Below, piece by piece: positions 1 to 64,000 of a stretch of 64,000 bases of DNA. The notes beneath the pieces were generated by a model. It saw nothing but the letters and a program-made list of their open reading frames with translations, made no database searches and was not told where the DNA came from. The stretch lies in contig CAVRNT010000002.1 of assembly GCA_963722655.1 (NCBI GenBank), forward strand, positions 138,520-202,519. Direction: 5' to 3'. Position 1 is the first letter of the stretch. Each line of letters begins with the position of its first letter. Both the position numbers and the translations under genes were made by a program. Source of the DNA: an uncultured bacterium (GTDB lineage: Bacteria; Patescibacteriota; Minisyncoccia; UBA6257; GWB1-50-10).

Positions 1-102
1 GACCCTGGACCTGATGTCATCGGTCCTCGGCCGCGGCGGACCGAAATACACCGCCCTGTCCAAAATTGCCTTTTAACCCGGGTTCCAGGTAAAATCATAT
101 AA

Positions 103-1380
103 ATGCCTCCGTTCAACAAGAAGATACAGAAAATAATCACCGTCGTCGTCATCGTCCTCGTGCTCGGAGGCGCCGTTTTCTACGGCGGCTTCGCCTTCGG
201 CGTCCAGAAAACGACCGAACGCGACGCGTTGACCATTGCCTCGTCCGGCGGCGGTTCGCCCCTCAAAGACGCCGACGCCTCCGTCCTTTGGAACACCATC
301 GACCTTTTGAAGCAGAATTACTACGCCATCAGTGGCGTCTCCGACCAGGACCTCATTTACGGCGCGGCGGCCGGAGCGACGGCGGCCGTGGGCGATCCCT
401 ACACCGTCTTCTTCAAGCCGACCGACGCCCAAAAGTTCAGTCAGGACCTGAACGGCAACTTCGGCGGCATCGGGGCCGAGATCGGGATGCAGCAGGACCA
501 GATCGTCATCATCGCGCCCCTCAAGGACAATCCGGCCGAGAAGGCGGGCCTCAAGGCCGGCGACCAGATCCTGAAGATCGACGCGACCTCCACAGCCAAT
601 ATCACGACCGACGAGGCGGTCCAGCTCATCCGCGGGCCGATCGGCTCGACGGTGGACCTCCTCATAATGCGACAGGGCTGGAAGGCGCCCAAGGATTTCA
701 TTATCACGCGGGACAACGTCGTCGTGCCGACGCTCGACTGGAAGATGCTGCCGGGCAACATCGCCGATTTCCAGCTCTACAATTTCAACGCGAACGCAGC
801 GCTGCTTTTCTACAACGATACCCTTTCGGCCCTCCTCCAAGGGGCGAAGGGCATGGTTTTGGACCTCCGGGACAACCCTGGGGGGTACCTTGACGTCGCG
901 ACCCAAATCGCCGGCTGGTTCGTGGACCGCGGGCAACCCGTCGTGCAGGAAAGAATGCGCGACAACCCAAAACCCGACGTTACTCTCGCAAACGGCAATC
1001 AAGCTCTCGCCACGATGCCGATGGTCGTTATCGTGAATGGCGGCTCGGCGTCGGCGGCGGAGATTTTGGCCGGCGCTTTGCGGGACGACCGGGGCATCAA
1101 ACTCGTGGGCGAACAGACCTTCGGGAAGGGGAGTGTCCAGGAACTGGAGGACCTGCCGGACGGCTCCGAGCTCAAGGTCTCGATCGCCGAATGGCTCACC
1201 CCCAAGGGTTACACCATCAACAAAGTGGGTTTGAAACCGGACTACGTCGTTCCGATCACGGACGCGGATGCCGCCGCCAGCAAGGACCCGCAACTAGACA
1301 AGGCGCTTCAGGTGCTCAAAGCGGAGATGAGCGGCGATGGCGTCGCCGCGCCGATCCAGGTCCAGGTGCAGGCCAACTGA
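103..1380 (+). CDS. Carboxyl-terminal processing protease (S41 family, PDZ domain)
   Basis: 425-aa ORF. N-terminal TM/signal segment, PDZ-like region (GIGAEIGMQ...IAPLKDNPAEKAGLKAGDQIL) and S41 catalytic block (VVIVNGGSASAAEILAGAL...GEQTFGKGSVQ). ATG at 103, TGA at 1378-1380. Confidence 0.85.
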   Translation: MPPFNKKIQKIITVVVIVLVLGGAVFYGGFAFGVQKTTERDALTIASSGGGSPLKDADASVLWNTIDLLKQNYYAISGVSDQDLIYGAAAGATAAVGDPYTVFFKPTDAQKFSQDLNGNFGGIGAEIGMQQDQIVIIAPLKDNPAEKAGLKAGDQILKIDATSTANITTDEAVQLIRGPIGSTVDLLIMRQGWKAPKDFIITRDNVVVPTLDWKMLPGNIADFQLYNFNANAALLFYNDTLSALLQGAKGMVLDLRDNPGGYLDVATQIAGWFVDRGQPVVQERMRDNPKPDVTLANGNQALATMPMVVIVNGGSASAAEILAGALRDDRGIKLVGEQTFGKGSVQELEDLPDGSELKVSIAEWLTPKGYTINKVGLKPDYVVPITDADAAASKDPQLDKALQVLKAEMSGDGVAAPIQVQVQAN

Positions 1381-1817
1381 TGAAGGTCATATTGCTCCAA
1401 GACGTCAAAGGCGTCGGGAAGAGGTACGACGTTAAAGAGGTCTCGGACGGCTACGCCCGGAACTTCCTTTTGCCGAAGAGGGTCGCCGAGGTCGCGACGA
1501 AGGAAAATCTCGATCGTTTGGAAAGACAAAAGGCCGCCTGGGCGGCCGAAAGAGAAGTGCGGGTCGCTAAGTTCAAGGAAGAGGCGAAGAAGCTCGAGGC
1601 GCTCGTTTTGAACTTCACGCTCAAAGCGGGGGAGAAGGGCGAGGCCTTCGGTTCCGTTACGGAAAGCGACATCAAGAGGGAGCTCGCTCAGAGCGGCTTT
1701 CCGGACGTGAAATTAGAACTTCCAAAGCACATTAAAACTTTCGGCGAGCATCTGGTGCCCGCCGATCTCGGAGAAGGAGTGAAAGCGAATCTGAAAGTTA
1801 TCGTATCCAGCGCTTAA
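1380..1817 (+). CDS. rplI: 50S ribosomal protein L9
   Basis: [33 protein letters not shown]... is the typical L9 N-terminus. The ATG overlaps the ctp stop by 1 nt (ATGA). The longer ORF-track start at 1191 is a GC-driven upstream extension. Confidence 0.85.
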
Positions 1818-2086
1818 ACGACGTTCACGACTTTCACCACTTTGCGCTTGCCGTCAAAATGGGTCTTGCGCTTGTCCGTGAACTTCACGACGCCGGTCTT
1901 CACGGCGTAGATCGTGTCGTCGCTCCCGATCCGGACGTTCAAGCCCGGGTGATACTTCGTGCCGCGCTGGCGGATGATGATGGCGCCCGGCTGCGCTTTT
2001 TCGCCCGCGAAAAGTTTGACGCCTAAGCGCTTGGATTCCGATTCCCGTCCTAATTTTGTTGAGCCCTTGGCCTTTGTATGTGCCAT
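1814..2086 (-). CDS. rpmA: 50S ribosomal protein L27
   Basis: 90 aa. [24 protein letters not shown]...[20 protein letters not shown] matches the L27 family. Convergent with rplI. No rplU (L21) immediately upstream. Confidence 0.9.
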
Positions 2087-2129
2087 ACCCTAGAAATTTG
2101 TTGTATAATCCTAATCAAAAGGGAGAGGG

Positions 2130-2279
2130 ATGTCAAATTTCATTAGCCGGTTCAAGAATTGGCGCCGGGAAAAGTGGCCGCAGGTCGTCTTAGCGGCCGG
2201 CTTGCTCGTCGTCGCCGCGCTTGGCTTCGGCATCGGCTATACATCGCGGCGGACCGGGCGAACCGCGCGCCTATCATAA
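2130..2279 (+). CDS. Small hypothetical single-pass membrane protein (49 aa)
   Basis: ATG preceded by AAGGGAGAGGG (Shine-Dalgarno-like) and an upstream TATAAT. Predicted MSNFISRFKNWRREKWPQVVLAAGLLVVAALGFGIGYTSRRTGRTARLS. Below the ORF-track size cutoff. GC matches the genome. Confidence 0.3.
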   Translation: MSNFISRFKNWRREKWPQVVLAAGLLVVAALGFGIGYTSRRTGRTARLS

Positions 2280-2308
2280 TCGAGCAGGGGAATTGTGGGC
2301 AAAATTGA

Positions 2309-2338
2309 TTGACATTCGGACGACGACCGTTTTATAAT
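2309..2338 (+). promoter_or_regulatory. Near-consensus sigma70-type promoter (TTGACA-N18-TATAAT) upstream of the 2426 gene
   Basis: Exact TTGACA and TATAAT hexamers with an 18-nt spacer, about 85 nt upstream of the AAGGAGG RBS of ORF 2426..2926. Confidence 0.45.
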
Positions 2339-2425
2339 CTCATAAAGTGAAACAAGGGCCTGGTAGACCCTTCGTATTTTTCACTGGTACCGGTACTCTT
2401 ACAACTTAACAAAAGGAGGTAAGTC

Positions 2426-2926
2426 ATGGTTGAGGCCCCCGTCTCAATAGTTTCTTCTCAATCGAAGGCCGTCGACACGACGAAGAAAGACGTGCGCGCC
2501 ATCGTTGTCGTCTGTAAATGCTGCAGCCCGTCATCTCAAGGGATCAGAGAAAGGATGGCTTTCTTGAGCCGTCTCAATCTCGATAGCGACCACACTCTGA
2601 TCTTTCCGGTTAAGGGCGGGCCTGTCGCAGTAATGGCTGATGATGTCGCTAACAGCTTAAAGCTGCTAGCCGGCGAATACCCATCAGTATCCAAGGTGGT
2701 AATGCTTGCGAACACGAAATGCGCGTGTGAAGCGGGGATGCAATCCGCACCGTCGCACGGACCGAAGAGCATTAATCAGCAAACCTCGGATCTACTGGCA
2801 TCGCACGTTAAGTTAACCAACGTTCTCCAGGAGGTTAACAATCGACGCGACAGCGGTCATCGGATCGGGATAGAAATGCACCATGACACGGGCGGACCGG
2901 TTCCTCATAAGATCCATTTCGCCTAA
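2426..2926 (+). CDS. Hypothetical Cys-rich protein (166 aa), lower-GC orphan
   Basis: Strong RBS AAGGAGG 7 nt before the ATG. Contains a CKCC motif and a second CAC pair. No recognisable family. GC clearly below the surrounding genes. Followed by an intrinsic terminator. Confidence 0.5.
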   Translation: MVEAPVSIVSSQSKAVDTTKKDVRAIVVVCKCCSPSSQGIRERMAFLSRLNLDSDHTLIFPVKGGPVAVMADDVANSLKLLAGEYPSVSKVVMLANTKCACEAGMQSAPSHGPKSINQQTSDLLASHVKLTNVLQEVNNRRDSGHRIGIEMHHDTGGPVPHKIHFA

Positions 2927-2944
2927 AACTACCAATTAATTTTT

Positions 2945-2990
2945 CAAAAGGCCGCCCTCTTAGGATAAAGGGCGGCTAAAATTTTATTTG
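2945..2990. terminator. Bidirectional intrinsic terminator between convergent genes
   Basis: GCCGCCCT / AGGGCGGC 8-bp stem with a 10-nt loop, flanked by an A-run upstream and ATTTTATTT downstream. Lies between the stops of ORF 2426..2926 (+) and ORF 3037..3795 (-). Confidence 0.5.
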
Positions 2991-3036
2991 CTAGCGAAGA
3001 TCCCCAAACTAGACTGCTGCCGGGCTTGGATTCGAA

Positions 3037-3795
3037 CTAATTGTATCCTACCTTCTTTAACCAATAATCATTCTCCCACTCCCATAACTTTTTCGCGCCC
3101 AGGAAGGCCTGGAAGTCCTCGTGCCAGTAGGGGAACTCCTGAAGTTCCACCCGCCCTTCCATCGGCCCCCATTCGTGCACGCAGGTCTTAGATTTGAGGT
3201 TCTTCGCCAGGCGGATCTTCTCGGTACCGCCCTTCGTCCGCCGCGTTGATTTGCATTTCTTACAGACCTGGTCCTGGTCGATGCGGAGTATCCAGCGCGT
3301 CTCCAAACCCTCAACGCGGTCTTTCATCGCCGCGAGATAGGCGGAGGTCTGGAGGGCATAGTCCCGATAGATGGCCTGGGAGGTCTTGATGTCCAAGATG
3401 CCGACCCGGCCGTCGATCATCCCAATCGCATCCAATGTGCCGGCATATCTTTCTTCGTAGTTCACCAAACGTTTTTCCACGTAATCTTTGTCCACGTGAA
3501 TGCCACGCTTTTCCGAAAATTCCATGAAGGCGTGGACGGCCGGGGCGATCTGAGAGGGGATTTGGACCGGCTCGCCGACCATGATCTTTTCCACCGTTTC
3601 GTGGAGGAGCGTCCCTTCGGCCGCGGACTGCTGTTTGATCTTCTCGCCGGCCTCGAAGTTGTCCAAATTGCCGTAGAAGCGGTAGAGGGCGGGTTTGGCC
3701 TTGATCTCGACGATCTTCGTGACCCGGGGGTACCAAAAGCCGTCGATCTCGTATCCGCAGAGCGCCTTGAACTGGTCCGGGTCGGAGTAGTACAT
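3037..3795 (-). CDS. PD-(D/E)XK nuclease of the RecB/Cas4-like family with a 4-Cys cluster
   Basis: Ordered motifs GTLLHE, AGTLDAIG (motif II Asp), GILDIKTS (D-x-K) and QTSAY (QxxxY, the RecB-family hallmark). One N-terminal Cys (ALCGYE) plus C-terminal CKKC...C, as in Cas4/AddB-type Fe-S nucleases. No cas genes or repeats nearby. Confidence 0.6.
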   Translation of the reverse strand: MYYSDPDQFKALCGYEIDGFWYPRVTKIVEIKAKPALYRFYGNLDNFEAGEKIKQQSAAEGTLLHETVEKIMVGEPVQIPSQIAPAVHAFMEFSEKRGIHVDKDYVEKRLVNYEERYAGTLDAIGMIDGRVGILDIKTSQAIYRDYALQTSAYLAAMKDRVEGLETRWILRIDQDQVCKKCKSTRRTKGGTEKIRLAKNLKSKTCVHEWGPMEGRVELQEFPYWHEDFQAFLGAKKLWEWENDYWLKKVGYN

Positions 3796-3991
3796 TAGGT
3801 AAATTCTAACACCGGAAACGGCCGAAATAAACCCCGAAAACCGGCCCTAAAATCGCTTATACGGGGCTTTAATAGCGTCCGAGAGACATTGCAGGGGAGA
3901 AGGGCAAAAGGGCCTATTTCCTCAATTCAATACTGTCGCACATTATACCTTTTGTGACGGATATATCCATCGTAAAAGGTAGCGGCCATTA

Positions 3992-4444
3992 TTATAGATG
4001 CGCCACTAGGACCTGCAGGAGCTTGATGATGATCTCCCAGATGTAGATCATGAAATTCACCACGGTCTTCACGACGTCGGCCAAACTCGTGCCGACGTTC
4101 TGTGAGAACCAATTATTGATATTGTTCCAAAGGTTAACGAGGCCCGAGACGTCGTAGTTGGACCCGCCGGGTGCCGCATTTTGGGTCGTGACGGTCTGGG
4201 TCTGGCCGGTCGCACTCCCGGCGAGGTTCTGAAGGGCCTGGCCGCCCTGGACCACCTTGGTCGTTATCTGGTTTATCAGGTTCACGACGTCCGTGATGGG
4301 CAAGGTCTGACCGTTGATCCCGCTCAAGGGCTGGGCCGGTTGGGAGGGAAAGTTCGCTGTCTGGGCCTCCCCTACCAAAGGCGAAATTATGAGGGCCGCA
4401 ACGATCATCGCTCCCCAAAATCCTTTCTTCGTCATCTTAGACAT
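3992..4444 (-). CDS. Hypothetical secreted protein (150 aa)
   Basis: N-terminal signal peptide (MSKMTKKGFWGAMIVAALIISPLVGEAQT), Q/T/N-rich middle and a hydrophobic C-terminus. No family recognised. Confidence 0.45.
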   Translation of the reverse strand: MSKMTKKGFWGAMIVAALIISPLVGEAQTANFPSQPAQPLSGINGQTLPITDVVNLINQITTKVVQGGQALQNLAGSATGQTQTVTTQNAAPGGSNYDVSGLVNLWNNINNWFSQNVGTSLADVVKTVVNFMIYIWEIIIKLLQVLVAHL

Positions 4445-4460
4445 TATACCACGCCGCTCG

Positions 4461-5783
4461 TCAATATGCTCCGCGCTGGATGGTCGCGACGTCGCGCATC
4501 AGATAGCTCATCGGATCGATCGTAACCCCGACGGGCACGAGGCCGGCCGCCGGCGCGATGGCCTTGAGCTCGATGCTCGGCGTCCAGTAGAGGCCGAAGT
4601 GGACGTGCCCTCCCTCGGCATAACCGGTCTCCCCCGAATAGCCGATGAGTTGGCCCTTTTTGACCGTATCCCCCGCTTTGACGACCTGGCGTGAAAGGTG
4701 CGCGTAGAGTGTCGTCAGATTGTCCGCGTGGTCGATCATGATGTACTTGCCGTACTGGTACTTTTTCCAGCGCGAAGTGCCGCGGTCGTTGTTGTCCACC
4801 CGGAAGACCGTGCCGTCGGCGGCGGCATAGACGGGCGTCCCGATCGGGACGCCGATATCCACCCCGTTGTGGAAATGATTGCTGTAGGCCGTCTTGGCGT
4901 ATTGGGTGTAGCCGTAAAGCTGGGTTATGATCGGCTCATCGACCGGGAAGGCCAAAAGCCCGGGTAGTTTGGACGGCAGGAGGTTCGGATTGAAGGAGGC
5001 GCGCAATTGGTCTTCGATGCTGCCGATCTCCTGGTCGATGGCGGCTTCTTGGGCGTTGAGCTGGACGATCTGCTGCTGATAGATCTGCTCCTCGCCCTGC
5101 GTCTGGTTCAAAAGGGTCTGTTTGGCCGATTGCTGGTCGCTCAAGATGGACTGCTGATTGGTCAAATTCACCTGCTGTTCCTGTTTCTGTGCCTTGAGCG
5201 AGCTCGCGTCCTGGATGCTCTGCGAGAGCGACGTTTGGAGGTCCTGCAGGTCGGAGATGTTCTGATTGAAGGCCTGGTTCAAAAGCTCCGAGTTCTGGGC
5301 CTCGGCGACGGCATCCGAGAGCTTGCCGCTCTTCAAGATGACGGAGATCGCGTTCGGGCTCTCCTGCTGCTGGATCTCGACCATCAGCTGCGCGAGGGCG
5401 GCGTAGTGGTCTTTGACCTCCTGATTGATCGTCGTGATATTCTGCGAATCTGACTGCATTTGGAGCGTGAGCTTCTGGACCGTGATCTGATTGGACTGAA
5501 TTTGGAGGTTCAGTTGATCGATGTTGTTCGTGAGCGTCTGAACATCATTGCTAAGCGAGGTTTTGGACTGGCTGATCTGGTTCAGCTGGGTTTGGAGGGC
5601 GTCGCGCTGGGCCTGGATCTGCTGGAGTTCCGTGTTCTTGGCGTTGATCTGGTTCTGGAGGGCGTCCGCGGTCGTCGAGGTGGCCGTTTGGGCCGAGACC
5701 GAGCCCGCGGGACCGGCGATCAGAAAAACCGCCGCCCCAGCGACCAAAATAACCGCGAACGCTTTGAAGACCTTCTGGGACAT
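4461..5783 (-). CDS. M23 family metallopeptidase with N-terminal coiled coil (EnvC-like murein hydrolase activator/peptidase)
   Basis: Signal peptide after MSQKV, then a long Q/L-rich coiled-coil region. C-terminal LytM domain with HFHNGVDIG...D...HVHFG (HxxxD / HxH). Start placed at MSQKVFK because the upstream ORF part is Arg/Gly-rich GC noise and GGAAGG lies about 10 nt upstream. About 2 nt downstream of the gltX stop. Confidence 0.8.
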   Translation of the reverse strand: MSQKVFKAFAVILVAGAAVFLIAGPAGSVSAQTATSTTADALQNQINAKNTELQQIQAQRDALQTQLNQISQSKTSLSNDVQTLTNNIDQLNLQIQSNQITVQKLTLQMQSDSQNITTINQEVKDHYAALAQLMVEIQQQESPNAISVILKSGKLSDAVAEAQNSELLNQAFNQNISDLQDLQTSLSQSIQDASSLKAQKQEQQVNLTNQQSILSDQQSAKQTLLNQTQGEEQIYQQQIVQLNAQEAAIDQEIGSIEDQLRASFNPNLLPSKLPGLLAFPVDEPIITQLYGYTQYAKTAYSNHFHNGVDIGVPIGTPVYAAADGTVFRVDNNDRGTSRWKKYQYGKYIMIDHADNLTTLYAHLSRQVVKAGDTVKKGQLIGYSGETGYAEGGHVHFGLYWTPSIELKAIAPAAGLVPVGVTIDPMSYLMRDVATIQRGAY

Positions 5784-5785
5784 TT

Positions 5786-7201
5786 TTATTTGACCTTCCT
5801 TCCCAGTTTCTCGATGGCGACGTTTATCCGCCGGGTAGATTCCTCCGGCCCGAGGACCGCGATGATCTCGGCCGGCCCCGGCGAGGCGTCCAGCCCCGAA
5901 AGGGCGACCCGCAAAGGCCATAGGACCTCTCCCCGGCCGCGCTTCTCGGCAACCGTCATCAGATAATTCTCGATGACGTCCTTGCCGTCCCCCGGCGGGA
6001 CCTTGGCCAGCACGTCCAAAACGAAACGCAAGTTGTCCAAGATGGCGGCGGCCGGCGTATCGCGCCAGATGAGCTTCTGCGCCTCGTATTCAGGGAGTTC
6101 GAAGAAGAATCCAGCGAGGTTCTTGAAGTCCGTGAGAAGTCTCGCCCGCTCCTTCTCCACCCCTAAGACCTTGGCGAGGAAGACCTTGTCTTGCCGCCAC
6201 TTCTCCGGCAAAAAGGGCGCGGCTGCCTCGGCCAGCGTTTCGGGCGAGAGCTTCTTCAAATATTCGGCGTTCAACCATTCGAGTTTCGTCGGGTTGAAGA
6301 CCGCGCCGGCCTTCGATACCCGTTTGAAACTGAACTCATTGATCATCTCCTCGACGCTCACCACCTCGCGGTCCTCCTCCGGGTGCCAGCCCATCAACGC
6401 CATGAAGTTCAAAAAGGCCTCCTTGAGATATCCCTGGTCGCGGTAATCCAGGAGCGACGTCTCCAAAAATCTTTTGGAAAGCTTTTTGTGGTCTGGCCCC
6501 AAGATGAGCGGTAGGTGGGCGTAGTGCGGCGGTTCGATGCCCAAGGCCTCCGCGATCGCGATCTGCTTCGGGGTGTTCGAAAGATGGTCCTCGCCGCGGA
6601 TCACGTGGGTGATCGCCATCTCGTAGTCGTCCACGACGACGGCGAAGTTGTAGAGCGGCGAATTGAGGTCCTTCGCGATGACGACGTCGCCGATGAGGCC
6701 CAGATCGAATGAGACGCGGCCGCGGACGAGGTCGGTGAAGGCCGCCTCCTTCTCCGGCATCTTGAAACGGATGACGGCCGGCTGCTTTTTCATCCTCTCT
6801 TTCGCTTCGGCGGGCGGGATCGTCCGGCACCGGCCGCCGTATTTGGGCGGGAGCCCCTGGCTAAGGAGCGCTTGGCGCTCGGCCTCCAGTTCTTCGGGCG
6901 TGCAGAAACAATAATAGGCCTGACCGTTCTCCAAGAGCTTTCCCAGGTATTTCTTGTAGACCGCGAGGCGCTCGCTTTGGCGCCACGGCTCCTCGTCCCA
7001 GTCCAAGCCGAGCCACTTGAGGCCGTCCAGCAAGATCTTCTCGTATTCCTTCTTGGAACGCTCCTTATCCGTGTCCTCGATGCGCAAAAGGAACTGACCG
7101 CCATCGTGGCGGGCGAAGAGCCAATTAAAAAGCGCCGTTCGGGCGTTTCCCAAGCTGAACGGGCCCGTCGGCGAAGGCGCGAACCGGACTCTGACTGCCA
7201 T
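5786..7201 (-). CDS. gltX: Glutamyl-tRNA synthetase
   Basis: 471 aa. Class I aaRS catalytic core RFAPSPTGP..., KLSKR (KMSKS-like) and an anticodon-binding C-terminal domain. The HIGH position reads FSLGNA rather than HVGG. Confidence 0.85.
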   Translation of the reverse strand: MAVRVRFAPSPTGPFSLGNARTALFNWLFARHDGGQFLLRIEDTDKERSKKEYEKILLDGLKWLGLDWDEEPWRQSERLAVYKKYLGKLLENGQAYYCFCTPEELEAERQALLSQGLPPKYGGRCRTIPPAEAKERMKKQPAVIRFKMPEKEAAFTDLVRGRVSFDLGLIGDVVIAKDLNSPLYNFAVVVDDYEMAITHVIRGEDHLSNTPKQIAIAEALGIEPPHYAHLPLILGPDHKKLSKRFLETSLLDYRDQGYLKEAFLNFMALMGWHPEEDREVVSVEEMINEFSFKRVSKAGAVFNPTKLEWLNAEYLKKLSPETLAEAAAPFLPEKWRQDKVFLAKVLGVEKERARLLTDFKNLAGFFFELPEYEAQKLIWRDTPAAAILDNLRFVLDVLAKVPPGDGKDVIENYLMTVAEKRGRGEVLWPLRVALSGLDASPGPAEIIAVLGPEESTRRINVAIEKLGRKVK

Positions 7202-7242
7202 AGGCAGATTATAGCTTAAAACCTAGATTCTGTCACGAAAAA

Positions 7243-8328
7243 TCAGGTATTCAGCACCTCCCGGGCGATAAGCTCGGCAGCGTTGGGCTTGGCGAATCCC
7301 CTGGCCGCAGCGGACATTTTGTTCCGCAGATCTTCGTCTCCCAAAATTTTCATTATCTCCGTGAGCAACGCATTCGGCGTAAGGTCCGTTTCTTCCATCA
7401 CGATGGCCGCGCCGGTCTTGGCGTACTCATGGGCGTTCACGATCTGGTGCTCCCCCACCACGTCCGCCGGGAGCGGGACCAAAATGGCCGGTTTGCCGAA
7501 AGCCGCGATCTCGGCGACGGAGTTCGCTCCGGCGCGGGAGACGACGATGTTGGAGGCGGCGTAGGCATTCTTCATCTGCTCAAGGTCCATGAAACCGAAC
7601 GGCTTATATCCCTCTCTCCCCCCCGGCAGCTCCTTAAGATTCGCCGCGCCCGCCTGATGGACGACCTGGAACTTTTCCAAAAATTCCTGGAGGTTATCCC
7701 AAAAGAACTGATTGATGCGTTGGGCGCCCTGCGAACCGCCCATCACGAAGACGACCGGCCGGTCTGCATCCAAGCCCAAGATCGACCTGGCGGCTCTGCC
7801 TTCCGGTACCCTTTCCAAAAGCGCCAGGCGGACCGGATTACCGGCGACGACCACGTTCTTGTTCTTGAAATAGTTTGCGGCTGAAGCGAAACCGAGAATG
7901 ACCTTCCGGGCGAAACCGCCGGAGACCCGGTTCGTGAGGCCGGGAATGGTATCGGACTCGTGGACGACGATGGGGACGAAACAGATCCGGGCGGCGAGAA
8001 GTACCGCGAGGCCCCCCGGCCCGCCTTTCGAGAAGACGACGTCCGGCCGGAGAACGAAGACGAGTTTAAAGAACGCCTCCAGGAAACCCAAGATGAGCTG
8101 CGGAAAAGCGACGAGGTTCGCGATCGAAAAATACCTCCGCAACTTGCTTTGGATCACGGTGTGCGTCTTTATTCCTCTCGCCTCGAAATCGCCGAAGAAA
8201 CCGCTCCTCGGACCAATGTAGTCCAGGCGGACCGCCCCGCCGCCGAGCTTCTGGAGCGCGTCCGCGACGGCGAGGAGAGGCATAATGTGCCCGCCCGTTC
8301 CCCCGCCGACCAAAAGTATCCGTTTCAT
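7243..8328 (-). CDS. murG: UDP-N-acetylglucosamine--N-acetylmuramyl-(pentapeptide)-PP-undecaprenol GlcNAc transferase
   Basis: MKRILLVGGGTGGHIMPLLAVADAL... GT28 N-terminus, and a C-terminal MGGSQGA motif. Confidence 0.85.
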   Translation of the reverse strand: MKRILLVGGGTGGHIMPLLAVADALQKLGGGAVRLDYIGPRSGFFGDFEARGIKTHTVIQSKLRRYFSIANLVAFPQLILGFLEAFFKLVFVLRPDVVFSKGGPGGLAVLLAARICFVPIVVHESDTIPGLTNRVSGGFARKVILGFASAANYFKNKNVVVAGNPVRLALLERVPEGRAARSILGLDADRPVVFVMGGSQGAQRINQFFWDNLQEFLEKFQVVHQAGAANLKELPGGREGYKPFGFMDLEQMKNAYAASNIVVSRAGANSVAEIAAFGKPAILVPLPADVVGEHQIVNAHEYAKTGAAIVMEETDLTPNALLTEIMKILGDEDLRNKMSAAARGFAKPNAAELIAREVLNT

Positions 8329-8329
8329 A

Positions 8330-9427
8330 TCAGGATCTCCTCATGGCGACCTGGGTCGTGATGCCGCCCATCGTGAGCAAGATCGCGAGGGCCGTGCCGC
8401 CGTAACTGATGAAGGGTAAGGGCACGCCCGTGAGCGGAATGACGCCCGAGATGGCGCCGATGTTCACGAAGGCCTGGAGCCCGATGATGGTCATAAAACC
8501 GGTGACCATCAATCTACCAAAGGCGTCCGGCGCCCGTTTCGCGATCCGGAGCCCCCGCCAGATGAAGAGCAGGAAAAGGAGAACTAGCGCCCCCGCCCCC
8601 ACGAACCCCAGTTCCTCGCCGATCACGGCGAAGATGGAGTCGCCGATGGGCTCGGGCAGGAAGTGGAGCTTGGTCGTGGAGCGCCCGTAGCCCACGCCCC
8701 AAAGCCCGCCGGAGCCGATGGCGATGAGCGATTGGTTGATCTGGTAATTGGTACTCAAGGTGTTGCTCTGCTTGTTCAAAAATCCGGTCACCCGCTGCAG
8801 CCGGTAAGGGGTGGCGAGGAGGAGGACGGCGAAGGCCAACGCCCCGACGAGGATGACGAGGAGGATGTAGCGCCACTTCGCCCCGGCGGCGAAATACATC
8901 GCGAGGGCCCCGGCGGCGACGAGGGCCGCCGTCGTCGTCGCGGGCTGGAGGATAAGGGGTAAAAGGACGCTCGCGAGGAGCAAACCGAAGGGCAGAAGCC
9001 CCGCCCCGAAGCTTTGGGCCCGAGCCTTGCCTTTGGCAAGCCAAGCCGCGGCGTAGACTATGAAGGTGAACTTCACGACCTCACCGGGCTGAAAGGTGAA
9101 GCTCCCGAACTGGAGCCAGCGGTCGGCGCCGAGGGCATGGAAACCGAGGGGCGTGAAGACGAGGAGCAGGAGGCCGATGCTCAGGACGAGGAGCGGCACG
9201 CTGAACTTCGCCCAGAAGTGGTAATCCACGAAGAGGCCGACGAAGAAACCGACGATGCCGGGCAGGAGGCCGTAGAGGATCTGGTGCTCCAGATAATAGA
9301 AGCTCGAGCCGAACTGCGAACGGGCGAGGTCGGAAGAGGCGCTCGCGAGCATCACGAGGCCGAAGACCGTGAGGATGAAAAGGAAGGTGATGAAGGCGTA
9401 GTCGATGTTGCCCGCCAGGCGTTTCAT
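8330..9427 (-). CDS. ftsW: Peptidoglycan glycosyltransferase FtsW (SEDS family)
   Basis: 365-aa polytopic protein from MKRLAGNIDYAFITFL. C-terminal SEDS block LPEPIGDSIFAVIGEELGFVG...PLPFISYGGTA. The ATG overlaps the upstream gene's stop (ATGA). The longer ORF-track version (to 10291) is a GC artifact. Confidence 0.85.
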   Translation of the reverse strand: MKRLAGNIDYAFITFLFILTVFGLVMLASASSDLARSQFGSSFYYLEHQILYGLLPGIVGFFVGLFVDYHFWAKFSVPLLVLSIGLLLLVFTPLGFHALGADRWLQFGSFTFQPGEVVKFTFIVYAAAWLAKGKARAQSFGAGLLPFGLLLASVLLPLILQPATTTAALVAAGALAMYFAAGAKWRYILLVILVGALAFAVLLLATPYRLQRVTGFLNKQSNTLSTNYQINQSLIAIGSGGLWGVGYGRSTTKLHFLPEPIGDSIFAVIGEELGFVGAGALVLLFLLFIWRGLRIAKRAPDAFGRLMVTGFMTIIGLQAFVNIGAISGVIPLTGVPLPFISYGGTALAILLTMGGITTQVAMRRS

Positions 9428-10845
9428 AGGACCAAGCCGTTCCTTGCGACGGAAAAGACGCCGTCCGCGAAGACCTCGACGCCGCCGACGAAGACCGACT
9501 GGACCTTGTCGTCCCGGAGGATCACGATGTCGGCGAAATGGTCGGGGGCGATGAGGCCGCGTTTCTGGAGCCCCAGTTTTTTGGCCGGCGCGCCGGTGAG
9601 CTTGGCGATGATCTGTTCCTGGGGAAGCTTGCCACCCGAGGAAGCCGCCGCGAAGATCTCCTTGAAATCCCCTTCCGCTTCGTGAAAGCTCAAAGTGAGG
9701 ATGGTGCGGGCATTGCCGACGATTTCCTCGAGCACGGGTCCGTCGATCCCGGGGTCGGCGATGTGGCACTTGAGGCCGGTCGTGAGCGCAAGCTTGAGGA
9801 AGGCCCGTTCGGGGCGCGTTCCCCAACTCGCGGCGAGGTCGCCGATCCGCTTGCCTTTGAGGAACTTGAGATGTCGCGGCGCCTCGGCGACCCGCATTTC
9901 GGCGAGCGGCAACTTTTTGAAATGTTCCAGGACGCGGTCCTTGGCGTGGGCCGACTTGAGGTCGGCGAGCGTCGCCTCGAGCGTGCCGCTCCGGAACCAA
10001 TGTGGGAGGAACGAAGCGATGCCGAAATGGGCGTAAGGGAGTGGGAAGACGTCGAAGCCGACGTGCGCCCGGGCGGCCTGCTTTTCGATCGTTCCCAATG
10101 CGGTCTTCACCGCGGCCGCCTCCGCCGCCCGCGGTTCGAAGTGGGTGAACTCGATGCTCGCGCCGCTCTTCTTTCCCACGGCGAGAACCCGCCCGAGGCG
10201 TTCGCCAAGCTCCCCTGCCCCGCCGCTCAGATGGAGCGCGAGGACCTTCTTCGCTCGGCTCGCCTCGAGGGCGAGAGCGAGAAGCTCCCAATCCGGCAGG
10301 CGGAGGGCTTCAAGATCGCCCAAACCGATGCCCAGAGCGCCTTCTTTGAGGGCGGCCCTCACAACGAGAGCGAGCTGTTCCATCTCGCGGGGGTCCAGAT
10401 CGCGCCCTTCCCCGCCGGTGAAGGCGGCGCGGAGGCCCGCGTAGCCGACGAGCGTGCCGAAGTTTAAGGCCGGCTTCATCCTTTCGAACGTCCTCCGGAA
10501 TTCGCCGAGCGTCCGCCAAGAGTGGCTCGCGTGACGCAGGGGCAAAAGGAGCGGCGCGAGGGAGTTGCCGTCCGTGCCGTCCACGACGGTCGTGATGCCT
10601 CGGCGCAGGAGATAATGCTGGGCCTCGGCCGAAAAAATCTCGTCTTCGGATTCCGGTTCGAAATCCATCTCGACGACGCCCGGTATCACCGTCGCGCCCG
10701 TCGCGTCGATGACCCGCTCCGCTTCCCGCCGACCGATGTCACCCAAGCGTGCGACGCGCGCCCGTTGGACCAAGACGTCCGTCTTTTTGGGCGGTACGCC
10801 CGTGCCGTCGTAAACCAAACCGTTTTTAATGAGGACTGCGCTCAT
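9424..10845 (-). CDS. Amidohydrolase-superfamily protein (D-aminoacylase-like fold) lacking the HxH metal-binding motif
   Basis: N-terminus MSAVLIKNGLVYDGTGVPP...RLGDIG...VIDATGATVIPG is the typical small beta-sandwich lead-in of D-aminoacylase/dihydroorotase-type amidohydrolases. Where HTH(Y)D is expected it reads EMDFEP. It sits where murD normally lies, between mraY and ftsW. Confidence 0.55.
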   Translation of the reverse strand: MSAVLIKNGLVYDGTGVPPKKTDVLVQRARVARLGDIGRREAERVIDATGATVIPGVVEMDFEPESEDEIFSAEAQHYLLRRGITTVVDGTDGNSLAPLLLPLRHASHSWRTLGEFRRTFERMKPALNFGTLVGYAGLRAAFTGGEGRDLDPREMEQLALVVRAALKEGALGIGLGDLEALRLPDWELLALALEASRAKKVLALHLSGGAGELGERLGRVLAVGKKSGASIEFTHFEPRAAEAAAVKTALGTIEKQAARAHVGFDVFPLPYAHFGIASFLPHWFRSGTLEATLADLKSAHAKDRVLEHFKKLPLAEMRVAEAPRHLKFLKGKRIGDLAASWGTRPERAFLKLALTTGLKCHIADPGIDGPVLEEIVGNARTILTLSFHEAEGDFKEIFAAASSGGKLPQEQIIAKLTGAPAKKLGLQKRGLIAPDHFADIVILRDDKVQSVFVGGVEVFADGVFSVARNGLVL

Positions 10846-10860
10846 GTTTGCCGAGGTTTT

Positions 10861-11907
10861 TTAAATGAAGTGGGCCAAGAAGAAGAGGACCAGGCCGAAG
10901 ATCGTCACGACCGCCCCCACGATCCAGAAGCGCATCGTCACTTGGCTCTCGGGCCAGCCCAAGGCCTCGAAGTGGTGGTGGACCGGCGTCGAAAGGAAAA
11001 TCTTCCGCTTGAAGAACTTCTTGCTGATGAGCTGGATGATGACCGTGACCGATTCGGCCATCAAGACGAAGCCGAAGAACGGCAGGAAGAGCGCCGTGTC
11101 GGTCTGCATCGCCATCACGCCCAAGGCAACGCCCAAGGCCATCGAGCCCGTGTCACCCATGAAGAACTTGGCGGGATAGATGTTGAACCAAAGGAAGGCG
11201 AGGAGTGCTCCCAAGATCGCCGCGTTCATCGTCGCGAGATCGTAGTAGCCGAGGGTAAAAGCGACGACGGCGAAGGCGCCGAAGGCGAAAAGGAGGATGC
11301 CGCCCGCTAGGCCGTCCAAACCGTCCGTTTCGTTGGTGGAGAAGGCCGTCGCGACGATGACGAAGATGAAGAACGGGATGTACCACCAGCCGATGTCGAA
11401 GGTCCCGATGAAAGGCACGGCGAGCAGGTGCCGGCCGAGCCGGAAGTAGAACCACCAAGCGCCCAAGATGGCGACCAAGGTGTAGAGGGCAATCTTGTGC
11501 TTCATCTTGAGGCCGCCGCCGTGGGGCCCGATCTTCAAGATCCCCATGATGTCGTCCGCCATGCCGACCAAGGCCGCGAGGAGGAGGGCGGCGAGGGGCA
11601 GATAGGTCTCCTGCCGGCTCACGAAGTTGAAGTAATTGGCGAAACCGTCGAGGAAGTTCCCGGCGACGAGGAAGACGACGGCCAGGCCGATCACCGTCGC
11701 CCAGATGATGATGCCGCCCATCGTCGGGGTGTTCCCCTTGTGCTTATGGAACTGGTAGAAAACGGGGGCGCTCTTTTCGTCCCGGATGTTCACCTTCCGC
11801 AGATTGAACTTCTCGAGAGCGCGGAAAACGAACGGCGTGAGGATGAGCGCCACGACGAAGGAGAGGGCGAACATTATAAGGACCCGGGTTGCGGCAAATA
11901 CGGCCAT
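10861..11907 (-). CDS. mraY: Phospho-N-acetylmuramoyl-pentapeptide transferase
   Basis: Polytopic membrane protein with MADDIMG...STNETDGLDGLAGG...FFMGDTGSMALG motifs. Confidence 0.9.
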   Translation of the reverse strand: MAVFAATRVLIMFALSFVVALILTPFVFRALEKFNLRKVNIRDEKSAPVFYQFHKHKGNTPTMGGIIIWATVIGLAVVFLVAGNFLDGFANYFNFVSRQETYLPLAALLLAALVGMADDIMGILKIGPHGGGLKMKHKIALYTLVAILGAWWFYFRLGRHLLAVPFIGTFDIGWWYIPFFIFVIVATAFSTNETDGLDGLAGGILLFAFGAFAVVAFTLGYYDLATMNAAILGALLAFLWFNIYPAKFFMGDTGSMALGVALGVMAMQTDTALFLPFFGFVLMAESVTVIIQLISKKFFKRKIFLSTPVHHHFEALGWPESQVTMRFWIVGAVVTIFGLVLFFLAHFI

Positions 11908-11909
11908 TA

Positions 11910-12848
11910 TTAATCAGTATAGAACTTGTAGGCCTTTTGTACCCAATTCAAAATGTCATCCACTTCGCTCAGCCGGTCCCCGCTCCCCAAGATGACGACG
12001 GCCAAATGCTCGTTCCGGAAGGAGAGGATGGCCGCCAGGTTCTCCCCCGCCTTGGGCGAGGTGCCGGTCTTCCCGCCGAGGAAGTCGCCCCTCGTCGAAA
12101 GCGGGTCGATGTTCGCGACGATATTGGTGCGGTCGGAGTTCAAGGGCTGGGCGAGGAAGCTCGTGAGGCGGGTCCACCCCAAGATCTCCGGATGCCTCGC
12201 CAGGATGTAGTTCAAAAGCGCGAAGACGTCGCTCGCGGTCGTCGCGTCGTTGTCGTCCCACCCCGACGCGTCGTAGAGGACGGTGTTCCGCATCCCGATC
12301 GCCTGGGCCTTCGCCATGAGCATCGGGACGAACTGGTCGCGGCCGACGTAATCCGAAAAGGCCTCGGCGGCGCCGTTCGACGAAGCGAGGAGCATGATCC
12401 TCAAAAGGTCGCCGGAGTTGTAGATCTCGCCGCCCTTCAAATTCCCCGCCGTCCCTTCGGCAGTCGCGGTCGAGGTCGAAATCGGAATCTGCTTGTCGGT
12501 CCCGACATTTTCCAAGACGACCACCGCCGTGAGAAGCTTCGTGAGGGAGGCCATCGGCCAAGGACGTTCGGTGTTCACGCGCAGGTACGGGAAGTTGGTG
12601 TCCAAGGATTCCACGAGGACGGCCGAGGAGCTCACGTTCGGGTCCAACACGCTCCAATCGCGGACGGGGAGGTTGGCGTTCGTCCCCGCGCCCGCGCTCG
12701 CCGTGCCGCCGTAAGCGTCGGATGAGGTCGCCGCGTTCCCCGGCCGGTTCACGGTCGAGGCGGCGGGCGAACCCAAAAGCGAGCCGGCTTGCCACACGAG
12801 GACCGCCGCGAAGATGAGTAGCAGGACGATGATGAGCTGCCACTTCAT
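11910..12848 (-). CDS. D-alanyl-D-alanine carboxypeptidase (S11/PBP5-like, serine beta-lactamase fold)
   Basis: Signal/TM N-terminus, SxxK (ASLTK), SxN (ASSNGAAEA) and KTG (GGKTGTS) motifs in the right order. Confidence 0.7.
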   Translation of the reverse strand: MKWQLIIVLLLIFAAVLVWQAGSLLGSPAASTVNRPGNAATSSDAYGGTASAGAGTNANLPVRDWSVLDPNVSSSAVLVESLDTNFPYLRVNTERPWPMASLTKLLTAVVVLENVGTDKQIPISTSTATAEGTAGNLKGGEIYNSGDLLRIMLLASSNGAAEAFSDYVGRDQFVPMLMAKAQAIGMRNTVLYDASGWDDNDATTASDVFALLNYILARHPEILGWTRLTSFLAQPLNSDRTNIVANIDPLSTRGDFLGGKTGTSPKAGENLAAILSFRNEHLAVVILGSGDRLSEVDDILNWVQKAYKFYTD

Positions 12849-13432
12849 TGGACGGGCGGCACTTCCTTTTGCTCGGCCGTTTCTATGGCGCTTTCCGACT
12901 CGAACTGTTTCAAGATACCCTGGTATTTTTCGTACTCCGGCAGGTTCCGGATGCTCTTAACCCCCATATGTTTCAAAAAATCGAAACTGACGCTGTATTC
13001 GTAGACGTTCTTCTTGCCGGCTTCGAGCTCGCGGGTCACGAGACCGCGGATCAAAAGGTGCCGCAGCATGAAGGTGGAGTTCACGCCACGGATGTAATCG
13101 ATCGTGGAGCGCGGCACGGGGCCGAGGTACGCGATGAGCGATAGCGTCTCGAGGGCCGCGGGCGTGAGCTCCTCCTTGAACTCGCTCTCCAAGAGCTTCT
13201 TCGTGAGCCAAGCGAGATTCGGCTTCGTCGCGAGCTGGACCGACTTCCCCTCCTCGAGGAGCATCAAGCCGCGCTTCGGGTCGGCCGCGAGGTTCTGGGC
13301 AAGGACCTCTAAAAGCTCGCCGCATTCCTTTTCGGGAAAACCGGTGATCTTCGCGATCTTCGCCACCCCGATGGGCTCGCCGTAAAAGAAAAGAAGGGCT
13401 TCGATGGCCGCGAGTTTTTCGGATTCGTTCAT
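12845..13432 (-). CDS. scpB: Segregation and condensation protein B
   Basis: ScpB winged-helix signature EALLFFYGEPIGVAKIAKITGF...LETLSLIAYLGPVPRSTIDYIRGVNSTFMLRHL. ATG (MNESEK) at 13432 preferred. The ORF-track start at 13480 is a TTG. Confidence 0.75.
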   Translation of the reverse strand: MNESEKLAAIEALLFFYGEPIGVAKIAKITGFPEKECGELLEVLAQNLAADPKRGLMLLEEGKSVQLATKPNLAWLTKKLLESEFKEELTPAALETLSLIAYLGPVPRSTIDYIRGVNSTFMLRHLLIRGLVTRELEAGKKNVYEYSVSFDFLKHMGVKSIRNLPEYEKYQGILKQFESESAIETAEQKEVPPVQ

Positions 13433-13454
13433 AAGGTCGCTATGCTTGGATATT

Positions 13455-14168
13455 CTAGGCGGGACCGCCGTTTTTGACAATCGTTATCTCCCCGAACTGC
13501 CCCGGCTGGTCAACGGAGATCAACTGGTCGCGGATCATATGCAATATGGCGAGGAAGAGCACGACGATCTCGCTCCGCGCTTTGCCGTTCTTGAGCTTGC
13601 CGAAGCCCATCGGCTTTTCCGTGAGACGGGCGAAGATCTCTTCGATCTTGGCCTTCAAGTTGATGATCTCGCTTTTGATCCGCACGACGGGCTTCAGGAA
13701 CTTTTCGATCTCCCCGAGAAGGTTTTGGAGGCCGGCTTTGATGTCTTTGGGCTCGATCTTGGAGGGCGGGTAGAAGGCCGGCGCCCGGGCCATCAAGAAT
13801 TCGCGCGTCATCAAGACCGGAACCGGATGCCAGTTGGACTTGATGTGTACCTGGGCCTTCTTTAACTCTTGATATAGCCGCAAACGCGCCTCTAAATTCT
13901 TGATATCGCTCTCCTCCTCTTCGGTCAAGGGTAGCGTCGGCAGGAGGACCTTGGATTTGATGAGGAGAAGCTTGGAGGCGACGACCAAAAAATCGGCCAC
14001 GAGCGAGTGGTCTTTGTGCTCGGCCTCAAGCTTCTTCAAATATTCAAAAAAACTGCCGGTCACTTCGGCCAGGTTCACGAGCGTTATCTCCATCTTTTTC
14101 TCCTCGATGAGCTCCAGTAATTTGCCGATCGGACCTTGGTAGCTCTCTAAGCTGAGTTCATAGGGCAC
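13455..14168 (-). CDS. scpA: Segregation and condensation protein A
   Basis: YELSLESYQGPIGKLLELIEEKKMEITLVNLAEVTGSFFEYLKKLE matches the ScpA N-terminus. Apparent GTG start at 14168. Confidence 0.75.
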   Translation of the reverse strand: MPYELSLESYQGPIGKLLELIEEKKMEITLVNLAEVTGSFFEYLKKLEAEHKDHSLVADFLVVASKLLLIKSKVLLPTLPLTEEEESDIKNLEARLRLYQELKKAQVHIKSNWHPVPVLMTREFLMARAPAFYPPSKIEPKDIKAGLQNLLGEIEKFLKPVVRIKSEIINLKAKIEEIFARLTEKPMGFGKLKNGKARSEIVVLFLAILHMIRDQLISVDQPGQFGEITIVKNGGPA

Positions 14169-14190
14169 CTTTGAATGATATAATAATTCC

Positions 14191-14556
14191 GTGGATTCTG
14201 CATCCGATCACAACAAACTTTCTCCCGTTCTTCTCCTGCGCATCGGCCTCGGCTTGGTCTTCATCTATGCCGGCGCCCACGCAATCGCCGACCCTGGGAG
14301 CTGGACCGGTTTCGTCCCCGGCTGGCTCGGCAATATCATGAACCCCGTGACCTTCGTCTACATCCACGGCGCCTTTGAGCTCCTTCTCGGACTTGGCATC
14401 GTCATCGGCCTTTTCCTTCCCATTCTTTCCCTTCTCGCCTTCCTGGACTTTCTCGCCATCCTCGTCTTTTTCGGCGTGGACGACGTCACCTTCCGCGATT
14501 TCGGGCTTTTGATGTCCACGCTCGCCCTTTTTCTTCTAATAAGAAAGGAAAAATAA
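14191..14556 (+). CDS. DoxX-family small membrane protein
   Basis: 121 aa, three to four TM helices. LRIGLGLVFIYAGAHAIADP...GWLG pattern typical of DoxX. Apparent GTG start. Confidence 0.45.
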   Translation: MDSASDHNKLSPVLLLRIGLGLVFIYAGAHAIADPGSWTGFVPGWLGNIMNPVTFVYIHGAFELLLGLGIVIGLFLPILSLLAFLDFLAILVFFGVDDVTFRDFGLLMSTLALFLLIRKEK

Positions 14557-14590
14557 AAAATGGCCACCGCGGGGTGACCATTTCATTAAA
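14551..14590. terminator. Bidirectional hairpin terminator between doxX-like and ychF
   Basis: ATGGCCACC-GCGG-GGTGACCAT imperfect palindrome, flanked by AAAAATAAAAA on one side and TTTCATTAAA on the other. Confidence 0.4.
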
Positions 14591-14604
14591 CCGCTTGTTC
14601 GGCA

Positions 14605-15624
14605 TCATCCGTGCCTCACTTCAATCACGTCGCCGTCTTGGACAGCATACTCCTTCCCCTCCAACCTTAGCCATCCTTTTTGCTTGGCCGCGGCCCAACC
14701 GCCGGCTTCGATCAGCTTCTGCCAATTCACGACCTCGGCCCGAATGAACTTGTGCTCGAAGTCGGTGTGGATGACGCCCGCCGCCTGCGGCGCCTTCGTC
14801 CCCTTTTCTATCGTCCAAGCCCGCGTTTCGTCCTCGCCGGTAGTGAAGAAGCTGATGAGGTTTAAGATGGCGTAGGCCGCTCGAATCAGGTCCGGCACGG
14901 CGGTCTCGTCCGCGAGGTCCGCGACGACGTATTCAAATCCCATTCCCTTTATCTTCTGCTTCACCGCGTCCGTCGCCTCCTCCGGCGCACCGTTCAAAAG
15001 GAAGAGCTGGGGCTTGGCCGTGAGGAATTGCAATTCGGCTATCCTCGCGTTCTTGAGAATTTCGGAATGTTGCTTGAAGACCAAAAGCTCGCCGCTCTCG
15101 AGCGCCGTTTTGGCCCTTTTGAGCGCCTCCAAATTGGCGAGGGCCGTCTTGTCGCCGCTCCGCGCCTCGCCCTCAACTTTGGAAAGCGCTTTTCCGAGCG
15201 TGTCCAAGTCCTTGAAGATGAGCTCCATCTCGATCGTCTCAACGTCCCGGATCGGATTCACATCACCCTCCACGTGGACGATGTCGCCCTGATTGAACGT
15301 CCGCACGATGTGGACGATGGCTTGGACGTTGCGGATGTTCGCCAGGAACTGATTGCCGAGACCTTCGCCCTTGTTCGCTCCCTTCACTAACCCTGCGATG
15401 TCGTAGAACTCGACGACGGCGGGAATTTTCTTCTTCGAATGGGTCAGGTCTGCAAGCTTGTCGACGCGCTCGTCCGGCACCGCGACGATCCCAACGTTCG
15501 GGTCGATCGTGGCGAATGGATAATTTGCAATATGCACCTCCTGCTTCGTAATCAGCTTAAAAAGAGTGCTTTTCCCTACATTGGGTAACCCAACTATTCC
15601 CATTGCTAGAACATAATGCGACAT
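14605..15624 (-). CDS. ychF: Ribosome-binding ATPase YchF (Obg-family GTPase)
   Basis: GIVGLPNVGKSTLF P-loop, DIAGLVKGA, TGS-like C-terminus. Start at 15624 (MSHYVLAM) or at the internal ATG at 15603 (MGIVG). Confidence 0.85.
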   Translation of the reverse strand: MSHYVLAMGIVGLPNVGKSTLFKLITKQEVHIANYPFATIDPNVGIVAVPDERVDKLADLTHSKKKIPAVVEFYDIAGLVKGANKGEGLGNQFLANIRNVQAIVHIVRTFNQGDIVHVEGDVNPIRDVETIEMELIFKDLDTLGKALSKVEGEARSGDKTALANLEALKRAKTALESGELLVFKQHSEILKNARIAELQFLTAKPQLFLLNGAPEEATDAVKQKIKGMGFEYVVADLADETAVPDLIRAAYAILNLISFFTTGEDETRAWTIEKGTKAPQAAGVIHTDFEHKFIRAEVVNWQKLIEAGGWAAAKQKGWLRLEGKEYAVQDGDVIEVRHG

Positions 15625-15867
15625 TATTTGTAACGCCTACTGGTATGCGACCGTAGACACGTAATTGGATTGGCGACCCGATTATTCTTTCTACTACGTC
15701 CCTAACTATTGCCCTTTTCGTCACAAAGTTCAAGTCCTGAAGCATTTCAGCAGACTCTTTAGCAAATACCTCAATCTGATCTTGAGAAGGCAGAGTTACT
15801 TCATTCATCTCATTCCTTTGCGCTACTGCTTTTGCAAGCTGACTCGTTAGTGAGGTAACTCTATCCC

Positions 15868-16374
15868 TTAACGGATTAACATACTCAGGACCGGGAGGAA
15901 ATCCCCGTCCCCGGAAAGAACGATCGCCCGGTCAAAACTGTCCCTCTCCTTCATGAGATGGAACGTCATGTCGACATCGCAGTTCGCTTTCCGTTTCGTT
16001 GTACCATCATTCTGGTCATAGAGCTTCACAGGTTTGAGGAAGAGGTTATACCCGAACCCACTGAGCTTCTCGTAAAACCGCACGCGCTGGAGATGCCGGC
16101 CGATTAAGAGAAGTTCGGCTTCATTTAACTCCTGTCCCTCGTTCTTGAGGAGAGACACAAGATATTCCTCAAGACGGTTCAGGGGGACGGTTTCATCCTT
16201 CTGGTAATCGAAGGGGAAATCATGAATCTCCACGCCACCGAAATAGAGTACCTGACTTACGTCGTACTTATTCTTTAAGTATTTGAGAAATCTCTTGTAA
16301 TCGATCTTCCATCCCAAGCTTTTTTCTCCTCCGTAAAACAGGTTGGAAGCATCGATGAATGCGTAGGTACGCAT
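15868..16374 (-). CDS. NYN-domain (LabA/PIN-like) protein
   Basis: MRTYAFIDASNLFYG N-terminus and AIVLSGDGDFLPVL near the C-terminus, the two acidic clusters of the NYN/DUF88 fold. Markedly lower GC than flanking ychF/mpg. Confidence 0.6.
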   Translation of the reverse strand: MRTYAFIDASNLFYGGEKSLGWKIDYKRFLKYLKNKYDVSQVLYFGGVEIHDFPFDYQKDETVPLNRLEEYLVSLLKNEGQELNEAELLLIGRHLQRVRFYEKLSGFGYNLFLKPVKLYDQNDGTTKRKANCDVDMTFHLMKERDSFDRAIVLSGDGDFLPVLSMLIR

Positions 16375-16681
16375 GCCCTCATTGTATCGCTATCAGCCCG
16401 CGAAGTGAATGCTGATGCTGTCATGCGGCCATCCTCAGCTCACATCTGGCAGAATTGCCGCTTGCGAGAATTTTACCTCTCTTAAGCTTTGGAATCGGGA
16501 TGTTAAACTCAAACGGTATGGTAGAAATCATCGGAGAATTTTCATATCGTGTTGTGTCCCAACCAAGCCAATGGATAGTTTCATCCCGTTCAGGATAACA
16601 CCGGGTGGTAGATTTGACAAAATGAATTTTATCTGTTAACATTCAAAAAATTCGAGCCATTTAAAATTAAAAGGAGGGTGT

Positions 16682-16942
16682 ATGTTCGAACTCTTGTATT
16701 CGATCAAGATCCCGCTGGCGATAATGTACCTGGCCATAGGCGCGTTAACAGCCCATTGGTATGCAACCAGGGTTTCCGACAACCTGTATTATTGGAAGTA
16801 TCACCAACTTCAGAATGGATCGCGGAAATCCGGTAGGGCGATCGGTCATGTTCACGTGGTTAGTGGCAACGCCGGTAATAGCCGTACGCTGGCATCAATA
16901 CCAGGAGGAATTGCGCCATCCACACCGGCGCCATCATCATGA
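16682..16942 (+). CDS. Small hypothetical membrane protein (86 aa)
   Basis: AAAAGGAGGG RBS 5 nt before the ATG. TTGACA-N17-TAACAT promoter-like element upstream. N-terminal TM helix. An alternative overlapping frame (16761..16967) ends in a His-rich tail. Followed by an intrinsic terminator. Confidence 0.35.
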   Translation: MFELLYSIKIPLAIMYLAIGALTAHWYATRVSDNLYYWKYHQLQNGSRKSGRAIGHVHVVSGNAGNSRTLASIPGGIAPSTPAPSS

Positions 16943-16954
16943 GTTGCGTCATCA

Positions 16955-16995
16955 GGCGGTCCATTGACCGCCCTTTTATTTTATTATTTTGAAAT
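16955..16995 (+). terminator. Intrinsic terminator after the small 16682 ORF
   Basis: GGCGGTC-CATT-GACCGCC hairpin followed by TTTTATTTTATTATTTT. Confidence 0.5.
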
Positions 16996-17500
16996 TGTAC
17001 CTCTTCTTTGACCAAACCGGTCCCGCGTAGTCGATACCGACTCGCGGGCCCTTTCTTATCCCCTTTTTCCCGATCTTCACCCCCCGGTCCTCGAACCAAA
17101 GACCAGTCTTTTTCGAGACCGGTTTTCCGTAAACGCTCCCGTCTATTTTGAAGAATTTGGTCACGCGAGCGGGGCCTTTCACGCCCTCCACGGCGCGTAT
17201 CAGGACGGCCGCCGGGTATCCTTCCTCCCGCGTCACGACGTTCACGAGCCAGTGCATGCCGTAGGTAAAGTACGGATACCAGACGCCCGACTCGCCGAAC
17301 ATCACTTGGTTGCGCGCCGTCTTCCCGCGCGAGGCATGCGAGCCTTTGTCGTGCGGCCCGTCATAGGCTTCCACCTCGGTGATCATCGCCGCGAGCGTCT
17401 TCCCGCGATACCGGCGGACTAGATATTTGCCCAAAAGCCCCTCGGCCACCTTAAGCGTCGGCCGAGCGAAAAATCTTTCAGATAAGTTCCTTGATTTCAT
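16976..17500 (-). CDS. mpg: DNA-3-methyladenine glycosylase (Mpg/AAG family)
   Basis: FFARPTLKVAEGLLGKYLV...TEVEAYDGPHDKGSHASRGKTARNQVMFGESGVWYPYFTYGMHWLVNVV matches the AAG family signature. Confidence 0.8.
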   Translation of the reverse strand: MKSRNLSERFFARPTLKVAEGLLGKYLVRRYRGKTLAAMITEVEAYDGPHDKGSHASRGKTARNQVMFGESGVWYPYFTYGMHWLVNVVTREEGYPAAVLIRAVEGVKGPARVTKFFKIDGSVYGKPVSKKTGLWFEDRGVKIGKKGIRKGPRVGIDYAGPVWSKKRYNFKIIK

Positions 17501-17852
17501 CTAATACCTCCTTGGGTATCGGGTCGCGCTTTGGGCTCAAGCCCGGATAGCGCCAAGCCGTGATTATTTTCACCTTCTTGCCGACGAGCTTGTACATCGC
17601 CCAAATCTCCGAGTATCTCTTCGTGCCGGCGGGCTGCATCACGGCGACAGTGTGCGGTACTATTCCTTCCTCGTACCTCACGGGGAACCGGATGATCCTT
17701 TTCACCCGGCTTTCGGAAAGCCCGTATTGTCGCATCTTGACCTGCGAGTGCGCCGTCCAAAGGTACTTCTCATTCGCGGAACGAAAAGAAAAATCTCCGA
17801 ACCTCTTGAATCCGGAGGGCTTGTTTCGGAACGGAGCTCTGCGCGCGAGCAT
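17478..17852 (-). CDS. Hypothetical protein (124 aa)
   Basis: Intact ORF between the PEBP-like gene and mpg, with 4-nt and 23-nt junctions. Weak resemblance of the C-terminal 85 aa to small RelE/BrnT-fold proteins. No confident family. Confidence 0.4.
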   Translation of the reverse strand: MLARRAPFRNKPSGFKRFGDFSFRSANEKYLWTAHSQVKMRQYGLSESRVKRIIRFPVRYEEGIVPHTVAVMQPAGTKRYSEIWAMYKLVGKKVKIITAWRYPGLSPKRDPIPKEVLDEIKELI

Positions 17853-17856
17853 GGCT

Positions 17857-18390
17857 TTACTTCCTCCCGTAGAGGCCGATTAGCGTCCCCTGCGCGAGAA
17901 TATGCCCCTGCATCGCGGAGGCGAGGGCCGCTTCGTCCACGCCCGCTTGGAGATCGAGCATCGTATCGAGCGCGTAAACGTTGAAGCGGTAACGGTGCGG
18001 CGAATTGCCGCGCGGCGGGCAGGGACCGTCGTAACGGGCGCGGCCGCCGCTCCCCGTCCCCTGGACGGCGCCGAACGGTATCGTGTCCTCGTCGATGTAT
18101 TGCGTCTTGGGGTCGATGTTCCAAACGAGCCAGTGATACCACGTCTGCCCCCTGGTCGCGTCGGGGTCATCCAAAATCAAGGTCAAGCTCTTCGTCCCCT
18201 CGGGGGCGCCGCGCACTTCGAGGAGCGGGTTGACGTTGCTGCCGTCGCAGGTGAACTTGACTGGAATGTCACCGCCTTCCTTGAAGGCGGAACTTTTGAC
18301 GAGAATGGCGTCGGTCGCTTTAGGCATTAAGAAATAGGCTGTGAGTAACAGGATACCAAAGATGAGAGACAAGACCAAACCATGCCTCAC
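17857..18390 (-). CDS. YbhB/YbcL-family PEBP (phosphatidylethanolamine-binding protein-like)
   Basis: N-terminal TM/signal, SSAFKEGGDIPVKFTCDGSNVNP...LTLILDDPDA...WYHWLVWNI motifs of bacterial PEBPs. Apparent GTG start. Confidence 0.7.
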   Translation of the reverse strand: MRHGLVLSLIFGILLLTAYFLMPKATDAILVKSSAFKEGGDIPVKFTCDGSNVNPLLEVRGAPEGTKSLTLILDDPDATRGQTWYHWLVWNIDPKTQYIDEDTIPFGAVQGTGSGGRARYDGPCPPRGNSPHRYRFNVYALDTMLDLQAGVDEAALASAMQGHILAQGTLIGLYGRK

Positions 18391-18441
18391 GCCTCCATTA
18401 TATACTTGATACTTGCTGCCTGATACCCGATACTAAAGGCG

Positions 18442-19584
18442 ATGCCTCAGCTCGCTATTTACCGTAAGTATAGGCCGGCCGTCTTCGATGACCTTTTGGG
18501 CCAAGAGATGGTCGTGAAGATACTCAAAGCCGCCGCAAAAAGCGAGCGGCTCGCCCATGCCTACCTCCTGGCCGGACCCCGCGGCACGGGCAAGACCACG
18601 ACCGCGCGGCTCATCGCGAAGATCGCGAACTGCGAGAAGCGCGCTTTAGACGCCAAGTTCCGCGCGCAGGGCGAACCTTGCAACGAATGCGGTGCCTGCC
18701 GGGCGATCGACGACGGTTCCACCTTGGACGTCGTAGAGATCGACGCCGCCTCAAACCGCGGCATCGACGAGATCCGGGACCTCAAGGAGAGCGTCCGGGT
18801 CGCGCCGTCCTCCAGCCGCTACAAAGTCTTCATCGTGGACGAGGCCCACATGCTGACGAAGGACGCCTGGAACGCGCTACTCAAGACCTTGGAGGAGCCG
18901 CCCCAATACGTCATCATCATCCTCGCGACGACCGAGATCGAGAAGGTACCCCTCACCATCAGCTCGCGCACCCAGAAGTTCTTCTTCAAGCGGGCGACGC
19001 GTGAGGAGATCGTTGGCAAATTGAAGAAGATAATCAAAGCCGAAGACATCAAGATAATATCCGAGGCCTTGGACCTCATCGCCTCATCGGCCGAAGGGAG
19101 CTTCCGCGACGCTGAATCGCTCTTGGACCAGCTCGTCACCTTCGGCGACAAGAACATCACCTTGAAGGAAGTGGAAGATATGATCGGCAAGGTCGGCTTC
19201 GACAAGCTTTCGGATTTCGCCGGGTTCCTGCTTAAAGGAGAGGCCGGCAAGGCCTTGGAAGCGCTCGCCGCGATCCAGGACGGCGGCTTCAACCTCGTCC
19301 AATTCACCAAAGACCTCATTGAGTACATCCGCCGCGTCGCGGTCCTCAATTTGAACCCGGAGATGCGGGCGGCCTTTGAGTCCGAACTGATGGCGGAGCA
19401 TCTGGTGAAGATCTTGAACCACGCGAAGGTCTTTGAGCCGCGCCATTTGGAGCTTTTGAAGGGCCTCATCGCGGCCTACGGCCAGATGCGCTACAGCCAG
19501 TTCCCCATTATCCCCTTGGAAGTCGCGATCGCGGAAAATCAGGAGGTTGAACCTCCTAAGGGAGGTTCAACCTCCAAACTTTAG
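18442..19584 (+). CDS. dnaX: DNA polymerase III subunit gamma/tau (short form)
   Basis: YRPAVFDDLLGQEMVVKILK...LLAGPRGTGKTTTARLIAK...CNECGACRAIDDGSTLDVVEIDAAS...FIVDEAHML. Only 380 aa, so gamma-length without a tau C-terminal extension. TTGATA-N17-GATACT promoter-like element at about 18400-18435. Confidence 0.85.
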   Translation: MPQLAIYRKYRPAVFDDLLGQEMVVKILKAAAKSERLAHAYLLAGPRGTGKTTTARLIAKIANCEKRALDAKFRAQGEPCNECGACRAIDDGSTLDVVEIDAASNRGIDEIRDLKESVRVAPSSSRYKVFIVDEAHMLTKDAWNALLKTLEEPPQYVIIILATTEIEKVPLTISSRTQKFFFKRATREEIVGKLKKIIKAEDIKIISEALDLIASSAEGSFRDAESLLDQLVTFGDKNITLKEVEDMIGKVGFDKLSDFAGFLLKGEAGKALEALAAIQDGGFNLVQFTKDLIEYIRRVAVLNLNPEMRAAFESELMAEHLVKILNHAKVFEPRHLELLKGLIAAYGQMRYSQFPIIPLEVAIAENQEVEPPKGGSTSKL

Positions 19585-20240
19585 TAAATCCTCCAAGAAT
19601 TGAGGCCGATCGCGGCCGAGAAGAAGTGACTTGCGATGAGCGTCAGGATGACCGCGAGGAGGAGCGGCCAGCCGAGCGTCGTGTAGCTCTCTTTAAGGAA
19701 AATAAGACGATAGAGGGAAACAAGAATGACGCCCACAAAAACGAGCGGCACGAAAATGAGCATGTCCGGCCAGCCGACGATGAGTGCGGCGATGAGGCCA
19801 ATCTCCGTTTCGCCCGGATGGAAGAACCTCTCCTGGTGCTTTTGGAGCGATTTCAATATTAGCCAGAAGACGAACGCGAGGATGACGGACCAGATGGCAT
19901 CCAGCCAGAAATGGCTCCAGGAATAAAAGAGGAAGTAACCAAGCTGGCCATTGAAGGCCGCCACGCCGCCCGTCACATCCGCCGGTAGACCGCTCAATGA
20001 GCCGTGCAAAAGAAGGTGACCAAAGGGATCGGCTCGCCAAACGAAATATTGGCCGACGGTGAGAAGCAAGGCGTAGAAGAACTTGAAGACGACCGAGGCG
20101 ATGACGAGCCCCCGGAGGGTGAATTTTTTGAACTCGCTCCCCTTTCTTATCTTCCAGTAGATCAGGCAAGTAAGGATGAAAACGATGCCGAAGAAGACTC
20201 TCGGCAGCCAGATCGCGATGAAGTTAAATGCGTCGTACAT
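19581..20240 (-). CDS. Hypothetical polytopic membrane protein (219 aa)
   Basis: Six or more TM helices. The segment HPGETEIGLIAALIVGWPDM loosely resembles the GGGDVKLLAALGAWLG block of A24 prepilin peptidases. Not confident. Confidence 0.45.
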   Translation of the reverse strand: MYDAFNFIAIWLPRVFFGIVFILTCLIYWKIRKGSEFKKFTLRGLVIASVVFKFFYALLLTVGQYFVWRADPFGHLLLHGSLSGLPADVTGGVAAFNGQLGYFLFYSWSHFWLDAIWSVILAFVFWLILKSLQKHQERFFHPGETEIGLIAALIVGWPDMLIFVPLVFVGVILVSLYRLIFLKESYTTLGWPLLLAVILTLIASHFFSAAIGLNSWRIY

Positions 20241-20293
20241 ACGTTCGTTTGCCCGCGAGCTTAATGTATATTATAAATGATACACGAACCAAT

Positions 20294-20364
20294 TGGGGGT
20301 TCGTCTAACGGTAGGACACATCCCTTTGGAGGATGGTATCGGGGTCCGAATCCCTGACCCCCAG
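20294..20364 (+). tRNA. tRNA-Gln (anticodon UUG)
   Basis: Manual fold. Acceptor TGGGGGT/ACCCCCA, D-arm GTCT-AACGGTA-GGAC, anticodon stem CATCC/GGATG with loop CTTTGGA (UUG), T-arm CGGGG-TCCGAAT-CCCTG. Discriminator G. CCA not encoded. Confidence 0.8.
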
Positions 20365-20398
20365 CAATGGATAAAGAATTACAAAAGATTCTCGTCTT

Positions 20399-20650
20399 AT
20401 GAGCAAAAAAGGGATTTCTGATGGCGTAGTGCATAAAGTGCCGCCGGATTTACTGAAGGCTCTCGTATCTGACCGAGCGGCGCGAACAGCGTGGCAGGAC
20501 ATTACGCCGCTCGCGCGCAATGAATGGGTCTGCTGGACCATCTCCGTCAAAAAACCGGGGACCAGAAAGCAGCACGTTCATAGGGTATGCACCGAGCTCA
20601 AGGAGGGAATGCGCCGTCCTTGTTGTTGGGCCGGTTGTCCCCATCGTTGA
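20399..20650 (+). CDS. YdeI/OmpD-associated family protein (DUF1801-like)
   Basis: 83 aa. VPPDLLKALVSDRAARTAWQDITPLARNEWVCWTISVKKPGTRKQ fits the YdeI C-terminal domain pattern. Lower GC. Immediately downstream of tRNA-Gln. Confidence 0.5.
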   Translation: MSKKGISDGVVHKVPPDLLKALVSDRAARTAWQDITPLARNEWVCWTISVKKPGTRKQHVHRVCTELKEGMRRPCCWAGCPHR

Positions 20651-20671
20651 AACTATTGAATACTCCTTATT

Positions 20672-20702
20672 AAAACAATCTCGTGCGAGGTTGTTTTATT
20701 GA
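20672..20702 (+). terminator. Intrinsic terminator after the YdeI-like gene
   Basis: AACAATCTCG-TGC-GAGGTTGTT stem (9 bp, one G-U) followed by TTATTGATTG. Confidence 0.4.
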
Positions 20703-20750
20703 TTGAATATTGAGTGACATTTATATTTTCTTCTTTTGGGGCAGTGATTT

Positions 20751-21764
20751 TTAGTGCGGGGAAATCAAACCTTGGATGTAATTGAATATACCTTGAATTT
20801 GCCCTCCGATGTTTTGAGGCACCGACAGTGAAGATGAAGAGGATCCGGCCACCTGACGTGGAGGGGACTGAATATTTTTTGGCGTTATTTTGAATAAATT
20901 TCCAATAAAAGAAAGCATCTTTTTAACTCCCGAAATAACAGTGTTCCCTACCGCAATGGCAGCAGTTTTAACCCCGCTGATGATAATACCAAATCCCGTT
21001 TTCCCGCTCTGGACTACATTGTTTGCGGATGGCGCAGCGACTGTCAGGAGAGGCCCGTTTATATTGTTAGGTGACCCCGGCGGCACAAAACGAGGTGGTG
21101 ATGAGGCGGGCGACGCCGTGTGCGGCACCGCAGTTTGAGGGGCACGTGCCGTCGGCGTTTTCGTAGACGGTGGGCTTGGGCTCTGGGATGGGGCTGCCGG
21201 CAGGGCCGCGGGCACACCAATCACCGTTCCGGTTTGTTGGACCGCTGTCGCAGCGCTCGCCAGCGCGACTTCGTAGCTCACCGTCCCGCACGAACTTGTA
21301 TTCGTGCAATTGAAGCTAACCCATCCGATGTTCTCGCCATACGCAAATCCGGAAAAATTGCCGGACCCGTCGATAGTCACGCCGTAACTCACTGTAAGGC
21401 ATGAGGAAGTGTTTGCGCAGCTGAAACTTATCCAGCCGACGTTTTCGCCCCACGCGTAGCCGGAAAGGTTTCCGGAGCCATCGTTCGTAACCCCGTAAGG
21501 CACGGTCAGGCATGAAGAGGTGTTCGAGCAATTCAAACTTATCCAGCCGACGTTCTCCCCCCAAGCGTAGCCAGTAAGCGCGCTTGTGCCTACGTTGACA
21601 TTCCCTTGTGAGGTTCCGAAATTAAGCCAGCCGACGTTCTCCCCCCACGCGTAGGCGTTCGTCGCGTCAATGCCGGCGGCAAGCACATTCGTCCAGGTAA
21701 ATAAAAAAATTAAGAGCCCCATGAGGAGCAGATAGTAATACCTATTTTCACCCAGCTTGCTCAT
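20751..21764 (-). CDS. Secreted repeat protein with four AWGENVGW-type repeats
   Basis: Signal/TM N-terminus, then four roughly 37-aa repeats (GYAWGENVGWISxxCxNTSSCLTVxYGVTxDGSGNxSG), each with a Cys pair. Pro/Ser-rich linker and a hydrophobic C-terminal segment. ATG at 21764 preferred over the GTG at 21785. Confidence 0.6.
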   Translation of the reverse strand: MSKLGENRYYYLLLMGLLIFLFTWTNVLAAGIDATNAYAWGENVGWLNFGTSQGNVNVGTSALTGYAWGENVGWISLNCSNTSSCLTVPYGVTNDGSGNLSGYAWGENVGWISFSCANTSSCLTVSYGVTIDGSGNFSGFAYGENIGWVSFNCTNTSSCGTVSYEVALASAATAVQQTGTVIGVPAALPAAPSQSPSPPSTKTPTARAPQTAVPHTASPASSPPRFVPPGSPNNINGPLLTVAAPSANNVVQSGKTGFGIIISGVKTAAIAVGNTVISGVKKMLSFIGNLFKITPKNIQSPPRQVAGSSSSSLSVPQNIGGQIQGIFNYIQGLISPH

Positions 21765-21768
21765 AGGA

Positions 21769-22032
21769 TCACTGACAGACGCCACCGGTCAGCTTAGTTA
21801 TGATGCAACGCGAGACCGCAACCGCGCTTCCGGTCGAGCTCGCGCTCACGCCGGATGAATTGAAAGTCCCAGCCAGCGCATTATATATATCTCCCAACGT
21901 GTTCATGGTAGCCGCAGGAATGGCCAGCGGCGTGAAAGTTCCAGCTTGAGCGACCCTGATGAGCGATGTAACAACTACGACGGATGCTATGATGATCGCC
22001 GTTTCAAGGATGGCTCGCCATATTTTCCTCAT
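21769..22032 (-). CDS. Small secreted protein sharing the N-terminal module of the downstream giant surface protein
   Basis: MRKIWRAILETAIIIASVVVVTSLIRVAQA signal peptide. Mature N-terminus GTFTPLAIPAATMNTLGDIYNALAGTFNS aligns almost residue-for-residue with GSLTPSTSPASTMNSLSDVYNAIAGTFDS of ORF 22037..24355. Two C-terminal Cys. Confidence 0.5.
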   Translation of the reverse strand: MRKIWRAILETAIIIASVVVVTSLIRVAQAGTFTPLAIPAATMNTLGDIYNALAGTFNSSGVSASSTGSAVAVSRCIITKLTGGVCQ

Positions 22033-22036
22033 TTGA

Positions 22037-24355
22037 TTATTGCGTTGAAGATGATGCGTCGGAAGATACGCTCGGCGTAGATGTCGCGTCATTTGCCAAC
22101 GGTGTTACGGTTACATCGGTTGACGTTGCCGCGGTCGAAGTCGTCGATGCATCAGGCGATGTCGTCGTGGAAACATCCGTAGGCGTTGGCGTGTTTGCGC
22201 CTACATTTGCCTCGACGTTTTGGTCTGGTGCGGAAAGCAATGGGGCGCTACAGGAACCGGGTGTTTTTACAAAATCGCCGTTTTCAATGACTACGCAGTA
22301 AATTTGCCCGGTCAACCTATCCGTCATTTCAATTTGATCGGTGACCACCTTCCCAGCCGTCAGCACGCCCACCACGAGATTTTTCAATGTCAGCAAACCT
22401 TGCTGAATAGTGGCCCCGATCTGCGTAAAGAACGAAGTGACGGAACCGACGATATCGGTGCTTGCAACGGCCGCCGTCGAGCTCTGCTCCACCTGATAGC
22501 CCGGGGCTAAGAAGAACCCGATATTGATGAAAACCGGAATTTCCCCCGGCGTTGGATCGGAAAAGTTTTCAAGCGCGTAACCCACAATGTCGCCCGAGAG
22601 CGTGGCCTTCATCCCAATGCCAGCTACGGACGAAACCGTAATTGGATCGCCGATGCTTATTTCGCCGTTTTCCGTGGATACTTTGACCGGCACGCGTCCC
22701 TTGAGCGCGACCGGCCGAGTGTCAGCACCGCTCATCCCAAGCGTCACACCAGGTGCGGTGGAAACAACGCCGATCAACCTGCCCCCGTAAGATTGGGCTT
22801 TCACGATGTGTTCAGAAGCAAGGAGGTCGGCCGCAACGAGATCGCCCGCCTCAAGTGTGGGATCGTTCGTTGGGTAGTTTTCGGCGACGTCGATGCCGGT
22901 CACCAAAGTGGACGAGGCATAAATAGTGCCAGCGACCGGTGCAGCGGGACAATTGGTCCCGGTTGCGGCGCCATTGTCGACACACAGACCCCCGTTCGCG
23001 ATGTCCATGTTCTTCTGCGCCGTCCCATTACCCAAAACAAAATCGTAGGCGGGTGTAGTGGTGCCGATACCGATGTTGCCAGCCGATGTAATGTAGAGCA
23101 GTGGCGTTGAGACCGATGAGGAAGTGTAGATAGCCAACAACGGGTTGGTAGAAGTACCTTGGATTGTTAGCTCGGCTGCCATGGTCGTGGTTCCGATACT
23201 TACTAAGGTGTGGAAGGCGTTCGTCGAATAGATACTAGTCCCTGTCGCATTGGTGAACCAGAGGCCAGTGGTTGTGGCGGTTGTGAATGTCCCTGTGGCG
23301 AAGACAAGGGAACTGCCGAAGAGATTGGTGCCGGTGGCATTGGTGAACCAGAGGTTAGTGGTTGTGGCATTGATATGGAAGGCATTGGTCGATGAGGCGA
23401 TGCCTGAAAGGGTGATGTTGGTCCCTGTCGCATTGGTGAACCAGAGGCCAGTGGTTGTGGCGGTTGTGAATGTCCCTGTGGCGAAGACAAGGGAACTGCC
23501 GAAGAGATTGGTGCCGGTGGCATTGGTGAAACTGAAGGTGGTGCTGGTAGCAGAGAGGAAGAAGGCCTTTGCCGAAGAGGCTATGCCGGAGAGGGTGATA
23601 TTGGTCCCTGTCGCATTGGTGAACCAGAGACCTGTCGTTGTGGCGGTTGTGAAGGTACCGGTTGCAAAGACCAATCCAGATCCGAAGAGGCTAGTGCCGG
23701 TGGCGTTAGTGAACCAGAGGTTAGTGGTTGTGGCATTGATATGGAAGGCATTGGTCGATGAGGCGATGCCTGAAAGGGTGATGTTGGTCCCTGTCGCATT
23801 GGTGAACCAGAGGCCAGTGGTTGTGGCGGTTGTGAATGTCCCTGTGGCGAAGACAAGGGAACTGCCGAAGAGATTGGTGCCGGTGGCGTTATTATATGTG
23901 AGAAGATTAGAGAAGGTAGAGGTGCCGGAGACGGAGAGCGAAGTGATGGTGGAAGTGGTGAGAGTTGCCTGACCTGTGTTGCTGATGCGCGTGGTGGTTG
24001 CAATCTCGAGGCCCCCCGTGACAATATTGATGTCCATGTTGGTGAGGGTCGCGTTTCCGGACGAAGAAGCGAACAGGATATTGTTCACAATGTATTTTAG
24101 ATTTTGAATGAGCGTACCGGTCGCGCTCGGCGCAATCGCGGTCGAATCGAAAGTGCCGGCTATCGCGTTATAGACGTCCGAAAGAGAGTTCATCGTGGAG
24201 GCGGGTGAGGTGGATGGCGTTAAACTACCAGCGTGCGCCAAAGAGACCGTGGCAATCAAAGAAAGGCAGACAACTAAAAACAGTTTGGCTAGAACCTTTC
24301 TGCCGTTGCTTCGGGAATATCCTCCCTTAGGTTTTTTACGAGAAACCTGTTTCAA
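22037..24355 (-). CDS. Large secreted T/N/G-rich repeat protein (adhesin- or fibre-like), 772 aa
   Basis: Signal peptide (LSLIATVSLAHA), the conserved N-terminal module, then about 3.6 near-identical 60-aa repeats (NATGTNLFGSSLVFATGTFTTATTTGLWFT / NATGTNITLSGIASSTNAFHINATTTNLWFT). A Cys-pair segment (CVDNGAATGTNC), a beta-rich C-terminal domain and an S/T-rich tail. Promoter-like TATAAT plus AGGGGG RBS upstream at 24356-24420. Confidence 0.7.
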   Translation of the reverse strand: MKQVSRKKPKGGYSRSNGRKVLAKLFLVVCLSLIATVSLAHAGSLTPSTSPASTMNSLSDVYNAIAGTFDSTAIAPSATGTLIQNLKYIVNNILFASSSGNATLTNMDINIVTGGLEIATTTRISNTGQATLTTSTITSLSVSGTSTFSNLLTYNNATGTNLFGSSLVFATGTFTTATTTGLWFTNATGTNITLSGIASSTNAFHINATTTNLWFTNATGTSLFGSGLVFATGTFTTATTTGLWFTNATGTNITLSGIASSAKAFFLSATSTTFSFTNATGTNLFGSSLVFATGTFTTATTTGLWFTNATGTNITLSGIASSTNAFHINATTTNLWFTNATGTNLFGSSLVFATGTFTTATTTGLWFTNATGTSIYSTNAFHTLVSIGTTTMAAELTIQGTSTNPLLAIYTSSSVSTPLLYITSAGNIGIGTTTPAYDFVLGNGTAQKNMDIANGGLCVDNGAATGTNCPAAPVAGTIYASSTLVTGIDVAENYPTNDPTLEAGDLVAADLLASEHIVKAQSYGGRLIGVVSTAPGVTLGMSGADTRPVALKGRVPVKVSTENGEISIGDPITVSSVAGIGMKATLSGDIVGYALENFSDPTPGEIPVFINIGFFLAPGYQVEQSSTAAVASTDIVGSVTSFFTQIGATIQQGLLTLKNLVVGVLTAGKVVTDQIEMTDRLTGQIYCVVIENGDFVKTPGSCSAPLLSAPDQNVEANVGANTPTPTDVSTTTSPDASTTSTAATSTDVTVTPLANDATSTPSVSSDASSSTQ
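23239..23890. repeat. Tandem DNA repeats (about 180-nt unit, about 3.6 copies) inside the giant surface-protein gene
   Basis: Near-identical units begin near 23239, 23420, 23600 and 23780. They are in frame with the 60-aa protein repeats and create a spurious 240-aa antisense ORF (23250..23972). Confidence 0.8.
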
Positions 24356-24590
24356 TGTATTACCCCCTATGTGAATATTATAGCAGACCCGCTTATAATA
24401 ATGTCGCTATGAAGGCAATTAGAAACATCGTGCTAATCGGAGATGTGCTCTATATCCTTTGGATAGTTTACAACGGCATCGATGAGGGGTTCCGAAACAT
24501 CGGGAGCGTCCAGGCGATCGCCCTCATCGGCCTCATCATCTTATTGGCACTGAATATCACGCTTTTGTCAAAGTCGCGATAGTCCCGATA

Positions 24591-25880
24591 TTAACGGCTG
24601 GTTCGAAAAGACCTCCTCCGCGGCGGGCCGGAACGACGGCCGCTCGGACGGAATGGCCGGCGGCCGGAGAAACCGGAGTGGCCGGCGCGGGGACGGGAAT
24701 GGAAACGGCGCAAAGTGTCCAGCTCGTAGCGGACGCCACGCGGAACGGGCCGGAGGGGCGGGAGTTCCGGCAAACGCGAGAGCGGGAGCGTGACCCGCAT
24801 CAGCCGCTCGATATCGCGCACGTCGCCGCGCTGGTCGGGCGTGGCGAAAGAGATGGCCCGGCCGGCGGCCCCGGCGCGGGCGGTGCGTCCGATGCGATGG
24901 ACGTAGTCCTCGGGATTGGAGGGTAGGTCGTAGTTCAGGACCAATTCGATCCCCTTCACGTCAATGCCGCGCGCGGCGATGTCCGTCGCGACGAGGATGC
25001 GGTACCGGCCGTTCTTGAATCCATCCAGGGCCTCGCGCCGCTGGTTCAATGAGCGGTTGGAGTGGATCTCCGCCGCGGTATGCCCCAAAGCGCGGATCGA
25101 GGCGGCGATCCTTTTGGCGCCGAACTTCGTCCGCGAGAAGACGAGGACCGGCCCCTGATAGTCATAAAGCACTTTTTCCAAAAGTCGGGGTTTGTCCCCC
25201 TTCGCGACGAAAAAAAGTTCCTGGGTGACCTTCTCGACCGTCGTGCCAGAGGGCGCCATTTCTATCCGCAAGGGCAGGCGCATATAGGAGTTCGCGATCT
25301 TCACGATCGCCTCGGGCATCGTCGCCGAAAAGAGCATCGTCTGCCTTTCGCGCGGCACCTCGTTCATTATCTGTTTGAGTTGGGGCGCGAAGCCCATATC
25401 GAGCATCCGGTCCGCCTCGTCCAAGACGAGCACAGAAACGTCCCGGAAGGAGACGGTCCTCTGGCGGAGATGGTCCAGGATGCGGCCGGGCGTGCCGATG
25501 ACGATCGCCGGATTCCGGCGCAGGGCCCGCATCTGATCGTTCATCGAGCCGCCGCCGATGAGGAGTGCCGTCCGGACGCCGAGCGGGCCGCCGATCTTCT
25601 TGAGCTCCTCCTCCACTTGGAGGGCCAATTCGCGCGTCGGGAGGACCACGAGGCCCCGCTTGCCGCCCAAGGCCGCTTGGACCATTGGAACGCCGAAAGC
25701 GAGGGTTTTGCCAGTACCGGTCTGGGCGAGGCCGATCAGATCCTTACCTTCGATCGCGGGCTGGATGGAACGCGCTTGGATGGGCGTCGGCGTCTTAAAA
25801 CCGAGCTTATCAATGATGGAGAGGATGTTCGGCGCGATGCCGAGACCGTAAAAATCGGGATGGTCGTTCATTCCTTCCAT
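24591..25880 (-). CDS. DEAD-box ATP-dependent RNA helicase
   Basis: Q-motif (FKTPTPIQ), AQTGTGKT, PTRELA, DEAD, SAT, HRIGRTAR motifs. Arg/Gly/Pro-rich C-terminal tail. Start placed at MEGMND (25880). The upstream part of the ORF-track version lacks helicase similarity. Confidence 0.85.
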   Translation of the reverse strand: MEGMNDHPDFYGLGIAPNILSIIDKLGFKTPTPIQARSIQPAIEGKDLIGLAQTGTGKTLAFGVPMVQAALGGKRGLVVLPTRELALQVEEELKKIGGPLGVRTALLIGGGSMNDQMRALRRNPAIVIGTPGRILDHLRQRTVSFRDVSVLVLDEADRMLDMGFAPQLKQIMNEVPRERQTMLFSATMPEAIVKIANSYMRLPLRIEMAPSGTTVEKVTQELFFVAKGDKPRLLEKVLYDYQGPVLVFSRTKFGAKRIAASIRALGHTAAEIHSNRSLNQRREALDGFKNGRYRILVATDIAARGIDVKGIELVLNYDLPSNPEDYVHRIGRTARAGAAGRAISFATPDQRGDVRDIERLMRVTLPLSRLPELPPLRPVPRGVRYELDTLRRFHSRPRAGHSGFSGRRPFRPSGRRSGPPRRRSFRTSR

Positions 25881-25971
25881 TAAACCCCATTCCCCGCTTT
25901 TTAGCGAATTTCCCCCGGCACTCACTGAACAAAATTGAAATCGGCGCAATCGTGCGGTATGCTGGTTCAAG

Positions 25972-27015
25972 ATGAGCAAGAAAGCCTCCATTCTCGCCGC
26001 CTTCATAATCTTCCTTGGAACGGCCGCCGTCGCGGCCTTTTTCATTTACCGGCCGACATTCGTCGTGAGCGAGGGCGACGGCTATCCCCCGCTCGACACG
26101 GTCGCTTATAACCAGGCCGTCATCGCGTTGGCGAACAACCCCAAGCTCACCCTTGCCACGTCCACGGCGACGTCAACGGTTTCCGGAGAGAATTACGCTT
26201 GGCCAGTTAAAACCGTCTATCCTTTGGGCGGCGCAATTTTGCCTTTTAACCGCATAGTCGCCTACTACGGAAATTTCTACTCCACGGCAATGGGGGTGCT
26301 CGGTGAGTATCCGCCCGACCAAATGCTCCAGATGCTCCAGAGCGCGGCGGGCGACTGGCAAGCGGCGGCCACGGGCACGCCGGTCATCCCCGCCTTGGAC
26401 TACATCGCCGTCGCCGCCCAAGACGATCCCGGACCGGACGGGATGTACCGCCTCCGGATGCCCGGCGACCAGATCCAAAAGGCCATCGACCTCGCGGACC
26501 AAGTGAAAGGCATCGTGATACTCGACGTCCAAATAGGACTGAGCACCGTGGAACAAGAGGTACCGCTCCTTGCCCAATACTTGAAACTGCCTCAGGTGAA
26601 TTTGGCGCTCGACTCGGAATTTTCGATGCGGGACGGCGGAACGCCGGGCGGGAAGATCGGCACGATGGACGCCAAAGAGATAAATTTCGCCGCCGAATAC
26701 CTGGCGAAGATCGTGCAGCAATATCACCTGCCGCCGAAGGTCCTCGTTGTCCATCTCTTCACCGACAAGATGGTAACGAACTGGCAGGAGATAGAACCGC
26801 TGCCGGAGGTGCAGGTCGTGATGGACATGGACGGCTTCGGCCTGCCGGCCCAGAAGATAAAGGTTTACAAGGACATCGTCGCGAGCGAGCCCGTCCAGTT
26901 CACCGGCATAAAACTTTTTTACAAGAACGACATCCTGCAGCCCGGGAGCCACTTGATGACGCCCGCCGAGGTCCTGAAGTTCTCGCCCCAGCCGATCTTC
27001 ATCCAGTACCAGTAA
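25972..27015 (+). CDS. Hypothetical membrane-anchored/secreted protein (347 aa)
   Basis: N-terminal TM anchor (ILAAFIIFLGTAAVAAFFIY), then a globular domain. No confident family. Followed by a terminator. Confidence 0.5.
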   Translation: MSKKASILAAFIIFLGTAAVAAFFIYRPTFVVSEGDGYPPLDTVAYNQAVIALANNPKLTLATSTATSTVSGENYAWPVKTVYPLGGAILPFNRIVAYYGNFYSTAMGVLGEYPPDQMLQMLQSAAGDWQAAATGTPVIPALDYIAVAAQDDPGPDGMYRLRMPGDQIQKAIDLADQVKGIVILDVQIGLSTVEQEVPLLAQYLKLPQVNLALDSEFSMRDGGTPGGKIGTMDAKEINFAAEYLAKIVQQYHLPPKVLVVHLFTDKMVTNWQEIEPLPEVQVVMDMDGFGLPAQKIKVYKDIVASEPVQFTGIKLFYKNDILQPGSHLMTPAEVLKFSPQPIFIQYQ

Positions 27016-27033
27016 CGGCCGAACGCAAAACAA

Positions 27034-27068
27034 AAAGCGACGCCTCACGCGCCGCTTTTGGTTTTGAA
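27034..27068. terminator. Hairpin terminator shared by convergent genes 25972 (+) and P-type ATPase (-)
   Basis: GCGACGC-CTCAC-GCGCCGC stem with one mismatch, then TTTTGGTTTT. Confidence 0.4.
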
Positions 27069-27081
27069 TGGTACACCGAAC

Positions 27082-28923
27082 CTATTTCAGTTTCAAATGG
27101 AGGTTGAAGAGGCGGAGCGAGTTCAAAAGCGGGAAGAAATCGGTCACGAAGTTGAAGGCGGCCGCGCCCTCCGGCCCGATGAACCGGGCGAGGACGAGGA
27201 AAAGGCCGAAGGCGTTAACGATCCCCCAGATCCAGAAGTCCTGCCGGGCGACCTGGCCCGTGTAGCGGCCGAGGATCATCGTCTCGGGGAGCTCCTCGAG
27301 ATCATCCCGCATTAGGGCGATGTCGGCAGCCTCGATCGCCGCGTCCGAACCGATTGCCCCCATCGCGACGCCCACATCGGCCAAGGCGAGGGCGGCCGCG
27401 TCGTTCACGCCATCCCCCACCATCACGAGTTTGCCCTTCGTTCCCAGGTCCTTTTCAATGTAGGTTAATTTGTCCTCCGGCAGGAGCGAGGCGTGGTATT
27501 CCGTCGCACCCACTGCCGCCGCGACGGTCTTCGCCACTCGGTCGTTGTCGCCCGTGAGCATTATGACCTTCCGGACGCCGAGCGCCTTGAGTCGGGCGAT
27601 CGCTAATCTCGCCCGCGGCCGGACCTCGTCCGAGGTGGCAACGAAGCCGGCGAATCGACCGTCTACGGCGATCAGGGTCACGGTATCGCCCGCCTCCTCC
27701 GCTTGATGGACAGGGGCGAGGTCCTTTCCCGAAAGCGGGATCTTTCTCTCCCGCAAAAATTCCTCCTTCCCGGCGAAGGCCTTTCGGCCGGCGAGCTCGA
27801 TCGCGACGCCTTTCCCGGGCGTTTCGGAGAATCTTTCCGGTTCCTTGAAGCTCACTTTCGCCTCGGTCACGTACTTGACGATGGACCGCGCGACCGGATG
27901 TTCCGAAACGCTCTCGGCGGCGCCCGCGAAGCGCAAAAGCTCTTCGCGCGATGACCCGCTCGCGGGAACGGCTTCGCGGACCGCGAGCTTGCCGCGGGTG
28001 ATGGTGCCGGTCTTATCCATCACGAACGTTTCGGCCTTGGCGATGTTTTCGAGATAGGAGCTCCCTTTCACGATGACGCCGCGTCGCGCGGCGTAACCGA
28101 TCGCGGCGAGGAAGGCCAGGGGGACGGCAATCGCGATGTCGTCGGCGCAGGCAACGAGAAGGAGCGAAAGAAGCAGGTTCAAATCGCGGAAAACGACGAA
28201 GACCGCGACCGCACCGATGAGCGTGAGGCCGATGTACCACGCGGCGAACTTATCAGCCACGGCGCGGACGCTCGCCTTGTCGCCTTGGGCGCTCTCAACC
28301 AAGCCGACTATTTTCTGGAGGGTCGTATCCGCGCCAACCTTAGTCGCTCTAACGATGAGCGAACCGGAGACCGCGAGCGTTGAGGAGAGGACCTCATCTC
28401 CGACCTTCTTCTCGACCGGGAGGGATTCGCCCGTGAGGGACGATTGGTCGATGCTTGCCGTGCCTTCCGTGACGACGCCGTCCACCGCCAGACGATCGCC
28501 GGATTCAACGACGACCAGGTCGCCCGCCGCGACCTTCCTTTCCGGGATCTGGACGATCTTCCCGTCGCGCTTCACCTTCACGGTCTCGGGCCGGAGCTTC
28601 AAGAGGCTCTTGATGGCGGCGCTAGCCTTGTCCGCGGTGTAATAGCCGAAGAGCCGGGCCGAGGTGAGCATCAGGTTGATGAAGACGGCCGAGGCCCACT
28701 CGCCCGTCGCGAGCGAGGCGACCAAGGCGATGCTCGCGAGGAGGTCGACGGAGATCTTCCGATTCTTCAAAGAATTGAAAGCACTCCAGACGACCGGCAA
28801 GGTCCCGACGAGGGCGAGCACGAGGAGGGCGTCCCCGTCGGCCGCCGCCGGCAAGAGGTGCGCGTAATGGAGGATGAGAACCAGGACGAGGAGCGCCAAG
28901 AGATATTTGTCCAACCTCTTCAT
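27082..28923 (-). CDS. P-type cation-transporting ATPase
   Basis: Eight TM segments, DKTGTIT phosphorylation motif, MLTGDN, GDGVNDAAALALADVGVAMG hinge. No N-terminal metal-binding domain. Canonical CPC absent (ACADD in TM6), so ion specificity is unclear. Confidence 0.85.
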   Translation of the reverse strand: MKRLDKYLLALLVLVLILHYAHLLPAAADGDALLVLALVGTLPVVWSAFNSLKNRKISVDLLASIALVASLATGEWASAVFINLMLTSARLFGYYTADKASAAIKSLLKLRPETVKVKRDGKIVQIPERKVAAGDLVVVESGDRLAVDGVVTEGTASIDQSSLTGESLPVEKKVGDEVLSSTLAVSGSLIVRATKVGADTTLQKIVGLVESAQGDKASVRAVADKFAAWYIGLTLIGAVAVFVVFRDLNLLLSLLLVACADDIAIAVPLAFLAAIGYAARRGVIVKGSSYLENIAKAETFVMDKTGTITRGKLAVREAVPASGSSREELLRFAGAAESVSEHPVARSIVKYVTEAKVSFKEPERFSETPGKGVAIELAGRKAFAGKEEFLRERKIPLSGKDLAPVHQAEEAGDTVTLIAVDGRFAGFVATSDEVRPRARLAIARLKALGVRKVIMLTGDNDRVAKTVAAAVGATEYHASLLPEDKLTYIEKDLGTKGKLVMVGDGVNDAAALALADVGVAMGAIGSDAAIEAADIALMRDDLEELPETMILGRYTGQVARQDFWIWGIVNAFGLFLVLARFIGPEGAAAFNFVTDFFPLLNSLRLFNLHLKLK

Positions 28924-28984
28924 ACATTCATTCTACAAAAACGGCGGAGGTAAAAAGAAAAGCCCCCCACTGGGAGCTTAAAAA

Positions 28985-29085
28985 AACATTGAGACGGCTG
29001 CGCAAGGCCAGGCAAAACCGATGCATCTTTGGGTCCTAATTTCAATTAAGGGGTCCTTTTGGCACACAAGCCAGCCGTCTCAAAA
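28985..29085. repeat. Long inverted repeat (12-bp perfect arms TTGAGACGGCTG/CAGCCGTCTCAA, about 70-nt spacer) upstream of the ATPase gene
   Basis: Perfect 12-bp arms with an internal GGGTCCT direct repeat pair. A-run on one side and T-run on the other. A second GC hairpin plus T-run lies between it and the ATPase start codon on the minus strand. Confidence 0.6.
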
Positions 29086-29242
29086 CTTTTATTTAGAGGC
29101 GGTCCTCGGAACGGCGATCGGATTTTAGAGCCGATCTGGCTGGGTTTGGTTTGAAGTAGAGTACGTTCTTCCGGGCCGCCTGCAGGAGAGCTGTTCTAGA
29201 GCTGACTAAAAAGTACACCCGGCTGGCCGGAGCGTCAAATCC

Positions 29243-29638
29243 TCACTCCGTCGTCCGGCCGTCGAAGTGCTCTTCTTGCGCGTCCGCCTCCGCCTTGGTC
29301 CTGTGGACCGTGCCGTCCTTGTGGTTCGGCGGCGCATAGACCGTGTAAAGCTGAAGCGGCTCGGTCGCGCTCGTGTTCACGAAATTGTGGCGGGTGCCGG
29401 CGGGGACGACGATCGCGAAACCGTCCGCGATGTCATGTTCCACGCCGTCCAAGATCGCCTTGCCGCTCCCCTTTTCTATCCGCAGGAACTGGTCCAAGCC
29501 GTGAACCTCCTCGCCGATCTCGCCATGGGGCGGGATGGACATCACGACCAGCTGGCTATAACGGGCGGTGTAGAGCACCGTCCGAAAATTTCCGTTCTCC
29601 TCGGTCGCTTTCTCGATGTTAATGATGAATCCTTTCAT
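29243..29638 (-). CDS. Cupin-domain protein
   Basis: 131 aa. G(x)5HxH...E / G(x)5PxG...H-type two-motif cupin pattern (PPHGEIGEEVHGLDQFLRIEKG ... VVPAGTRHNFVN). Extended -10 (TGaTATAAT) upstream. Confidence 0.65.
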   Translation of the reverse strand: MKGFIINIEKATEENGNFRTVLYTARYSQLVVMSIPPHGEIGEEVHGLDQFLRIEKGSGKAILDGVEHDIADGFAIVVPAGTRHNFVNTSATEPLQLYTVYAPPNHKDGTVHRTKAEADAQEEHFDGRTTE

Positions 29639-29687
29639 AAGAATTAAATTTAAATTCCTCCCGACCTTTCAAGGATTATATCATGGA

Positions 29688-29717
29688 ATAAAAAAGCCGT
29701 TCTCAATTGAGAACGGC
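29688..29717 (-). terminator. Perfect 22-nt palindrome GCCGTTCTCAATTGAGAACGGC followed (minus strand) by a T-run
   Basis: Perfect palindrome, A6 on the plus side, giving a minus-strand hairpin plus U-tract about 170 nt downstream of the GT2 terminator. Confidence 0.4.
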
Positions 29718-29880
29718 CCATGATGACCATCAAAAAAACCTAAGCCCGTTGCGGTCGCCAAGTGTTCACCGCCGTGTAACCTATCATATCTTTTTTACTG
29801 GGGCTTCAGCAAGGAAGGGGCGGCGCTTGCGAAGAATGTTTCGCAAGAGCTCAAGCTACCATTGCTCAAAAAACCGGAAC

Positions 29881-29912
29881 GAAAAAAATCCCCGCTCAAT
29901 CAATAAGCGGGG
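29881..29912 (-). terminator. Intrinsic terminator overlapping the 3' end of the GT2 gene
   Basis: Minus-strand CCCCGCT-TATTGATTG-AGCGGGG hairpin including the TGA stop, followed by ATTTTTTT. Confidence 0.5.
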
Positions 29913-30702
29913 AGGCATGACTGTCGCTGGTCTTTTCCCTTTCTTTAAAGACCCTGTAAAGTATCTCCGACATATCCTCGAGTTGCGGATGTTTCGGCAC
30001 TCGCCGCCAGACCTTGAGGAACGCCCAGGCATACGTGCCTGCCAAGGTCACGAACCCTTCGCGATCAAACCGATCGTGTGCGCTTTTGACCCGCAAGTCC
30101 AGCACGAAGAGGACCTTGCCGACCATTCTTTCTATGAGTATGGCCATCAGCGCATCGTCACCTAAGTATTTAGCCGGAGGAACCCCGCCGATCTTATCAA
30201 GAGCCGTTTTGCGCACGCCGTAATTCCCGCCGATGATGATCGCCGTTCCCTTGAAAATTCCCAAAAAGCCGATGACGAATGGAAATACTTTCTGGGTGTA
30301 GACGTCGTCGGCCCAAGCCTTTCTTCCGGTGAAACCGTAGTCATACGGCCCGGAAACCGCCTGAATTTTCTCGTCCTTGAATATTTCCAGGATGCGATAG
30401 ATCCAGTCCTCCGGAGCTTCGGAATCGGCGTCCAGGCCGAGAACGTATTTGGAATTTTTGTCCGCCGCTCTTGCGCCGGCTCGGCGAGCGATGCCAGTCC
30501 CCCTTTCCGGTTCGCGGATTACCTTATCGGCACCCGCCGCGCGCGCCTGCACTCGCGTCTCCTCGTCCGCCGGACCATTGATTACGACGATCACTTCGTA
30601 CCGATCCCGAGCAATGCCTTTTTGACGCTGCAAACTTGCGACCGTATCGCCGATGGTCGCCGCGGCGTTGTAAGCCGGAATGACGACGCTGACTTCAATC
30701 AT
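29896..30702 (-). CDS. Family 2 glycosyltransferase
   Basis: VVIPAYNAAATIGDTVASL...LGLDADSEAPEDW (GT-A fold, DxD-like DAD). Confidence 0.75.
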   Translation of the reverse strand: MIEVSVVIPAYNAAATIGDTVASLQRQKGIARDRYEVIVVINGPADEETRVQARAAGADKVIREPERGTGIARRAGARAADKNSKYVLGLDADSEAPEDWIYRILEIFKDEKIQAVSGPYDYGFTGRKAWADDVYTQKVFPFVIGFLGIFKGTAIIIGGNYGVRKTALDKIGGVPPAKYLGDDALMAILIERMVGKVLFVLDLRVKSAHDRFDREGFVTLAGTYAWAFLKVWRRVPKHPQLEDMSEILYRVFKEREKTSDSHASPLID

Positions 30703-31321
30703 GGTTCTCTACCTCCTTCTTTTTATGCTTGTACCGCACAACGTAACGCACTCCATACACGACTATCAATAAAGCTATGACAAGGAACAAAATGCTCTCA
30801 TATCCCCCCAATTGACCGGCGAACTCCTGCCAGTACTTGCCCATCAACCTTCCGACCAAGGCGTAAGAGCCGCTCCAAGTTATAGCCGAGATGAGGACCG
30901 CGGTCAAGAAGACCCGCGGCCGGATCTTCAAAAGCCCCGCCGCGACCGAGGTGTAGCCCCGGAGGTAGGGAACGAGCCGGCCGACGTAGATCCCCCACTG
31001 TTCGCGCCGGGAGATCTTCTCGCTCAATCTCATTATCTTTTCCTTGGAGATCGGCAGCCACTTAGGCTTGTGGTCCATCACGTAATCGCCGAAGAGATAG
31101 AAGAACGCGTAGAGAAGCGAAGTGCCGATGAAGTCGGCCGAGATGACCGTGAGGAAAACGAGCGTCAGGTCCAAAACGCCCGCCGAGGCCAGATAGCCGG
31201 CGAAAAGGAGAACGAGCTCGTTCGGCACCGGATTCGGAATGCCGATCTCCTGCAAAAAGACGAGGGAGAAGATCGCGGCATAACCGTACTTTGTGATGTA
31301 AAGCGCAAGCTCCGGTGGCAT
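30695..31321 (-). CDS. DedA/TVP38-family membrane protein
   Basis: KYGYAAIFSLVFLQEIGIPNPVPNELVLLFAGYL is the DedA signature. Overlaps the GT2 gene by 8 nt. Confidence 0.75.
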   Translation of the reverse strand: MPPELALYITKYGYAAIFSLVFLQEIGIPNPVPNELVLLFAGYLASAGVLDLTLVFLTVISADFIGTSLLYAFFYLFGDYVMDHKPKWLPISKEKIMRLSEKISRREQWGIYVGRLVPYLRGYTSVAAGLLKIRPRVFLTAVLISAITWSGSYALVGRLMGKYWQEFAGQLGGYESILFLVIALLIVVYGVRYVVRYKHKKKEVENHD

Positions 31322-31439
31322 TAGGTTAAATCTTACCCCGTTAGAAGCTTTATGCCTAGTGCGGATTTCGATGATGGATAATTACCCTGCTGTTTCCCAT
31401 GCGCACCCAGAATAATACCGTTTTGGCTTCTAACGGGGT

Positions 31440-32084
31440 TTAGCTGCGTTCCGCCTTTTCGGCAAAGCGCTTGGCAAGCCAACGGTAAACGAAATAGATC
31501 GCGATGACGGCGGCGCCGAGGAAGAAAGTCGCGTTCCGGGCGCTCACGATCGTTCCGCTCATATACTCGTAGGCGCGGCCGGAAAAGAAACCGAGGAGCG
31601 AGAAGAAGAGGGCCTTGGGGATGGTGATCGCGACGAGCATCCAGATGAACCGGCGGAAGCGCACCCGGGTGGAACCGACGAGGATCACGCCGGGGATCGG
31701 GATGACGGGGGAAAGTTTCACGAAAAGGAGCACTTTGCCGACGTGGCGGTGCAGAAAGGCGTCGAACTTCTTGAAATGCTCGTCGCTCAAACCGAAAAAG
31801 CGGCCGTATTTTTCGGCGAGCGGCCGACCGCCGAAATAGCCGATGTAATAGAGCATACTGTCCGGGATGAGATCGCCGAAGATGGAGATGAGGATGACGA
31901 TCGGCAAACTGAAATACCCGAGCGCGGAGGCGACGCCCGCGGCGGAGGTGACGATCGGCCCCTCAAGGAGAGCGGTGAGAAAAAAGAGAAGATAGCCGTG
32001 AGCGATGATCCACTGGACGAGCGCGACGAAGGTAGTGTCCACACTTGAATGGTAACGCGCTTGGGGCGGTGCATCAAACATCAA
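31440..32084 (-). CDS. DedA/TVP38-family membrane protein (second paralog)
   Basis: HGYLLFFLTALLEGPIVTSAAGVASALGY...FGDLIPDSMLYYIGYFGG matches the DedA core. Confidence 0.7.
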   Translation of the reverse strand: MMFDAPPQARYHSSVDTTFVALVQWIIAHGYLLFFLTALLEGPIVTSAAGVASALGYFSLPIVILISIFGDLIPDSMLYYIGYFGGRPLAEKYGRFFGLSDEHFKKFDAFLHRHVGKVLLFVKLSPVIPIPGVILVGSTRVRFRRFIWMLVAITIPKALFFSLLGFFSGRAYEYMSGTIVSARNATFFLGAAVIAIYFVYRWLAKRFAEKAERS

Positions 32085-32112
32085 ATAAAAGCGCCCGTTA
32101 AAGACGGGCGCG
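32082..32112 (-). terminator. Intrinsic terminator after the 84-aa gene
   Basis: Minus-strand GCGCCCG-TCTTTAA-CGGGCGC hairpin followed by TTTTATTTG. Confidence 0.4.
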
Positions 32113-32132
32113 GATTAAAACCGACAGCAGGA

Positions 32133-32387
32133 TCACGCTTGAGCGTCGATCTTCTGCAGTATGGTGTGCAGGTCGTCCACACTGAACGACCGTCCTTTCA
32201 GGACGACGTATTCCAGGACCAGTTCACCTTCGAGCAATTCCCCTTGCGTTCCGGCGAATTTAATGAACGTTGCCGGATTTTCGCCCTTCTCTTGGAAGCT
32301 ATGGGCTTTTAGCAAATCGAGAGGTTTGCTGGGTCTAGTGACCAGGATCGCGCCATCGTTCTTAAAGACGTGAGAAATCTTTTCCAT
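32133..32387 (-). CDS. Hypothetical soluble protein (84 aa)
   Basis: GGGGAG RBS 4 nt before the ATG, TATAAAT-like -10 upstream, own terminator downstream. No family recognised. Confidence 0.45.
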   Translation of the reverse strand: MEKISHVFKNDGAILVTRPSKPLDLLKAHSFQEKGENPATFIKFAGTQGELLEGELVLEYVVLKGRSFSVDDLHTILQKIDAQA

Positions 32388-32509
32388 AATAACTCCCCGT
32401 TTATTGTTTTAAAAGAAAACGCGATTTATAGAGTAATATCGAATAACCTCAACGTCAACCGCCGAGCTGGGCCATCGCCCAGGGGTGCTCGGTGTGGAGC
32501 CGCTCGCGT

Positions 32510-33415
32510 TTAGACGTTCAAATAGCGCCGCGTGGCGATGACGCTCGAGACGATCCCCAAGACCACGCCGAAGAGGGCTTGGTAGAGGAAGAGGGCGAGG
32601 AAATTGGAGTTGAAATAGCCCTGGAGGTTGACCTCCGGCACGAAGTTCGAGATCGCGGGCGAGAGTGCGGCGATGATGGGGATGAAGATGAGGAAGGAGA
32701 CGACGGCGGCGATCACGCCGTAGAGGATGCCTTCGATGACGTACGGGCCGCGGATGAAATTATTGGAGGCGCCGACGAGGCGCATGATGCCGATCTGCTC
32801 GCGGTTCGAGAAGATGCCGAGGCGGATGGTGTTGAAGGTGACCGAGGCGGCCAGGAAGGCCAGGAAAAGGGTCAAGATGAAGCCGCCGCGGCTCATATTG
32901 TCCACGAAGGACGAGAGCCGATCGATGACGACCTGGTTCTGGGCGTAAGTGACCTTCTGAATGATGCCGGAGAAATCGGGCTTGTCGAGATAGGCCGCGA
33001 TCGTGTCGTAATGGTGGATGTCCTTCGCCTTGATGTTCAACGAGGCGAGGAGCGGGTTCGTGTCGAGCTCGGATAGCGTCTGGGTGATCGTCGTGTCGCT
33101 CGCGTGGGCCAGCTTGAAGTTGGCGAGAGCTTGGTCCTGCGAGACGTATTCCACGTACTTCACCTCGTCGAGACCTTCGAGCGATTTCTTGAGGTTCAAG
33201 ATGGTGTCCTCCGGCACGTTGCTCTGGAAGTAGACGGTGATGTCCACCTTGTCCTGGATCGCCTGCACCGCCCCTTGGCTCACGACGTTGAAGACGACGA
33301 GGCCTTCGAAGACGAGGAGGGCGAGGATCATGATGCCGATCGTGGAGATCGAAAGCCAGCCGTTCCGGAAAAAGCTTTGGAGACCGTATTTGATTATCCT
33401 GAAAAGAGTGACCAT
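32510..33415 (-). CDS. ftsX: Cell-division permease FtsX
   Basis: Four-TM ABC-permease-like protein with a large first periplasmic loop. Immediately downstream of ftsE, with a 3-nt gap. Confidence 0.8.
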   Translation of the reverse strand: MVTLFRIIKYGLQSFFRNGWLSISTIGIMILALLVFEGLVVFNVVSQGAVQAIQDKVDITVYFQSNVPEDTILNLKKSLEGLDEVKYVEYVSQDQALANFKLAHASDTTITQTLSELDTNPLLASLNIKAKDIHHYDTIAAYLDKPDFSGIIQKVTYAQNQVVIDRLSSFVDNMSRGGFILTLFLAFLAASVTFNTIRLGIFSNREQIGIMRLVGASNNFIRGPYVIEGILYGVIAAVVSFLIFIPIIAALSPAISNFVPEVNLQGYFNSNFLALFLYQALFGVVLGIVSSVIATRRYLNV

Positions 33416-33418
33416 TGG

Positions 33419-34102
33419 TTAGTCGATGAGAAATCTTCCGTGGGCCTCGTCGCGGACGACCTGGCCGCCTTCGAGCGTGATGACCCGCTCCCCGAGTGTG
33501 TTCACGATCTCCTTGTCGTGGGTGGCGAGGATGACAGTGCTCCCGAGCTCGTTGATCTTCTTCAATAATTTTATCACTTCCCAAGTGTTGAAGGGGTCCA
33601 AGTTCCCGGTCGGCTCGTCGGCGATCAGGACGTCCGGCTGGTTGATCATCGCCCGGGCGATCGCGACGCGTTGTTTCTCCCCGCCCGAAAGCTCGGAGGG
33701 GAAGTTCTGCATCTTATCCTTGAGCCCCACCATGTCGAGGACCTGGGGAACGAGCTCGTTGATCTCCTTTTGGAGGCGGCCCTCCACCTCGAGGGCGAAG
33801 GCGACGTTCTCAAAGGCGGTCTTCTTGGGCAGGAGCCGGAAGTCCTGGAAGATGACGCCGATGTGGCGCCGGAACTCCGGGAGTTCGGCGGGCTTCAACT
33901 TCTGCACCTCGTAGGAACCGAAGAAGATCTGGCCCTTGGTCGGCTTCTCCTCACCGATCAGGAGCTTCACCACCGTGGATTTGCCGGCGCCGGAGCGGCC
34001 GACGATCGTCACGAACTCGTTCGGCTGGATCTTGAAGTTCACCTTGTCCAGCGCTACGGAGTTGTGGTTGTAGATCTTGGAAACGTTTTGGAAAACTATC
34101 AT
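33419..34102 (-). CDS. ftsE: Cell-division ATP-binding protein FtsE
   Basis: Walker A GRSGAGKST, ABC signature LSGGEKQRVAIARA, Walker B VLIADEPTGNLD. Confidence 0.9.
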   Translation of the reverse strand: MIVFQNVSKIYNHNSVALDKVNFKIQPNEFVTIVGRSGAGKSTVVKLLIGEEKPTKGQIFFGSYEVQKLKPAELPEFRRHIGVIFQDFRLLPKKTAFENVAFALEVEGRLQKEINELVPQVLDMVGLKDKMQNFPSELSGGEKQRVAIARAMINQPDVLIADEPTGNLDPFNTWEVIKLLKKINELGSTVILATHDKEIVNTLGERVITLEGGQVVRDEAHGRFLID

Positions 34103-34155
34103 AAGAAAAGGCCTAAAATGGCGGCCTTCAGCTCTATAATCACATTATAACTCCC

Positions 34156-34842
34156 CTATTTCAATAAATCCAAGTTGCCCTCGAGCACCTCTTCGACCTT
34201 GGAGATCTTCTCTCCCGTCCGGTGGTCCTTCACCTGCTTATAGGGATGCAGGACGTACGAGCGGATCTCGTGGCCCCACTCCGGTTCCACCTTGGTCTTG
34301 AGGTTTTCGATAGCGCTTTCGTGCTTTTCCTGCATCACCGTGATGAGCTTGGCCTTGAGGAGCATCAGGGCCTTTTCGCGGTTCGCGGCCTGGGAGCGCT
34401 CGGCCCGCGAGGCGGCCACTAGCCCGGTCGGCAAATGGATGACGCGCACGGCCGTTTCCACCTTGTTCACGTTCTGGCCGCCGGGTCCGCCCGCCCGGGA
34501 AAACTCCACCTTGAGGTCTTTTTCAGGGATACTGATGTGCGCCGCCTCCATCGCCGGGATCTCCGGCAGGACGTCGACGAGCGCGAAAGAGGTGTGGCGC
34601 AGCTTCTTGGCGTCGAAAGGCGAGATGCGCACGAGCCGATGAACGCCGGCTTCTTCCTTCAAGCGTTCGTAGGCCCCTTGGCCGCGGATCTCGATGGCGT
34701 TATCGGCGACCTCCTGCCGCTTCCACGCCTTGCGGTCGGCGTACTTCTCGTACATCCGCATGAGCATCCGGGCCCAATCCTTGGCGTCGTCTCCCCCCGC
34801 GCCGGCGAAAACGGAAACATAAGTGATGTTCGGATTATGCAT
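34156..34842 (-). CDS. prfB: Peptide chain release factor 2 homolog lacking N-terminal domain 1
   Basis: 228 aa. Aligns from E. coli RF2 about residue 122 onward ([21 protein letters not shown]). RF2-specific SPF motif (RISPFDAKK) and GGQ ([13 protein letters not shown]) are present. The in-frame upstream sequence hits a stop inside the adjacent tRNA gene, so there is no room for domain 1 or the +1 frameshift cassette. Confidence 0.75.
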
Positions 34843-34846
34843 CTTG

Positions 34847-34918
34847 AGCCACCTCCGAGATTTGAACTCGGGACCTTCACTTTACGAAAGTGCTGCTCTA
34901 CCGCTGAGCTAAGGTGGC
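34847..34918 (-). tRNA. tRNA-Thr (anticodon CGU)
   Basis: Manual fold of the reverse complement. Acceptor GCCACCT/AGGTGGC, D-arm GCTC-AGCGGTA-GAGC, anticodon arm GCACT-TTCGTAA-AGTGA (CGU), T-arm CCGAG-TTCAAAT-CTCGG, discriminator U. Ends 4 nt upstream of the prfB-like start. Confidence 0.8.
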
Positions 34919-34949
34919 AACCTTAATAATGTAATAAAACATTGGTCAT

Positions 34950-34978
34950 TTGTAAAATTGCCGTTCTTGTGGTATAAG
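34950..34978 (+). promoter_or_regulatory. Promoter-like element for rnpB (TTGTAA-N17-TGgTATAAG)
   Basis: -35-like TTGTAA and extended -10 TGgTATAAG with a 17-nt spacer, 5-8 nt upstream of the predicted RNase P RNA 5' end. Confidence 0.4.
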
Positions 34979-34983
34979 GAATC

Positions 34984-35322
34984 CGGTAATTCAAATGACA
35001 GCTCCGGCGTAAGCCGGGGAGGAAAGTCGGGACACTCTCTGCCGATGAGGCAGATAAAAATGTAGCGGTTAACGGCCGCCGAGGGGAACCTTAGAGGTGC
35101 GAGCAGAAACGTCCTGAAGCGAAAGCCGAAGGAGGACCCGATCCCAAGCTAGTTGGTCCAGCTCCGCGATAGGGATAAAAACGTGGAGATGAAACGGCTA
35201 AATCCTTACAGAGTGCAAGGCCGCGCTCCGGAGAGATCCGGAGAGTGCCGCTCGAGCCCGAGAGCGATCGAGGGCCCAGATGAATTGTCATTTAAACAGA
35301 ATCCCGCTTATGAATTACCGAA
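34984..35322 (+). ncRNA. rnpB: RNase P RNA (bacterial type A, compact)
   Basis: P1 pairing CCGGTAATTC...GAATTACCG, P4 5' strand GGGGAGGAAAGTCGGGAC, P4 3' strand ACAGAATCCCGCTTA, conserved GGTTAACGG and AGTGCAAGGCC blocks. Followed by a strong terminator. Spurious ORFs 35091..35291 and 35153..35362 lie inside it. Confidence 0.75.
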
Positions 35323-35356
35323 AGACCGCGAAGCAATTCGCGGTCTTTTATTTTTC
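35323..35356. terminator. Intrinsic terminator after rnpB, shared with the convergent rnhB
   Basis: GACCGCGAA-GCAA-TTCGCGGTC perfect 9-bp stem followed by TTTTATTTTT. The rnhB stop lies 3 nt beyond it. Confidence 0.6.
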
Positions 35357-35358
35357 CG

Positions 35359-35970
35359 TTAAACGAACTTGCAGAACGTCTTGCGGTGCATTTCGGAGAG
35401 GCCGTGCTTTTTGACGAGCCGGATGTGCGCCCGCGTGCCATAGCCCTTGTGGCGGGCGAAATCGTAACGCGGGAACTTTTCGTGGCGAGCGACCATCAAC
35501 CGGTCGCGGTGGACCTTGGCGACGATGGAGGCGAGAGCGATCGCCTTGATCTTCTCGTCGCCTTTGATGACCGTCCTAACGTTCGCGAATTTTACCGTAC
35601 CTTCGGGTAAGTACAATCCCCCGTCCAAGAATATCTTCGTCTTCTTGAGGTCGAGTCGGTGCTTTTCGGAGAGCTTTTTGAGCGCCGCCCCGGCCGCGAG
35701 ATTCGCCGCCCGCGTGACATTCATCCTGTCTATCCGCTTGGAGGAAATGCTCACGACGGCATAAGGGATATCTCCTCTTTTTTTGACGTGTTTCACCCAC
35801 GTCTCCCTCTGGAGCGCCGAAAGCTTCTTCGAGTCCTTGAGGACCAATCCGCCGGAGCCGGCCTCCGGCCGCCTCCCCCGCCTCAAAGCCACTGCTCCGA
35901 CGGTCACGGGGCCGGCCAAAGCGCCTCTTCCCACCTCGTCCAGACCGATGATATAGGCCGCCCTTGGCAT
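35359..35970 (-). CDS. rnhB: Ribonuclease HII
   Basis: YIIGLDEVGRGALAGPVTVGAV (DEVGRG catalytic motif) and later DSK, D. Start at MPRAAYII (35970). The upstream extension in the ORF track is not RNase H-like. Confidence 0.8.
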   Translation of the reverse strand: MPRAAYIIGLDEVGRGALAGPVTVGAVALRRGRRPEAGSGGLVLKDSKKLSALQRETWVKHVKKRGDIPYAVVSISSKRIDRMNVTRAANLAAGAALKKLSEKHRLDLKKTKIFLDGGLYLPEGTVKFANVRTVIKGDEKIKAIALASIVAKVHRDRLMVARHEKFPRYDFARHKGYGTRAHIRLVKKHGLSEMHRKTFCKFV

Positions 35971-36120
35971 TACTTCGATAATATAGTCCTTTAGGACCTT
36001 ATGAACAATTGCGTCCGGGGCCCCGGACGAATAAAATGGAGGGGTGTCACGGGATGAGCGCACTCCGTCCTCCGGGAGACCGGGAAAAGGCGGACGGCGC
36101 GAGCTCCCACATCATTCATC

Positions 36121-39100
36121 ATGAAATTCGTTCATCTTCACGTTCACTCGCACTTCTCTCTCCTGGATGGGCTCGCGAAAATAGATCAGCTGATCGCTAA
36201 GACGAAGGAGTACGGAATGGACGCCATCGCTCTGACCGACCACGGCAACCTCTACGGCGCCGTGGAGTTTTATAAGAAGGCGACGAAGGCGGGCGTGAAG
36301 CCCATCATCGGCGTCGAGACCTACATCGCCCCCTACGGCCATTTGAATAAACGGCCGAAGATCGACGAAAAAAGATTCCACCAAGTCCTCATCGTCAAGA
36401 ACGACGTCGGCTGGAAGAATTTAATCCAACTTGTCACGGCCTCCTATCTCCAGGGATTTTATTACAAGCCGCGCATCGATAAGGAACTTTTAGAAAAATA
36501 TCACGAAGGACTCATCTGCCTCTCCGGCTGCTTCTCGGGAGAAATTCCGAAGCTCCTCGCCGCGAAGAACCTCGCAGAAGCCGAGAAGGTCGCGGCGTGG
36601 TACAAAGACCTCTTCGGCGACGACTATTACATCGAGCTCCAGCCGCACGACCCCGAACTTCACGAGTCGCTCATCGCCCTCGCGAAGAAGCTCGGCATCG
36701 CGGTCGTCGCGACCCAAGACGTCCACTACGTCGAGAAGGACGACAAGACCGCTCACGAGATCCTCCTCGCGGTCCAGACCCAGAGCAAATTGGACGATGA
36801 GGACCGGCTCTCGCTCAAAAAGTTCGACGTCTCGCTCCTCTCGCCAGAGGAGATGGCGGAGAAGTTCCAGCACGTCCCCGAAGCCATTGAAAACACCGTG
36901 AAGATCGCCGAGAAGTGCGATTGGAAATTGGAACTGGGGAAGCTCCATTTGCCGAAGTTCCAAGTGCCGGGCGGCGTGACCGCCAAGGCCTATTTGAAGG
37001 AGCTCGTCGACGAGCGGGTCGCGAACCGCTACCCCAAGGTCTCACCCGAAATCCAAGCGCGCTTGGATATGGAGCTCGGCGTCATCGAGAAGACCGGCTT
37101 CGCCGATTACTTCCTCATCGTCCAGGACTACGTGAACTGGGCGAAGACCCACGGCATCGTCGTGGGACCGGGCCGCGGCTCGGCCGCCGGGAGCATCGTC
37201 TCTTACGTCTTGGGCATCACTTCTTTGGACCCCCTAAAATATGACCTCCTCTTCGAGAGGTTCCTGAACCCCGACCGCGTCCAGGCACCGGATATCGACA
37301 TCGACTTCGCCGACACCCGCCGGGACGAGGTCTTGGCCTACGTCCGCGAAAAGTACGGCGAGGATAAGGTGGCCCAGATCATCACCTTCGGGACGATGAT
37401 GGCCCGGGCCGCCGTCCGCGACACGGCGCGGGCCATGGGTTTCCCTTATGGCACGGGCGACCGCATCGCCAAGCTCATCCCCTTCAACATGAATTTGAAG
37501 CAGTCCTTGGAGAACATCCCGGAGCTCAAGGACCTCTACCGGCGGGACGAGGAGACGAAGAAGGTGATTGACACGGCGATCAAGCTCGAGGGCACCGCCC
37601 GCCACGCCTCGGTCCACGCCTGCGGCGTCGTGATCGCCCCGGAACCCCTGGTCCACTTCATGCCTCTCCAGCGCGCCCCCCAGGGCGAGAACATCACTCT
37701 CACCCAGTTCGAGATGCACAGCGTGGAGGACATCGGGATACTCAAGATGGACTTCTTGGGGCTCAAGAACCTCACCATCATCGAAAAGACCCTGCGCCTC
37801 ATCCAAGAGGACAAGGGCGAGCGGATCGACATCGAGAAGGTCCCCTTGGATGACAAGGAGACCTTCAAACTCTTCCAATCCGGTGAGATGACCGGCGTCT
37901 TCCAGTTCGAATCGGCCGGCATGCGTCACTATCTCAAGGACCTTAAACCCACTGAGCTAGAAGACCTGATCGTTATGGGATCACTTTACCGCCCGGGCCC
38001 GATTGAGCTGATCCCACAATACATCCGGCGCAAGTTCGGCCGCGAGAAGGTGGAATACCTGCACCCGAAACTTGAGCCGATACTCAAAAGCACTTACGGC
38101 GTCGGCGTCTATCAGGAGCAGATGATGCGCATCGCGCGCGACCTCGCGGGTTTCACCCTCGCCGAGGCCGATACCTTGCGCAAGGCGATCGGCAAGAAGA
38201 TTAAAGCGCTCCTCGATGAACAGCAAGAGAAACTCATCAAGGGGATGGTCAAGAACGGCATCAGCCAAAGGACGGCCGAGGCGATCTGGGAGCTCTTCCC
38301 GCCCTTCGCCCGCTACGGCTTCAATCGCTCGCACGCCGCCTGCTACGCGATGATCAGCTACGAGACGGCCTACCTCAAGGCCCACTATCCGGTGGAGTTC
38401 ATGACGAGTTTGCTGAACGTCTCCGGCACCGAGATCGAGCGTATCAACTTCCTCGTCGGCGAAGCAAAGCGGATGGGCATCAAGGTGTTGCCGCCGGACA
38501 TCAACCAGAGTTTCCAAGGATTCGCGGTGGACGGCAAGAACATCCGCTTCGGACTCTTGGCCATCAAGAACATCGGAGGGAACATAGTGGACGTCATCAT
38601 CGCCGAGCGCGCCAAGGGTGGCCCTTTCACCGACCTGACCAACTTCCTCACCCGCGTCCAGCACCGCGATCTGAACAAGAAATCTATCGAGAGCCTAATC
38701 AAGGCCGGCGCCTTCGATTCCTTCGGCACCGAGCGCGGGCAGCTTCTGGAGAACATCGAGGAGATCATCAAGTTCAATCAGGCGGCCAGAAAGAGCGCAT
38801 CCACCAATCAGGATTCGCTCTTCGGTTCCACGGCTACCTTCACCTCGCTCCGCCTCCGGTCGGCCGCGCCCGTGGCGAAGAACGTGATGCTCTCCTGGGA
38901 AAAGGACCTCTTGGGGCTTTATCTCACAGACCACCCTTTGAACGGCCGAAGCGGGCAGATTGGCGACCGGGTGAAGACGATCCACTATGCCTTAACGCTC
39001 CCCAAAAACGGCGAGCGGTCGCTCAAGTTCTCCATTGCCGGCGTCGTGAGCGCGGTGAAGAAGATAATCACCAAAAAGGGCCAGCCGATGCTCTTCGTGA

Positions 39101-39264
39101 CCTTGGAGGACAAGGAGGACAGCATGGAGGTGCTGGTCTTTAACGACGTGCTTTCTAAGAGCCGGAATGCCTGGGTGGAGAACAACGCCGTTCTCATCGA
39201 CGGCTTCGTCTCTTGGAAGAACGACGACGCCAAGTTCATCGCCGACTCGGTAAAGGTGCTTTAG
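36121..39264 (+). CDS. dnaE: DNA polymerase III alpha subunit
   Basis: PHP domain MKFVHLHVHSHFSLLDGL, palm/fingers (GPGRGSAAGS, QFESAGM), OB-fold C-terminus. 1047 aa. Confidence 0.9.
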   Translation: MKFVHLHVHSHFSLLDGLAKIDQLIAKTKEYGMDAIALTDHGNLYGAVEFYKKATKAGVKPIIGVETYIAPYGHLNKRPKIDEKRFHQVLIVKNDVGWKNLIQLVTASYLQGFYYKPRIDKELLEKYHEGLICLSGCFSGEIPKLLAAKNLAEAEKVAAWYKDLFGDDYYIELQPHDPELHESLIALAKKLGIAVVATQDVHYVEKDDKTAHEILLAVQTQSKLDDEDRLSLKKFDVSLLSPEEMAEKFQHVPEAIENTVKIAEKCDWKLELGKLHLPKFQVPGGVTAKAYLKELVDERVANRYPKVSPEIQARLDMELGVIEKTGFADYFLIVQDYVNWAKTHGIVVGPGRGSAAGSIVSYVLGITSLDPLKYDLLFERFLNPDRVQAPDIDIDFADTRRDEVLAYVREKYGEDKVAQIITFGTMMARAAVRDTARAMGFPYGTGDRIAKLIPFNMNLKQSLENIPELKDLYRRDEETKKVIDTAIKLEGTARHASVHACGVVIAPEPLVHFMPLQRAPQGENITLTQFEMHSVEDIGILKMDFLGLKNLTIIEKTLRLIQEDKGERIDIEKVPLDDKETFKLFQSGEMTGVFQFESAGMRHYLKDLKPTELEDLIVMGSLYRPGPIELIPQYIRRKFGREKVEYLHPKLEPILKSTYGVGVYQEQMMRIARDLAGFTLAEADTLRKAIGKKIKALLDEQQEKLIKGMVKNGISQRTAEAIWELFPPFARYGFNRSHAACYAMISYETAYLKAHYPVEFMTSLLNVSGTEIERINFLVGEAKRMGIKVLPPDINQSFQGFAVDGKNIRFGLLAIKNIGGNIVDVIIAERAKGGPFTDLTNFLTRVQHRDLNKKSIESLIKAGAFDSFGTERGQLLENIEEIIKFNQAARKSASTNQDSLFGSTATFTSLRLRSAAPVAKNVMLSWEKDLLGLYLTDHPLNGRSGQIGDRVKTIHYALTLPKNGERSLKFSIAGVVSAVKKIITKKGQPMLFVTLEDKEDSMEVLVFNDVLSKSRNAWVENNAVLIDGFVSWKNDDAKFIADSVKVL

Positions 39265-39321
39265 GGTGGGGGCATTAAAACGTAAATTGCGGCCGCCGGC
39301 CGCCTGCTTTATAATTCATAA

Positions 39322-41073
39322 ATGGCAAAAGTTGAAAAGATAGACGGCATTCGGCACTCGCTGGCGCACCTCCTCGCCGCTGCGGTTTTGAAGAAGTTCC
39401 CAAAGGCGAAGCTAGGCGTTGGGCCGGTCATCGAGAACGGCTTTTATTACGACTTCAAACTCCCCCGCCCCCTCACGCCCGACGACCTCAAGGAGTTCGA
39501 GCAGACAATGCGCGACATCATTTCCCAAAAACTCCCCTTCAAAGGCGAGAAGATTACGCCCGCGCAGGCGAAAAAAATATTCAAAGACCAACCCTTCAAG
39601 CTAGAACTCATCAAGGATTTCACGAAAGCAAAGAGCCCGCTGACCGTCTACCATACCGGCAAGGTCTTTTTCGACCTCTGCCGCGGCGGCCACGTCAAAA
39701 ACACCTCGGAGATAAATCCCTCGGCCTTCAAGTTGGACAGGATCGCCGGCGCCTATTGGAGGGGCAACGAGAAGAACCCGCAGCTCCAGCGCATCTACGG
39801 TCTGGCCTTCGAGACCAAGAAGGAGCTGGACGACCATCTCGCGATGATGGAAGAGGCCAAGCGCCGCGATCACCGCGAGATCGGCAAGAAGCAAGAGCTA
39901 TTTGCCTTCGACGACCTTCTCGGCCCCGGCCTGCCGCTCTGGCTCCCCAAAGGCACCATCATCAAGGACGAGATAGAAAAGTTCGCCAAGGAGATGGAGG
40001 AAAAGTACGGCTACGTGAGGGTCTCGACGCCCCATATCGCGAAGCAGAAGCTTTTTGAGACCTCCGGCCACCTGCCGCACTATGCCGACTCGATGTTCCC
40101 GGCGATGAAGCTTGATGACGGCAACTACTACTTGAAGGCGATGAACTGCCCCATTCACCACCTCATTTACAGATCCTCCCCCCGGAGCTACCGCGAACTC
40201 CCCTTGCGCCTGGCCGAATACGGCACCGTCTACCGCAACGAGCTTTCCGGCACGCTCGCCGGGCTATTGCGCGTCCGGATGCTCTCGATGAACGACGCCC
40301 ATATTTACTGCCGGGCCGACCAAGTCGAGGAAGAGTTCAAGAAAGTGGTCGAGCTCACGCTCCACTACTTCAAGATCTTTGGGTTGAAGAACTATTCCTT
40401 CCGCCTCTCGCTCTGGGACCCGAATAACAAGGAAAAGTACATCAACGAGCCGAAGAATTGGAAAATGGCTGAAGACATCCTGCGAAAGATCCTCACTAAC
40501 TTGGGCGTGAGCTTCGTGGAGGCCAAAAACGAGGCGGCCTTTTACGGCCCGAAGGTGGATATCCAGTACCGCTCCGTCTCCGGCCGGGAAGAGACGATGT
40601 CCACGATTCAGCTCGACTTCGCGGCCAAGAAGCGCTTCGGCCTCGTCTATCACGACCGGGACGGCAAGGAAAACGGCGAGGTCTTTGTTATCCACCGCGC
40701 TCCGCTCTCGACCCACGAGCGGTTCATCGCCTATCTCATCGAGCACTACGCCGGCGAGTGGCCCGTGTGGCTTTCTCCCGTCCAGGCGCGCGTCATCCCA
40801 ATCGCCGATCGGCACACTGAATATGCCAAGCGAGCGGTGGAGGAACTGAAAAAGAACGGCTTGCGCGCCGACATCGCTTCTTCCGGCGAGACCCTTGGCA
40901 AGAACATCCGCGAGGCCGAGCTTCAGAAGATTCCTTATATCCTCGTCGTCGGCGATAAGGAGGTGGAAAGTAAGCTCATTAACGTCCGCGAAAGGCACAA
41001 AAAGGAGACGGTCACGATGAGTGCGATGAAGTTCATTGAGAAGGTCAAGCAGGAAGTAGAGGAGAAAAAATAA
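39322..41073 (+). CDS. thrS: Threonyl-tRNA synthetase (lacking the N-terminal TGS domain)
   Basis: Second-additional/editing domain HSLAHLLAAAV, class II motifs, C-terminal anticodon-binding domain. 583 aa. Confidence 0.9.
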   Translation: MAKVEKIDGIRHSLAHLLAAAVLKKFPKAKLGVGPVIENGFYYDFKLPRPLTPDDLKEFEQTMRDIISQKLPFKGEKITPAQAKKIFKDQPFKLELIKDFTKAKSPLTVYHTGKVFFDLCRGGHVKNTSEINPSAFKLDRIAGAYWRGNEKNPQLQRIYGLAFETKKELDDHLAMMEEAKRRDHREIGKKQELFAFDDLLGPGLPLWLPKGTIIKDEIEKFAKEMEEKYGYVRVSTPHIAKQKLFETSGHLPHYADSMFPAMKLDDGNYYLKAMNCPIHHLIYRSSPRSYRELPLRLAEYGTVYRNELSGTLAGLLRVRMLSMNDAHIYCRADQVEEEFKKVVELTLHYFKIFGLKNYSFRLSLWDPNNKEKYINEPKNWKMAEDILRKILTNLGVSFVEAKNEAAFYGPKVDIQYRSVSGREETMSTIQLDFAAKKRFGLVYHDRDGKENGEVFVIHRAPLSTHERFIAYLIEHYAGEWPVWLSPVQARVIPIADRHTEYAKRAVEELKKNGLRADIASSGETLGKNIREAELQKIPYILVVGDKEVESKLINVRERHKKETVTMSAMKFIEKVKQEVEEKK

Positions 41074-41098
41074 AAGGTGGTTCAGAGAACCACCTGGG
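41060..41098 (-). terminator. Intrinsic terminator for the small minus-strand ORF
   Basis: Perfect 8-bp GGTGGTTC-AGAG-GAACCACC hairpin. On the minus strand it is followed by TTTTATTTTTT, which overlaps the last thrS codons. Confidence 0.45.
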
Positions 41099-41115
41099 CG
41101 TTAGATAGATTACAT

Positions 41116-41241
41116 TCAGATGAAGAGGGCCGTACCGTCTTCTTCAACATCAACGGCGGGACCATTGTTCCGTCGGGCGATGTAAGCGATCGCTCCGGTC
41201 AAAACGACGACCGTTACCAAAGTAAACAGCCACTTTTTCAA
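41116..41241 (-). CDS. Small hypothetical single-TM protein (41 aa, TTG start)
   Basis: AAAGGGAGG RBS 7 nt before a TTG. Predicted MKKWLFTLVTVVVLTGAIAYIARRNNGPAVDVEEDGTALFI, followed by the terminator above. Antisense to the ORF-track GTG-start ORF 41077..41271. Confidence 0.35.
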   Translation of the reverse strand: MKKWLFTLVTVVVLTGAIAYIARRNNGPAVDVEEDGTALFI

Positions 41242-41279
41242 GGTACTACCTCCCTTTTATTTCCGGTATAATACCATAA

Positions 41280-42143
41280 ATGCTTAAAAAGTCAACAATG
41301 CAGAAACTCCTCGTTATCGTGGGGCCGACCGCCTCGGGCAAGAGCGCCTTGGCGGTCAAGCTCGCCAGGCAATTCAACGGTGAGGTAATTTCCGCCGATT
41401 CCCGCCAGGTCTATAAGGGTCTCGATATCGGCACGGGCAAAATCACCAACAAGGAGATGGGCGGCATTCCCCACCACCTCCTGGACGTCGCAAGTCCCCG
41501 GCGCGTCTTTACGGTCACCGATTTCAAGCGCCTGGCGGAAAAAAAGATAAAAGAGATATCCTGCCGAGGTAAGCTGCCCATCGTTTGCGGCGGAGCGGGA
41601 TTTTACGTTCAAGCCGTCACGGATGGCCTGGTTTTACCGAACGTCCCGCCGAATCCGAAGTTCCGAGCGCGCCTCGCCAAGAGATCGGCCGCAGAGCTCG
41701 CGGCCATGTTGAAGAAAATGGACCCGGCGCGATTCAAGACGATAGACGTCAAAAATCCGGTGCGCCTCATCCGGGCCATAGAAATTGTCAAGGCGCTCGG
41801 GAAGGTGCCTAAAATGGAAACGGGGCCCACTAACACTGGCGCGATGATCATCGGCCTGAATCCTGGAACCGAAAAACTAAAAAAATCTGTTTTAACTCGC
41901 GTCAAGAAAATGATCAATCTTGGTTTGATCGATGAAACCAAGCGGCTTCTAAAAACCGGGGTCGGAAAGAAAAGGATGTACGAATTCGGCTTCGAATACC
42001 GGGACGTCCTGAGGTATCTCGATGGCGGGATGCAAACGAAGAAGGAGCTGATCGATGCGATCGTGAGCGACACGCTGAAGTACGCCAAGCACCAGATGAC
42101 GTGGTTTAAGAGAGATAAGAGGATCCATTGGGTCAAAAACTAA
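41280..42143 (+). CDS. miaA: tRNA dimethylallyltransferase
   Basis: LVIVGPTASGKSALAVKLARQFNGEVISADSRQVYKGLDIGTGK matches the MiaA P-loop N-terminus. Confidence 0.85.
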   Translation: MLKKSTMQKLLVIVGPTASGKSALAVKLARQFNGEVISADSRQVYKGLDIGTGKITNKEMGGIPHHLLDVASPRRVFTVTDFKRLAEKKIKEISCRGKLPIVCGGAGFYVQAVTDGLVLPNVPPNPKFRARLAKRSAAELAAMLKKMDPARFKTIDVKNPVRLIRAIEIVKALGKVPKMETGPTNTGAMIIGLNPGTEKLKKSVLTRVKKMINLGLIDETKRLLKTGVGKKRMYEFGFEYRDVLRYLDGGMQTKKELIDAIVSDTLKYAKHQMTWFKRDKRIHWVKN

Positions 42144-42194
42144 AGAGAAGCCGAGTTTGACGTAAAAAAATTTCTATCCTAACATAAAAGCATT

Positions 42195-42389
42195 ATGGGT
42201 GGCGTACCTACAAAACATCATTCTAAATCAAAGGTGGGCCGGCGGCGGTCCCAGCTCGCGCTGAGGAAAGTCAACTTGGTGGTCTGCCCGAACTGCAAAG
42301 GCCCGACCCTGCCGCACCGGATTTGCCCGAACTGCGGCACGTATGTAAAGACCGGTTTAAAACCGAAAACGACGCAAAAAGCCTCTTAG
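42195..42389 (+). CDS. rpmF: 50S ribosomal protein L32 (zinc-ribbon type)
   Basis: 64 aa. [15 protein letters not shown]...[20 protein letters not shown] matches the CxxC...CxxC L32 family. Confidence 0.7.
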
Positions 42390-42402
42390 CTCTTTACCAT
42401 CC

Positions 42403-42885
42403 ATGGCGACCCGCCATTTGGCCCGAACGATAGTCCTCCAGTCGCTCTACGAGTGGGATTTTTACAACCGCGAGACCGATCTCACGACCATCATCGAACG
42501 GAACTTGAACGAATTCGGCCCCGGCATCGACGAGCCGGATTTTGTTTGGCGCATCGCGAAAGGCGTCATTGAACATCTCAAGGATTTAGATGCCACGATT
42601 GTCCGCGTTGCCCCCGAGTGGCCGCTCCACCAGATCGCCATCATCGACCGGAACGTCCTCCGGATCGGCCTATACGAGCTAATGTACGCCGACCAAAGCG
42701 AGGTCCCGCCCAAGGTCGCCATCAACGAGGCGATCGAGATCGCCAAGAACTATGGCGGCCAGAACTCGCCAAAGTTCGTGAACGGGGTCTTAGGCACCGT
42801 CTACCGCGAAATGGAAGCGGCCGGCAAGATACCGAAACAAGAGGAAAAAAAAGAGAAGGATAAAAAAGACGCCCCGGAAAAATAA
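42403..42885 (+). CDS. nusB: Transcription antitermination factor NusB
   Basis: [16 protein letters not shown]...[51 protein letters not shown]. Confidence 0.8.
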
Positions 42886-42907
42886 CGGGGCGTTGAATTT
42901 ACGATGA

Positions 42908-43699
42908 TCACAAGAGCGAGTTCTCTTTTTGTTTCTTAAAATATTTCCTAAGAATATCAATGATGTCTTCGGCGACTTCTTTCTCCGGCTTATCGCCGTC
43001 AACCGATCGAAATATTCCCTCTCCGTCATCGCGATCCATACCTCTTTCGTAGACGTTATTCCAATAGCGCAACACCGGAAGGTCTTCACCATTCAAAGAC
43101 TTACTGGACTCAAAAGAACGCGCCACGGCTGCTTTTGGGTCGGAACGAATGAATATGTTCACATCAGGGTAATAGTATCGATCGAGAGCCGTTTTTTCTT
43201 CCTTGAACATCCTTTCGGCCACGCAACTGCCAAAACCGAAGTTCTCCGTCGAGTAGATCGCGCGCGATCTGCTCCTGAAGACAAAGAAGTTTTCATTGAC
43301 CTTCGGTATGACGTTGAACTTCAGGTCGCAAAGCTCGTCGCAAACGATGAGCAATCCAAGGTCGAAAGCATCCGGCCTATCGCCCATTTGCAGGGATTTC
43401 GATATCTGCTCGATTCGCAATGGAATGTCGGAAAAGCTTTTTTCGAAGTACTCGCCGAAGTCGTTCAGAAACCGACGAACGGCGGGTGCGAATTCTATAA
43501 TGGCGAGCTCTGATGTCGCCGCCGGTTCAGACTTTTTGTCGACCGCCAATTTAAACATCCGCATGAAGGTGGAATTTGTCCTTTCCTTATAGCCGGCTAC
43601 TTTGATCCCTCGATCTTTGGCGTAAGCTGCCACTTTCCCGAAGACCTTCGATCTCCCAGAGAAAGGAATCCCGAAAAAAACAACGAAAATGCCGTTCAT
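42908..43699 (-). CDS. P-loop kinase-like protein (thymidylate/dNMP kinase-like) with Arg-substituted Walker A
   Basis: VVFFGIPFSGRSKV resembles GxxGSGKST of Tmk/dNK but has R in place of the Walker Lys. ...YAKDRGIKVAGYKERTNSTFMRMFK resembles the Tmk lid/REPGGT region. Lower GC. Adjacent to thymidylate genes. Confidence 0.4.
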   Translation of the reverse strand: MNGIFVVFFGIPFSGRSKVFGKVAAYAKDRGIKVAGYKERTNSTFMRMFKLAVDKKSEPAATSELAIIEFAPAVRRFLNDFGEYFEKSFSDIPLRIEQISKSLQMGDRPDAFDLGLLIVCDELCDLKFNVIPKVNENFFVFRSRSRAIYSTENFGFGSCVAERMFKEEKTALDRYYYPDVNIFIRSDPKAAVARSFESSKSLNGEDLPVLRYWNNVYERGMDRDDGEGIFRSVDGDKPEKEVAEDIIDILRKYFKKQKENSLL

Positions 43700-43829
43700 T
43701 ATTTTCTCCTTTTCAAAAAACCAACTTTAGAGTACCAGCCGCAACGGGGGTTGTAAACCGTTGACACCGCACCCGGTTTTGCCTAAGGTAAGCGTGGTAA
43801 CTATACAACTATAAACAAGGAGAATTGCG

Positions 43830-44477
43830 ATGAATGACCTGTTCGGTCCCGGCAGTAATTTCGACAATCGTTTTGTCGCCGATCACGCAGAACTCAAAGA
43901 AAGAGTGGGTGCCTGTCGCAAACTGAGCAAGAAGATAGTCCTGACTTCAGGCGCTTGGGACATACTCCATATCGGCCATTGCGGCTATCTGGAAGCGGCT
44001 AAAAAGTCGACGGGTTCCAACGGCGAAAATACCGTTCTGATAGTCGGTGTGGATAGCGACGAAAAGATACGCGCCAAGAAGGGTAAGAGCCGTCCCATCG
44101 TCCCAGAAAAAGAACGGATGGGAATCCTCTGCCACATTCGGCACGTCGACCTGGTGGTCTTGAAAAACCAAGGCGAAGAAAAATGGGCGTTGATCAAGGC
44201 GGTCAAGCCCGACATTCTCGTCATTTCGGAAAGGACGGAATATTCCGAAGATGAGCGGAACCAGCTCAAAGAGTGGTGTGGAGAGATAGTCGTCCTGGAA
44301 TCACAAGCCACCACATCGACAACCGCTAAGATCAGATTGCTTATAGTGGGCGTGGCTCGAGAGGCCAGGGAAAGCTTCAATAAGCTCGAGAAGGATATTT
44401 TGGACATTTTGAGCGAGTTCAAGAACTTCCTGGACCAGCTGCCAAGCGGCGTGGAGAAAAGCGAGGATAAGAGATGA
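43830..44477 (+). CDS. Cytidylyltransferase-like nucleotidyltransferase (HxGH class)
   Basis: VLTSGAWDILHIGHCGYLEAAKK, the (T/H)xGH motif of TagD/RfaE-II/PPAT-type nucleotidyltransferases. AAGGAGA RBS. The stop overlaps the next gene's ATG. Confidence 0.55.
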   Translation: MNDLFGPGSNFDNRFVADHAELKERVGACRKLSKKIVLTSGAWDILHIGHCGYLEAAKKSTGSNGENTVLIVGVDSDEKIRAKKGKSRPIVPEKERMGILCHIRHVDLVVLKNQGEEKWALIKAVKPDILVISERTEYSEDERNQLKEWCGEIVVLESQATTSTTAKIRLLIVGVAREARESFNKLEKDILDILSEFKNFLDQLPSGVEKSEDKR

Positions 44478-45334
44478 AGACCGTTCTTGCTTACGTTCCC
44501 GTACTGCACCGCGGCTACGTCGATTTCTTCAAGCGTCATGGCGGGCCGAAAAGCGCTTTGTATATTTTCGGACGAGAATTGATAGAGAGATTCGATTTCT
44601 TCCGAAAGGACATCAGAGCGCTTGACCCGCACGAAGCCGCCAAGACGATCAAGGCCCTCGACCTGTTCGGTAGCGTGATGATCACCGATGATTCTTCTCT
44701 TGAACTTCTATCTATGACGAAACGCAGCTTGATCATGCCAGACGAGGATGTTTCCCGAGCCATCGCGCAGGAAAGCCTCGCCGGATGCGGTGTTACTTTC
44801 GACGCCGTTTTCCTCCGATGGGACTCAAAAAGTTCCGTCCGGAAATGCGACGTGAAAGCGGACCGGACCGTCTCGCGGGAGGCCTGTGCAACAATGATGA
44901 TGCGGGCCGCTCAAAAAGAAGGCGAGAAAAGTTCGGATTGGTGGCGGCATGTCGGCGCAATCGTGGCACGCGGCGAAGAAACGATATTGGTCGCTTATAA
45001 CCACCACGTTCCATCCCCCCACATGCCCTACGCTTTCGGCGACCCGCGGAGCTACTTCAAAAAAAGTATCAACATCGAGATATCGACGGCTTTCCACGCA
45101 GAAGCTTCAGCTATCGCCTCCGCCGCCGCAAACGGCATCAATTTATCCTCGGCCGACATTTACACCACGACGTTCCCCTGTCCGCCTTGCGCCAAGCTCA
45201 TCGCCTACAGCGGCATCAAGCGATTGCTCTTTAAAGACGGCTATTCCATGCTGGATGCCCAAGATATTCTGCGTTCCAAGGGTATTGAGATCGTTCGCGT
45301 CACGGATTTAGAAAAAAACGCCCCGCTTCCATAA
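44474..45334 (+). CDS. dCMP/cytidine deaminase-family protein with a roughly 130-aa N-terminal extension
   Basis: The C-terminal half carries the zinc-binding HAE (FHAEASAI) and PCxxC (PCPPCAKLI) motifs. The N-terminal domain has no recognised family. Confidence 0.65.
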   Translation: MKTVLAYVPVLHRGYVDFFKRHGGPKSALYIFGRELIERFDFFRKDIRALDPHEAAKTIKALDLFGSVMITDDSSLELLSMTKRSLIMPDEDVSRAIAQESLAGCGVTFDAVFLRWDSKSSVRKCDVKADRTVSREACATMMMRAAQKEGEKSSDWWRHVGAIVARGEETILVAYNHHVPSPHMPYAFGDPRSYFKKSINIEISTAFHAEASAIASAAANGINLSSADIYTTTFPCPPCAKLIAYSGIKRLLFKDGYSMLDAQDILRSKGIEIVRVTDLEKNAPLP

Positions 45335-45354
45335 TACCGGAAACGGGGCTTTTA

Positions 45355-46323
45355 TTAACCTATTTTTTCTTCTTTTTTCTTCGCGCTCATCCTGAATTTT
45401 AGGTCAGCGAACTCCAGATCGTTTGGATTGTACGGCACTAGAACGTGAACATGCAGGTGAGAAACGGTGCCGCCGTTAAATTTTGCGTCACCGAAACGGA
45501 TTCCGACGCCCCCGCTCTCAATGTTGTATTCTTTTTCTAGCCAGCCTACCATCTCGATCATTTCAGCTCCAGCGAGAGGATTTAATTCTGACATTCGTTC
45601 GGCATGATCCAAAGAAATCAAGAGAAAGCTGCGTTTAGCATTCTCATACCTCCATTGGTTCTCTGTCACAATCCAGAATTTTCCTTCTTTCAGTATCGGC
45701 TTTGAATGCTCTTTCAACAGATTTTCTTTACAGAATGGACACTCCCCGCGAGCTTGAATACGTTCCAAGGCTTCACGCTGTTCATCAGAACGAGCATTTC
45801 TCAAGACCACGAAAGATTTTCTCTTAAGGTCTTGGAACACGAAAGCATGGTCGTCCACCCCTGGATTAGCGGAGTACCTAGCATCACCGTCTCCCAACCA
45901 TTCTGATTCATCAATTGTCGGAAAGAAAACATCTCCTTCCGGCGCGCATTCAACCAAAGTCTGGTACATTTTATGCGCGTACGGTAGAAATAATGCGTAG
46001 ATTTCTGCTCCACCAATCACAAAAACCTCTGTCTCATTCTGCACGAGATCAATGGCCTCCTGCACAGAGTGGGCAATTTCAAAACCAGGAAGCGAAAGAT
46101 CATGATTGCGTGTCAGGACGATGTTACGCCTTTTCGGCAATGGTTTACCGGTCCGCCGCAAAATCGCTTCCGCGGTCTTCCGCCCCATAATCACAGCATG
46201 GCCTTCAGTTATGGCCTTAAATCGCCTTAAATCGCTCTTCAGATGCCATGGCAGATCTCCGTTTTTACCTATGACCCGGTTTTGGGCCATAGCGACGATG
46301 ATGGATATCATACCGGTGTCCAT
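45355..46323 (-). CDS. folA: Dihydrofolate reductase fused to a C-terminal HIT (histidine triad) domain
   Basis: The N-terminal roughly 160 aa carry the DHFR motifs ISIIVAMAQNRVIGKNGDLPWHLKSDLRRFK...VIMGRKT. The C-terminus carries CPFCKE and the triad GGTVSHLHVHVLVP (HxHxHxx). The ATG overlaps the thyA-like gene by 16 nt. Confidence 0.7.
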   Translation of the reverse strand: MDTGMISIIVAMAQNRVIGKNGDLPWHLKSDLRRFKAITEGHAVIMGRKTAEAILRRTGKPLPKRRNIVLTRNHDLSLPGFEIAHSVQEAIDLVQNETEVFVIGGAEIYALFLPYAHKMYQTLVECAPEGDVFFPTIDESEWLGDGDARYSANPGVDDHAFVFQDLKRKSFVVLRNARSDEQREALERIQARGECPFCKENLLKEHSKPILKEGKFWIVTENQWRYENAKRSFLLISLDHAERMSELNPLAGAEMIEMVGWLEKEYNIESGGVGIRFGDAKFNGGTVSHLHVHVLVPYNPNDLEFADLKFRMSAKKKEEKIG

Positions 46324-47225
46324 ATTCTCCTCCTTTCAAGCTGGGGGTGGTAATCCTTGACCGTGAAATGCTCTGGCCGAAAAGAGAAAATATCGGTGAC
46401 AGACTGATCCAGTTCGACCGTGGAGAATCTCTGTGGCTCGGTTTGGAGCATATCCTTCACATCCTGGACCTGCTTAACGTAGATGTGGGCGTCGATAATG
46501 GCATAGACTAGTTCTTTCGCCCGGTAGCCTGTTACTTGGGCTAGCATCAACGTCAGGGCCGCATATTGAATAATATTGCAAACCAACCCGACCGGTACGT
46601 CAGCACTCCGCTGAAGATGGAATAGGCTGAACTCTTTCTTGTCCGGTATGAGTTCGACATCGAACCAACCATGGCAGGGAGCTACTACAACCTTTTGTTG
46701 TTTACCCTTACCGCGGAAGGTATACTGCGGCACCCAAGGGCTCACGAAGTGGGTCCGCAGGTGAGGCAATTCTTTCATCTGTTCGATCAAATTGGTTATC
46801 TGATCAAATGGTTTCCCTTCCGCAGTCGGAAACCTTCGCCAGGCGGCTCCGTAAGAACCGGGACCGAGGTCGCCGGCCGCAAGGCCGCGCTTAGCGCACT
46901 TTTCCGGCGTCACCCATCTATCCCACCAACTGCAGCCGAATTTAACTAGCTCTTCTTGGGTTTGGGCGCCGTTCAAAAAAGCGGTGATTTCCCCCAATGA
47001 TTGGTTGAATATGGACGACGTCTTCTTGCCGGGCGCGACCAAATCCCTTTCAGTAATGATCGGGAACCCGTTCTCCATGTCGAACCTTATGAGATGACCG
47101 AAGACCTTAAAAGCATCTTCTCCCTGCTGAGGGTGCACGAGCTTTGGGCTTCTCAAGATCCTGCTCAACAGATCACGATACTGGTGGTCTGGGTACCTCA
47201 AATTGAAATCCCTGTAATGTATCAT
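46308..47225 (-). CDS. thyA: Thymidylate synthase (ThyA family, divergent)
   Basis: GDLGPGSYGAAWR, APCHGWF (catalytic Cys), LQRSADVPVGLVCNIIQYAALTLMLAQVTG, DAHIYV. Asn retained in the NIxxY block, consistent with dUMP specificity. AGGAGGT RBS. Confidence 0.7.
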   Translation of the reverse strand: MIHYRDFNLRYPDHQYRDLLSRILRSPKLVHPQQGEDAFKVFGHLIRFDMENGFPIITERDLVAPGKKTSSIFNQSLGEITAFLNGAQTQEELVKFGCSWWDRWVTPEKCAKRGLAAGDLGPGSYGAAWRRFPTAEGKPFDQITNLIEQMKELPHLRTHFVSPWVPQYTFRGKGKQQKVVVAPCHGWFDVELIPDKKEFSLFHLQRSADVPVGLVCNIIQYAALTLMLAQVTGYRAKELVYAIIDAHIYVKQVQDVKDMLQTEPQRFSTVELDQSVTDIFSFRPEHFTVKDYHPQLERRRIWTPV

Positions 47226-47291
47226 TAACTACCTCCTATTTAGTTATGTATTAGCTGGCCTTAATATGCCTCAATGGTGGCATCGGCGTCA

Positions 47292-47319
47292 ATAGAAAAC
47301 CCCGCCGAGAGGCGGGGTT
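47292..47319 (-). terminator. Intrinsic terminator after rplK
   Basis: Minus-strand AACCCCGCC-TCTC-GGCGGGGTT hairpin followed by TTTTCTATT. Confidence 0.55.
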
Positions 47320-47334
47320 CCATTTCCGGATCGG

Positions 47335-47760
47335 TTAATCGACGACCTTTATGCCCATATTGTGAGCCGTGCCTTCGATTATCTTCATCGCGGATTCAAC
47401 GTCGTTCGCGTTCAAATCCACCATCTTCTTCTCGGCGATGGCTTTGAGATCGGCCTTCGTAATCTGGCCGACCACTTTCTTACCGGACTCGCCCGAACCC
47501 TTCTCGACGCCGGCGGCCTTCTTGATAAGGGCCGAGGCGGGCGGGGTTTTGAGCTTGAACTCGAAGGAACGGTCCTCGTAGATCGTGATCTCGGCTGGGA
47601 TCACGTCCCCCTTCATCTCCTTCGTCGCCTCGTTGAACTGCTGGACGAAAGCGCCGATGTTCACGCCGTGCTGGCCCAGAGCCGGGCCGATGGGAGGAGC
47701 CGGGGTCGCCTCGCCAGCTTTGATCTGCAATTTAATAGTCGTTTTTATCGGTTTGGCCAT
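47335..47760 (-). CDS. rplK: 50S ribosomal protein L11
   Basis: [43 protein letters not shown]... Start at the internal ATG (47760). The ORF-track start at 47850 overlaps nusG. Confidence 0.9.
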
Positions 47761-47767
47761 GATGTTT

Positions 47768-48328
47768 TTATATCTTTCTGACTTGCAATGAATCCAGCTC
47801 GACGAGCGTGTCCCGGCCGAAGATGGGAACGAGCACTTTGACCTTGCCATGCTCTTCGTCCACCTCGGAGACTTTGCCTTCTTGGTCCTTGAACGGACCG
47901 TCCGTTATTTTTACCACCTCGCCTTCCTTCAAGTCAACCTTGAACTTCGGTTCCGCCCCGCCCAGCCGCGCCAAAAGGTCGTCCACCTCAGTCTTCGAAA
48001 GCGGCGTCGGCGTCGCGCTATCCGCCCCGACGAAACCGGTCACCCGCGGGGTGTTCCGGACGACGTACCACGAGTCGTTGTCGAGGATCATCTCCACGAG
48101 GACATAACCCGGGTAGATTTTCTCCTCGGTCTTCAACCGCTTGCCGTTCTTGATCTTGATCTTCGTCTCTTTGGGGACGACGACGCTGAAGATCTTGTCG
48201 GTCATCGAAAGTGATTCCACCCGCTGCTTCAAATAGCGGGCCACCGCGTCCTCGTAGCCCACGTAGGTGTGGATGGCGTACCAGGCGCGGTTCTCGTTCG
48301 TTTTTTTCGCTTCCGATTTTATGAGCAT
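47768..48328 (-). CDS. nusG: Transcription termination/antitermination factor NusG
   Basis: NGN domain ([18 protein letters not shown]) and KOW C-terminus ([22 protein letters not shown]). Start at MLIKSE (48328), 2 nt after the secE stop. Confidence 0.85.
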
Positions 48329-48329
48329 T

Positions 48330-48515
48330 TTACAAAACCGTCCTCTGGAGGATCTGGACGAAGATGAAGTCCAGTAGGCCAAGGAAAAGCGAGAGGCCGA
48401 CCGAAAAGATGATCACGAAAACCGTGTAGCGCACCGTCTCTTCGCGGCGCGGCCAGTTGACCCGCTTCAATTCCTCGCGGGACTCCCGGAAAAAGCTCTT
48501 GATCTTTTCGGTCAT
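48330..48515 (-). CDS. secE: Preprotein translocase subunit SecE
   Basis: 61 aa. Single C-terminal TM (RYTVFVIIFSVGLSLFLGLLDFIF) preceded by an amphipathic segment. Canonical position upstream of nusG. Confidence 0.8.
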   Translation of the reverse strand: MTEKIKSFFRESREELKRVNWPRREETVRYTVFVIIFSVGLSLFLGLLDFIFVQILQRTVL

Positions 48516-48594
48516 TGGATTCGGCTAAATTAAAAAGCCCTGAAGGCCTTTAGACCAATCTATCATACTCTGGGGATCTAAGCAACCCTCCGGC

Positions 48595-49200
48595 TTAAAG
48601 TTGGGCATCTTCGCTCGGAGCGGGCTCCGCGCTTTTGATCTCTGGGGGTTGTGGCGCCGGGACGGCGCTGAACTTTTCCGGCTTCACGAGCGCGACCGCA
48701 ATGAGGTAGGAAACGAAGCCGATGACGATACCGCCCAAGATGTCCATCGGATAATGGACGCCCACGAAGATTCGGGCGACGCCGACCAGAGTTGAAAGGA
48801 CGAGGAACCACGTCCCCCACTTTCGATCCAAGGCAAAAAAGAGCGTGAAAGCGATGGCGAAGAAGAAGGTGACGTGACCCGAAGGGAAAGAGGCGCCACT
48901 CTCGCCGATCAAAGGCGTGAAGCCCAGCGTGACGAACGGGCGGGCGATTGGGTAGAGAAAACGGACGGCCTCCGTGATGATGCCGCGCGAAATGAGCGCC
49001 GCGAGAGCGAGTATGAGGAATACGCCGAACTTCCGCTTGGCCGTCTTTTGTTTGAAAATGAAGACCAGAAGCGCCAAGCCGAGAAGGTAAGGCAAATAGA
49101 GCGCGAGGAAGACGCCGAGCGCATCCAGCAGGGGCGCTACCCCTGAAAGACCGTGGATCGCCTTGAAAACGGCGACGTCGAGCGGAAAGGTGTCCAGCAT
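48595..49200 (-). CDS. PAP2-family membrane phosphatase (undecaprenyl-diphosphatase-like)
   Basis: KxxxxxxRP-like (YPIARPF), PSGH (ASFPSGH) and SRxxxxxHxxxD (ARIFVGVHYPMD) acid-phosphatase motifs. Six TMs. Confidence 0.7.
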   Translation of the reverse strand: MLDTFPLDVAVFKAIHGLSGVAPLLDALGVFLALYLPYLLGLALLVFIFKQKTAKRKFGVFLILALAALISRGIITEAVRFLYPIARPFVTLGFTPLIGESGASFPSGHVTFFFAIAFTLFFALDRKWGTWFLVLSTLVGVARIFVGVHYPMDILGGIVIGFVSYLIAVALVKPEKFSAVPAPQPPEIKSAEPAPSEDAQL

Positions 49201-49201
49201 T

Positions 49202-49420
49202 TTAGCGGCGCGTGAAAGGCAAAAGGCCCATCATCCGGGCGCGCTTGATCGCCTTCGCGATCTGGCGCTGGTGTTTAGCACAAAGTCCGGTATGACGCGG
49301 GTCGATAATTTTCCCTTGGCTCGAAACGAACCGTTTCAGGTTTTCGGTCTCCCGGAAATCGATGATCTGGGTGTTTTGCGAGCAGAAAAAGCATTGCTTG
49401 GCTATCTTCATTATTGGCAT
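49202..49420 (-). CDS. rpsR: 30S ribosomal protein S18
   Basis: KQCFFCSQNTQIIDFRETENLKRFVSSQGKIIDPRHTGLCAKHQRQIAKAIKRARMMGLLPF. Confidence 0.8.
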   Translation of the reverse strand: MPIMKIAKQCFFCSQNTQIIDFRETENLKRFVSSQGKIIDPRHTGLCAKHQRQIAKAIKRARMMGLLPFTRR

Positions 49421-49426
49421 TGGTTT

Positions 49427-49873
49427 TTAGAACGGTATCTCTTCCGGTTTGATGTCGTTTTGTTCTTCGAGGTTGATCTCGGGCAATTCTTCCTTGGGTG
49501 CTTCGTCCACGGCCGGTGCGCCGCCCGGACTCGCGCTGCCCCCGGTCGGCCGGGGTCCCAATTGCATCCTTTCGCAGATGATCTCGGTCGTTTTGCGGGT
49601 CTGGCCCTGCTTATCCTGCCAAGAACGCGTCTGGAGCCGACCTTCGACGAAGACGCTGCTGCCCTTCTTGAGGAACTGGTTCGCGATCTCCGCCTGCCGT
49701 CCCCAAACGACGACGTTGTGGAACTCGGCCCGCTTCTGCCTTTGGCCGCTCCGATCGGTGAAGAACGTGTTCGTCGCCACCCCGAACGAGGCGACCGCCT
49801 GCCCCGTGGGCGTCTGCCGCAGTTCCGGATCGCGGGTCAAATTCCCTAAAATGAATACTTTATTGACGTTCAT
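49427..49873 (-). CDS. ssb: Single-stranded DNA-binding protein
   Basis: MNVNKVFILGNLTRDPELRQTPTGQAVASFGVATN OB-fold N-terminus. Disordered Gly/Pro tail ending in an acidic ...EEIPF tip. Confidence 0.85.
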   Translation of the reverse strand: MNVNKVFILGNLTRDPELRQTPTGQAVASFGVATNTFFTDRSGQRQKRAEFHNVVVWGRQAEIANQFLKKGSSVFVEGRLQTRSWQDKQGQTRKTTEIICERMQLGPRPTGGSASPGGAPAVDEAPKEELPEINLEEQNDIKPEEIPF

Positions 49874-49893
49874 CTCCCCTTTATCTTACCACA

Positions 49894-50343
49894 CTACTTG
49901 GAGATTTCTTCGATCTTCTTCTCCAAGGCCTCGTTCGTGAGGACGTCCGGCGCGGGCTTGCTTTCTGTCCGCAGGCGGCGGAAAAATCCCCCCCTTTCGC
50001 GCGCGGCTCCCGCCGCGACGCCACCACCCATATCCGGCGAGATCGCGACCGCAGAGGCCGACCTCTCTTCAGCCAAGGTGACGATGAAACGCAGAACGCC
50101 AAGAGCGAGGTTCAGATCGCCCGTCAGGGCCGAGACGAGCGCGGGATCGAGCGCGAAGACGATCGAACCCATGAAAGCGTTGCTTTCCTTTTTGATCGGA
50201 TAGCTCAAACGGAACTTGGCAAGGTCCCTTTCGGCGATGACCTCCACCCCGTGCTTGCCGAGGACTTTTTTGACGGGCGAGGCGTTCTCGTCCTTGAGCC
50301 AAAAGGTCAGTTCGTATTTTTTCTTCGTTGTTTCTTCGGTCAT
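49894..50343 (-). CDS. rpsF: 30S ribosomal protein S6 (with C-terminal extension)
   Basis: KKYELTFWL...FRLSYPIKKESNAFMGSIVFALDP aligns with S6 (YEIVFMV...QLAYPINK...YVLMNV). Canonical rpsF-ssb-rpsR order. Confidence 0.7.
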   Translation of the reverse strand: MTEETTKKKYELTFWLKDENASPVKKVLGKHGVEVIAERDLAKFRLSYPIKKESNAFMGSIVFALDPALVSALTGDLNLALGVLRFIVTLAEERSASAVAISPDMGGGVAAGAARERGGFFRRLRTESKPAPDVLTNEALEKKIEEISK

Positions 50344-50345
50344 TC

Positions 50346-54086
<3,741 letters not shown>

Positions 54087-57000
54087 ACTCGTACCCGACG
54101 CTGAGTCCCAAGGATTTGAGCTCCGAGACCAAGACGTTGAACGAGGCCGGGATGTTCGGTTTCCGGATCTCCTCGCCGCGGATGATGGATTCGAAGGCCG
54201 CGGAGCGCCCCATCACGTCATCGGACTTAATGGTCAGCATCTCCTGGAGGGTGTGGGCCGCGCCGTACCCTTCGAGGGCCCAGACCTCCATTTCGCCGAA
54301 GCGCTGGCCGCCGAGCTGGGCCTTGCCGCCCAAGGGCTGCTGGGTGATCAAGGAATAAGGACCGGTCGAGCGCACGTGCATCTTGTCCTCGACCAAGTGG
54401 TTCAGTTTCATCATGTAAATGTAGCCCACGGTCACCGGGTCGCGGAACGCCTTGCCGGTCAAACCGTCGTAGACGGTCATTTTGCCGTCCTCGCGATAAC
54501 CCGCCTTCTTGAGCTCCTCTTTGATCTCGTCCTCGGAGGCGCCGACGAAGTTCGGCACGACCGCCCGGTAGCCCATCTTTTTGGCGGCGAGACCGAGATG
54601 GGTCTCAAGGATCTGACCGAGGTTCATGCGGGAAGCGACGCCCAAGGGGTTCAAGACGATGTCCACCGGCGTGCCGTCCTCGAGGTACGGCATATCTTCC
54701 ACTTTGCGGATCTGGGAGATGACACCTTTGTTGCCGTAGCGGCCGGCGAGCTTGTCGCCCGCCCGGACCTTACGGAGCTGGGCCACTTCGACCTGGATCT
54801 TCTTGATAATGCCCGGGTCGAGTTTGTCACCCTTGTCACGGGAGAAGATCTTGATGCCGATGATGCGCCCTTGCTTGCCGTGGGGCAGGATGAGGGAGGA
54901 GTCCTTTACGTCGCGGGCCTTCTCACCGAAGATGGCGCGAAGTAGCCGCTCCTCGGACGTGAGCTCGGACTCTCCTTTGGGCGATATTTTCCCGACCAGA
55001 ATGTCGTTCGCCCTCACCTCGGCACCGATGCGGACGATGCCATCCGCGTCCAAGTTGCGGAGCTTATCCTCGGCCACGTTCGGGATGTCCATCGTCGTCA
55101 TTTCGGGACCGAGCTTCGTCTCGCGGACGAGGCAGGTGAAGGTCTCGATGTAGATCGAGGTGAAGCGGTCCTCGCGGGCGACCCGCTCGGAAAGGATGAT
55201 GGCATCCTCGAAGTTCAAACCGTGCCACGGCAGAAAGGCCACGAGGAGGTTCTGGCCGAGGGCGAGTACGCCGTCCTTCGTCGCTGGACCGTCGGCCAAG
55301 ACCGTCCCTTTCCTCACCTTATCGCCCACCGCGACCGCCGGCCGCTGGGACATACAGGTCGATTGGTTGGAACGCTTGAATTTGTAAATAGGGTAGGATC
55401 GCGCACCGTCCGCGGTCTTGACCGTCACGCCACGGCCGTCGGCCTCCGTGACGACACCCGAAGCGTCGGCGAGGATGACCTGGCCGGAATCCTGGGCGGC
55501 CCGCTCCTCGAGGCCCGTACCGATCAAGGGCTCCTCGGGATTCACGGTCGGCACCGCCTGCCTTTGCATGTTCGAACCCATGAGGACGCGGTTCGCGTCG
55601 CTGTGTTCCAAAAACGGGATGATGCCGGTCGCGACGCTCGTCATCTGGTCGGGCGAAACGTCCATCAGCTCCACTCCCCCCTTGGGGCAGGTGCTCGGTT
55701 TGCCCTTGACCCGCGCGGGCACGACTTCAGGGGAGATGTTGCCGCTCTCCTCAAGCGGCGTGTCGGCCTGAATGATGTTGTACTTTTGCTCCGTGATAGC
55801 GTCGAGCCAGACGACCTCCTTGGTCACGATGCCATTTTTGACTTTGAAATAAGGGGCTTCGAGGAAGCCGAAGTCGTTCACCCGGACGAAGTTCGAAAGA
55901 TAATGGACCAAACCGATGTTCGCGCCTTCCGGTGTCTGAATGGGGCAAAGTCGCCCGTAATAGGACGGATGGACGTCGCGCACTTCGAAGCCGGCCCGTT
56001 CCCGGGTGAGACCGCCCGGTCCCATCGCCGAGAGCCTCCGCTTGTGCTCCAGCTCCGCCAAGGGGTTCACTTGGTCCATGAACTGGGAAAGCTGGGAGGA
56101 AGCGAAGAAATCGCGCACGACGGAGGTGAGGAGCTTGTAATTGATGAGCTGGGCCGGCTGGAGGCCGTGGCGGTCCAAAGTGGACATTCGGTCCTGGACA
56201 CCGCGCCGGAGGCGGGCAAAACCGATGCGCAAGCGCGATTGGACCAGTTCCCCGACCGAGCGGATCCGGCGGTTACCCAAATGGTCGATGTCGTCCGGTT
56301 CGGCCGCCGGGTCGTTGTTCAAACGGACGATCTCCCGCACGGCGGCGAGGAGGTCCTCCAAGTCCAAAAGCCGACTCTCCTTCTTCTTGATATCGAGACG
56401 CTGGTTGAACTTGTACCGGCCGACCGGGCTCAGGTCGTACCGATCGAAACGCGAGAACATCGGCTCGATAAGGAGCTTGGCATTCTCGACGGTCGCGAGG
56501 TCGCCGGGGCGGAGGCGTTTGTAGATTTCGATGAAGGCCTCGTCGGCGGTCTTCGTGTCATCCTTTTTAAGCGTCGCGGGAAGAAACTTAAAATCGCCGG
56601 CATCGACGGCAGCGAACTCTTTGAGGATCGCGTCGTTCTCGGCCAGGCCGAAGAGACGCAAAAGCTGGGTGATCGGCGCCTTACGGCGGCGGTCGATCTT
56701 CACCCCGATGTAACCGTCGGACTCGGTCTCGATCTCGAGCCAAGCACCGCGGTTCGGGATGATCTTCGCGCCGAAAAGCTTCCGGCCGCGGTAGACGTTG
56801 CCGGTGAAATAGATCCCGGGCGAGCGGATGATCTGGGAGATGACGACGCGCTCCACGCCGTTCACGATGAACGTCCCGCGGTCGGTCATGATCGGGAAAT
56901 CGCCCAAGTAGACCTCCTGGGTCTTGGATTCCTTCGTCTCCCGATTCACGAGCTTCACGTTGACGCGCAAGGGCGCCTCGTAGGTCTGGTCCTTCTCGAT

Positions 57001-57219
57001 GGCCTTCTGCTCCGTATACTTCGGCTGGTCGAACTTATAGTCGAGGAAGGAAAGTTCCAGTTCCTTGCCGGTGTGGTCCTTGATCGGCGAGATCTCCTCG
57101 AAAAGCTCTTTGAGACCGGTTTTGACGAACCAGGCATAGGACTTCGTCTGGATCTCCACCAGGTTGGGGGCGGTGTAGACCGGGCCGTTGTATTTTGAGA
57201 AAACTTTCAGCTTCATAAT

Positions 57220-58239
57220 TTAGAAATACCTCGCTTGGTTCTGATTCTGTTCCGTGAGGGTCTTGGCGAAGATCGTCGCTTTGGTCTTCGGGTCGCTCAA
57301 ATAGTAGAGGTAGGCGCTCTTTTCGGGATTCAAGGCGTCGGTTATCGAGGAAAGACCGGGGTTGCCGATCGGCGTCGGCGTCAAACCGGCGTGGAGATAG
57401 GTGTTGTAAGGCGAGGCGATCTTGAAGTCGGGCTTTTCTAGGGTGAGGTCGCCGCAAGTCTGCCAAGCCCCGGCGCATTTGGCGTAAGAGACGGTCGCAT
57501 CCAGTTGGAGCGGCATGCCGAGGGCGATCCGCTTCAAGAGGATACCCGCGACGAGCCGCCGGTCTTCGTCAGCCGCGACCTCCCGCTCCAAGTAGGAGGC
57601 GAGGATGAGCTTTTGGTACCAAGCCTTGTCCCCGGAGAGAACCGGCCAGGCCTTTTCCTCGAAGTTGTCCAAAAATCTCTTCACGACCGCGTCGGGCGTG
57701 GAATCGATCTCGAACTGGTAGGTGTCGGGGAAGAGGAATCCTTCGAGCGAGGTCGCGCCTTGGAGGAAGGGATAGGTCGCCTTGAAGGCGGCGAAGTCGT
57801 AATGCTCCAGCGTGCTTGAAGCGAGAACGTGGGCCGTAGCGAGGGCCGCGTCAACGTCCTTCAAGGTCGTCCCTTCGACGATCGTCACGCCCGTAACGTT
57901 CGCGCCGCCCGAGGTGAAAGCGCCGACGATCTGGGGAACGCTCATCGCGTCCGTGAGGACGTAGGCCCCCGGCTGGAAGCGACCCGCTTTGCCGGTCAAA
58001 AGTGAATAAAGTTTGAACACGGTGATGGATTTGATTAGACCCTCTTGGGAAAGACGGGCGCCGATTTCCCGGAAGCTCTCGCCTTTCGCGATCTCGAAGA
58101 CCGCTGAACCGCTCTTCGCCGCGCTGGGTTGCAAGCCGTAAAAGAAGTACGCCAAAAAGAGGATCAGGACCAAAATTCCTCCCAAGACAACAAGAATGCG
58201 CAGGCTAAGCAGCCCTCTTTGTTCAACGCGAGGATTCAA
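57220..58239 (-). CDS. mltG: Endolytic murein transglycosylase MltG (YceG-like)
   Basis: N-terminal TM, LysM-like segment, catalytic EGFLFPDTY motif. Apparent TTG start (no in-frame ATG retains the TM helix). Confidence 0.8.
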   Translation of the reverse strand: MNPRVEQRGLLSLRILVVLGGILVLILFLAYFFYGLQPSAAKSGSAVFEIAKGESFREIGARLSQEGLIKSITVFKLYSLLTGKAGRFQPGAYVLTDAMSVPQIVGAFTSGGANVTGVTIVEGTTLKDVDAALATAHVLASSTLEHYDFAAFKATYPFLQGATSLEGFLFPDTYQFEIDSTPDAVVKRFLDNFEEKAWPVLSGDKAWYQKLILASYLEREVAADEDRRLVAGILLKRIALGMPLQLDATVSYAKCAGAWQTCGDLTLEKPDFKIASPYNTYLHAGLTPTPIGNPGLSSITDALNPEKSAYLYYLSDPKTKATIFAKTLTEQNQNQARYF

Positions 58240-59311
58240 GTTTAATATGTTGAATGATACTCACTAGCACGGCGACCGTCAAGAGACTGGAGCCGCCGTA
58301 GCTCACAAAGGGCAAGGTGATGCCCGTGACGGGCACGAGGCCGAGGTTGGAACCGATATTTATCAAAAACTGGAAGAAGATTATCAAAAATGCCCCCAAG
58401 ATCAGGAATTTCCCCTCATTGCTTCCCGTCCTTAGCCCGATATCCATCAATCTATAGAAAAGGAGGAGGAATGTCAAGACGAGGAGAAGCGCTCCGAAAA
58501 GTCCCCACTCCTCGGTGAAGGCGGCAAAAAGGAAGTCGGTTTGGGCCTCGGGCAGGAAATGGAGGTGGGTCTGCGTTCCTTCCCCGAACCCCTTGCCGAA
58601 GAGCCCGGCGGAGCCGATGGCGATCTTCGCCTGAATCACGTTGTAGTTGATGCCCAAGGGGTCGCGGTTCGGCGAAAGGAAGGCGGTCAACCGGTCCTTT
58701 TGATAGGGTTTGAGGAAGGAGAACCAAAGGATGACGATGAGGAGGATCGCGACCAGAAGACCGATGAAGAACCGCTTCTTGTTGATGCCGCTCATCAGGA
58801 TGAAACCGAGCCAGATCGAAAGGACGACGATCGTGGAACCGAGGTCGGGATGGATCGCGATGAGGAACGCCGGCAATCCGGCGTAAAACCCGGAGGTGAA
58901 AAGGTACTTGGTCCGCCAGGCCGCCAAATGGCGGCGCGTGAAGAAACCGGCGAGGAGGATGATGAGCGCGAGCTTGGCGAGCTCCGCCGGTTCGAACTGG
59001 AAGCCGCCGATCAAAATCCAGCTCTTCGCGCCGCGGATGACGTGCGATTGGAGGTTCGAGACGACGAGAAAGAGGACGCTCAAGGCGTAGAGGCCGTACT
59101 GGAAGACCGGGGAGCGGATGAGCCAATCCCAATCGATGAAGACGCCGGCGAAGATGATGGCAAAAGCGATGATGTACCAAACGAGCTGCCTCTCAAAGAA
59201 TGACTGGTCGTAGCTCGCGAGCGTGACGAGCGATACGGCCGCGAGGAAAAAGAGCGCTCCCATGAGGAGCCAATCCATCTTGCGGAACCGGTCGAGGATG
59301 CTGCCGATCAT
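58223..59311 (-). CDS. rodA: SEDS-family peptidoglycan glycosyltransferase RodA
   Basis: Ten-TM protein with FLPEAQTDFLFAAFTEEWGLFG...TLPFVSYGGSSLL. Separate from the dcw-cluster ftsW, hence RodA. Confidence 0.8.
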   Translation of the reverse strand: MIGSILDRFRKMDWLLMGALFFLAAVSLVTLASYDQSFFERQLVWYIIAFAIIFAGVFIDWDWLIRSPVFQYGLYALSVLFLVVSNLQSHVIRGAKSWILIGGFQFEPAELAKLALIILLAGFFTRRHLAAWRTKYLFTSGFYAGLPAFLIAIHPDLGSTIVVLSIWLGFILMSGINKKRFFIGLLVAILLIVILWFSFLKPYQKDRLTAFLSPNRDPLGINYNVIQAKIAIGSAGLFGKGFGEGTQTHLHFLPEAQTDFLFAAFTEEWGLFGALLLVLTFLLLFYRLMDIGLRTGSNEGKFLILGAFLIIFFQFLINIGSNLGLVPVTGITLPFVSYGGSSLLTVAVLVSIIQHIKLESSR

Positions 59312-60039
59312 CGTTTGACGCCCCTCACTATATGCCGGAAATCGGCCGGACGCAAACTGGCGCCGCCGACGAGGATGCCATCGACCTCCGGCCGACCGAG
59401 AAAGCCGGCGGCACTCCGGGCGGTGACCGACCCGCCGTAGAGGACCTTGGCAGCTTGTAGTGAGTAGTGAGTAGTGAGTAGTCCTTTGATGAAAAATGCC
59501 ATTTCGGCGGCGTCTTTCGAATCGTCGTTCTTCCCGGTGCCGATCGCCCAGATCGGCTCGTAGGCCACGATCAAATTCGAAACTCGGGACTTGGAACTTT
59601 TAACGCCTGACAGGTCCTTGATCAATTGTTTCTTCACGAAATCGTACGCCGCCCGCTTCCCCTTTTTACGGACCGCCCAGCCTTCGCCGACGCAGAGGAT
59701 GACCTTCAAGCCGTGTTTTAAAGCGGCCGCGACCTTCTGCCCGACGATCTCGTCGGTCTCCCCCAGCTTGCGCCTTTCCGAGTGACCGACGATGACGTAC
59801 CCCACCTTCAAATCCTTGAGCTGCCGCAAAGATATCTCGCCGGTCCACGGACCGTCATTCTTGAAGAAAACGTCCTGCGCGCCGAGCGAGGCCTTTTTTA
59901 AAACCTTCCCCACCGCATCCAGAAAAACGAAGGGCGGGGCAATGACGACGTTTTTCTCATCGTAAGATCTGGCCAAGCGTACCGCCCGGCGGGCCGAATC
60001 CGGGTTCATCTTGAAATTGGCCACCACTAATTTGCTCAT
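59308..60039 (-). CDS. tpiA: Triosephosphate isomerase
   Basis: VVANFKMN, VGHSERR, AYEPIWAIGTG, YGGSV. Contains the (TGAGTAG)x3.4 microsatellite at about 59455-59490. Confidence 0.85.
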   Translation of the reverse strand: MSKLVVANFKMNPDSARRAVRLARSYDEKNVVIAPPFVFLDAVGKVLKKASLGAQDVFFKNDGPWTGEISLRQLKDLKVGYVIVGHSERRKLGETDEIVGQKVAAALKHGLKVILCVGEGWAVRKKGKRAAYDFVKKQLIKDLSGVKSSKSRVSNLIVAYEPIWAIGTGKNDDSKDAAEMAFFIKGLLTTHYSLQAAKVLYGGSVTARSAAGFLGRPEVDGILVGGASLRPADFRHIVRGVKR

Positions 60040-60048
60040 AGATCCATT

Positions 60049-61050
60049 TTACTTACTTCGGAGTATCTTCGCCGCATCGTCCGGGTCAACGGTGTTTATC
60101 TCAATGCCGGTGCCGAGCTCGAAGCCGGCGTCGACGTTGAGCTTCGGGATAATCTCGATGTGCCACTTGTAGTGATGGTGGCGCCGCTTGTTCTCCACGG
60201 GTGCGGTGTGGATGAGAAAGTTGTAATCCGGGTCGTGGAGCTTCTTCTCGAGCCGGACGAGGGCCGTTTGGAGAGCGAGGATGACGCCCTGCAGTTCCGT
60301 CTCTTCCGCCTCTTCGAAATAAGGATTGGGGCGTTTAGGATAGACCCGCAGTTCGAACGGTTCGCGGGAGACGTAGGGAGCGAGGACCACCGCCTCGCGG
60401 TTCTCGAAAACGATGCGTTTCTTCTTCTTAAGCTCGTAGTTCATCAGCACGTCGTGGACCGATCGGCCGTGCGCCCGGAAATATCTCTCGGACGTCTCGA
60501 GAGCGCGAGCCACGTACGAAGGGATAATCGGCACGGTGAGAATCTGATAGTGCGGATGGAAAACGGAGGCGCCAGCCGCCACTCCCCAATTGTGGAAGAT
60601 GGAAACGTAGGCCACCTCCTTTTCCTTGGCGAGGTCGCGGTAGCGTTCTCCGAAGGAGTGAAAGACCTCTTGGGCCTCTACCGGGGAGAGATGGGCGAAG
60701 TTCTTGAAATGGTCCCGCGTAATGACCAGCTCGTGATGCCCCGTCCCTTGGACGGGTTCGTAAAAACCGTTGTGCTCCCCTTTGACCGGCCGACCGCCGT
60801 GGACGACCGCCGGATACTTGTTGGTCACGACCGCGAGCCGCCAGTCGCTCTTCGGTCCGCAAAGTAAGATGGGCGACCGGTCCCGGAAGGGGTTCTCGAA
60901 AGGACATCGGCTGATCGGTGTCGGCTTGCGCTTCGGCCGACTTTTGATCTCCTGCGGCCGCGCCCCCCGCCGGGTCGAAAGCAGGACCCAATTGCCGGAA
61001 ACGAGATCGTGGCGGAATTCGGAATGTCTTTCCATGCCCTTAATTTCCAT
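60049..61050 (-). CDS. GalT-family HIT nucleotidyltransferase (galactose-1-phosphate uridylyltransferase-like)
   Basis: C-x-F-E-N N-terminal zinc-site region (CPFENPF), HPHYQIL (HxHxQ catalytic motif) and a second half-barrel. Confidence 0.65.
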   Translation of the reverse strand: MEIKGMERHSEFRHDLVSGNWVLLSTRRGARPQEIKSRPKRKPTPISRCPFENPFRDRSPILLCGPKSDWRLAVVTNKYPAVVHGGRPVKGEHNGFYEPVQGTGHHELVITRDHFKNFAHLSPVEAQEVFHSFGERYRDLAKEKEVAYVSIFHNWGVAAGASVFHPHYQILTVPIIPSYVARALETSERYFRAHGRSVHDVLMNYELKKKKRIVFENREAVVLAPYVSREPFELRVYPKRPNPYFEEAEETELQGVILALQTALVRLEKKLHDPDYNFLIHTAPVENKRRHHHYKWHIEIIPKLNVDAGFELGTGIEINTVDPDDAAKILRSK

Positions 61051-61768
61051 TATACTCGCCGCGCGCGAGCCGAAGGCGAATGTGGAGAACGTCGGCCAGG
61101 GTCGAAAAGTAGGCCTTTAAGCCGACGGTGGAACGGGCATCGTTCACCCACCGGACCGGCACCTCCTTTATCTTGAAGCCCAACCGCTTTGCGAGGACGA
61201 GCGCTTCAACGTCGAACCCCCAACCATCGACGCGCATCAAGCCGAAGATCTTCACCGCCGCCGCCTCGCTGAAGGCTTTGAAACCGCATTGGGTATCCCA
61301 GATGCCCGGCACGGCCAAGGCCTGGATCGCGAGATTGCCGGCCTTGCCGAGGAGCTGTTTCCAAAACGGCTGAGGCGGTTCGAGCCGAGCGCCCTTCGCC
61401 GTGCGCGAACCGATCACGACGTCGTAACCTTCTTTGAGGAACGGCAGCATTTTATCGAACTGGTCGACCGAAGTGGCGTTATCGGCGTCCATAAAAAGGC
61501 GGAAGTTTCCTCGGGCCGCGAGCATCCCCTGCCTCACCGCGTAGCCCTTGCCCAGATTCTCCTTCAATTCGATGAGCCGCAGATACGGCGTTAAGTGCTT
61601 GAAGCGTTCCACGACCGCCACAGTGGCGTCCGTCGACCCGTCGTTCACGACCAAGATCTCGGAAGAGTACTCGGCCCGCGAGAGACGTCGGTCGACGTCC
61701 ACGAGCGTGAGGGGCAAACGCTGGGCCTCGTTATAGACGGGGATGATGACGGAGAGAAAAGGCTTCAT
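61040..61768 (-). CDS. Family 2 glycosyltransferase (dolichyl-/polyprenyl-phosphate hexosyltransferase-like)
   Basis: LSVIIPVYNEAQRL...ILVVNDGSTDAT...FMDADN (DxD). Confidence 0.75.
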   Translation of the reverse strand: MKPFLSVIIPVYNEAQRLPLTLVDVDRRLSRAEYSSEILVVNDGSTDATVAVVERFKHLTPYLRLIELKENLGKGYAVRQGMLAARGNFRLFMDADNATSVDQFDKMLPFLKEGYDVVIGSRTAKGARLEPPQPFWKQLLGKAGNLAIQALAVPGIWDTQCGFKAFSEAAAVKIFGLMRVDGWGFDVEALVLAKRLGFKIKEVPVRWVNDARSTVGLKAYFSTLADVLHIRLRLARGEYNGN

Positions 61769-61870
61769 CCCGTTAGAAATTTACTTCTGTATTTTTACCG
61801 ACCTTAACGCCGGAGCTCCCGCTTGAAACAAGTTGTTTGTTATGCGCAAGTTTTAGATTTCTAACGGGAT

Positions 61871-62479
61871 TCATTTTTGTTTTGGGAAGACGAACTTTTT
61901 GTACGTGAGGAAGTTCCAGATCATATTGGCGAAGATGGCAATGACGGCCGCGACGTTGTCCCAAGCATGGAGCGAAAGAGAGGCGGGCGGGGCGATGTAG
62001 GTCACGACCGCGTAGGCCACCGCGGCGTTCAAGACCGCCCCCGCTGCGGTGAAGGCCGCGAACCGCACCCCTTCCCAGAAGGTGACTGGCAGCCGGCTCC
62101 CGAAGGTCCAAAACTTGTTCCAAAAATAGCTGTTCGTGGCCCCCACGACGAAAGCCCCCCATTTGATGATGGCGAAGAGAAGTCCTGTAGTCGCCCCGGT
62201 CACTAGGATCAAGGCATTCAAGACCGTGAGATCGATGAAGCTGTTCAGCGTGCCGACGGCGGCGAATTTGCCGATCTCAAAAAAGTGGGGCCAAAACCGA
62301 TCGAGCCAGGCCAAAACCAAGAGGGCGAGGACCGCGAAAACCGTGAAGCTGACGACCGAGACCGCTCCCCAAGCCGGCGTGATCTTCAAACCGAAGCTCT
62401 CAGCCGGCAAGATGACAAGCCAGCCAACCAAAAAGCCCACCAGGGCGACGAGGTAAATGTCCTTTTTATTGTGTGGCAT
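61871..62479 (-). CDS. GtrA-family membrane protein
   Basis: Four TM helices. The GtrA signature FAAVGTLNSFIDLTVLNALI...NSYFWNKFWTFG is in the first half, and a second similar pass is in the C-terminal half. Usually paired with a DPM1-like GT2, as here. Confidence 0.55.
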   Translation of the reverse strand: MPHNKKDIYLVALVGFLVGWLVILPAESFGLKITPAWGAVSVVSFTVFAVLALLVLAWLDRFWPHFFEIGKFAAVGTLNSFIDLTVLNALILVTGATTGLLFAIIKWGAFVVGATNSYFWNKFWTFGSRLPVTFWEGVRFAAFTAAGAVLNAAVAYAVVTYIAPPASLSLHAWDNVAAVIAIFANMIWNFLTYKKFVFPKQK

Positions 62480-62492
62480 TAATCACTGTTGA

Positions 62493-64000
62493 TTACTCCC
62501 GCAGGCGTTTGTAAATCTCCGTTTCCACTTCCTCCCGTCTCCGACCGTAACGCTCGGCAGACGCTTGCTTGAGTTCGGCGGCCAAGCGGGCGTCGCCCTT
62601 GGGCGCCCGGCGCGTCCGGACATTGAAGGGCTTGGCCGTTTCCCCGCGGATCAGGAGCTTCACGTAAGCGTTGAAGTTGTCGATGTTCACGAGGTCCTGC
62701 TCGGTGAAGACCGGCTCGAACTGCTTGATGAGGAAATTGGCGTCCGCCGCGCCCACGCGGAACGCGACGATCGAGCCGACGTTACCGAAAACGGCGTCGC
62801 GGATCTTCTCGGAAAGCTGGGCGACGAACTGGTGGGCGACCGTCAGATTCAGCCGGTACTTGCGGGCCTCGGAGAGGATGATGGCGATCGAATCGGTCGT
62901 GAAGTTCTGGAACTCGTCGATGTAGAGGTAGAAGTCGCGGCGCTCCCCCTTCGCGAGGTCGGCTCGGCTGAGGGCCGCCATCAAGATCTTGCCGACGACG
63001 ATCATACCCAAAAGGTTGGCGTTCAGGTCGCCCAAACGGCCCTTGGCGAGGTTTACGAGGAGGATCTTTCCCTCGTCCATCACGCTCCGAAAGTTGAAGG
63101 CCGATCGCGCCTGGCCGATGATGGGCCGGACGTAGTCGTTCGCGGTGAAGTTGTTGAATTTCGACGTCACGTAAGGGGTGATGTTCTGGAGGGATGCCTC
63201 GCCGCCGGCCTTCACCGCCTCCTTCTCCCAAAAGTCCAGGACGACCGGGTTCTTGATCCTCGCGAGCTTTCGGCTCCGGAAGGCAGCGTCGGCGAAGACC
63301 CTTTGTACCTCCATCAAGGTCGCCGGTTCGTTTTGAGCATCCTCCATTAAAAGCAACAGGGCGTTCCGCATATACTGTTCGAACATCGGACCGCCGGTCG
63401 TTTTGAGGTCGTAAAGTTTGTCGAAAATGCTGAGGAGCTCGTTCACGATGGAGGTCTTTTCCTCCGGCCGGGCGAGATCGTACTCGAGCATGTTGAGCCC
63501 CAAGGGCCGGGTGAGGTCCCCGGGTTCGAAGACGATGACGTCCTTAGCGCGCGCGGACGGGATGAGGCCCAAGACGTCGTCCACCAGGTCGCCGTGCGGG
63601 TCGATGACGGCCACTCCTTTGCCGCGGGCGATGTCCTCGGCGGCCATCGTCGAGAGCAGATTAGACTTGCCGGTGCCGGTCTGGCCGATCGCATAAACGT
63701 GCCGACCGCGGTCCTCGTCGGCGATCCGAACCTCGCGGGTCTCACCTTGGAAAGCGCTCTCGCCGATCAAAACCCCGTCCTTGGGCAGGTTCGGCGGAGG
63801 CGGCGCCTCGCGGGACTTCAGATATTTGATCCGGGGGATGGCCGTGAAGGAGGTGGGCAGGTGGAAAACGCTCGCGAGCTCGGTGCTCGTGAAGACGACC
63901 GCTTCTTTCGGATTGAACTCCCGGAAGATGAACTCGTGGAAGAAGTTGCGCTGGTTCCGGGGGGTGGTCACCTTGAGCTCGTTCCGGTTCAGAGCGCCGA
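62493..64000 (-). CDS. FtsK/HerA-superfamily P-loop ATPase resembling type IV coupling proteins (TraD/TraG/VirD4-like); 5' end beyond the window
   Basis: Walker A AIGQTGTGKSNLL, Walker B-like FYLYIDEFQNF, basic C-terminus. The frame is open to the window edge upstream of the annotated GTG (63971). Confidence 0.5.
   Translation of the reverse strand, partial: GALNRNELKVTTPRNQRNFFHEFIFREFNPKEAVVFTSTELASVFHLPTSFTAIPRIKYLKSREAPPPPNLPKDGVLIGESAFQGETREVRIADEDRGRHVYAIGQTGTGKSNLLSTMAAEDIARGKGVAVIDPHGDLVDDVLGLIPSARAKDVIVFEPGDLTRPLGLNMLEYDLARPEEKTSIVNELLSIFDKLYDLKTTGGPMFEQYMRNALLLLMEDAQNEPATLMEVQRVFADAAFRSRKLARIKNPVVLDFWEKEAVKAGGEASLQNITPYVTSKFNNFTANDYVRPIIGQARSAFNFRSVMDEGKILLVNLAKGRLGDLNANLLGMIVVGKILMAALSRADLAKGERRDFYLYIDEFQNFTTDSIAIILSEARKYRLNLTVAHQFVAQLSEKIRDAVFGNVGSIVAFRVGAADANFLIKQFEPVFTEQDLVNIDNFNAYVKLLIRGETAKPFNVRTRRAPKGDARLAAELKQASAERYGRRREEVETEIYKRLRE

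Follow-up and report, generated by a model that had tools for sequence, protein, structure and literature searches.

The window analyzed here is a 64-kb stretch of DNA in which the genes for an S41 peptidase, rplI, rpmA, a variable slot, a nuclease, a secreted protein, an M23 peptidase and gltX follow one another in an order that is conserved among relatives. The segment between about 2.1 and 4.0 kb holds the variable slot and the nuclease gene, together with the signals that surround them. The features are as follows.

1814 to 2086, minus strand: rpmA, encoding ribosomal protein L27 (Pfam Ribosomal_L27, E 1.4e-31), the left anchor of the conserved neighborhood
2130 to 2279, plus strand: small membrane-protein ORF of 49 aa, kept beside rpmA across relatives, with a C-terminus that is frameshifted in this genome
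2309 to 2338, plus strand: sigma-70-type promoter TTGACA-N18-TATAAT (12 of 12 consensus matches; unique in the 64 kb, none in 100 shuffles)
2345 to 2425, plus strand: conserved 5' leader of about 85 nt, with a stem-loop at 2346-2385, a small GTAC-centered palindrome, an A-rich tract and the Shine-Dalgarno (SD) sequence AAGGAGG
2426 to 2926, plus strand: gene for a 166-aa cytoplasmic protein with a CKCC motif and a predicted beta-carbonic-anhydrase fold, from a rare, fast-diverging family
2429 to 2448, plus strand: hairpin just after the start codon (GUUGAGGC-CCCC-GUCUCAAU), found in the hairpin scan and in the RNA folds
2950 to 2977, both strands: bidirectional intrinsic terminator common to the two convergent genes, with a GC-rich stem of 9-10 bp and A-rich/T-rich flanks
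3037 to 3795, minus strand: convergent ORF for a predicted RecB-type PD-(D/E)XK exonuclease of 252 aa, MGME1-like, with an inserted CxxC...CxH module
3803 to 3808, minus strand: hexamer TAGAAT, resembling a -10 element, with a spacing of exactly 7 nt to the start codon of the nuclease gene
3825 to 3935, minus strand: non-coding, conserved block of about 110 nt that may represent either a structured small RNA or a long leader and ends in a short hairpin and a U-run
3942 to 3981, minus strand: predicted promoter within palindromes (TATAAT at 3942-3947 in the promoter scan), a candidate operator

The ORF at 2130-2279, the leader at 2345-2425 and the non-coding block at 3825-3981 are three elements absent from the initial annotation of this DNA. 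The rpmA product is 90-93% identical to its orthologs in loci L028 and L006. Homologs of the 49-aa ORF, 54-61 aa in length, occur in L001, L004, L006, L008, L029 and L030; the conserved NRAPIIIEQ motif of this small membrane protein is encoded in a different frame in the window because of a 2-nt insertion relative to L001, and the frameshifted sequence is identical in the independent assembly L003.

Several elements named in the initial annotation were recovered as described: the exact promoter upstream of the 166-aa gene, the ribosome-binding site AAGGAGG (2413-2419, with 6 nt between it and the start codon at 2426), and the hairpin terminator shared by the convergent genes, which folds well on both strands (z-scores of -1.95 on the plus and -2.91 on the minus strand). 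The terminator stem is flanked by TTTTTCAAAA and AAAATTTTATTT, so that it has the form of an intrinsic (Rho-independent) terminator in either direction, and a homologous hairpin follows the corresponding gene in L001 and L008. The description of the segment as a lower-GC islet holds in part. Positions 2001-4000 have a GC content of 52% vs 57% over the whole window, but dips as deep or deeper occur at 15-17, 19-22 and 41-47 kb, and the nuclease gene, which makes up 40% of the stretch, is compositionally native. The dip arises from three intergenic spacers and the 166-aa gene. Against a core-gene reference with GC3 of 0.75-0.85 and a synonymous-codon log-likelihood of 0.2-0.3, the nuclease gene (0.787 and 0.217) is typical, whereas the 166-aa gene (0.60 and -0.06) is not. 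Windowed GC and codon usage thus confirm the expected deviation for the 166-aa gene and the spacers and not for the nuclease gene; the atypical composition does not extend over the element as a whole.

Conserved synteny and a native composition mark the gene for the 252-aa nuclease as part of the vertically inherited core of Patescibacteria, a group across which it has more than 2,000 homologs at 60-70% identity. The protein carries RecB-type motifs I, Ia (His), II (D), III (D/E-x-K) and IV (QhxxY), as defined previously (PMC6237815), which align to the motifs of MGME1. In an alignment of 20 sequences, the invariant residues of these motifs are E60, H65, D122, D135-I-K137 and Q149-T-S-A-Y153; the same alignment reveals invariant C178, C181, C205 and H207 in an insertion after motif IV and no conserved N-terminal cysteine. 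MGME1 was the top match in both the sequence and the structure comparison, and the predicted structure is a RecB-like fold. It differs from MGME1, with which it shares only 17% identity, and from the RecB-type nuclease domains (RecB, AddA, Dna2, RecE) in being a bacterial, stand-alone protein of 252 aa with the CxxC...CxH insertion. It would degrade or trim single-stranded DNA ends through a metal site formed by D122 and D135-x-K137, and the CxxC...CxH module may be a structural metal or DNA-binding element. Our survey of the literature on bacterial MGME1 homologs returned nothing specific to this locus.

The gene had been described as a convergent RecB/Cas4-type nuclease. Its RecB-type PD-(D/E)XK character and its orientation are confirmed, but the assignment to Cas4 is not. 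Scores against the Cas4 models were 16.5 bits for TIGR00372 and 13.5 bits for PF01930, both below the respective cut-offs of 65 and 22.7 bits. The Cas4 family, with which the nuclease was compared together with the solo-Cas4 proteins of CPR bacteria, is defined by an Fe-S module of four conserved cysteines (PMC5704561), whereas the nuclease described here has three cysteines and one histidine at a different position. Furthermore, CAS-associated Cas4 is linked to cas1/cas2 or a CRISPR array, while the neighbors of this nuclease are rpmA and the genes for the secreted protein, the M23 peptidase and gltX. We therefore rejected Cas4 as an identity for this protein, on the basis of its sub-cut-off scores and the absence of both the four-cysteine module and any cas1, cas2 or CRISPR array.

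Transcription of the nuclease gene seems to depend on a -10 box located 7 nt before its ATG and to yield a leaderless mRNA, since the gene has no SD sequence and the hexamer lies at this fixed distance; a TAnnAT or TAnnAA hexamer precedes the start codon by 7 nt in all seven loci compared. Further upstream, the 110-nt block is 61-75% identical among the window, L006, L028 and L031, which exceeds the third-codon-position identity of the adjacent gene. The block contains a few covarying pairs, has a hairpin insertion in L006 and gave no credible match to Rfam. SRP RNA and 6S RNA were considered as identities and rejected, given the lack of an Rfam match and of the characteristic motifs. The predicted promoter that precedes the block overlaps a palindrome with 22-nt arms (3946-3981), and an inverted repeat, GTCRCA-N12-TGCGAC, spans its -10 element; this repeat is present at equivalent sites in L004, L030 and L031, and as a variant in L028.

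The 166-aa protein is very rare: in about 15 billion proteins, its family has six known members. Scans of the protein and its relatives against Pfam, NCBIfam, PHROGs and PADLOC returned nothing, in agreement with its first description as a cysteine-rich, CKCC-containing ORF of no recognizable family, and the family did not grow when a word-indexed search was iterated from the six-member alignment. The ORF is a genuine gene under purifying selection, with pN (0.28) well below pS (0.74). C32, C33, C99 and H153 are invariant in the family alignment. The 177-aa protein encoded at the same place in L006 did not align with it in BLASTP and is connected to the family at the profile level only, where the CxxC, GG and C motifs align (E 3e-4, probability 40%); its Pfam match to Ntox5 (E 0.032) is sub-threshold. 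The hairpin that follows the start codon has positional counterparts in L001 and L010, although the amino acids encoded there differ in L010.

Structure prediction provided a first indication of what this protein may be. Two independent structure searches placed the model in the beta-carbonic-anhydrase (beta-CA) fold, with modest Foldseek TM-scores of 0.45-0.57 for an AlphaFold2 model built from only six sequences (pLDDT 78.7). In the model, strand 1 is followed by a loop with C32 and C33, and strand 3 by a loop with C99, which are the topological positions of the beta-CA zinc ligands; the family has cysteines at both ligand places, C30/C32/C33 and C99. The invariant C32, C33, C99 and H153 are most likely the ligands of a single metal ion or a small Fe-S center in the predicted structure. 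One reading of these similarities is that the protein is a true, highly divergent beta-CA whose cysteine-bound zinc hydrates CO2 or hydrolyses COS or CS2, which we regard as decidedly unlikely. Compared with known beta-class enzymes (Cab of Methanothermobacter, the fungal CafD/Nce103/Can2, COS hydrolase and CS2 hydrolase), the family has no detectable sequence similarity: none of the six members matches Pfam Pro_CA at E values up to 10, and a profile search of the PDB yielded chance matches only, with no beta-CA among them. The position of the CxDxR motif is occupied by CKCCSP or CGCxKCNP, with no conserved Asp or Arg, so the Asp-Arg dyad of beta-CAs is absent. The histidine of the HxxC motif is missing as well; the residue three positions before C99 is N, S, D or K, and the family has instead an invariant histidine on strand 4. 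The resulting pattern, CxC(xx)C / C / H, suggests a metal site that is probably closed, and a Cys3 + His site would leave water no open coordination position. Without the Asp-Arg dyad and the HxxC histidine, the protein is probably not a standard CO2 hydratase and is more likely a divergent small-molecule hydrolase or a metal- or redox-binding protein. The size of the family, about six known members, also sets it apart from the beta-class carbonic anhydrases. The literature on carbonic anhydrases in Patescibacteria contains nothing specific to this locus.

In relatives, the order is fixed as rpmA, small membrane protein, leader, cargo gene (the gene that fills the slot) and terminator. Five related loci all retain the TTGAC of the -35 element and a -10 element, and the spacing from the -10 element to the stem is identical in five distinct leader sequences, the full set on which the leader evidence rests. 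The apical loop, CCKGGUAGA (2359-2367), is invariant, and the leader core GGCCKGGTAGACC is found in every locus that carries the cargo gene. Identity over the leader hairpin ranges from 68 to 100%, compared with 43-69% for third codon positions in the nuclease gene. Compensatory changes are seen in two stem pairs, and one putative pair in L008 has changed on both sides to a mismatch. A covariance model identified the L010 copy, which had not been used in training, at E 9.5e-5 and no additional copies in the window or in L004, L029, L030 and L031. The leader matched no family in Rfam 15, for which the only gathering-threshold matches in the window are two tRNAs, and E-value scans of the leader and the 110-nt block remained at chance level (E 2.7-7.4). 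Folding z-scores were 0.13 to -0.34 for full leaders and -1.4 to -2.4 for hairpins; because the former are unremarkable, we claim no thermodynamic support for the leader. Exact-pattern scans for the leader recovered only the known L006/L007 contigs; the genome contigs also gave 5 unrelated matches in coding regions, which is about the chance expectation, and the metagenome contigs gave 9 more. The possibility that the hairpin terminates a transcript of the small ORF was rejected, as the promoter lies between them and four of the five loci have no U-run after the hairpin.

The conserved stem-loop would open the mRNA of the 166-aa gene, starting either directly at the predicted 5' end or 1-2 nt from it. 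Together with the small GTAC hairpin and the one that follows the start codon, it may control mRNA stability and/or translation, and the invariance of the apical loop suggests specific recognition. Stem-loops that act as 5'-terminal stabilizers are known from the ompA and aprE leaders, and leader-peptide translational attenuators from genes of the ermC type. The leader described here shares with these systems a stem-loop that starts where the mRNA is predicted to begin, at a fixed spacing from the -10 box, and a short ORF that overlaps the stem upstream of a strong SD. It differs from all of these in being a new sequence family with no Rfam match and an invariant apical loop, and no sign was found that the leader stem sequesters the SD.

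Two other explanations for the conservation of the leader were weighed. The overlapping frame, which starts with GTG at 2347 (VKQGPGRPFVFFTGTGTLTT), might be the conserved entity: the leader would then be mainly a leaderless micro-ORF of 13-33 codons, (V/M)KxxPGRPxVxF..., under peptide-level conservation. Its translation, or ribosome stalling on PGRP, would control expression of the 166-aa gene, as in leader-peptide attenuation. We consider this proposal unlikely. A GTG or ATG lies exactly 8 nt past the -10 box in all five loci, with GTG replaced by ATG in L008, and the frame remains open for 13-33 codons in four of them; the same genomes seem to use leaderless -10-N7-ATG starts for the nuclease. 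The two variable positions of the 13-nt core and two more nearby are synonymous third positions, but over the whole comparison third-position changes account for 7 of 13, which is not significant (binomial p about 0.1). The peptide model also leaves unpredicted the covariation of two stem pairs between codons 3 and 9. In L010, an in-frame TAG precedes the core, whose nucleotides are nonetheless perfectly kept, and neither the C-terminal parts nor the lengths of the peptides are conserved. Alternatively, the inverted repeats (AGTGAAA...TTTCACT and GGGCC...GACCC) could be DNA operators for a transcription factor that binds just past the start site. The two elements are indeed palindromes, located at about +1 to +40, and an invariant core is what a protein-binding site would have. 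This explanation is nevertheless very unlikely, given that the inner-stem positions covary rather than being conserved and that the outer arms are about 26-27 nt apart in four loci but about 47 nt apart in L010, a variation ill suited to a fixed dimeric operator. We favor a stem-loop at the predicted 5' end of the mRNA, with putative transcription start sites and a putative regulatory role for the leader.

The genes that this leader precedes are highly variable. The cargo remains next to rpmA and the small membrane-protein gene in relatives, and the slot is always filled in the closest of them, by very divergent or different genes. Cargo proteins are 23-29% identical, vs 62-93% for eight flanking proteins (a comparison that leaves out the S41 peptidase in L006, which is cut by the end of the locus). 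When L001 and L006 are compared, homology is lost directly behind the ATG and returns beyond the terminator; these two loci show the cargo ORF swapped, cassette-like, between a conserved leader and conserved downstream DNA. Within the fixed slot, the cargo sequence would have been replaced, or be diverging far faster than its neighbors.

The nuclease, by comparison, is always present, and its adjacency to the cargo was found only in this genome among the loci compared. Two hydrolase genes separate the 166-aa-type gene from the nuclease in L028, four other genes do so in L006/L007, and the genes downstream of the cargo in L001 and L010 differ from those of the window. These arrangements bear on the initial annotation, which considered the stretch horizontally acquired and its two genes a possible small defense or DNA-repair pair. 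Under that proposal, the whole 2.1-4.0 kb would be an acquired islet in which a cysteine-rich protein and a Cas4-like nuclease cooperate. The locally lower GC, the atypical codon usage of the 166-aa gene, the weak Cas4 matches of the nuclease and the convergence of the genes on a common terminator are all compatible with it. They are outweighed by the native codon usage of the nuclease, by its more than 2,000 homologs and its synteny with gltX, M23 and rpmA, and by the restriction of the gene pair to this genome among the loci compared. PADLOC identified no defense system: it returned no match for the 166-aa protein, a 150-aa protein or the L006 cargo, and for the nuclease only weak matches to Cas4 (E 1.6e-4 or weaker) and DruK. 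Neither the stretch nor its surroundings contained cas genes, an integrase or flanking repeats, the 64-kb window had no CRISPR-like array, and no integrase or transposase ORFs lie between 1 and 7 kb; the nearest tRNA lies at 20.3 kb, and the repeats around the stretch (14-25 nt) are at chance level. We accordingly consider the acquired pair extremely unlikely. Foreign origin survives only for the 166-aa gene, on account of its atypical codons, a divergence between relatives far above that of any neighbor and the cassette-like replacement seen in L001 and L006, and some degree of lateral exchange of this gene is likely.

Taken together, the data favor the view, to which we assign a probability of about 0.6, that the stretch is part of a conserved chromosome of Patescibacteria (Paceibacteria-type) with separate transcription units, one for the core nuclease and one for the 166-aa cargo in its fixed slot, and not a mobile two-gene cassette. 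The core nuclease happens to adjoin a rare carbonic-anhydrase-like gene. A more far-reaching proposal is that the slot is a new regulated "swap site" of Paceibacteria, in which a cis-regulatory RNA or a leaderless leader peptide controls hypervariable proteins with a Cys3His site and a beta-CA fold, and that the 110-nt block ahead of the nuclease gene represents a new small, structured RNA transcribed from a palindrome-controlled promoter. We put this combination forward tentatively, as unlikely on present evidence. If true, lineages would exchange cargo by recombination in the conserved leader and terminator, and the pattern would be a signature of diversifying or conflict-driven selection.

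These results remove a false lead, as the locus is neither a defense island nor a source of Cas4, and they offer first fold-level annotations for two "hypothetical proteins" of candidate-phyla bacteria, the nuclease and the 166-aa protein. With the latter family, the beta-carbonic-anhydrase fold would extend to a cysteine-rich metal site that probably has no hydratase function. Gene regulation, on which almost no experimental knowledge exists for these organisms, becomes testable through the leader, the candidate small RNA and the -10-N7-ATG pattern. The nuclease is among the most conserved unannotated proteins in Paceibacteria, and its likeness to MGME1 suggests a compact enzyme for the processing of single-stranded DNA ends in organisms with minimal repair machinery.

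Direct reading of the region 1500-4800, together with the ORF listing, bears out each feature that the initial annotation had named (promoter, ribosome-binding site, 166-aa ORF, hairpin and convergent nuclease) and adds a small membrane-type ORF that it had overlooked. The layout is as follows:

to 1817, + strand: end of rplI
1814-2086, - strand: rpmA (Pfam L27, E 1e-31)
2130-2279, + strand: 49-aa membrane-type ORF
2309-2338, + strand: perfect TTGACA-N18-TATAAT promoter
between this promoter and the 166-aa ORF, + strand: 85-nt leader
2413-2419, + strand: AAGGAGG Shine-Dalgarno sequence
2426-2926, + strand: 166-aa ORF
2950-2977: GC-rich hairpin between the convergent genes
3037-3795, - strand: 252-aa nuclease ORF
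3796-3991: 196-nt spacer upstream of the nuclease
3825-3935, - strand: conserved non-coding block of about 110 nt, 61-75% identity
3942-3947, - strand: TATAAT of the spacer promoter, within a palindrome with 22-nt arms (3946-3981)
3992-4444, - strand: 150-aa ORF with a hydrophobic N-terminus
beyond the 150-aa ORF: M23 peptidase gene, then gltX

The promoter at 2309-2338 is the sole perfect match to TTGACA-N18-TATAAT in the 64-kb window, and no match appeared in 100 shuffles. Stable folding of the hairpin on either strand and the A/T runs at its two sides mean that it can terminate both convergent genes. The 49-aa ORF represents a small membrane protein kept beside rpmA and is frameshifted in the window: relative to the related contig L001, a 2-nt insertion places the NRAPIIIEQ C-terminal motif in another frame and leaves 49 aa instead of 54-61 aa. 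The same sequence in the independent assembly L003 indicates that the frameshift is probably real, and the ORF could be a pseudogene or carry a variant C-terminus. The 150-aa protein belongs to no family, neighbors M23 in all relatives at 123-150 aa, and is 62-75% identical to its counterparts in the related contigs L006 and L028.

The stretch at 2090-3990 had been described as a lower-GC islet that looks horizontally acquired. Its GC is indeed lower (52% in the 2-4 kb stretch versus 57% over the window), but dips as deep or deeper occur at 15-17, 19-22 and 41-47 kb, and codon composition is atypical in the 166-aa ORF and core-like in both the nuclease and the 150-aa ORF.

Codon composition (GC3; synonymous-codon log-likelihood)
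166-aa ORF: 0.60; -0.06
Nuclease: 0.787; 0.217
150-aa ORF: 0.78; 0.155
Typical core genes: 0.75-0.85; 0.2-0.3

The apparent islet thus consists of one atypical gene and three AT-richer spacers, not a uniform foreign block. In and around the 2-4 kb stretch there is no integrase gene or tRNA, no CRISPR array and no flanking repeat of note. Elsewhere, 15000-17000 and 41000-47000 dip deeper (GC 0.49-0.52, genes with GC3 0.48-0.63) and are better candidates for lateral acquisition. A 772-aa ORF at 22037-24355 (- strand) also has low GC3 (0.62) and contains tandem repeats at 23238-23887 (3.6 copies of a 183-nt unit, 82% matches), and the adjoining 344-aa ORF contains a separate 111-nt repeat at 21301-21572; both probably encode repeat-rich surface proteins.

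Six related contigs share a backbone of S41 peptidase, rplI, rpmA, a variable slot, the nuclease, the 123-150-aa protein, M23 and gltX, sometimes with a Mur ligase gene between the nuclease and the 123-150-aa protein; in L031 the right side is rearranged. The gene occupying the slot, hereafter the cargo, always follows rpmA and the small membrane ORF in L001, L008/L009 and L028, and the small ORF alone in L010. The nuclease is its direct downstream neighbor in the window genome only. In L028 two Ser-hydrolase genes intervene, and L001 and L010 carry unrelated genes downstream. L006/L007, the closest relatives, encode a nuclease with 93% identity to that of the window; behind the same promoter and leader they carry a 177-aa protein that has no BLAST similarity to the 166-aa protein and matches the 166-aa family only weakly by profile (E 3e-4, probability 40%), over the CxxC, GG and C motifs. 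Four further genes separate this cargo from the nuclease (L006 6800-10400, L007 alike). One of them encodes a YbjQ-family protein; the products of the others measure 132, 225 and 270 aa and have no family. GC3 is low (about 0.60) for the last two, and the arrangement suggests a hotspot of gene gain and loss. Since the downstream neighbors of the cargo differ among relatives, we rejected the proposed pairing of cargo and nuclease. Their reading as an acquired defence or DNA-repair cassette likewise finds no support, with no mobility genes, no CRISPR array and no PADLOC family for the 166-aa protein.

Amino-acid identity of window proteins (versus L028; versus L006)
rpmA: 0.90; 0.93
Nuclease: 0.88; 0.93
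gltX: 0.82; 0.84
M23: 0.72; 0.78
rplI: 0.66; 0.74
150-aa protein: 0.62; 0.66
Cargo: 0.23; 0.29

When L001 and L006 DNA are aligned, identity is at least 90% across the small ORF and 100% across the leader hairpin; homology stops just past the ATG and resumes after the terminator at TAGTAATCGATTAAAGTGCTATAAT. These comparisons show a conserved slot whose content is either replaced or diverging exceptionally fast. Cargo GC3 is low in the two higher-GC genomes (0.60 in the window, 0.57 in L006) and native-looking in the low-GC L008 (0.52), a pattern that fits exchange among relatives.

The 166-aa protein has no family in Pfam, NCBIfam, PHROG or PADLOC and only one close homolog (54% identity). 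When 1.84 billion cluster representatives were searched exhaustively by profile, four further family sequences (P0123, fragment P0124, P0125-P0127) and one spurious repeat protein emerged; iteration yielded no new members. In comparison with the L001 ortholog, pN of 0.28 against pS of 0.74 marks the gene as genuinely coding and subject to purifying selection. Residues C32, C33, P35, C99, H153 and P160 are invariant in the family alignment, where the first strand is followed by CKCCSP or CGCxKCNP and the third by T-x-C. The AF2 model has a confident core (pLDDT 78.7, pTM 0.75; residues 1-19 disordered), and Foldseek independently ranks the β-carbonic anhydrase (β-CA) CafD first. β-CAs hold zinc in loops after strands 1 and 3, and the alignment and model place the cysteines of the 166-aa protein in these same loops. 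However, the family alignment lacks the CxDxR Asp-Arg dyad and HxxC histidine of β-CAs, and no member matches Pfam Pro_CA. We read the protein as having a predicted β-CA fold in which the metal site is rewired to Cys3(His) and probably closed; a standard CO2 hydratase seems unlikely.

The nuclease, in contrast to the cargo, is highly conserved. Searching 5.8 billion protein clusters recovered 2,125 homologs, and the top 120 show 61-93% identity and are nearly always 252-264 aa long. Those named belong to Patescibacteria (Jorgensen-, Wolfe- and Brennerbacteria, Paceibacterota, Minisyncoccia), and one cluster member is labeled “Patescibacteria group bacterium.” Across 20 aligned sequences, E60, H65, E69, D122, D135-x-K137, Q140, Y146 and Q149...Y153 are invariant, as are C178, C181, C205 and H207. 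The profile matches human MGME1 in the PDB (E 1.6e-4) with the invariant motifs aligned, and PHROGs returns a phage-type exonuclease (E 7e-21). The MGME1 paper takes motifs I, Ia (His), II, III and IV (QhxxY) as the definition of RecB-type nucleases (PMC6237815), and the nuclease has the full set. The Fe-S module that defines Cas4, built on four conserved cysteines (PMC5704561), is missing from the 20-sequence alignment, and Cas4 HMM scores lie far under their cut-offs. On these grounds the protein is best filed as a putative MGME1-like RecB-type exonuclease, not as Cas4.

No Shine-Dalgarno sequence precedes the nuclease start. Instead, a TAnnAT/TAnnAA hexamer lies exactly 7 nt 5′ of the start codon in 7/7 loci (window 3796-3808, - strand, and equivalent sites in L004, L006 and L028-L031), so we infer a leaderless mRNA, suggesting that leaderless mRNAs occur in this lineage. 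In L030, where the last part of the preceding Mur ligase gene covers this -10-like hexamer, it is kept all the same. Besides this -10, the low-GC spacer 3796-3991, conserved in the window, L006, L028 and L031, contains an inverted repeat, GTCRCA-N12-TGCGAC, that brackets the TATAAT at 3942-3947; L004, L030 and L031 carry this repeat at the corresponding sites, and L028 carries a variant. The 3825-3935 block matches no Rfam family, shows a few covarying pairs, ends in a short hairpin and U-run, and in L006 contains a hairpin insertion. From four sequences, it is tentatively put forward as either a small RNA or a long regulatory leader, controlled by a putative operator.

The cargo leader (2345-2425, + strand) was compared in the only five sequences known, one from each distinct locus. 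All share a TTGAC -35 and a -10 element, followed after exactly 7 nt by AGTGAAA (AATGAAA in L008), the invariant core GGCCKGGTAGACC, a 3′ arm UUUC(A/G), a short GTAC-centered palindrome with covarying arms (GCAC in L008), and finally an A-rich tract, Shine-Dalgarno sequence and ATG. Outer and inner arms can pair to give a long irregular hairpin that has CCKGGUAGA as its 9-nt apical loop, with compensatory changes in two inner pairs (AU/CG, GC/AU), although one stem pair in L008 is altered on both sides to a mismatch and folding z-scores are ordinary. A covariance model of four sequences recovers the fifth, L010, despite its 18-nt insertion (E 9.5e-5), and nothing else. Hairpin identity is 68-100%, compared with 43-69% at third codon positions of the neighboring nuclease gene, and in the window, L001 and L010 another hairpin comes immediately after the start codon, though the encoded residues differ. 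Rfam gave no match, and pattern scans of genome and metagenome collections returned only the known L006/L007 contigs and chance matches.

We favor an RNA element at the mRNA 5′ end that would control stability or translation. A serious rival, compatible with such an element, is a leaderless micro-ORF at 2347-2409 (+ strand), VKQGPGRPFVFFTGTGTLTT: a GTG/ATG lies 8 nt past the -10 in all five loci, the frame stays open for 13-33 codons with (V/M)KxxPGRPxVxF in four of them, this N-terminus is common to L001, L006 and L008, and both variable positions of the core are synonymous in frame. In L010, however, an in-frame stop ahead of the conserved core interrupts it.

Overall, our findings provide a fold-level annotation, MGME1-like and probably leaderless, for a highly conserved CPR nuclease. 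They also bring to light two previously undescribed conserved non-coding elements, the cargo leader and the 3825-3935 block, and a very rare Cys3His protein family of predicted β-CA fold in a fixed slot with fast turnover.

Follow-up and report, generated by a model that had tools for sequence, protein, structure and literature searches.

A catalytically degenerate D-aminoacylase relative encoded between mraY and ftsW: a probable non-enzymatic accessory of peptidoglycan precursor synthesis in Patescibacteria

Introduction

Few gene strings in bacteria are as well conserved as the dcw cluster, whose canonical segment runs murF-mraY-murD-ftsW-murG-murC. To our knowledge, the cluster is usually portrayed as one that only loses genes. 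In the literature that we searched, nothing relevant connected CPR bacteria, the dcw cluster, and D-aminoacylases.

A described precedent for an accessory protein in this part of metabolism is MurD2/MurL of Xanthomonas, an alternative system of D-Glu incorporation whose MurL component depends on ATP and reportedly lacks any recognised domain (PMC8788868, PMC5808125); here an accessory encoded beside a murD-type ligase handles the glutamate of UDP-MurNAc-L-Ala-Glu. A precedent for a chain retained after loss of activity is pDHO (PyrC') of the Pseudomonas aeruginosa ATCase, an inactive dihydroorotase-like chain whose gene accompanies that of the enzyme catalysing the adjacent pathway step, which cannot do without it (PMC7053772).

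Here we consider a 64-kb stretch of DNA from an uncultured bacterium of the Patescibacteriota (hereafter the window), in which a gene that we call X stands between mraY and ftsW. An original prediction, made from the letters of the window, had described X as an amidohydrolase in the murD slot that had become non-catalytic or repurposed. The comparisons reported below suggest that X is an accessory of the synthesis of peptidoglycan precursors, not described before and probably without enzymatic activity.

Results

X lies in a tightly packed dcw string

Gene calls and Pfam/NCBIfam profiles resolve a minus-strand string scpA-scpB-dac-mraY-X-ftsW-murG-gltX in the window (all window genes named below are on this strand), in which the order dac-mraY-X-ftsW-murG is as predicted. 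The upstream part of the string, whose synteny is conserved, consists of scpA (13455-14168) and scpB (12845-13432), both recognised by Pfam, with scpB overlapping dac by 4 nt. As anticipated, a D-Ala-D-Ala carboxypeptidase gene precedes mraY: dac (11910..12848) encodes an S11 DD-carboxypeptidase (Peptidase_S11, E=3.9e-24) with an N-terminal membrane anchor and intact motifs (SLTK101 for SxxK, SSN156 for SxN, and KTG260). A gap of 2 nt separates dac from mraY (10861..11907; Glycos_transf_4; TIGR00445 at 195.6 bits, cut-off 192), which is followed by X (9424..10845; 473 aa), ftsW (8330..9427; SEDS; TIGR02614, 333.5 bits), and murG (7243..8328; TIGR01133, 234.5 bits, with N- and C-terminal Glyco_transf_28 domains). 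Downstream, gltX (5786-7201) and an M23 peptidase gene (4461-5783) are conserved neighbours. Set against the canonical segment, the window keeps the order and orientation of mraY ... ftsW-murG, but has scpA-scpB-dac instead of murE/murF ahead of mraY, X after mraY in a cluster that lacks murD, and gltX and the M23 peptidase gene after murG.

The junctions on either side of X can be read directly from the sequence. The stop codon of X (TGA, 9426-9424) overlaps the ftsW start codon (ATG, 9427-9425) to form ATGA, the 4-nt junction of the original prediction; the mraY stop codon (10863-10861) is followed by a spacer of 15 nt, rather than the 16 nt first given, before the ATG of X at 10845. The GC3 of X (0.81) is similar to that of the neighbouring genes, which indicates that its reading frame is coding. 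In a promoter and terminator scan, terminator-like sites were about as frequent as expected by chance (15 found, 13.1 expected); the scan does no more than suggest that the unit begins after a hairpin at 14584-14557, and that gltX may have a promoter of its own at 7236-7208.

X is a D-aminoacylase relative that has lost most functional residues

The assignment of X to the D-aminoacylase type of amidohydrolase is one on which profile, sequence, and structure searches agree. The Pfam Amidohydro_3 profile scores 34.9 bits (cut-off 29.7), matched by residues 405-448 only; phmmer against the PDB returns 3gip (7.6e-24, residues 6-271) and 1m7j (1.6e-22); and an AF2 model built from the family alignment (pLDDT 86.9, pTM 0.88) matches 9g5m, 3gip, 1m7j, and 9kb3 in Foldseek at TM 0.78-0.81, with CRMPs also among the fold-search matches. 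The predicted fold combines a beta-sandwich formed by the N and C termini, a (beta/alpha)8 barrel, and an inserted alpha/beta domain. The protein is predicted to be cytoplasmic. Neither a signal peptide nor a membrane segment is apparent from its sequence, and the sandwich domain begins with a beta-strand formed by the N terminus. No Mur-ligase profile of Pfam or NCBIfam matches X, and neither G..GK[ST] nor GK[ST] occurs anywhere in its sequence, so that the GxxGKS/T loop is absent as predicted. By sequence and predicted fold, X is a relative of D-aminoacylase and N-acyl-D-glutamate deacylase, with the same three-part architecture and sequence matches at E ~1e-23, and not a Mur ligase; unlike members of that family, it is ~50 residues shorter through loop deletions.

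To describe the active site we use nine functional positions of the family (His67, His69, Cys96, His220, His250, Asp366, the n-site Tyr, the c-site Tyr, and the c-site Arg; 1M7J numbering), whose roles, including that of the YPY hinge motif, have been described (PMC12149444). X retains three of the nine, in alignments at 22-35% identity on which all of its residue assignments depend. The motifs quoted in the original prediction are present (LIKNGLVYDGTG at residue 5, VIDATGATVIPG at residue 45, and EMDFEP at residues 59-64, encoded at 10654..10671), and EMDFEP does take the place of the HxH metal-binding and catalytic dyad, with His67 changed to Asp and His69 to Glu; HxH is absent over the full length of X. 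At the position of the n-site Tyr there is an Asp. The YPY hinge motif is replaced by FPL (residues 267-269; 10039..10047), whereby the carboxylate-binding c-site Tyr has become Phe, and at the site of the general base Asp366 the sequence reads SFHE (residues 386-389; 9679..9690), after which the HPR loop with the c-site Arg (Arg377) is deleted. The equivalent of Asp366 is either S386 or a gap, depending on the alignment, with no conserved Asp close by. The decisive losses (general base, n-site Tyr, c-site Tyr, and c-site Arg) go beyond those originally noticed.

The retained positions are D92 (10570..10572), at the position of the beta-metal ligand Cys96, and H205 (10231..10233) and H235 (10141..10143), which correspond to the beta-metal ligands His220 and His250. 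An Asp at the Cys96 position also occurs in intact homologues (P0033, P0036, and P0046). The description of X as lacking its metal site thus holds for the alpha-site (HxH plus Asp) and not for the beta-site, where, judging from the alignments, D92/H205/H235 could still hold a metal.

Functional residues erode across Patescibacteria while the gene persists

The beta-site trio is not kept in orthologues from loci with identical mraY-X-ftsW synteny, which retain 0-2 of the nine positions (0/9 in L002 and L009; 1/9 in L005, L014, and L017) and have wholly lost the metal ligands; in these sister orthologues H220 is replaced by R, S, E, or K, and H250 by R, N, or Q. Since all metal ligands have gone from these orthologues, the X family appears to have no conserved alternative site. 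More broadly, when clusters at 50% identity are considered, only 10 of the 151 nearest representatives keep at least eight of the nine positions, and 111 keep four or fewer. Asp366 survives in 4/28 Patescibacteria copies versus 51/51 alignable copies from elsewhere (p = 2e-16), and the degeneration is, as judged from these sequences, lineage-specific; the family tree, a neighbour-joining tree with long branches, is too crude to date the losses or to prove monophyly. Intact or near-intact members do occur in the same gene contexts (L039, 9/9; L040, 8/9; L019 and L021, 7/9), from which it follows that the ancestor was probably an enzyme.

No other gene of the cluster evolves as fast as X, as would fit a protein released from catalytic constraint: X is 68% identical to its counterpart in the closest relative (L084) compared with 74-88% for its neighbours, and at greater distance 33-39% compared with 58-76%. 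At the same time, a full-length ORF of similar size is present in 28/28 loci at identities down to 25%, the family comprises >200 clusters at E<=1e-30, and its alignment retains invariant Gly, Pro, Asn, Arg, and Asp positions, with no pocket-specific polar residue invariant across the family. Sequence constraint on X is relaxed but real.

X is an additional dcw gene that coexists with murD in relatives

Among 28 Patescibacteria loci with an X homologue, ftsW is present in 21, murG in 19, mraY in 12, and murD in 8; among 52 loci outside Patescibacteria with a D-aminoacylase homologue, ftsW is present in one and murG and mraY in none. Fisher's exact p values for the comparison are 2e-12 (ftsW), 6e-12 (murG), and 5e-7 (mraY), for loci that are phylogenetically non-independent. 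The placement of X among dcw genes is not due to chance, and X, which shares the strand of its neighbours at tight spacing in divergent genomes, is a member of the cluster by position, whereas of the 52 homologues examined from outside Patescibacteria not one is encoded in a dcw cluster. The junction with ftsW is 6 nt or less in 15 of 19 scored Patescibacteria loci and 32 nt or less in all 19; the ATGA overlap is found in the window, in L084, and in six of the 19 (L003, L008, L009, L012, L019, and L021). In L019, a restriction-modification insertion splits mraY from X, and the overlap of X with ftsW survives. The tight coupling to mraY, ftsW, and murG that had been proposed is therefore conserved; the original prediction had named alignment to MurD, or the status of a generic neighbour, as outcomes that would speak against it, and what we found is a predicted amidohydrolase fold and a conserved dcw synteny.

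A search of the 64-kb window for Mur ligases (tblastn with five Patescibacteria MurD sequences at E<=1e-3, and Pfam on large ORFs) found none, and murD was likewise not found in the 39 kb of L084, which has the same synteny. Relatives encode X together with a genuine MurD in one cluster. Three loci (L027, L082, and L083) have the order mraY-X-...-murD-...-ftsW-murG, which in L082 and L083 continues as murG-murC-...-murB; X lies directly upstream of murD in L015, L016, L020, L022, L024, and L039 (in the last as murI-X-murD), and one gene away from it in L023. The MurD proteins of the relatives' clusters score 267-373 bits with TIGR01087 (cut-off 212), and MurC and MurE are encoded nearby in relatives with the X-ftsW arrangement. 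Because X and murD coexist in these relatives, X is an additional gene and not a substitute: the prediction was right about the position of X in the murD slot, and its suggestion of a replacement is not supported. X is a lineage-specific addition to the dcw genes, and in the lineage of the window murD is no longer part of the cluster; we infer that murD lies elsewhere in this genome.

Discussion

We lean, with moderate confidence, towards the reading that X is a pseudoenzyme and contributes to the synthesis of peptidoglycan precursors in a non-catalytic way, as the comparative evidence favours and as the original prediction had envisaged. Under this account, a branch of the D-aminoacylase family would have joined the dcw cluster, where its ancestral place would be the one between mraY and murD. 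Most lineages, and most completely that of the window, have lost the residues with which an N-acyl-D-amino acid would be held and hydrolysed, and X nevertheless would persist as a folded cytoplasmic protein that is co-transcribed and translationally coupled with ftsW. In relatives, its placement beside murD, and in L039 also beside murI, links X to the D-Glu step. From these patterns we infer that X most likely has a structural or regulatory part in the MurD, MraY, MurG, and FtsW machinery that makes lipid-linked peptidoglycan precursors.

Three competent ligands at the beta-site raise the question of whether X has instead remained an enzyme by way of a remodelled mononuclear site (D92/H205/H235), with H388/E389 as base and a D-amino-acid-containing peptidoglycan intermediate as substrate, for instance in trimming or editing of the stem peptide or in release of D-Glu or D-Ala. 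The occurrence of Asp at the Cys96 position in the three fully intact homologues fits such a site, as do the conservation of D92, H205, H235, and H388/E389 (and of SFHE as a whole) in 9/10 closest homologues and the intact or near-intact members in the same gene contexts. We nevertheless judge this to be improbable: the superfamily-universal beta-8 Asp, both His of HxH, and all three substrate anchors are lost, a homologue with 57% identity to X (P0010) lacks both D92 and H388, the His220 and His250 equivalents are replaced in same-synteny sisters, and the family has no invariant pocket-specific polar residue. That X is a decaying relic or generic neighbour, kept only as a frame that carries translational coupling into ftsW, would agree with its rapid evolution and eroding functional residues; we think it very unlikely given the intact ORF in every locus, the size of the family, the confident fold prediction, the invariant positions that remain, and the survival of its position through rearrangement, as in L019.

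A replacement of MurD or of its chemistry by X in a genome truly devoid of murD, whether as a non-homologous D-Glu adder or as a MurL-like stereochemistry partner, is extremely unlikely. X does sit exactly at the canonical murD position, with no Mur ligase in the window or in ~10 kb around X in 20 X-ftsW loci, and the N-acyl-D-Glu-type substrates of its family match the nature of the MurD product. An unannotated protein beside murD can, moreover, be essential for D-Glu incorporation (MurD2/MurL; PMC8788868, PMC5808125), and like MurL the X family adjoins murD, in at least seven Patescibacteria loci. X, however, has neither an ATP-binding motif nor a ligase fold, it occurs together with genuine MurD in ten loci, and the MurC and MurE genes near it in X-ftsW relatives imply an ordinary pathway. 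The MurD proteins adjacent to X have A, T, or Q at the position of E. coli K319, where the mutant K319T takes L-Glu; the same substitution is found in L039 with murI beside X, and it is thus not evidence of L-Glu use. Membership of X in the MurL family was considered and rejected as unlikely, since MurL reportedly has no known domains and X is clearly an amidohydrolase homologue, one without conserved catalytic residues; in the window, unlike in MurD2/MurL, no murD adjoins X.

For the pseudoenzyme reading, pDHO and CRMP/DPYSL offer a possible parallel, as proteins that lost catalysis and were kept as structural partners. X belongs to a different subfamily and pathway, and its inactivity is judged from residues. 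The analogy would be one of mechanism and not of membership. In the forms of X linked to murD, the Tyr/Arg/Tyr anchors are kept in 8/8 and Asp366 is changed to Asn or Ala in 7/8, as one would expect if these proteins were substrate traps. A wider proposal, which is tentative and rather unlikely to hold in full, is that the X family would be an unrecognised Patescibacteria-wide component of peptidoglycan precursor synthesis, in which an N-acyl-D-glutamate deacylase became a non-hydrolysing binder and, in the lineage of the window, purely a protein-protein scaffold for FtsW, MraY, and MurG.

The finding corrects annotation and indicates that a large radiation gained a dcw gene and retains it despite eroded enzymatic residues. 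If X is indeed a scaffold or ligand-holding partner of MurD, MraY, or FtsW, it would offer a lineage-specific handle on cell-wall organisation in ultra-small, host-dependent bacteria, and its family, with intact, trap-like, and fully degenerate members, would provide a clean natural series in which to study the change from enzyme to pseudoenzyme.

Gene string in the window and its conservation in relatives

The interval 9424-12848 comprises three minus-strand genes: dac (11910-12848, encoding a Peptidase_S11 protein), mraY (10861-11907; TIGR00445 195.6 bits, cut-off 192) and the gene for X, a 473-aa D-aminoacylase-family protein (9424-10845). They lie within a longer string that starts with scpA (13455-14168) and scpB (12845-13432) and continues into ftsW (8330-9427), murG (7243-8328), gltX (5786-7201) and an M23 peptidase gene (4461-5783), all on the minus strand. 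Read directly in the sequence, scpB runs 4 nt into dac, 2 nt separate dac from mraY, and the X stop codon overlaps the ftsW start codon as ATGA; the original prediction had this 4-nt junction right, while the mraY-X spacer is 15 nt rather than its 16. The third-position GC of X (0.81) matches that of its neighbors, so the frame is genuinely coding. The D-Ala-D-Ala carboxypeptidase predicted to precede mraY is indeed directly before it; the dac product, whose SLTK, SSN and KTG motifs are intact and whose N-terminus forms a membrane anchor, is a credible extracellular DD-carboxypeptidase.

A genome scan for X homologues yielded 80 loci, 28 from Patescibacteria and 52 from other phyla. The comparison of dcw (division/cell-wall) clusters that had been proposed places ftsW directly after X in 20/28 Patescibacteria loci, and mraY or murG near a D-aminoacylase homologue in none of the 52 controls (Fisher p = 2e-12 for ftsW and 6e-12 for murG, for loci that are not independent samples). 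The whole scpA-scpB-dac-mraY-X-ftsW-murG-gltX-M23 string recurs down to 24-30% X identity. The X-ftsW junction is at most 6 nt in 15/19 loci, and the ATGA overlap is found also in L003, L008, L009, L012, L019, L021 and L084 (the window's closest relative), bearing out the predicted tight coupling of X to cell-wall genes. At L019, an inserted restriction-modification pair (MjaI-type restriction endonuclease and DNA methylase, L019:3249-4753) separates mraY from X, yet the 4-nt X/ftsW overlap survives.

Several other features stand out in the relatives and elsewhere in the window. Downstream of the M23 peptidase, L006 (16523-18768) carries a FemX-like aminoacyl transferase gene and then murE, as do L007, L010 and L012 at the same position, with murC a few kb beyond; this arrangement hints that the Patescibacteria concerned make branched stem peptides. 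The window holds a second SEDS gene (FTSW_RODA_SPOVE, 58223-59311, minus), overlapping a YceG/MltG gene (57220-58239) that is directly followed by rpoB and rpoC (50346-57216); together with ftsW, this makes two SEDS glycosyltransferases <50 kb apart in a small genome. Three consecutive minus-strand ORFs (344, 107 and 772 aa; 20751-24355) have an atypical codon-position GC (about 0.44-0.52/0.53-0.56/0.55-0.62, against 0.55-0.62/0.3-0.45/0.75-0.9 in neighboring genes), and a Pfam search of the 344- and 772-aa ORFs returned no match; candidate explanations are rapidly evolving surface proteins, foreign DNA and wrongly called frames. A 492-aa protein (62493-63971, minus) with HerA/DUF87, TrwB and TraG-D_C matches is, by these matches, a putative VirD4/TraG-like coupling ATPase, in keeping with a published description of a type IV secretion system in Patescibacteria (PMC12102498).

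X has a deacylase fold with most functional positions altered

X has its nearest homologues, without exception, in MAGs of Patescibacteria, Paceibacterota or Minisyncoccia, and the organism itself belongs to the Patescibacteria (CPR). The motifs quoted in the original prediction are all present (residues 5, 45 and 59), and the proposed profile and structure searches return a deacylase-family fold and no MurD. X matches Pfam Amidohydro_3 (34.9 bits) and PDB 3gip (7.6e-24), and AlphaFold, given 28 homologues, yields a confident model (pLDDT 86.9, pTM 0.88) that superposes on 9g5m, 3gip, 1m7j and 9kb3 at TM 0.78-0.81, against only about 0.5 for the folds ranking next (hydantoinases, dihydroorotases and CRMPs). 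The sequence assigns X to the D-aminoacylase/N-acyl-D-glutamate deacylase branch of the amidohydrolase superfamily, the kinship foreseen for it, and public records name X-family proteins deacylases. Because sequence and model agree on this family, X is not MurD in any sense, and that candidate identity was ruled out. As predicted, X contains neither HxH nor the Mur-ligase ATP motif GK[ST] anywhere.

We compared X at nine function-defining positions (1M7J numbering), with roles taken from PMC12149444. At the alpha-site metal/catalytic dyad, His67 and His69 are replaced by D and E. At the beta site, Cys96 is replaced by D92, while the ligands His220 and His250 are kept as H205 and H235. The n-site Tyr192, which contacts the acyl group, is D; at the c-site for the carboxylate, Tyr283 of the YPY motif is F (as FPL) and the loop with Arg377 is deleted; the general base Asp366 is S386, in SFHE. 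Three of nine positions are therefore kept, and the description of X as lacking its metal site is only half right, since the alpha-site is gone and the beta-site positions still read D/H/H. More telling is that the general base is missing, together with every one of the three substrate anchors.

Relatives carry X together with a genuine murD

Eight Patescibacteria loci link an X homologue to a genuine MurD (MurD-like_N, Mur_ligase_M and Mur_ligase_C; TIGR01087 267-373 bits, cut-off 212). murD is immediately downstream of X in L015, L016, L020, L022, L024 and L039, and one gene away in L023; L027 reads mraY - X - NlpC/P60 - ? - murD - PLP enzyme - ATP-grasp - ftsW - murG. A second, independent search started from MurD recovered the same expanded cluster in L082 and L083 (Parcubacteria/Pacebacteria), as mraY - ? 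- X - ? - NlpC/P60 - ? - murD - ... - ftsW - murG - murC - ... - murB. In L039 (Moranbacteria GW2011_GWC2_40_12) the order is murI - X - murD, with a glutamate racemase at 215.6 bits (TIGR00067, cut-off 146.65) and an X that keeps 9/9 residues. Since X and murD coexist in these clusters, X is an additional gene with its home between mraY and murD. The original prediction that X occupies the murD slot holds insofar as the window's cluster lacks murD, which is no longer in the cluster in this lineage, but not as a substitution.

L039:8096-12977, where GAPDH precedes murI, is the only locus with X flanked by both D-Glu enzymes. The expanded cluster (L082:4229-17065, L083:4745-16786, L027:8753-20216) holds, between mraY and ftsW, X, the NlpC/P60 peptidase, murD, a LysW-type zinc ribbon (50 aa, opposite strand), a ThrC-like PLP enzyme and ATP-grasp_3, with an amino-acid permease and VanZ upstream; it is unusual for a cell-wall cluster to include a LysW-like carrier together with an ATP-grasp ligase. 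The MurDs of L015, L016, L020, L022, L023, L027 and L039 read NDT[A/T/Q]AT at the Lys319 motif (7/7) and have Phe at the Leu416 position, where E. coli MurD has NDSKAT and Leu. The K319T variant of E. coli MurD reportedly takes L-Glu (PMC8788868). A contig that bears the label Candidatus Sumerlaeota, and may be mis-binned, holds at L065:3012-7104 a 9/9 intact homologue, downstream of which come a gene of the class A beta-lactamase family and, about 1.4 kb beyond, murD; this is the sole non-Patescibacteria locus with murD nearby.

Graded loss of functional residues

Asp366 is present in all 51 alignable non-Patescibacteria homologues, 24 of which keep 9/9 positions, and in only 4/28 Patescibacteria copies (p = 2e-16): L039, L040, L019 and L021, with 9/9, 8/9, 7/9 and 7/9. 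Among the eight murD-linked copies, Asp366 has become Asn or Ala in 7/8 and His67 is lost in 7/8; the n-site Tyr is kept in 7/8 and the c-site Tyr and Arg in 8/8, versus c-site anchors in 6/20 other copies (p = 0.002). The 20 mraY-X-ftsW copies range from 8/9 (L040) to 0/9 (L002, L009). In a fast, approximate alignment of the 151 closest 50%-identity cluster representatives (from 203 at E<=1e-30), 111 keep at most 4/9 positions and only 10 at least 8/9. A neighbor-joining tree puts the strongly degenerate, ftsW-linked copies all on long branches and the murD-linked and intact copies in a second group with shorter branches.

An Acidobacteriota/Chthoniobacterales subfamily (L028, L032, L033, L035, L048, L050, L051, L059, L063, L064, L070, L074, L080; similarly L026, L031, L041, L053, L077) has L/W or L/H plus a gap at His67, His69 and Cys96 and keeps Tyr192, His220, His250, Tyr283, Asp366 and Arg377; either the alignment has shifted here or the metal site is of a distinct type.

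Interpretation

The murI-X-murD order, the murD adjacency and the fact that the MurD product is an N-acyl-D-glutamate suggest that the family probably entered the dcw cluster as an active N-acyl-D-Glu-type deacylase linked to the D-glutamate step. Hydrolysis would then have been lost early and repeatedly, and the ligand anchors also where murD left the cluster. Orthologues at the same conserved position have no metal ligands or pocket residues in common yet keep fold, length and ftsW coupling, so a non-catalytic role is simplest: in the window's lineage, X rather likely serves the MraY/MurG/FtsW (and MurD) machinery as a structural or regulatory partner. Its nearest functional precedent is the inactive dihydroorotase-like chain of Pseudomonas ATCase (PMC7053772).

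The persisting D92/H205/H235 could instead mark a remodelled enzyme in the window's sub-clade, which we consider unlikely given the missing general base and anchors. A true replacement of murD would fit the lack of any detectable Mur ligase in the 64 kb window, but has little probability beside relatives with both genes; murE and murC lie 6-10 kb downstream in X-ftsW relatives, so the usual pathway can be presumed to be in place. Nor is X at all likely to be a decaying relic: it evolves fastest of all genes in its cluster, yet no copy is truncated.

In the literature searched, no work connects D-aminoacylase homologues to the dcw clusters of CPR bacteria. Amidohydrolase-superfamily pseudoenzymes are already known, as are accessory genes next to murD (murL, for instance); what is new is the X family, its place in the dcw cluster and its graded decay.

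Follow-up and report, generated by a model that had tools for sequence, protein, structure and literature searches.

[quoted passage not shown] Docking on the L11 stalk and RF3-driven recycling are regarded as its functions, and the need for it in vivo has been debated since the truncation experiments of 2003. A +1 frameshift site (CTT TGA C) is common, albeit not universal, in the RF2 gene prfB. For genes of the translation apparatus that follow a tRNA gene, two further systems are relevant here. In the E. coli operon thrU-tyrU-glyT-thrT-tufB, a translation-factor gene lies downstream of a same-strand tRNA-Thr gene, the spacer is longer than 100 nt, and tufB has its own Shine-Dalgarno (SD) sequence. 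In mitochondrial "tRNA punctuation", tRNA processing sets the 5' end of the mRNA and thereby produces a leaderless message.

Baranov et al. (2006; PMC1586002) cite Mora et al. (2003) as reporting that class-I release factors can do without domain 1 in codon-specific release in vitro and need it to interact with RF3. As reported in the same account (PMC1586002), domain-1-less factors support growth of E. coli poorly (slow growth). A survey of bacterial release factor diversity from 2019 lists only RF1, RF2, ArfB and PrfH, and contains no domain-1-less RF2. Likewise, the journals covered by our full-text search yielded no account of an RF2 from CPR/Patescibacteria that naturally lacks domain 1. 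PrfH, ArfB/ICT1 and the engineered domain-1 deletions are thus already known; new is an RF2 without domain 1 that is fixed in a clade. Here we analyze such a gene, designated prfB' (protein RF2'), in a 64-kb stretch of DNA (the window). It is likely to encode the lineage's own functional RF2, reduced to domains 2-4.

The prfB' gene and its product

The features of the locus are listed in Table 1. The first-pass annotation, correct throughout, left the strand (minus) unstated.

Table 1. Features of the prfB' locus and other relevant features of the window
Feature	Position	Strand	Remarks
ftsX	32510..33415	minus	last gene of the conserved prfB-ftsE-ftsX block
ftsE (ABC ATPase)	33419..34102	minus	53 nt downstream of prfB'
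prfB'	34156..34842	minus	228 aa, RF2 domains 2-4 only; ATG 34842-34840, TAG stop
GGQ codons	34482-34474	minus	residues 121-123; read from sequence
SPF codons	34623-34615	minus	residues 74-76; read from sequence
Junction AAG, tRNA 3' end to ATG	34843..34845	minus	3 nt; read from sequence
tRNA-Thr (CGU)	34846..34918 (ARAGORN) or 34847..34918 (Rfam RF00005, 65.7 bits)	minus	no encoded CCA
GGAGGTG, SD-like	34850..34856	minus	T-stem and acceptor 3' strand of the tRNA; 9 nt before ATG
TAA, in frame with prfB'	34884-34882	minus	13 codons before ATG, within the tRNA
Promoter-like TTTACA-17-TACATT	34928..34956	minus	ends 9 nt upstream of the tRNA; consensus match
RNase P RNA (class A)	34983..35325	plus	Rfam RF00010, 96.8 bits, E=3e-30; gathering score 100
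L11	47335-47850		both domains complete

The first-pass annotation had proposed that the ORF aligns to RF2 only from about residue 122, and Pfam, NCBIfam and PDB alignments concur. The Pfam PCRF domain is matched at profile positions 102-194 of 194 only, whereas PF00472 (RF-1) is present as a complete domain (positions 4-116 of 116, E=2e-35) and TIGR00020 (prfB) is covered at positions 117-345 of 353. In the PDB search, RF2 chains aligned with RF2' from residue ~121-128 to ~350-355; residues 128-354 of E. coli RF2 (1gqe) correspond to residues 7-225 of the ORF, so that its residue 1 lies at about E. coli residue 122. Upstream, the frame is blocked by the TAA inside the tRNA, as had also been claimed, and there is no alternative start codon between this stop and the ATG. 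The locus has therefore neither domain 1 nor the +1 frameshift site, the latter being absent because it is located inside the lost domain.

The decoding and catalytic elements of RF2 are retained. Apart from SPF and GGQ, whose presence had been noted before, RF2' keeps all other decoding elements checked (the GGxD helix tip, RHTSF and the switch-loop Trp189), and S74, P75, H83-F86, G121-Q123 and W189 are invariant across an alignment of 44 homologues. A related protein (locus L001) carries SPY in place of SPF. RF2' can thus be assigned to RF2 by SP(F/Y), RHTSF, GGxD/E, GGQ and positional orthology, but not by four-domain architecture, the TIGR00020 cutoff or the frameshift site CTT TGA C. In fact, its TIGR00020 score (287.4 bits) is below the cutoff of 370 and exceeds those obtained with the NCBIfam models for prfA (185 bits), PrfH (75 bits) and ArfB (52 bits).

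Three other assignments were considered and rejected. RF2' is not an RF1, as it possesses SPF rather than PxT and reaches 185 bits with TIGR00019 (cutoff 423). It is not a PrfH either (75 bits with TIGR03072, cutoff 166.65), and no RtcB neighbour is found in the loci with called genes. Finally, the ArfB/ICT1 model matches only residues 101-135 (the GGQ region; 52 bits, cutoff 100), and domains 2 and 4 are present in RF2'.

Compared with canonical RF2 (TIGR00020), RF2' shares domains 2, 3 and 4 with SPF, GGQ, RHTSF and the switch-loop Trp, as well as the prfB-ftsE-ftsX slot of other Patescibacteria. It lacks domain 1 (~120 residues), hence the CTT TGA C recoding site, and a hairpin of 10-17 aa in domain 2; the subtype found in the window also lacks the C-terminal tail. 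PrfH (RFH) resembles RF2' in being a class-I release factor homologue without domain 1 that retains GGQ. However, the decoding motifs of PrfH are altered and its gene always occurs with rtcB, whereas RF2' has RF2-type motifs and tRNA-Thr and ftsEX as neighbours. ArfB/ICT1 consists of the GGQ domain only, with a basic tail at the C-terminus and no domain for codon recognition, whereas RF2' has domains 2 and 4 as well. The engineered E. coli RF1 and RF2 minus domain 1 (Mora et al. 2003, as described in PMC1586002) share the architecture of RF2' (domains 2-4) and, according to that description, keep codon-specific release in vitro without being able to engage RF3. These are laboratory constructs, whereas the truncation in RF2' is natural, fixed and conserved over a large clade.

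An AlphaFold2 model of RF2' built from 44 homologues had moderate confidence (pLDDT 74.6), low confidence being confined to the GGQ and switch loops. The model resembles the closed crystal forms of RF2 (TM 0.81 to 2ihr and 0.83 to 1gqe, normalised to the query).

Conservation, genomic position and origin of the short form

The best 120 homologues of RF2' in a collection of 5.8 billion proteins are all 217-278 aa long and 71-100% identical to it. Those with names belong to Jorgensenbacteria, Brennerbacteria, Minisyncoccia, Paceibacterota and the "Parcubacteria group", all of them Patescibacteria. NCBI names such homologues "peptide chain release factor-like protein" or "PCRF domain-containing protein", because their scores fall under the prfB cutoff. 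Metagenomes were scanned with a DNA pattern for a 12-residue motif specific to the RF2' form, which yielded 79 stretches representing 73 distinct loci. In all 73, an in-frame stop lies at most ~70 codons upstream of the motif, therefore none has room for domain 1. The group of ultra-small Patescibacteria with this gene is large and lives in groundwater, and many of the loci are contained in the Hainich groundwater datasets. Assemblies and contigs that carry the gene include GCA_021814165.1, GCA_030648515.1 and the contigs Ga0074198_1000007 (JGI, 746 kb) and Ga0246236_1000004 (570 kb).

Only the odd junction itself would speak for a pseudogene remnant or for an assembly artefact at the tRNA, either of which had been named as a possible refutation. 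The reading frame is intact, median pairwise dN/dS is 0.08 (23 pairs in which dS is not saturated), the columns of an alignment of 44 homologues are on average 78% identical, and the tRNA-prfB' junction recurs in many independent assemblies (NCBI, ENA, JGI, Logan). These comparisons exclude an artefact or a pseudogene. The proposal of a naturally domain-1-less release factor is supported by a conserved family under purifying selection that occupies the prfB slot and almost always has tRNA-Thr(CGU) upstream.

The genomic context links the short form to full-length prfB. The order prfB'-ftsE-ftsX was found in 61 of the 64 related truncated loci with enough downstream sequence, and the same order with full-length prfB is present in Azambacteria (L003), in Saccharibacteria-type loci (L004, L032, L041, L046, L070, L073) and in L013. 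A comparison of prfB loci in related genomes, suggested by the first-pass annotation, accordingly revealed a widespread short form that shares its slot with full-length prfB. Judged from this gene order, prfB' is the positional orthologue of prfB. RF2' is 52-63% identical to full-length Paceibacteria RF2s, the closest full-length relatives among the matches listed being L002 (63% identity) and L004 (52%). Both possess the recoding site, with a short ORF0 ending in ...GGG CGG CTT TGA C, after which the +1 frame continues. L001 was the only truncated-type locus among the matches listed in the scan of GTDB genomes, which also provided the full-length sequences used for comparison.

These observations bear on the possibility that RF2' is an accessory paralogue, i.e. 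a rescue or specialised release factor like PrfH or ArfB, with full-length RF2 encoded elsewhere in the genome. Domain-1-less class-I release factor homologues such as PrfH do exist, the NCBI label is merely "release factor-like", and our searches covered loci rather than whole genomes. However, prfB' occupies the orthologous prfB-ftsE-ftsX slot, its nearest relatives are genuine prfB genes with a frameshift site, every RF2 decoding residue is retained, and neither the score with the PrfH model (75 bits against a cutoff of 166) nor the neighbourhood, which lacks rtcB, points to PrfH. Furthermore, the very small genomes of these bacteria would make a duplicate prfB unlikely, and the best 80 matches listed included no further RF2 locus from the genome of L001, which is a weak indication. 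No second release factor gene was found in the 64-kb window, and tblastn of 168 loci (1.9 Mb), performed without a lineage-specific RF1 query, revealed a second release factor only in an unrelated Firmicute (L053). An accessory role is hence improbable, and we favour RF2' being the RF2 of its lineage.

Another way to retain domain 1 would be a split gene, the domain being encoded elsewhere and acting in trans as a polypeptide of its own; this had been the second option of the first-pass annotation. To look for it, a domain-1 HMM was built from the closest full-length relatives and run on six-frame translations, with L002 and L004 recovered as positive controls. Neither the window nor the ~20 kb surrounding each of seven related loci contained a domain-1-like ORF, and the HMM matched nothing in the RF2' loci. 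Room for such a gene remains outside the 64-kb window and the ~20-kb flanks. However, the form of RF2' found in the window also lacks the linker between domains 1 and 2 and the C-terminal tail, and domain 1 is dispensable for release according to the account in PMC1586002. We consider a split gene very improbable and a factor truly reduced to domains 2-4 the better reading.

Two subtypes of the short form can be distinguished. "Type B" proteins start with MxPLTGKYDxNNAH... and keep the domain-1/2 linker and a C-terminal FIEAELEL tail, whereas "type A" proteins, including that of the window, start with MxxNPNI... and have lost both the linker and the tail. The losses in type A suggest an adaptation to life without domain 1. 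The beta-hairpin of 10-17 aa in domain 2 is missing in both types and also in P0121 (locus L171), a full-length protein of 347 aa with 59% identity to RF2'. Loss of the hairpin as a co-adaptation to the loss of domain 1 was therefore rejected. In the gene for P0121, CTT AAT replaces the shift site and the ATG follows tRNA-Thr(CGU) after 4 nt. As this full-length gene abuts the tRNA, the junction arose before domain 1 was lost.

A putative series from the canonical to the trimmed form is visible in extant sequences. It would start with canonical frameshifted prfB (L002, L004) and proceed to a full-length prfB without frameshift site that abuts tRNA-Thr(CGU) (P0121). Domain 1 would then have been deleted with linker and C-terminal tail retained (type B), and finally linker and tail would have been trimmed as well (type A, including the window). 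Whether truncation had one or two origins was addressed by neighbour-joining, in which bootstrap support was 22% for types A and B together, 16% for type B with the full-length form, and 82% for all three together.

The tRNA-Thr(CGU) junction and expression of prfB'

The minus strand at the junction reads ...CTCGGAGGTGGC-T-C-AAG-ATG. The gap between the tRNA and the ATG is 3 nt according to ARAGORN and 4 nt according to Rfam, in agreement with the ~4 nt on the same strand given before. Upstream of the tRNA lies the gene for RNase P RNA, which is divergent from tRNA-Thr in the window and whose place beside the tRNA-Thr-prfB' unit is conserved; it is located directly upstream of the tRNA on the same strand in L001 and L082, and on the opposite strand in L084.

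A tRNA was found upstream of prfB' in 59 of the 73 distinct metagenomic loci (5 of the 14 loci without it have <300 nt of upstream sequence). In 58 of these 59 the nearest upstream tRNA is a same-strand tRNA-Thr(CGU), whereas the remaining locus has its tRNA on the opposite strand. The distance from the tRNA end to the 12-residue motif is at most 110 nt in 26 loci, here called abutting (gap to the ATG at most ~70 nt), 111-250 nt in 10 loci on the same strand and one on the opposite strand, 251-1100 nt in 19 loci and >1100 nt in 3 loci. Within the abutting group, 16 loci have the ATG at most 10 nt away from the tRNA end. In 11 abutting loci it is 0-3 nt away or overlaps the tRNA, e.g., ...GGCTC/ATG (the slash marks the tRNA end) or ...GGCTCCA/TG, where A76 doubles as the A of ATG. 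In the window, L001 and L082/L083, the ATG is likewise 0-3 nt from the tRNA end or overlaps it. In ~60% of the related loci, by contrast, 100 nt to 4 kb with variable unrelated genes separate the tRNA from prfB'; therefore, tight coupling to the tRNA is not obligatory. The wider spacing looks like secondary insertion downstream of the tRNA. A remnant of the tRNA 3' end beside the ATG, as a possible integration footprint, was above shuffled controls in one of 30 inserted loci (L104).

The arrangement leaves no space for a promoter or terminator between tRNA and ATG. A consensus promoter scan of the region returned 5 sites (0.8 expected), none of them inside the tRNA, and TTTACA-17-TACATT upstream of the tRNA is a candidate promoter of a tRNA-prfB' transcript. 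One promoter at this position would give a tRNA-Thr-prfB'(-ftsEX) transcript, in which RNase P would mature the 5' end of the tRNA and an endonuclease, of the RNase Z type for a CCA-less tRNA, its 3' end. In B. subtilis, among other bacteria, cleavage by RNase Z occurs after the discriminator. Such a cleavage after U73 would leave the 4-nt leader CAAG in the window, and generally a prfB' mRNA with a leader of 0-6 nt, which would be translated as a leaderless message. Co-transcription with the tRNA, as considered in the first-pass annotation, is thus probable, given the lack of room for a promoter or terminator and the promoter-like site upstream.

Several observations are consistent with this scheme. 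SD sequences are absent from most prfB' genes of the family, and only 17 of 48 ORFs in the window have an SD-like motif. Furthermore, 11 of 47 ORFs in the window have a TATAAT-like hexamer (at least 5 of 6 positions) that ends 6-8 nt upstream of the start codon; such -10-like hexamers occur at these distances 1.5 times per position compared with 0.15-0.25 elsewhere, i.e. ~7-fold over background. About a quarter of the genes in the window thus look leaderless, and leaderless translation appears to be used widely in this genome. The scheme is credible because SD sequences are few in prfB', GGAGGTG is not conserved, and the leaderless signature of the window is strong. Judging by sequence features, prfB' probably shares a transcript with the tRNA and is translated from an mRNA almost devoid of a leader.

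Concerning expression only, prfB' could instead be transcribed from a promoter of its own over the 3' half of the tRNA, or the precursor could be translated with the help of the GGAGGTG in the tRNA. Indeed, this motif has ideal spacing to the ATG in the window, ~10 of the 26 abutting loci carry GGAGGTGG as part of the tRNA acceptor stem, and the T-loop sequence TTCAAAT resembles a -10 box. However, the folded tRNA would sequester the SD in its acceptor and T stems, many abutting loci have no SD-like sequence (e.g., ...CACCTCCGGCTC/ATG), and the promoter scan had no site in the tRNA. We regard this mode of expression as unlikely, and processing of a joint transcript to a near-leaderless message as the preferable one. 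An SD within the tRNA as a conserved initiation signal was rejected as well, since it is missing in many abutting relatives, e.g., L001, L082 and L125; the GGAGGTG in the tRNA of the window is probably incidental.

In comparison with the thrU-tyrU-glyT-thrT-tufB operon, prfB' likewise follows tRNA-Thr, but the spacer is 0-6 nt in many genomes. The resemblance to this operon and to mitochondrial tRNA punctuation is a hypothesis. The proposed expression mode of prfB' is plausible and unusual, and the abutment of tRNA and ATG, combined with the leaderless-promoter signature of the window, points to an uncommon route by which mRNA 5' ends may be formed in bacteria.

Proposed termination by RF2' and its implications

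With the decoding motifs retained, RF2' is most likely still a codon-specific terminator at UGA and UAA. In a crude set of 58 ORFs of the window, the stop codons are TAA in 34, TGA in 17 (~29%) and TAG in 7 cases, which shows UGA in use as a stop and indirectly supports a need for RF2. The lost part is the N-terminal helical domain that in canonical release factors docks on the L11 stalk and recruits RF3. Termination would accordingly run without RF3-assisted recycling and without the classical autoregulation of RF2, and RF2' would dissociate from the ribosome without the help of RF3. The L11 protein encoded in the window keeps both domains; therefore, the docking site of domain 1 has not degenerated, which counts against our explanation.

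Taken together, these features allow a more far-reaching reading, which we put forward tentatively: a clade of Patescibacteria (Paceibacteria/Minisyncoccia) would use RF2' as its sole RF2, without RF3 recycling and frameshift autoregulation, and would translate it from a leaderless mRNA released by 3' processing of tRNA-Thr(CGU). If true, bacteria would have their own equivalent of mitochondrial tRNA punctuation.

The RF2' lineage represents a natural evolutionary experiment on the contributions of domain 1 and RF3, in which one of the best-known programmed frameshifts has been lost, and RF2' itself offers a minimal RF2 for structural studies and synthetic biology. There is also a practical consequence: marker-gene sets and annotation pipelines based on TIGR00020 will register prfB as absent or only "RF-like" in these genomes and thereby bias estimates of their completeness.

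Domain-1-less RF2-like proteins may occur outside this group, too. An exhaustive HMMER scan of 1.84 billion representative sequences revealed a few further short RF2-like proteins with SPF and GGQ, e.g., P0240 (241 aa), encoded on a 1.3-kb contig, and P0263 (233 aa), encoded on a 294-kb contig of mostly Pfam-less genes.

The tRNA-Thr(CGU)-RF2 junction

Locus L171 encodes a full-length RF2 (P0121) that possesses domain 1, and its ATG lies 4 nt downstream of tRNA-Thr(CGU). In place of the frameshift site, the gene carries in-frame CTT AAT. P0121 looks like an evolutionary intermediate, and its position also shows that the abutment of tRNA and start codon is older than the truncation that led to prfB', the RF2 gene without domain 1.

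In ~19 of the 73 distinct metagenomic loci carrying prfB' (including L090, L096, L107, L111, L121, L138, L160 and L165), tRNA-Thr(CGU) and prfB' are separated by variable, unrelated ORFs of 150-330 aa, several of which themselves begin 1-3 nt past the tRNA. Furthermore, a 30-nt leftover of the tRNA 3' end is found beside the prfB' ATG in L104. These insertions and the tRNA remnant suggest that the 3' flank of tRNA-Thr(CGU) is an insertion hotspot.

Short RF2-like proteins are encoded elsewhere as well. P0263 and P0240 (~45-50% identical) both retain SPF and GGQ and lack domain 1. Most genes on the 294-kb contig that carries P0263 have no Pfam match, and the contig also bears an IS605 OrfB/TnpB; it may belong to a huge phage, or else to a genome of an unusual kind.

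Conserved neighbourhood

Class A RNase P RNA is a conserved neighbour of the tRNA-Thr(CGU)-prfB' unit in the window, L001, L082 and L084. The default Rfam scan misses the window copy, as its score is just below the gathering score of 100 bits. The gene for threonyl-tRNA synthetase (thrS) is located ~4.4 kb from tRNA-Thr(CGU) in the window, and the dnaE-rnhB-...-thrS gene neighbourhood is found again in L081, L084 and L085. A related Jorgensenbacteria-type contig (L088) carries a group I intron inside its 23S rRNA gene.

Features of the window and related loci
Feature	Locus	Position	Strand	Remarks
GC hairpin AAGGCC...GGCCTT, then TTTCTT	window	within 34103-34164	-	short; prfB'-ftsE gap
Promoter-like site TTGAAA-17-GATTAT	window	within 34103-34164	-	TG extension; prfB'-ftsE gap
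Start codons with -10-type hexamer	window	103, 39322, 41280	+	hexamer scan
Start codons with -10-type hexamer	window	3795, 7201, 11907, 14168, 16374, 18390, 28923, 60039	-	hexamer scan
thrS	window	39322-41073	+	
RNase P RNA	window	34983-35325	+	divergent from tRNA-prfB'; 96.8 bits (Rfam)
RNase P RNA	L001	9456-9828		same strand as tRNA-prfB', directly upstream
RNase P RNA	L082	9511-9860		same strand as tRNA-prfB', directly upstream
RNase P RNA	L084	8813-9206		divergent from tRNA-prfB'
P0121 locus	L171	1212-1289		RF2, 347 aa
P0263	L170	6001-6702		233 aa
P0240	L169	227-952		241 aa
Group I intron	L088	507-725		Rfam RF00028, 51.1 bits

Transcription and translation signals

The gap between prfB' and the downstream ftsE contains a hairpin and a promoter-like site, and ftsE lacks a Shine-Dalgarno (SD) sequence; therefore, transcription of ftsEX may be partly uncoupled from that of prfB'. 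Across the window, SD-like motifs of any sort precede only 17 of 48 ORFs. Of 47 ORFs, 11 have a hexamer of the -10 type (at least five of six matches to TATAAT) that ends 6-8 nt ahead of their start codon, a ~7-fold enrichment over flanking positions. This placement, together with the SD scarcity, is the signature of leaderless mRNAs, which would be abundant in this organism.
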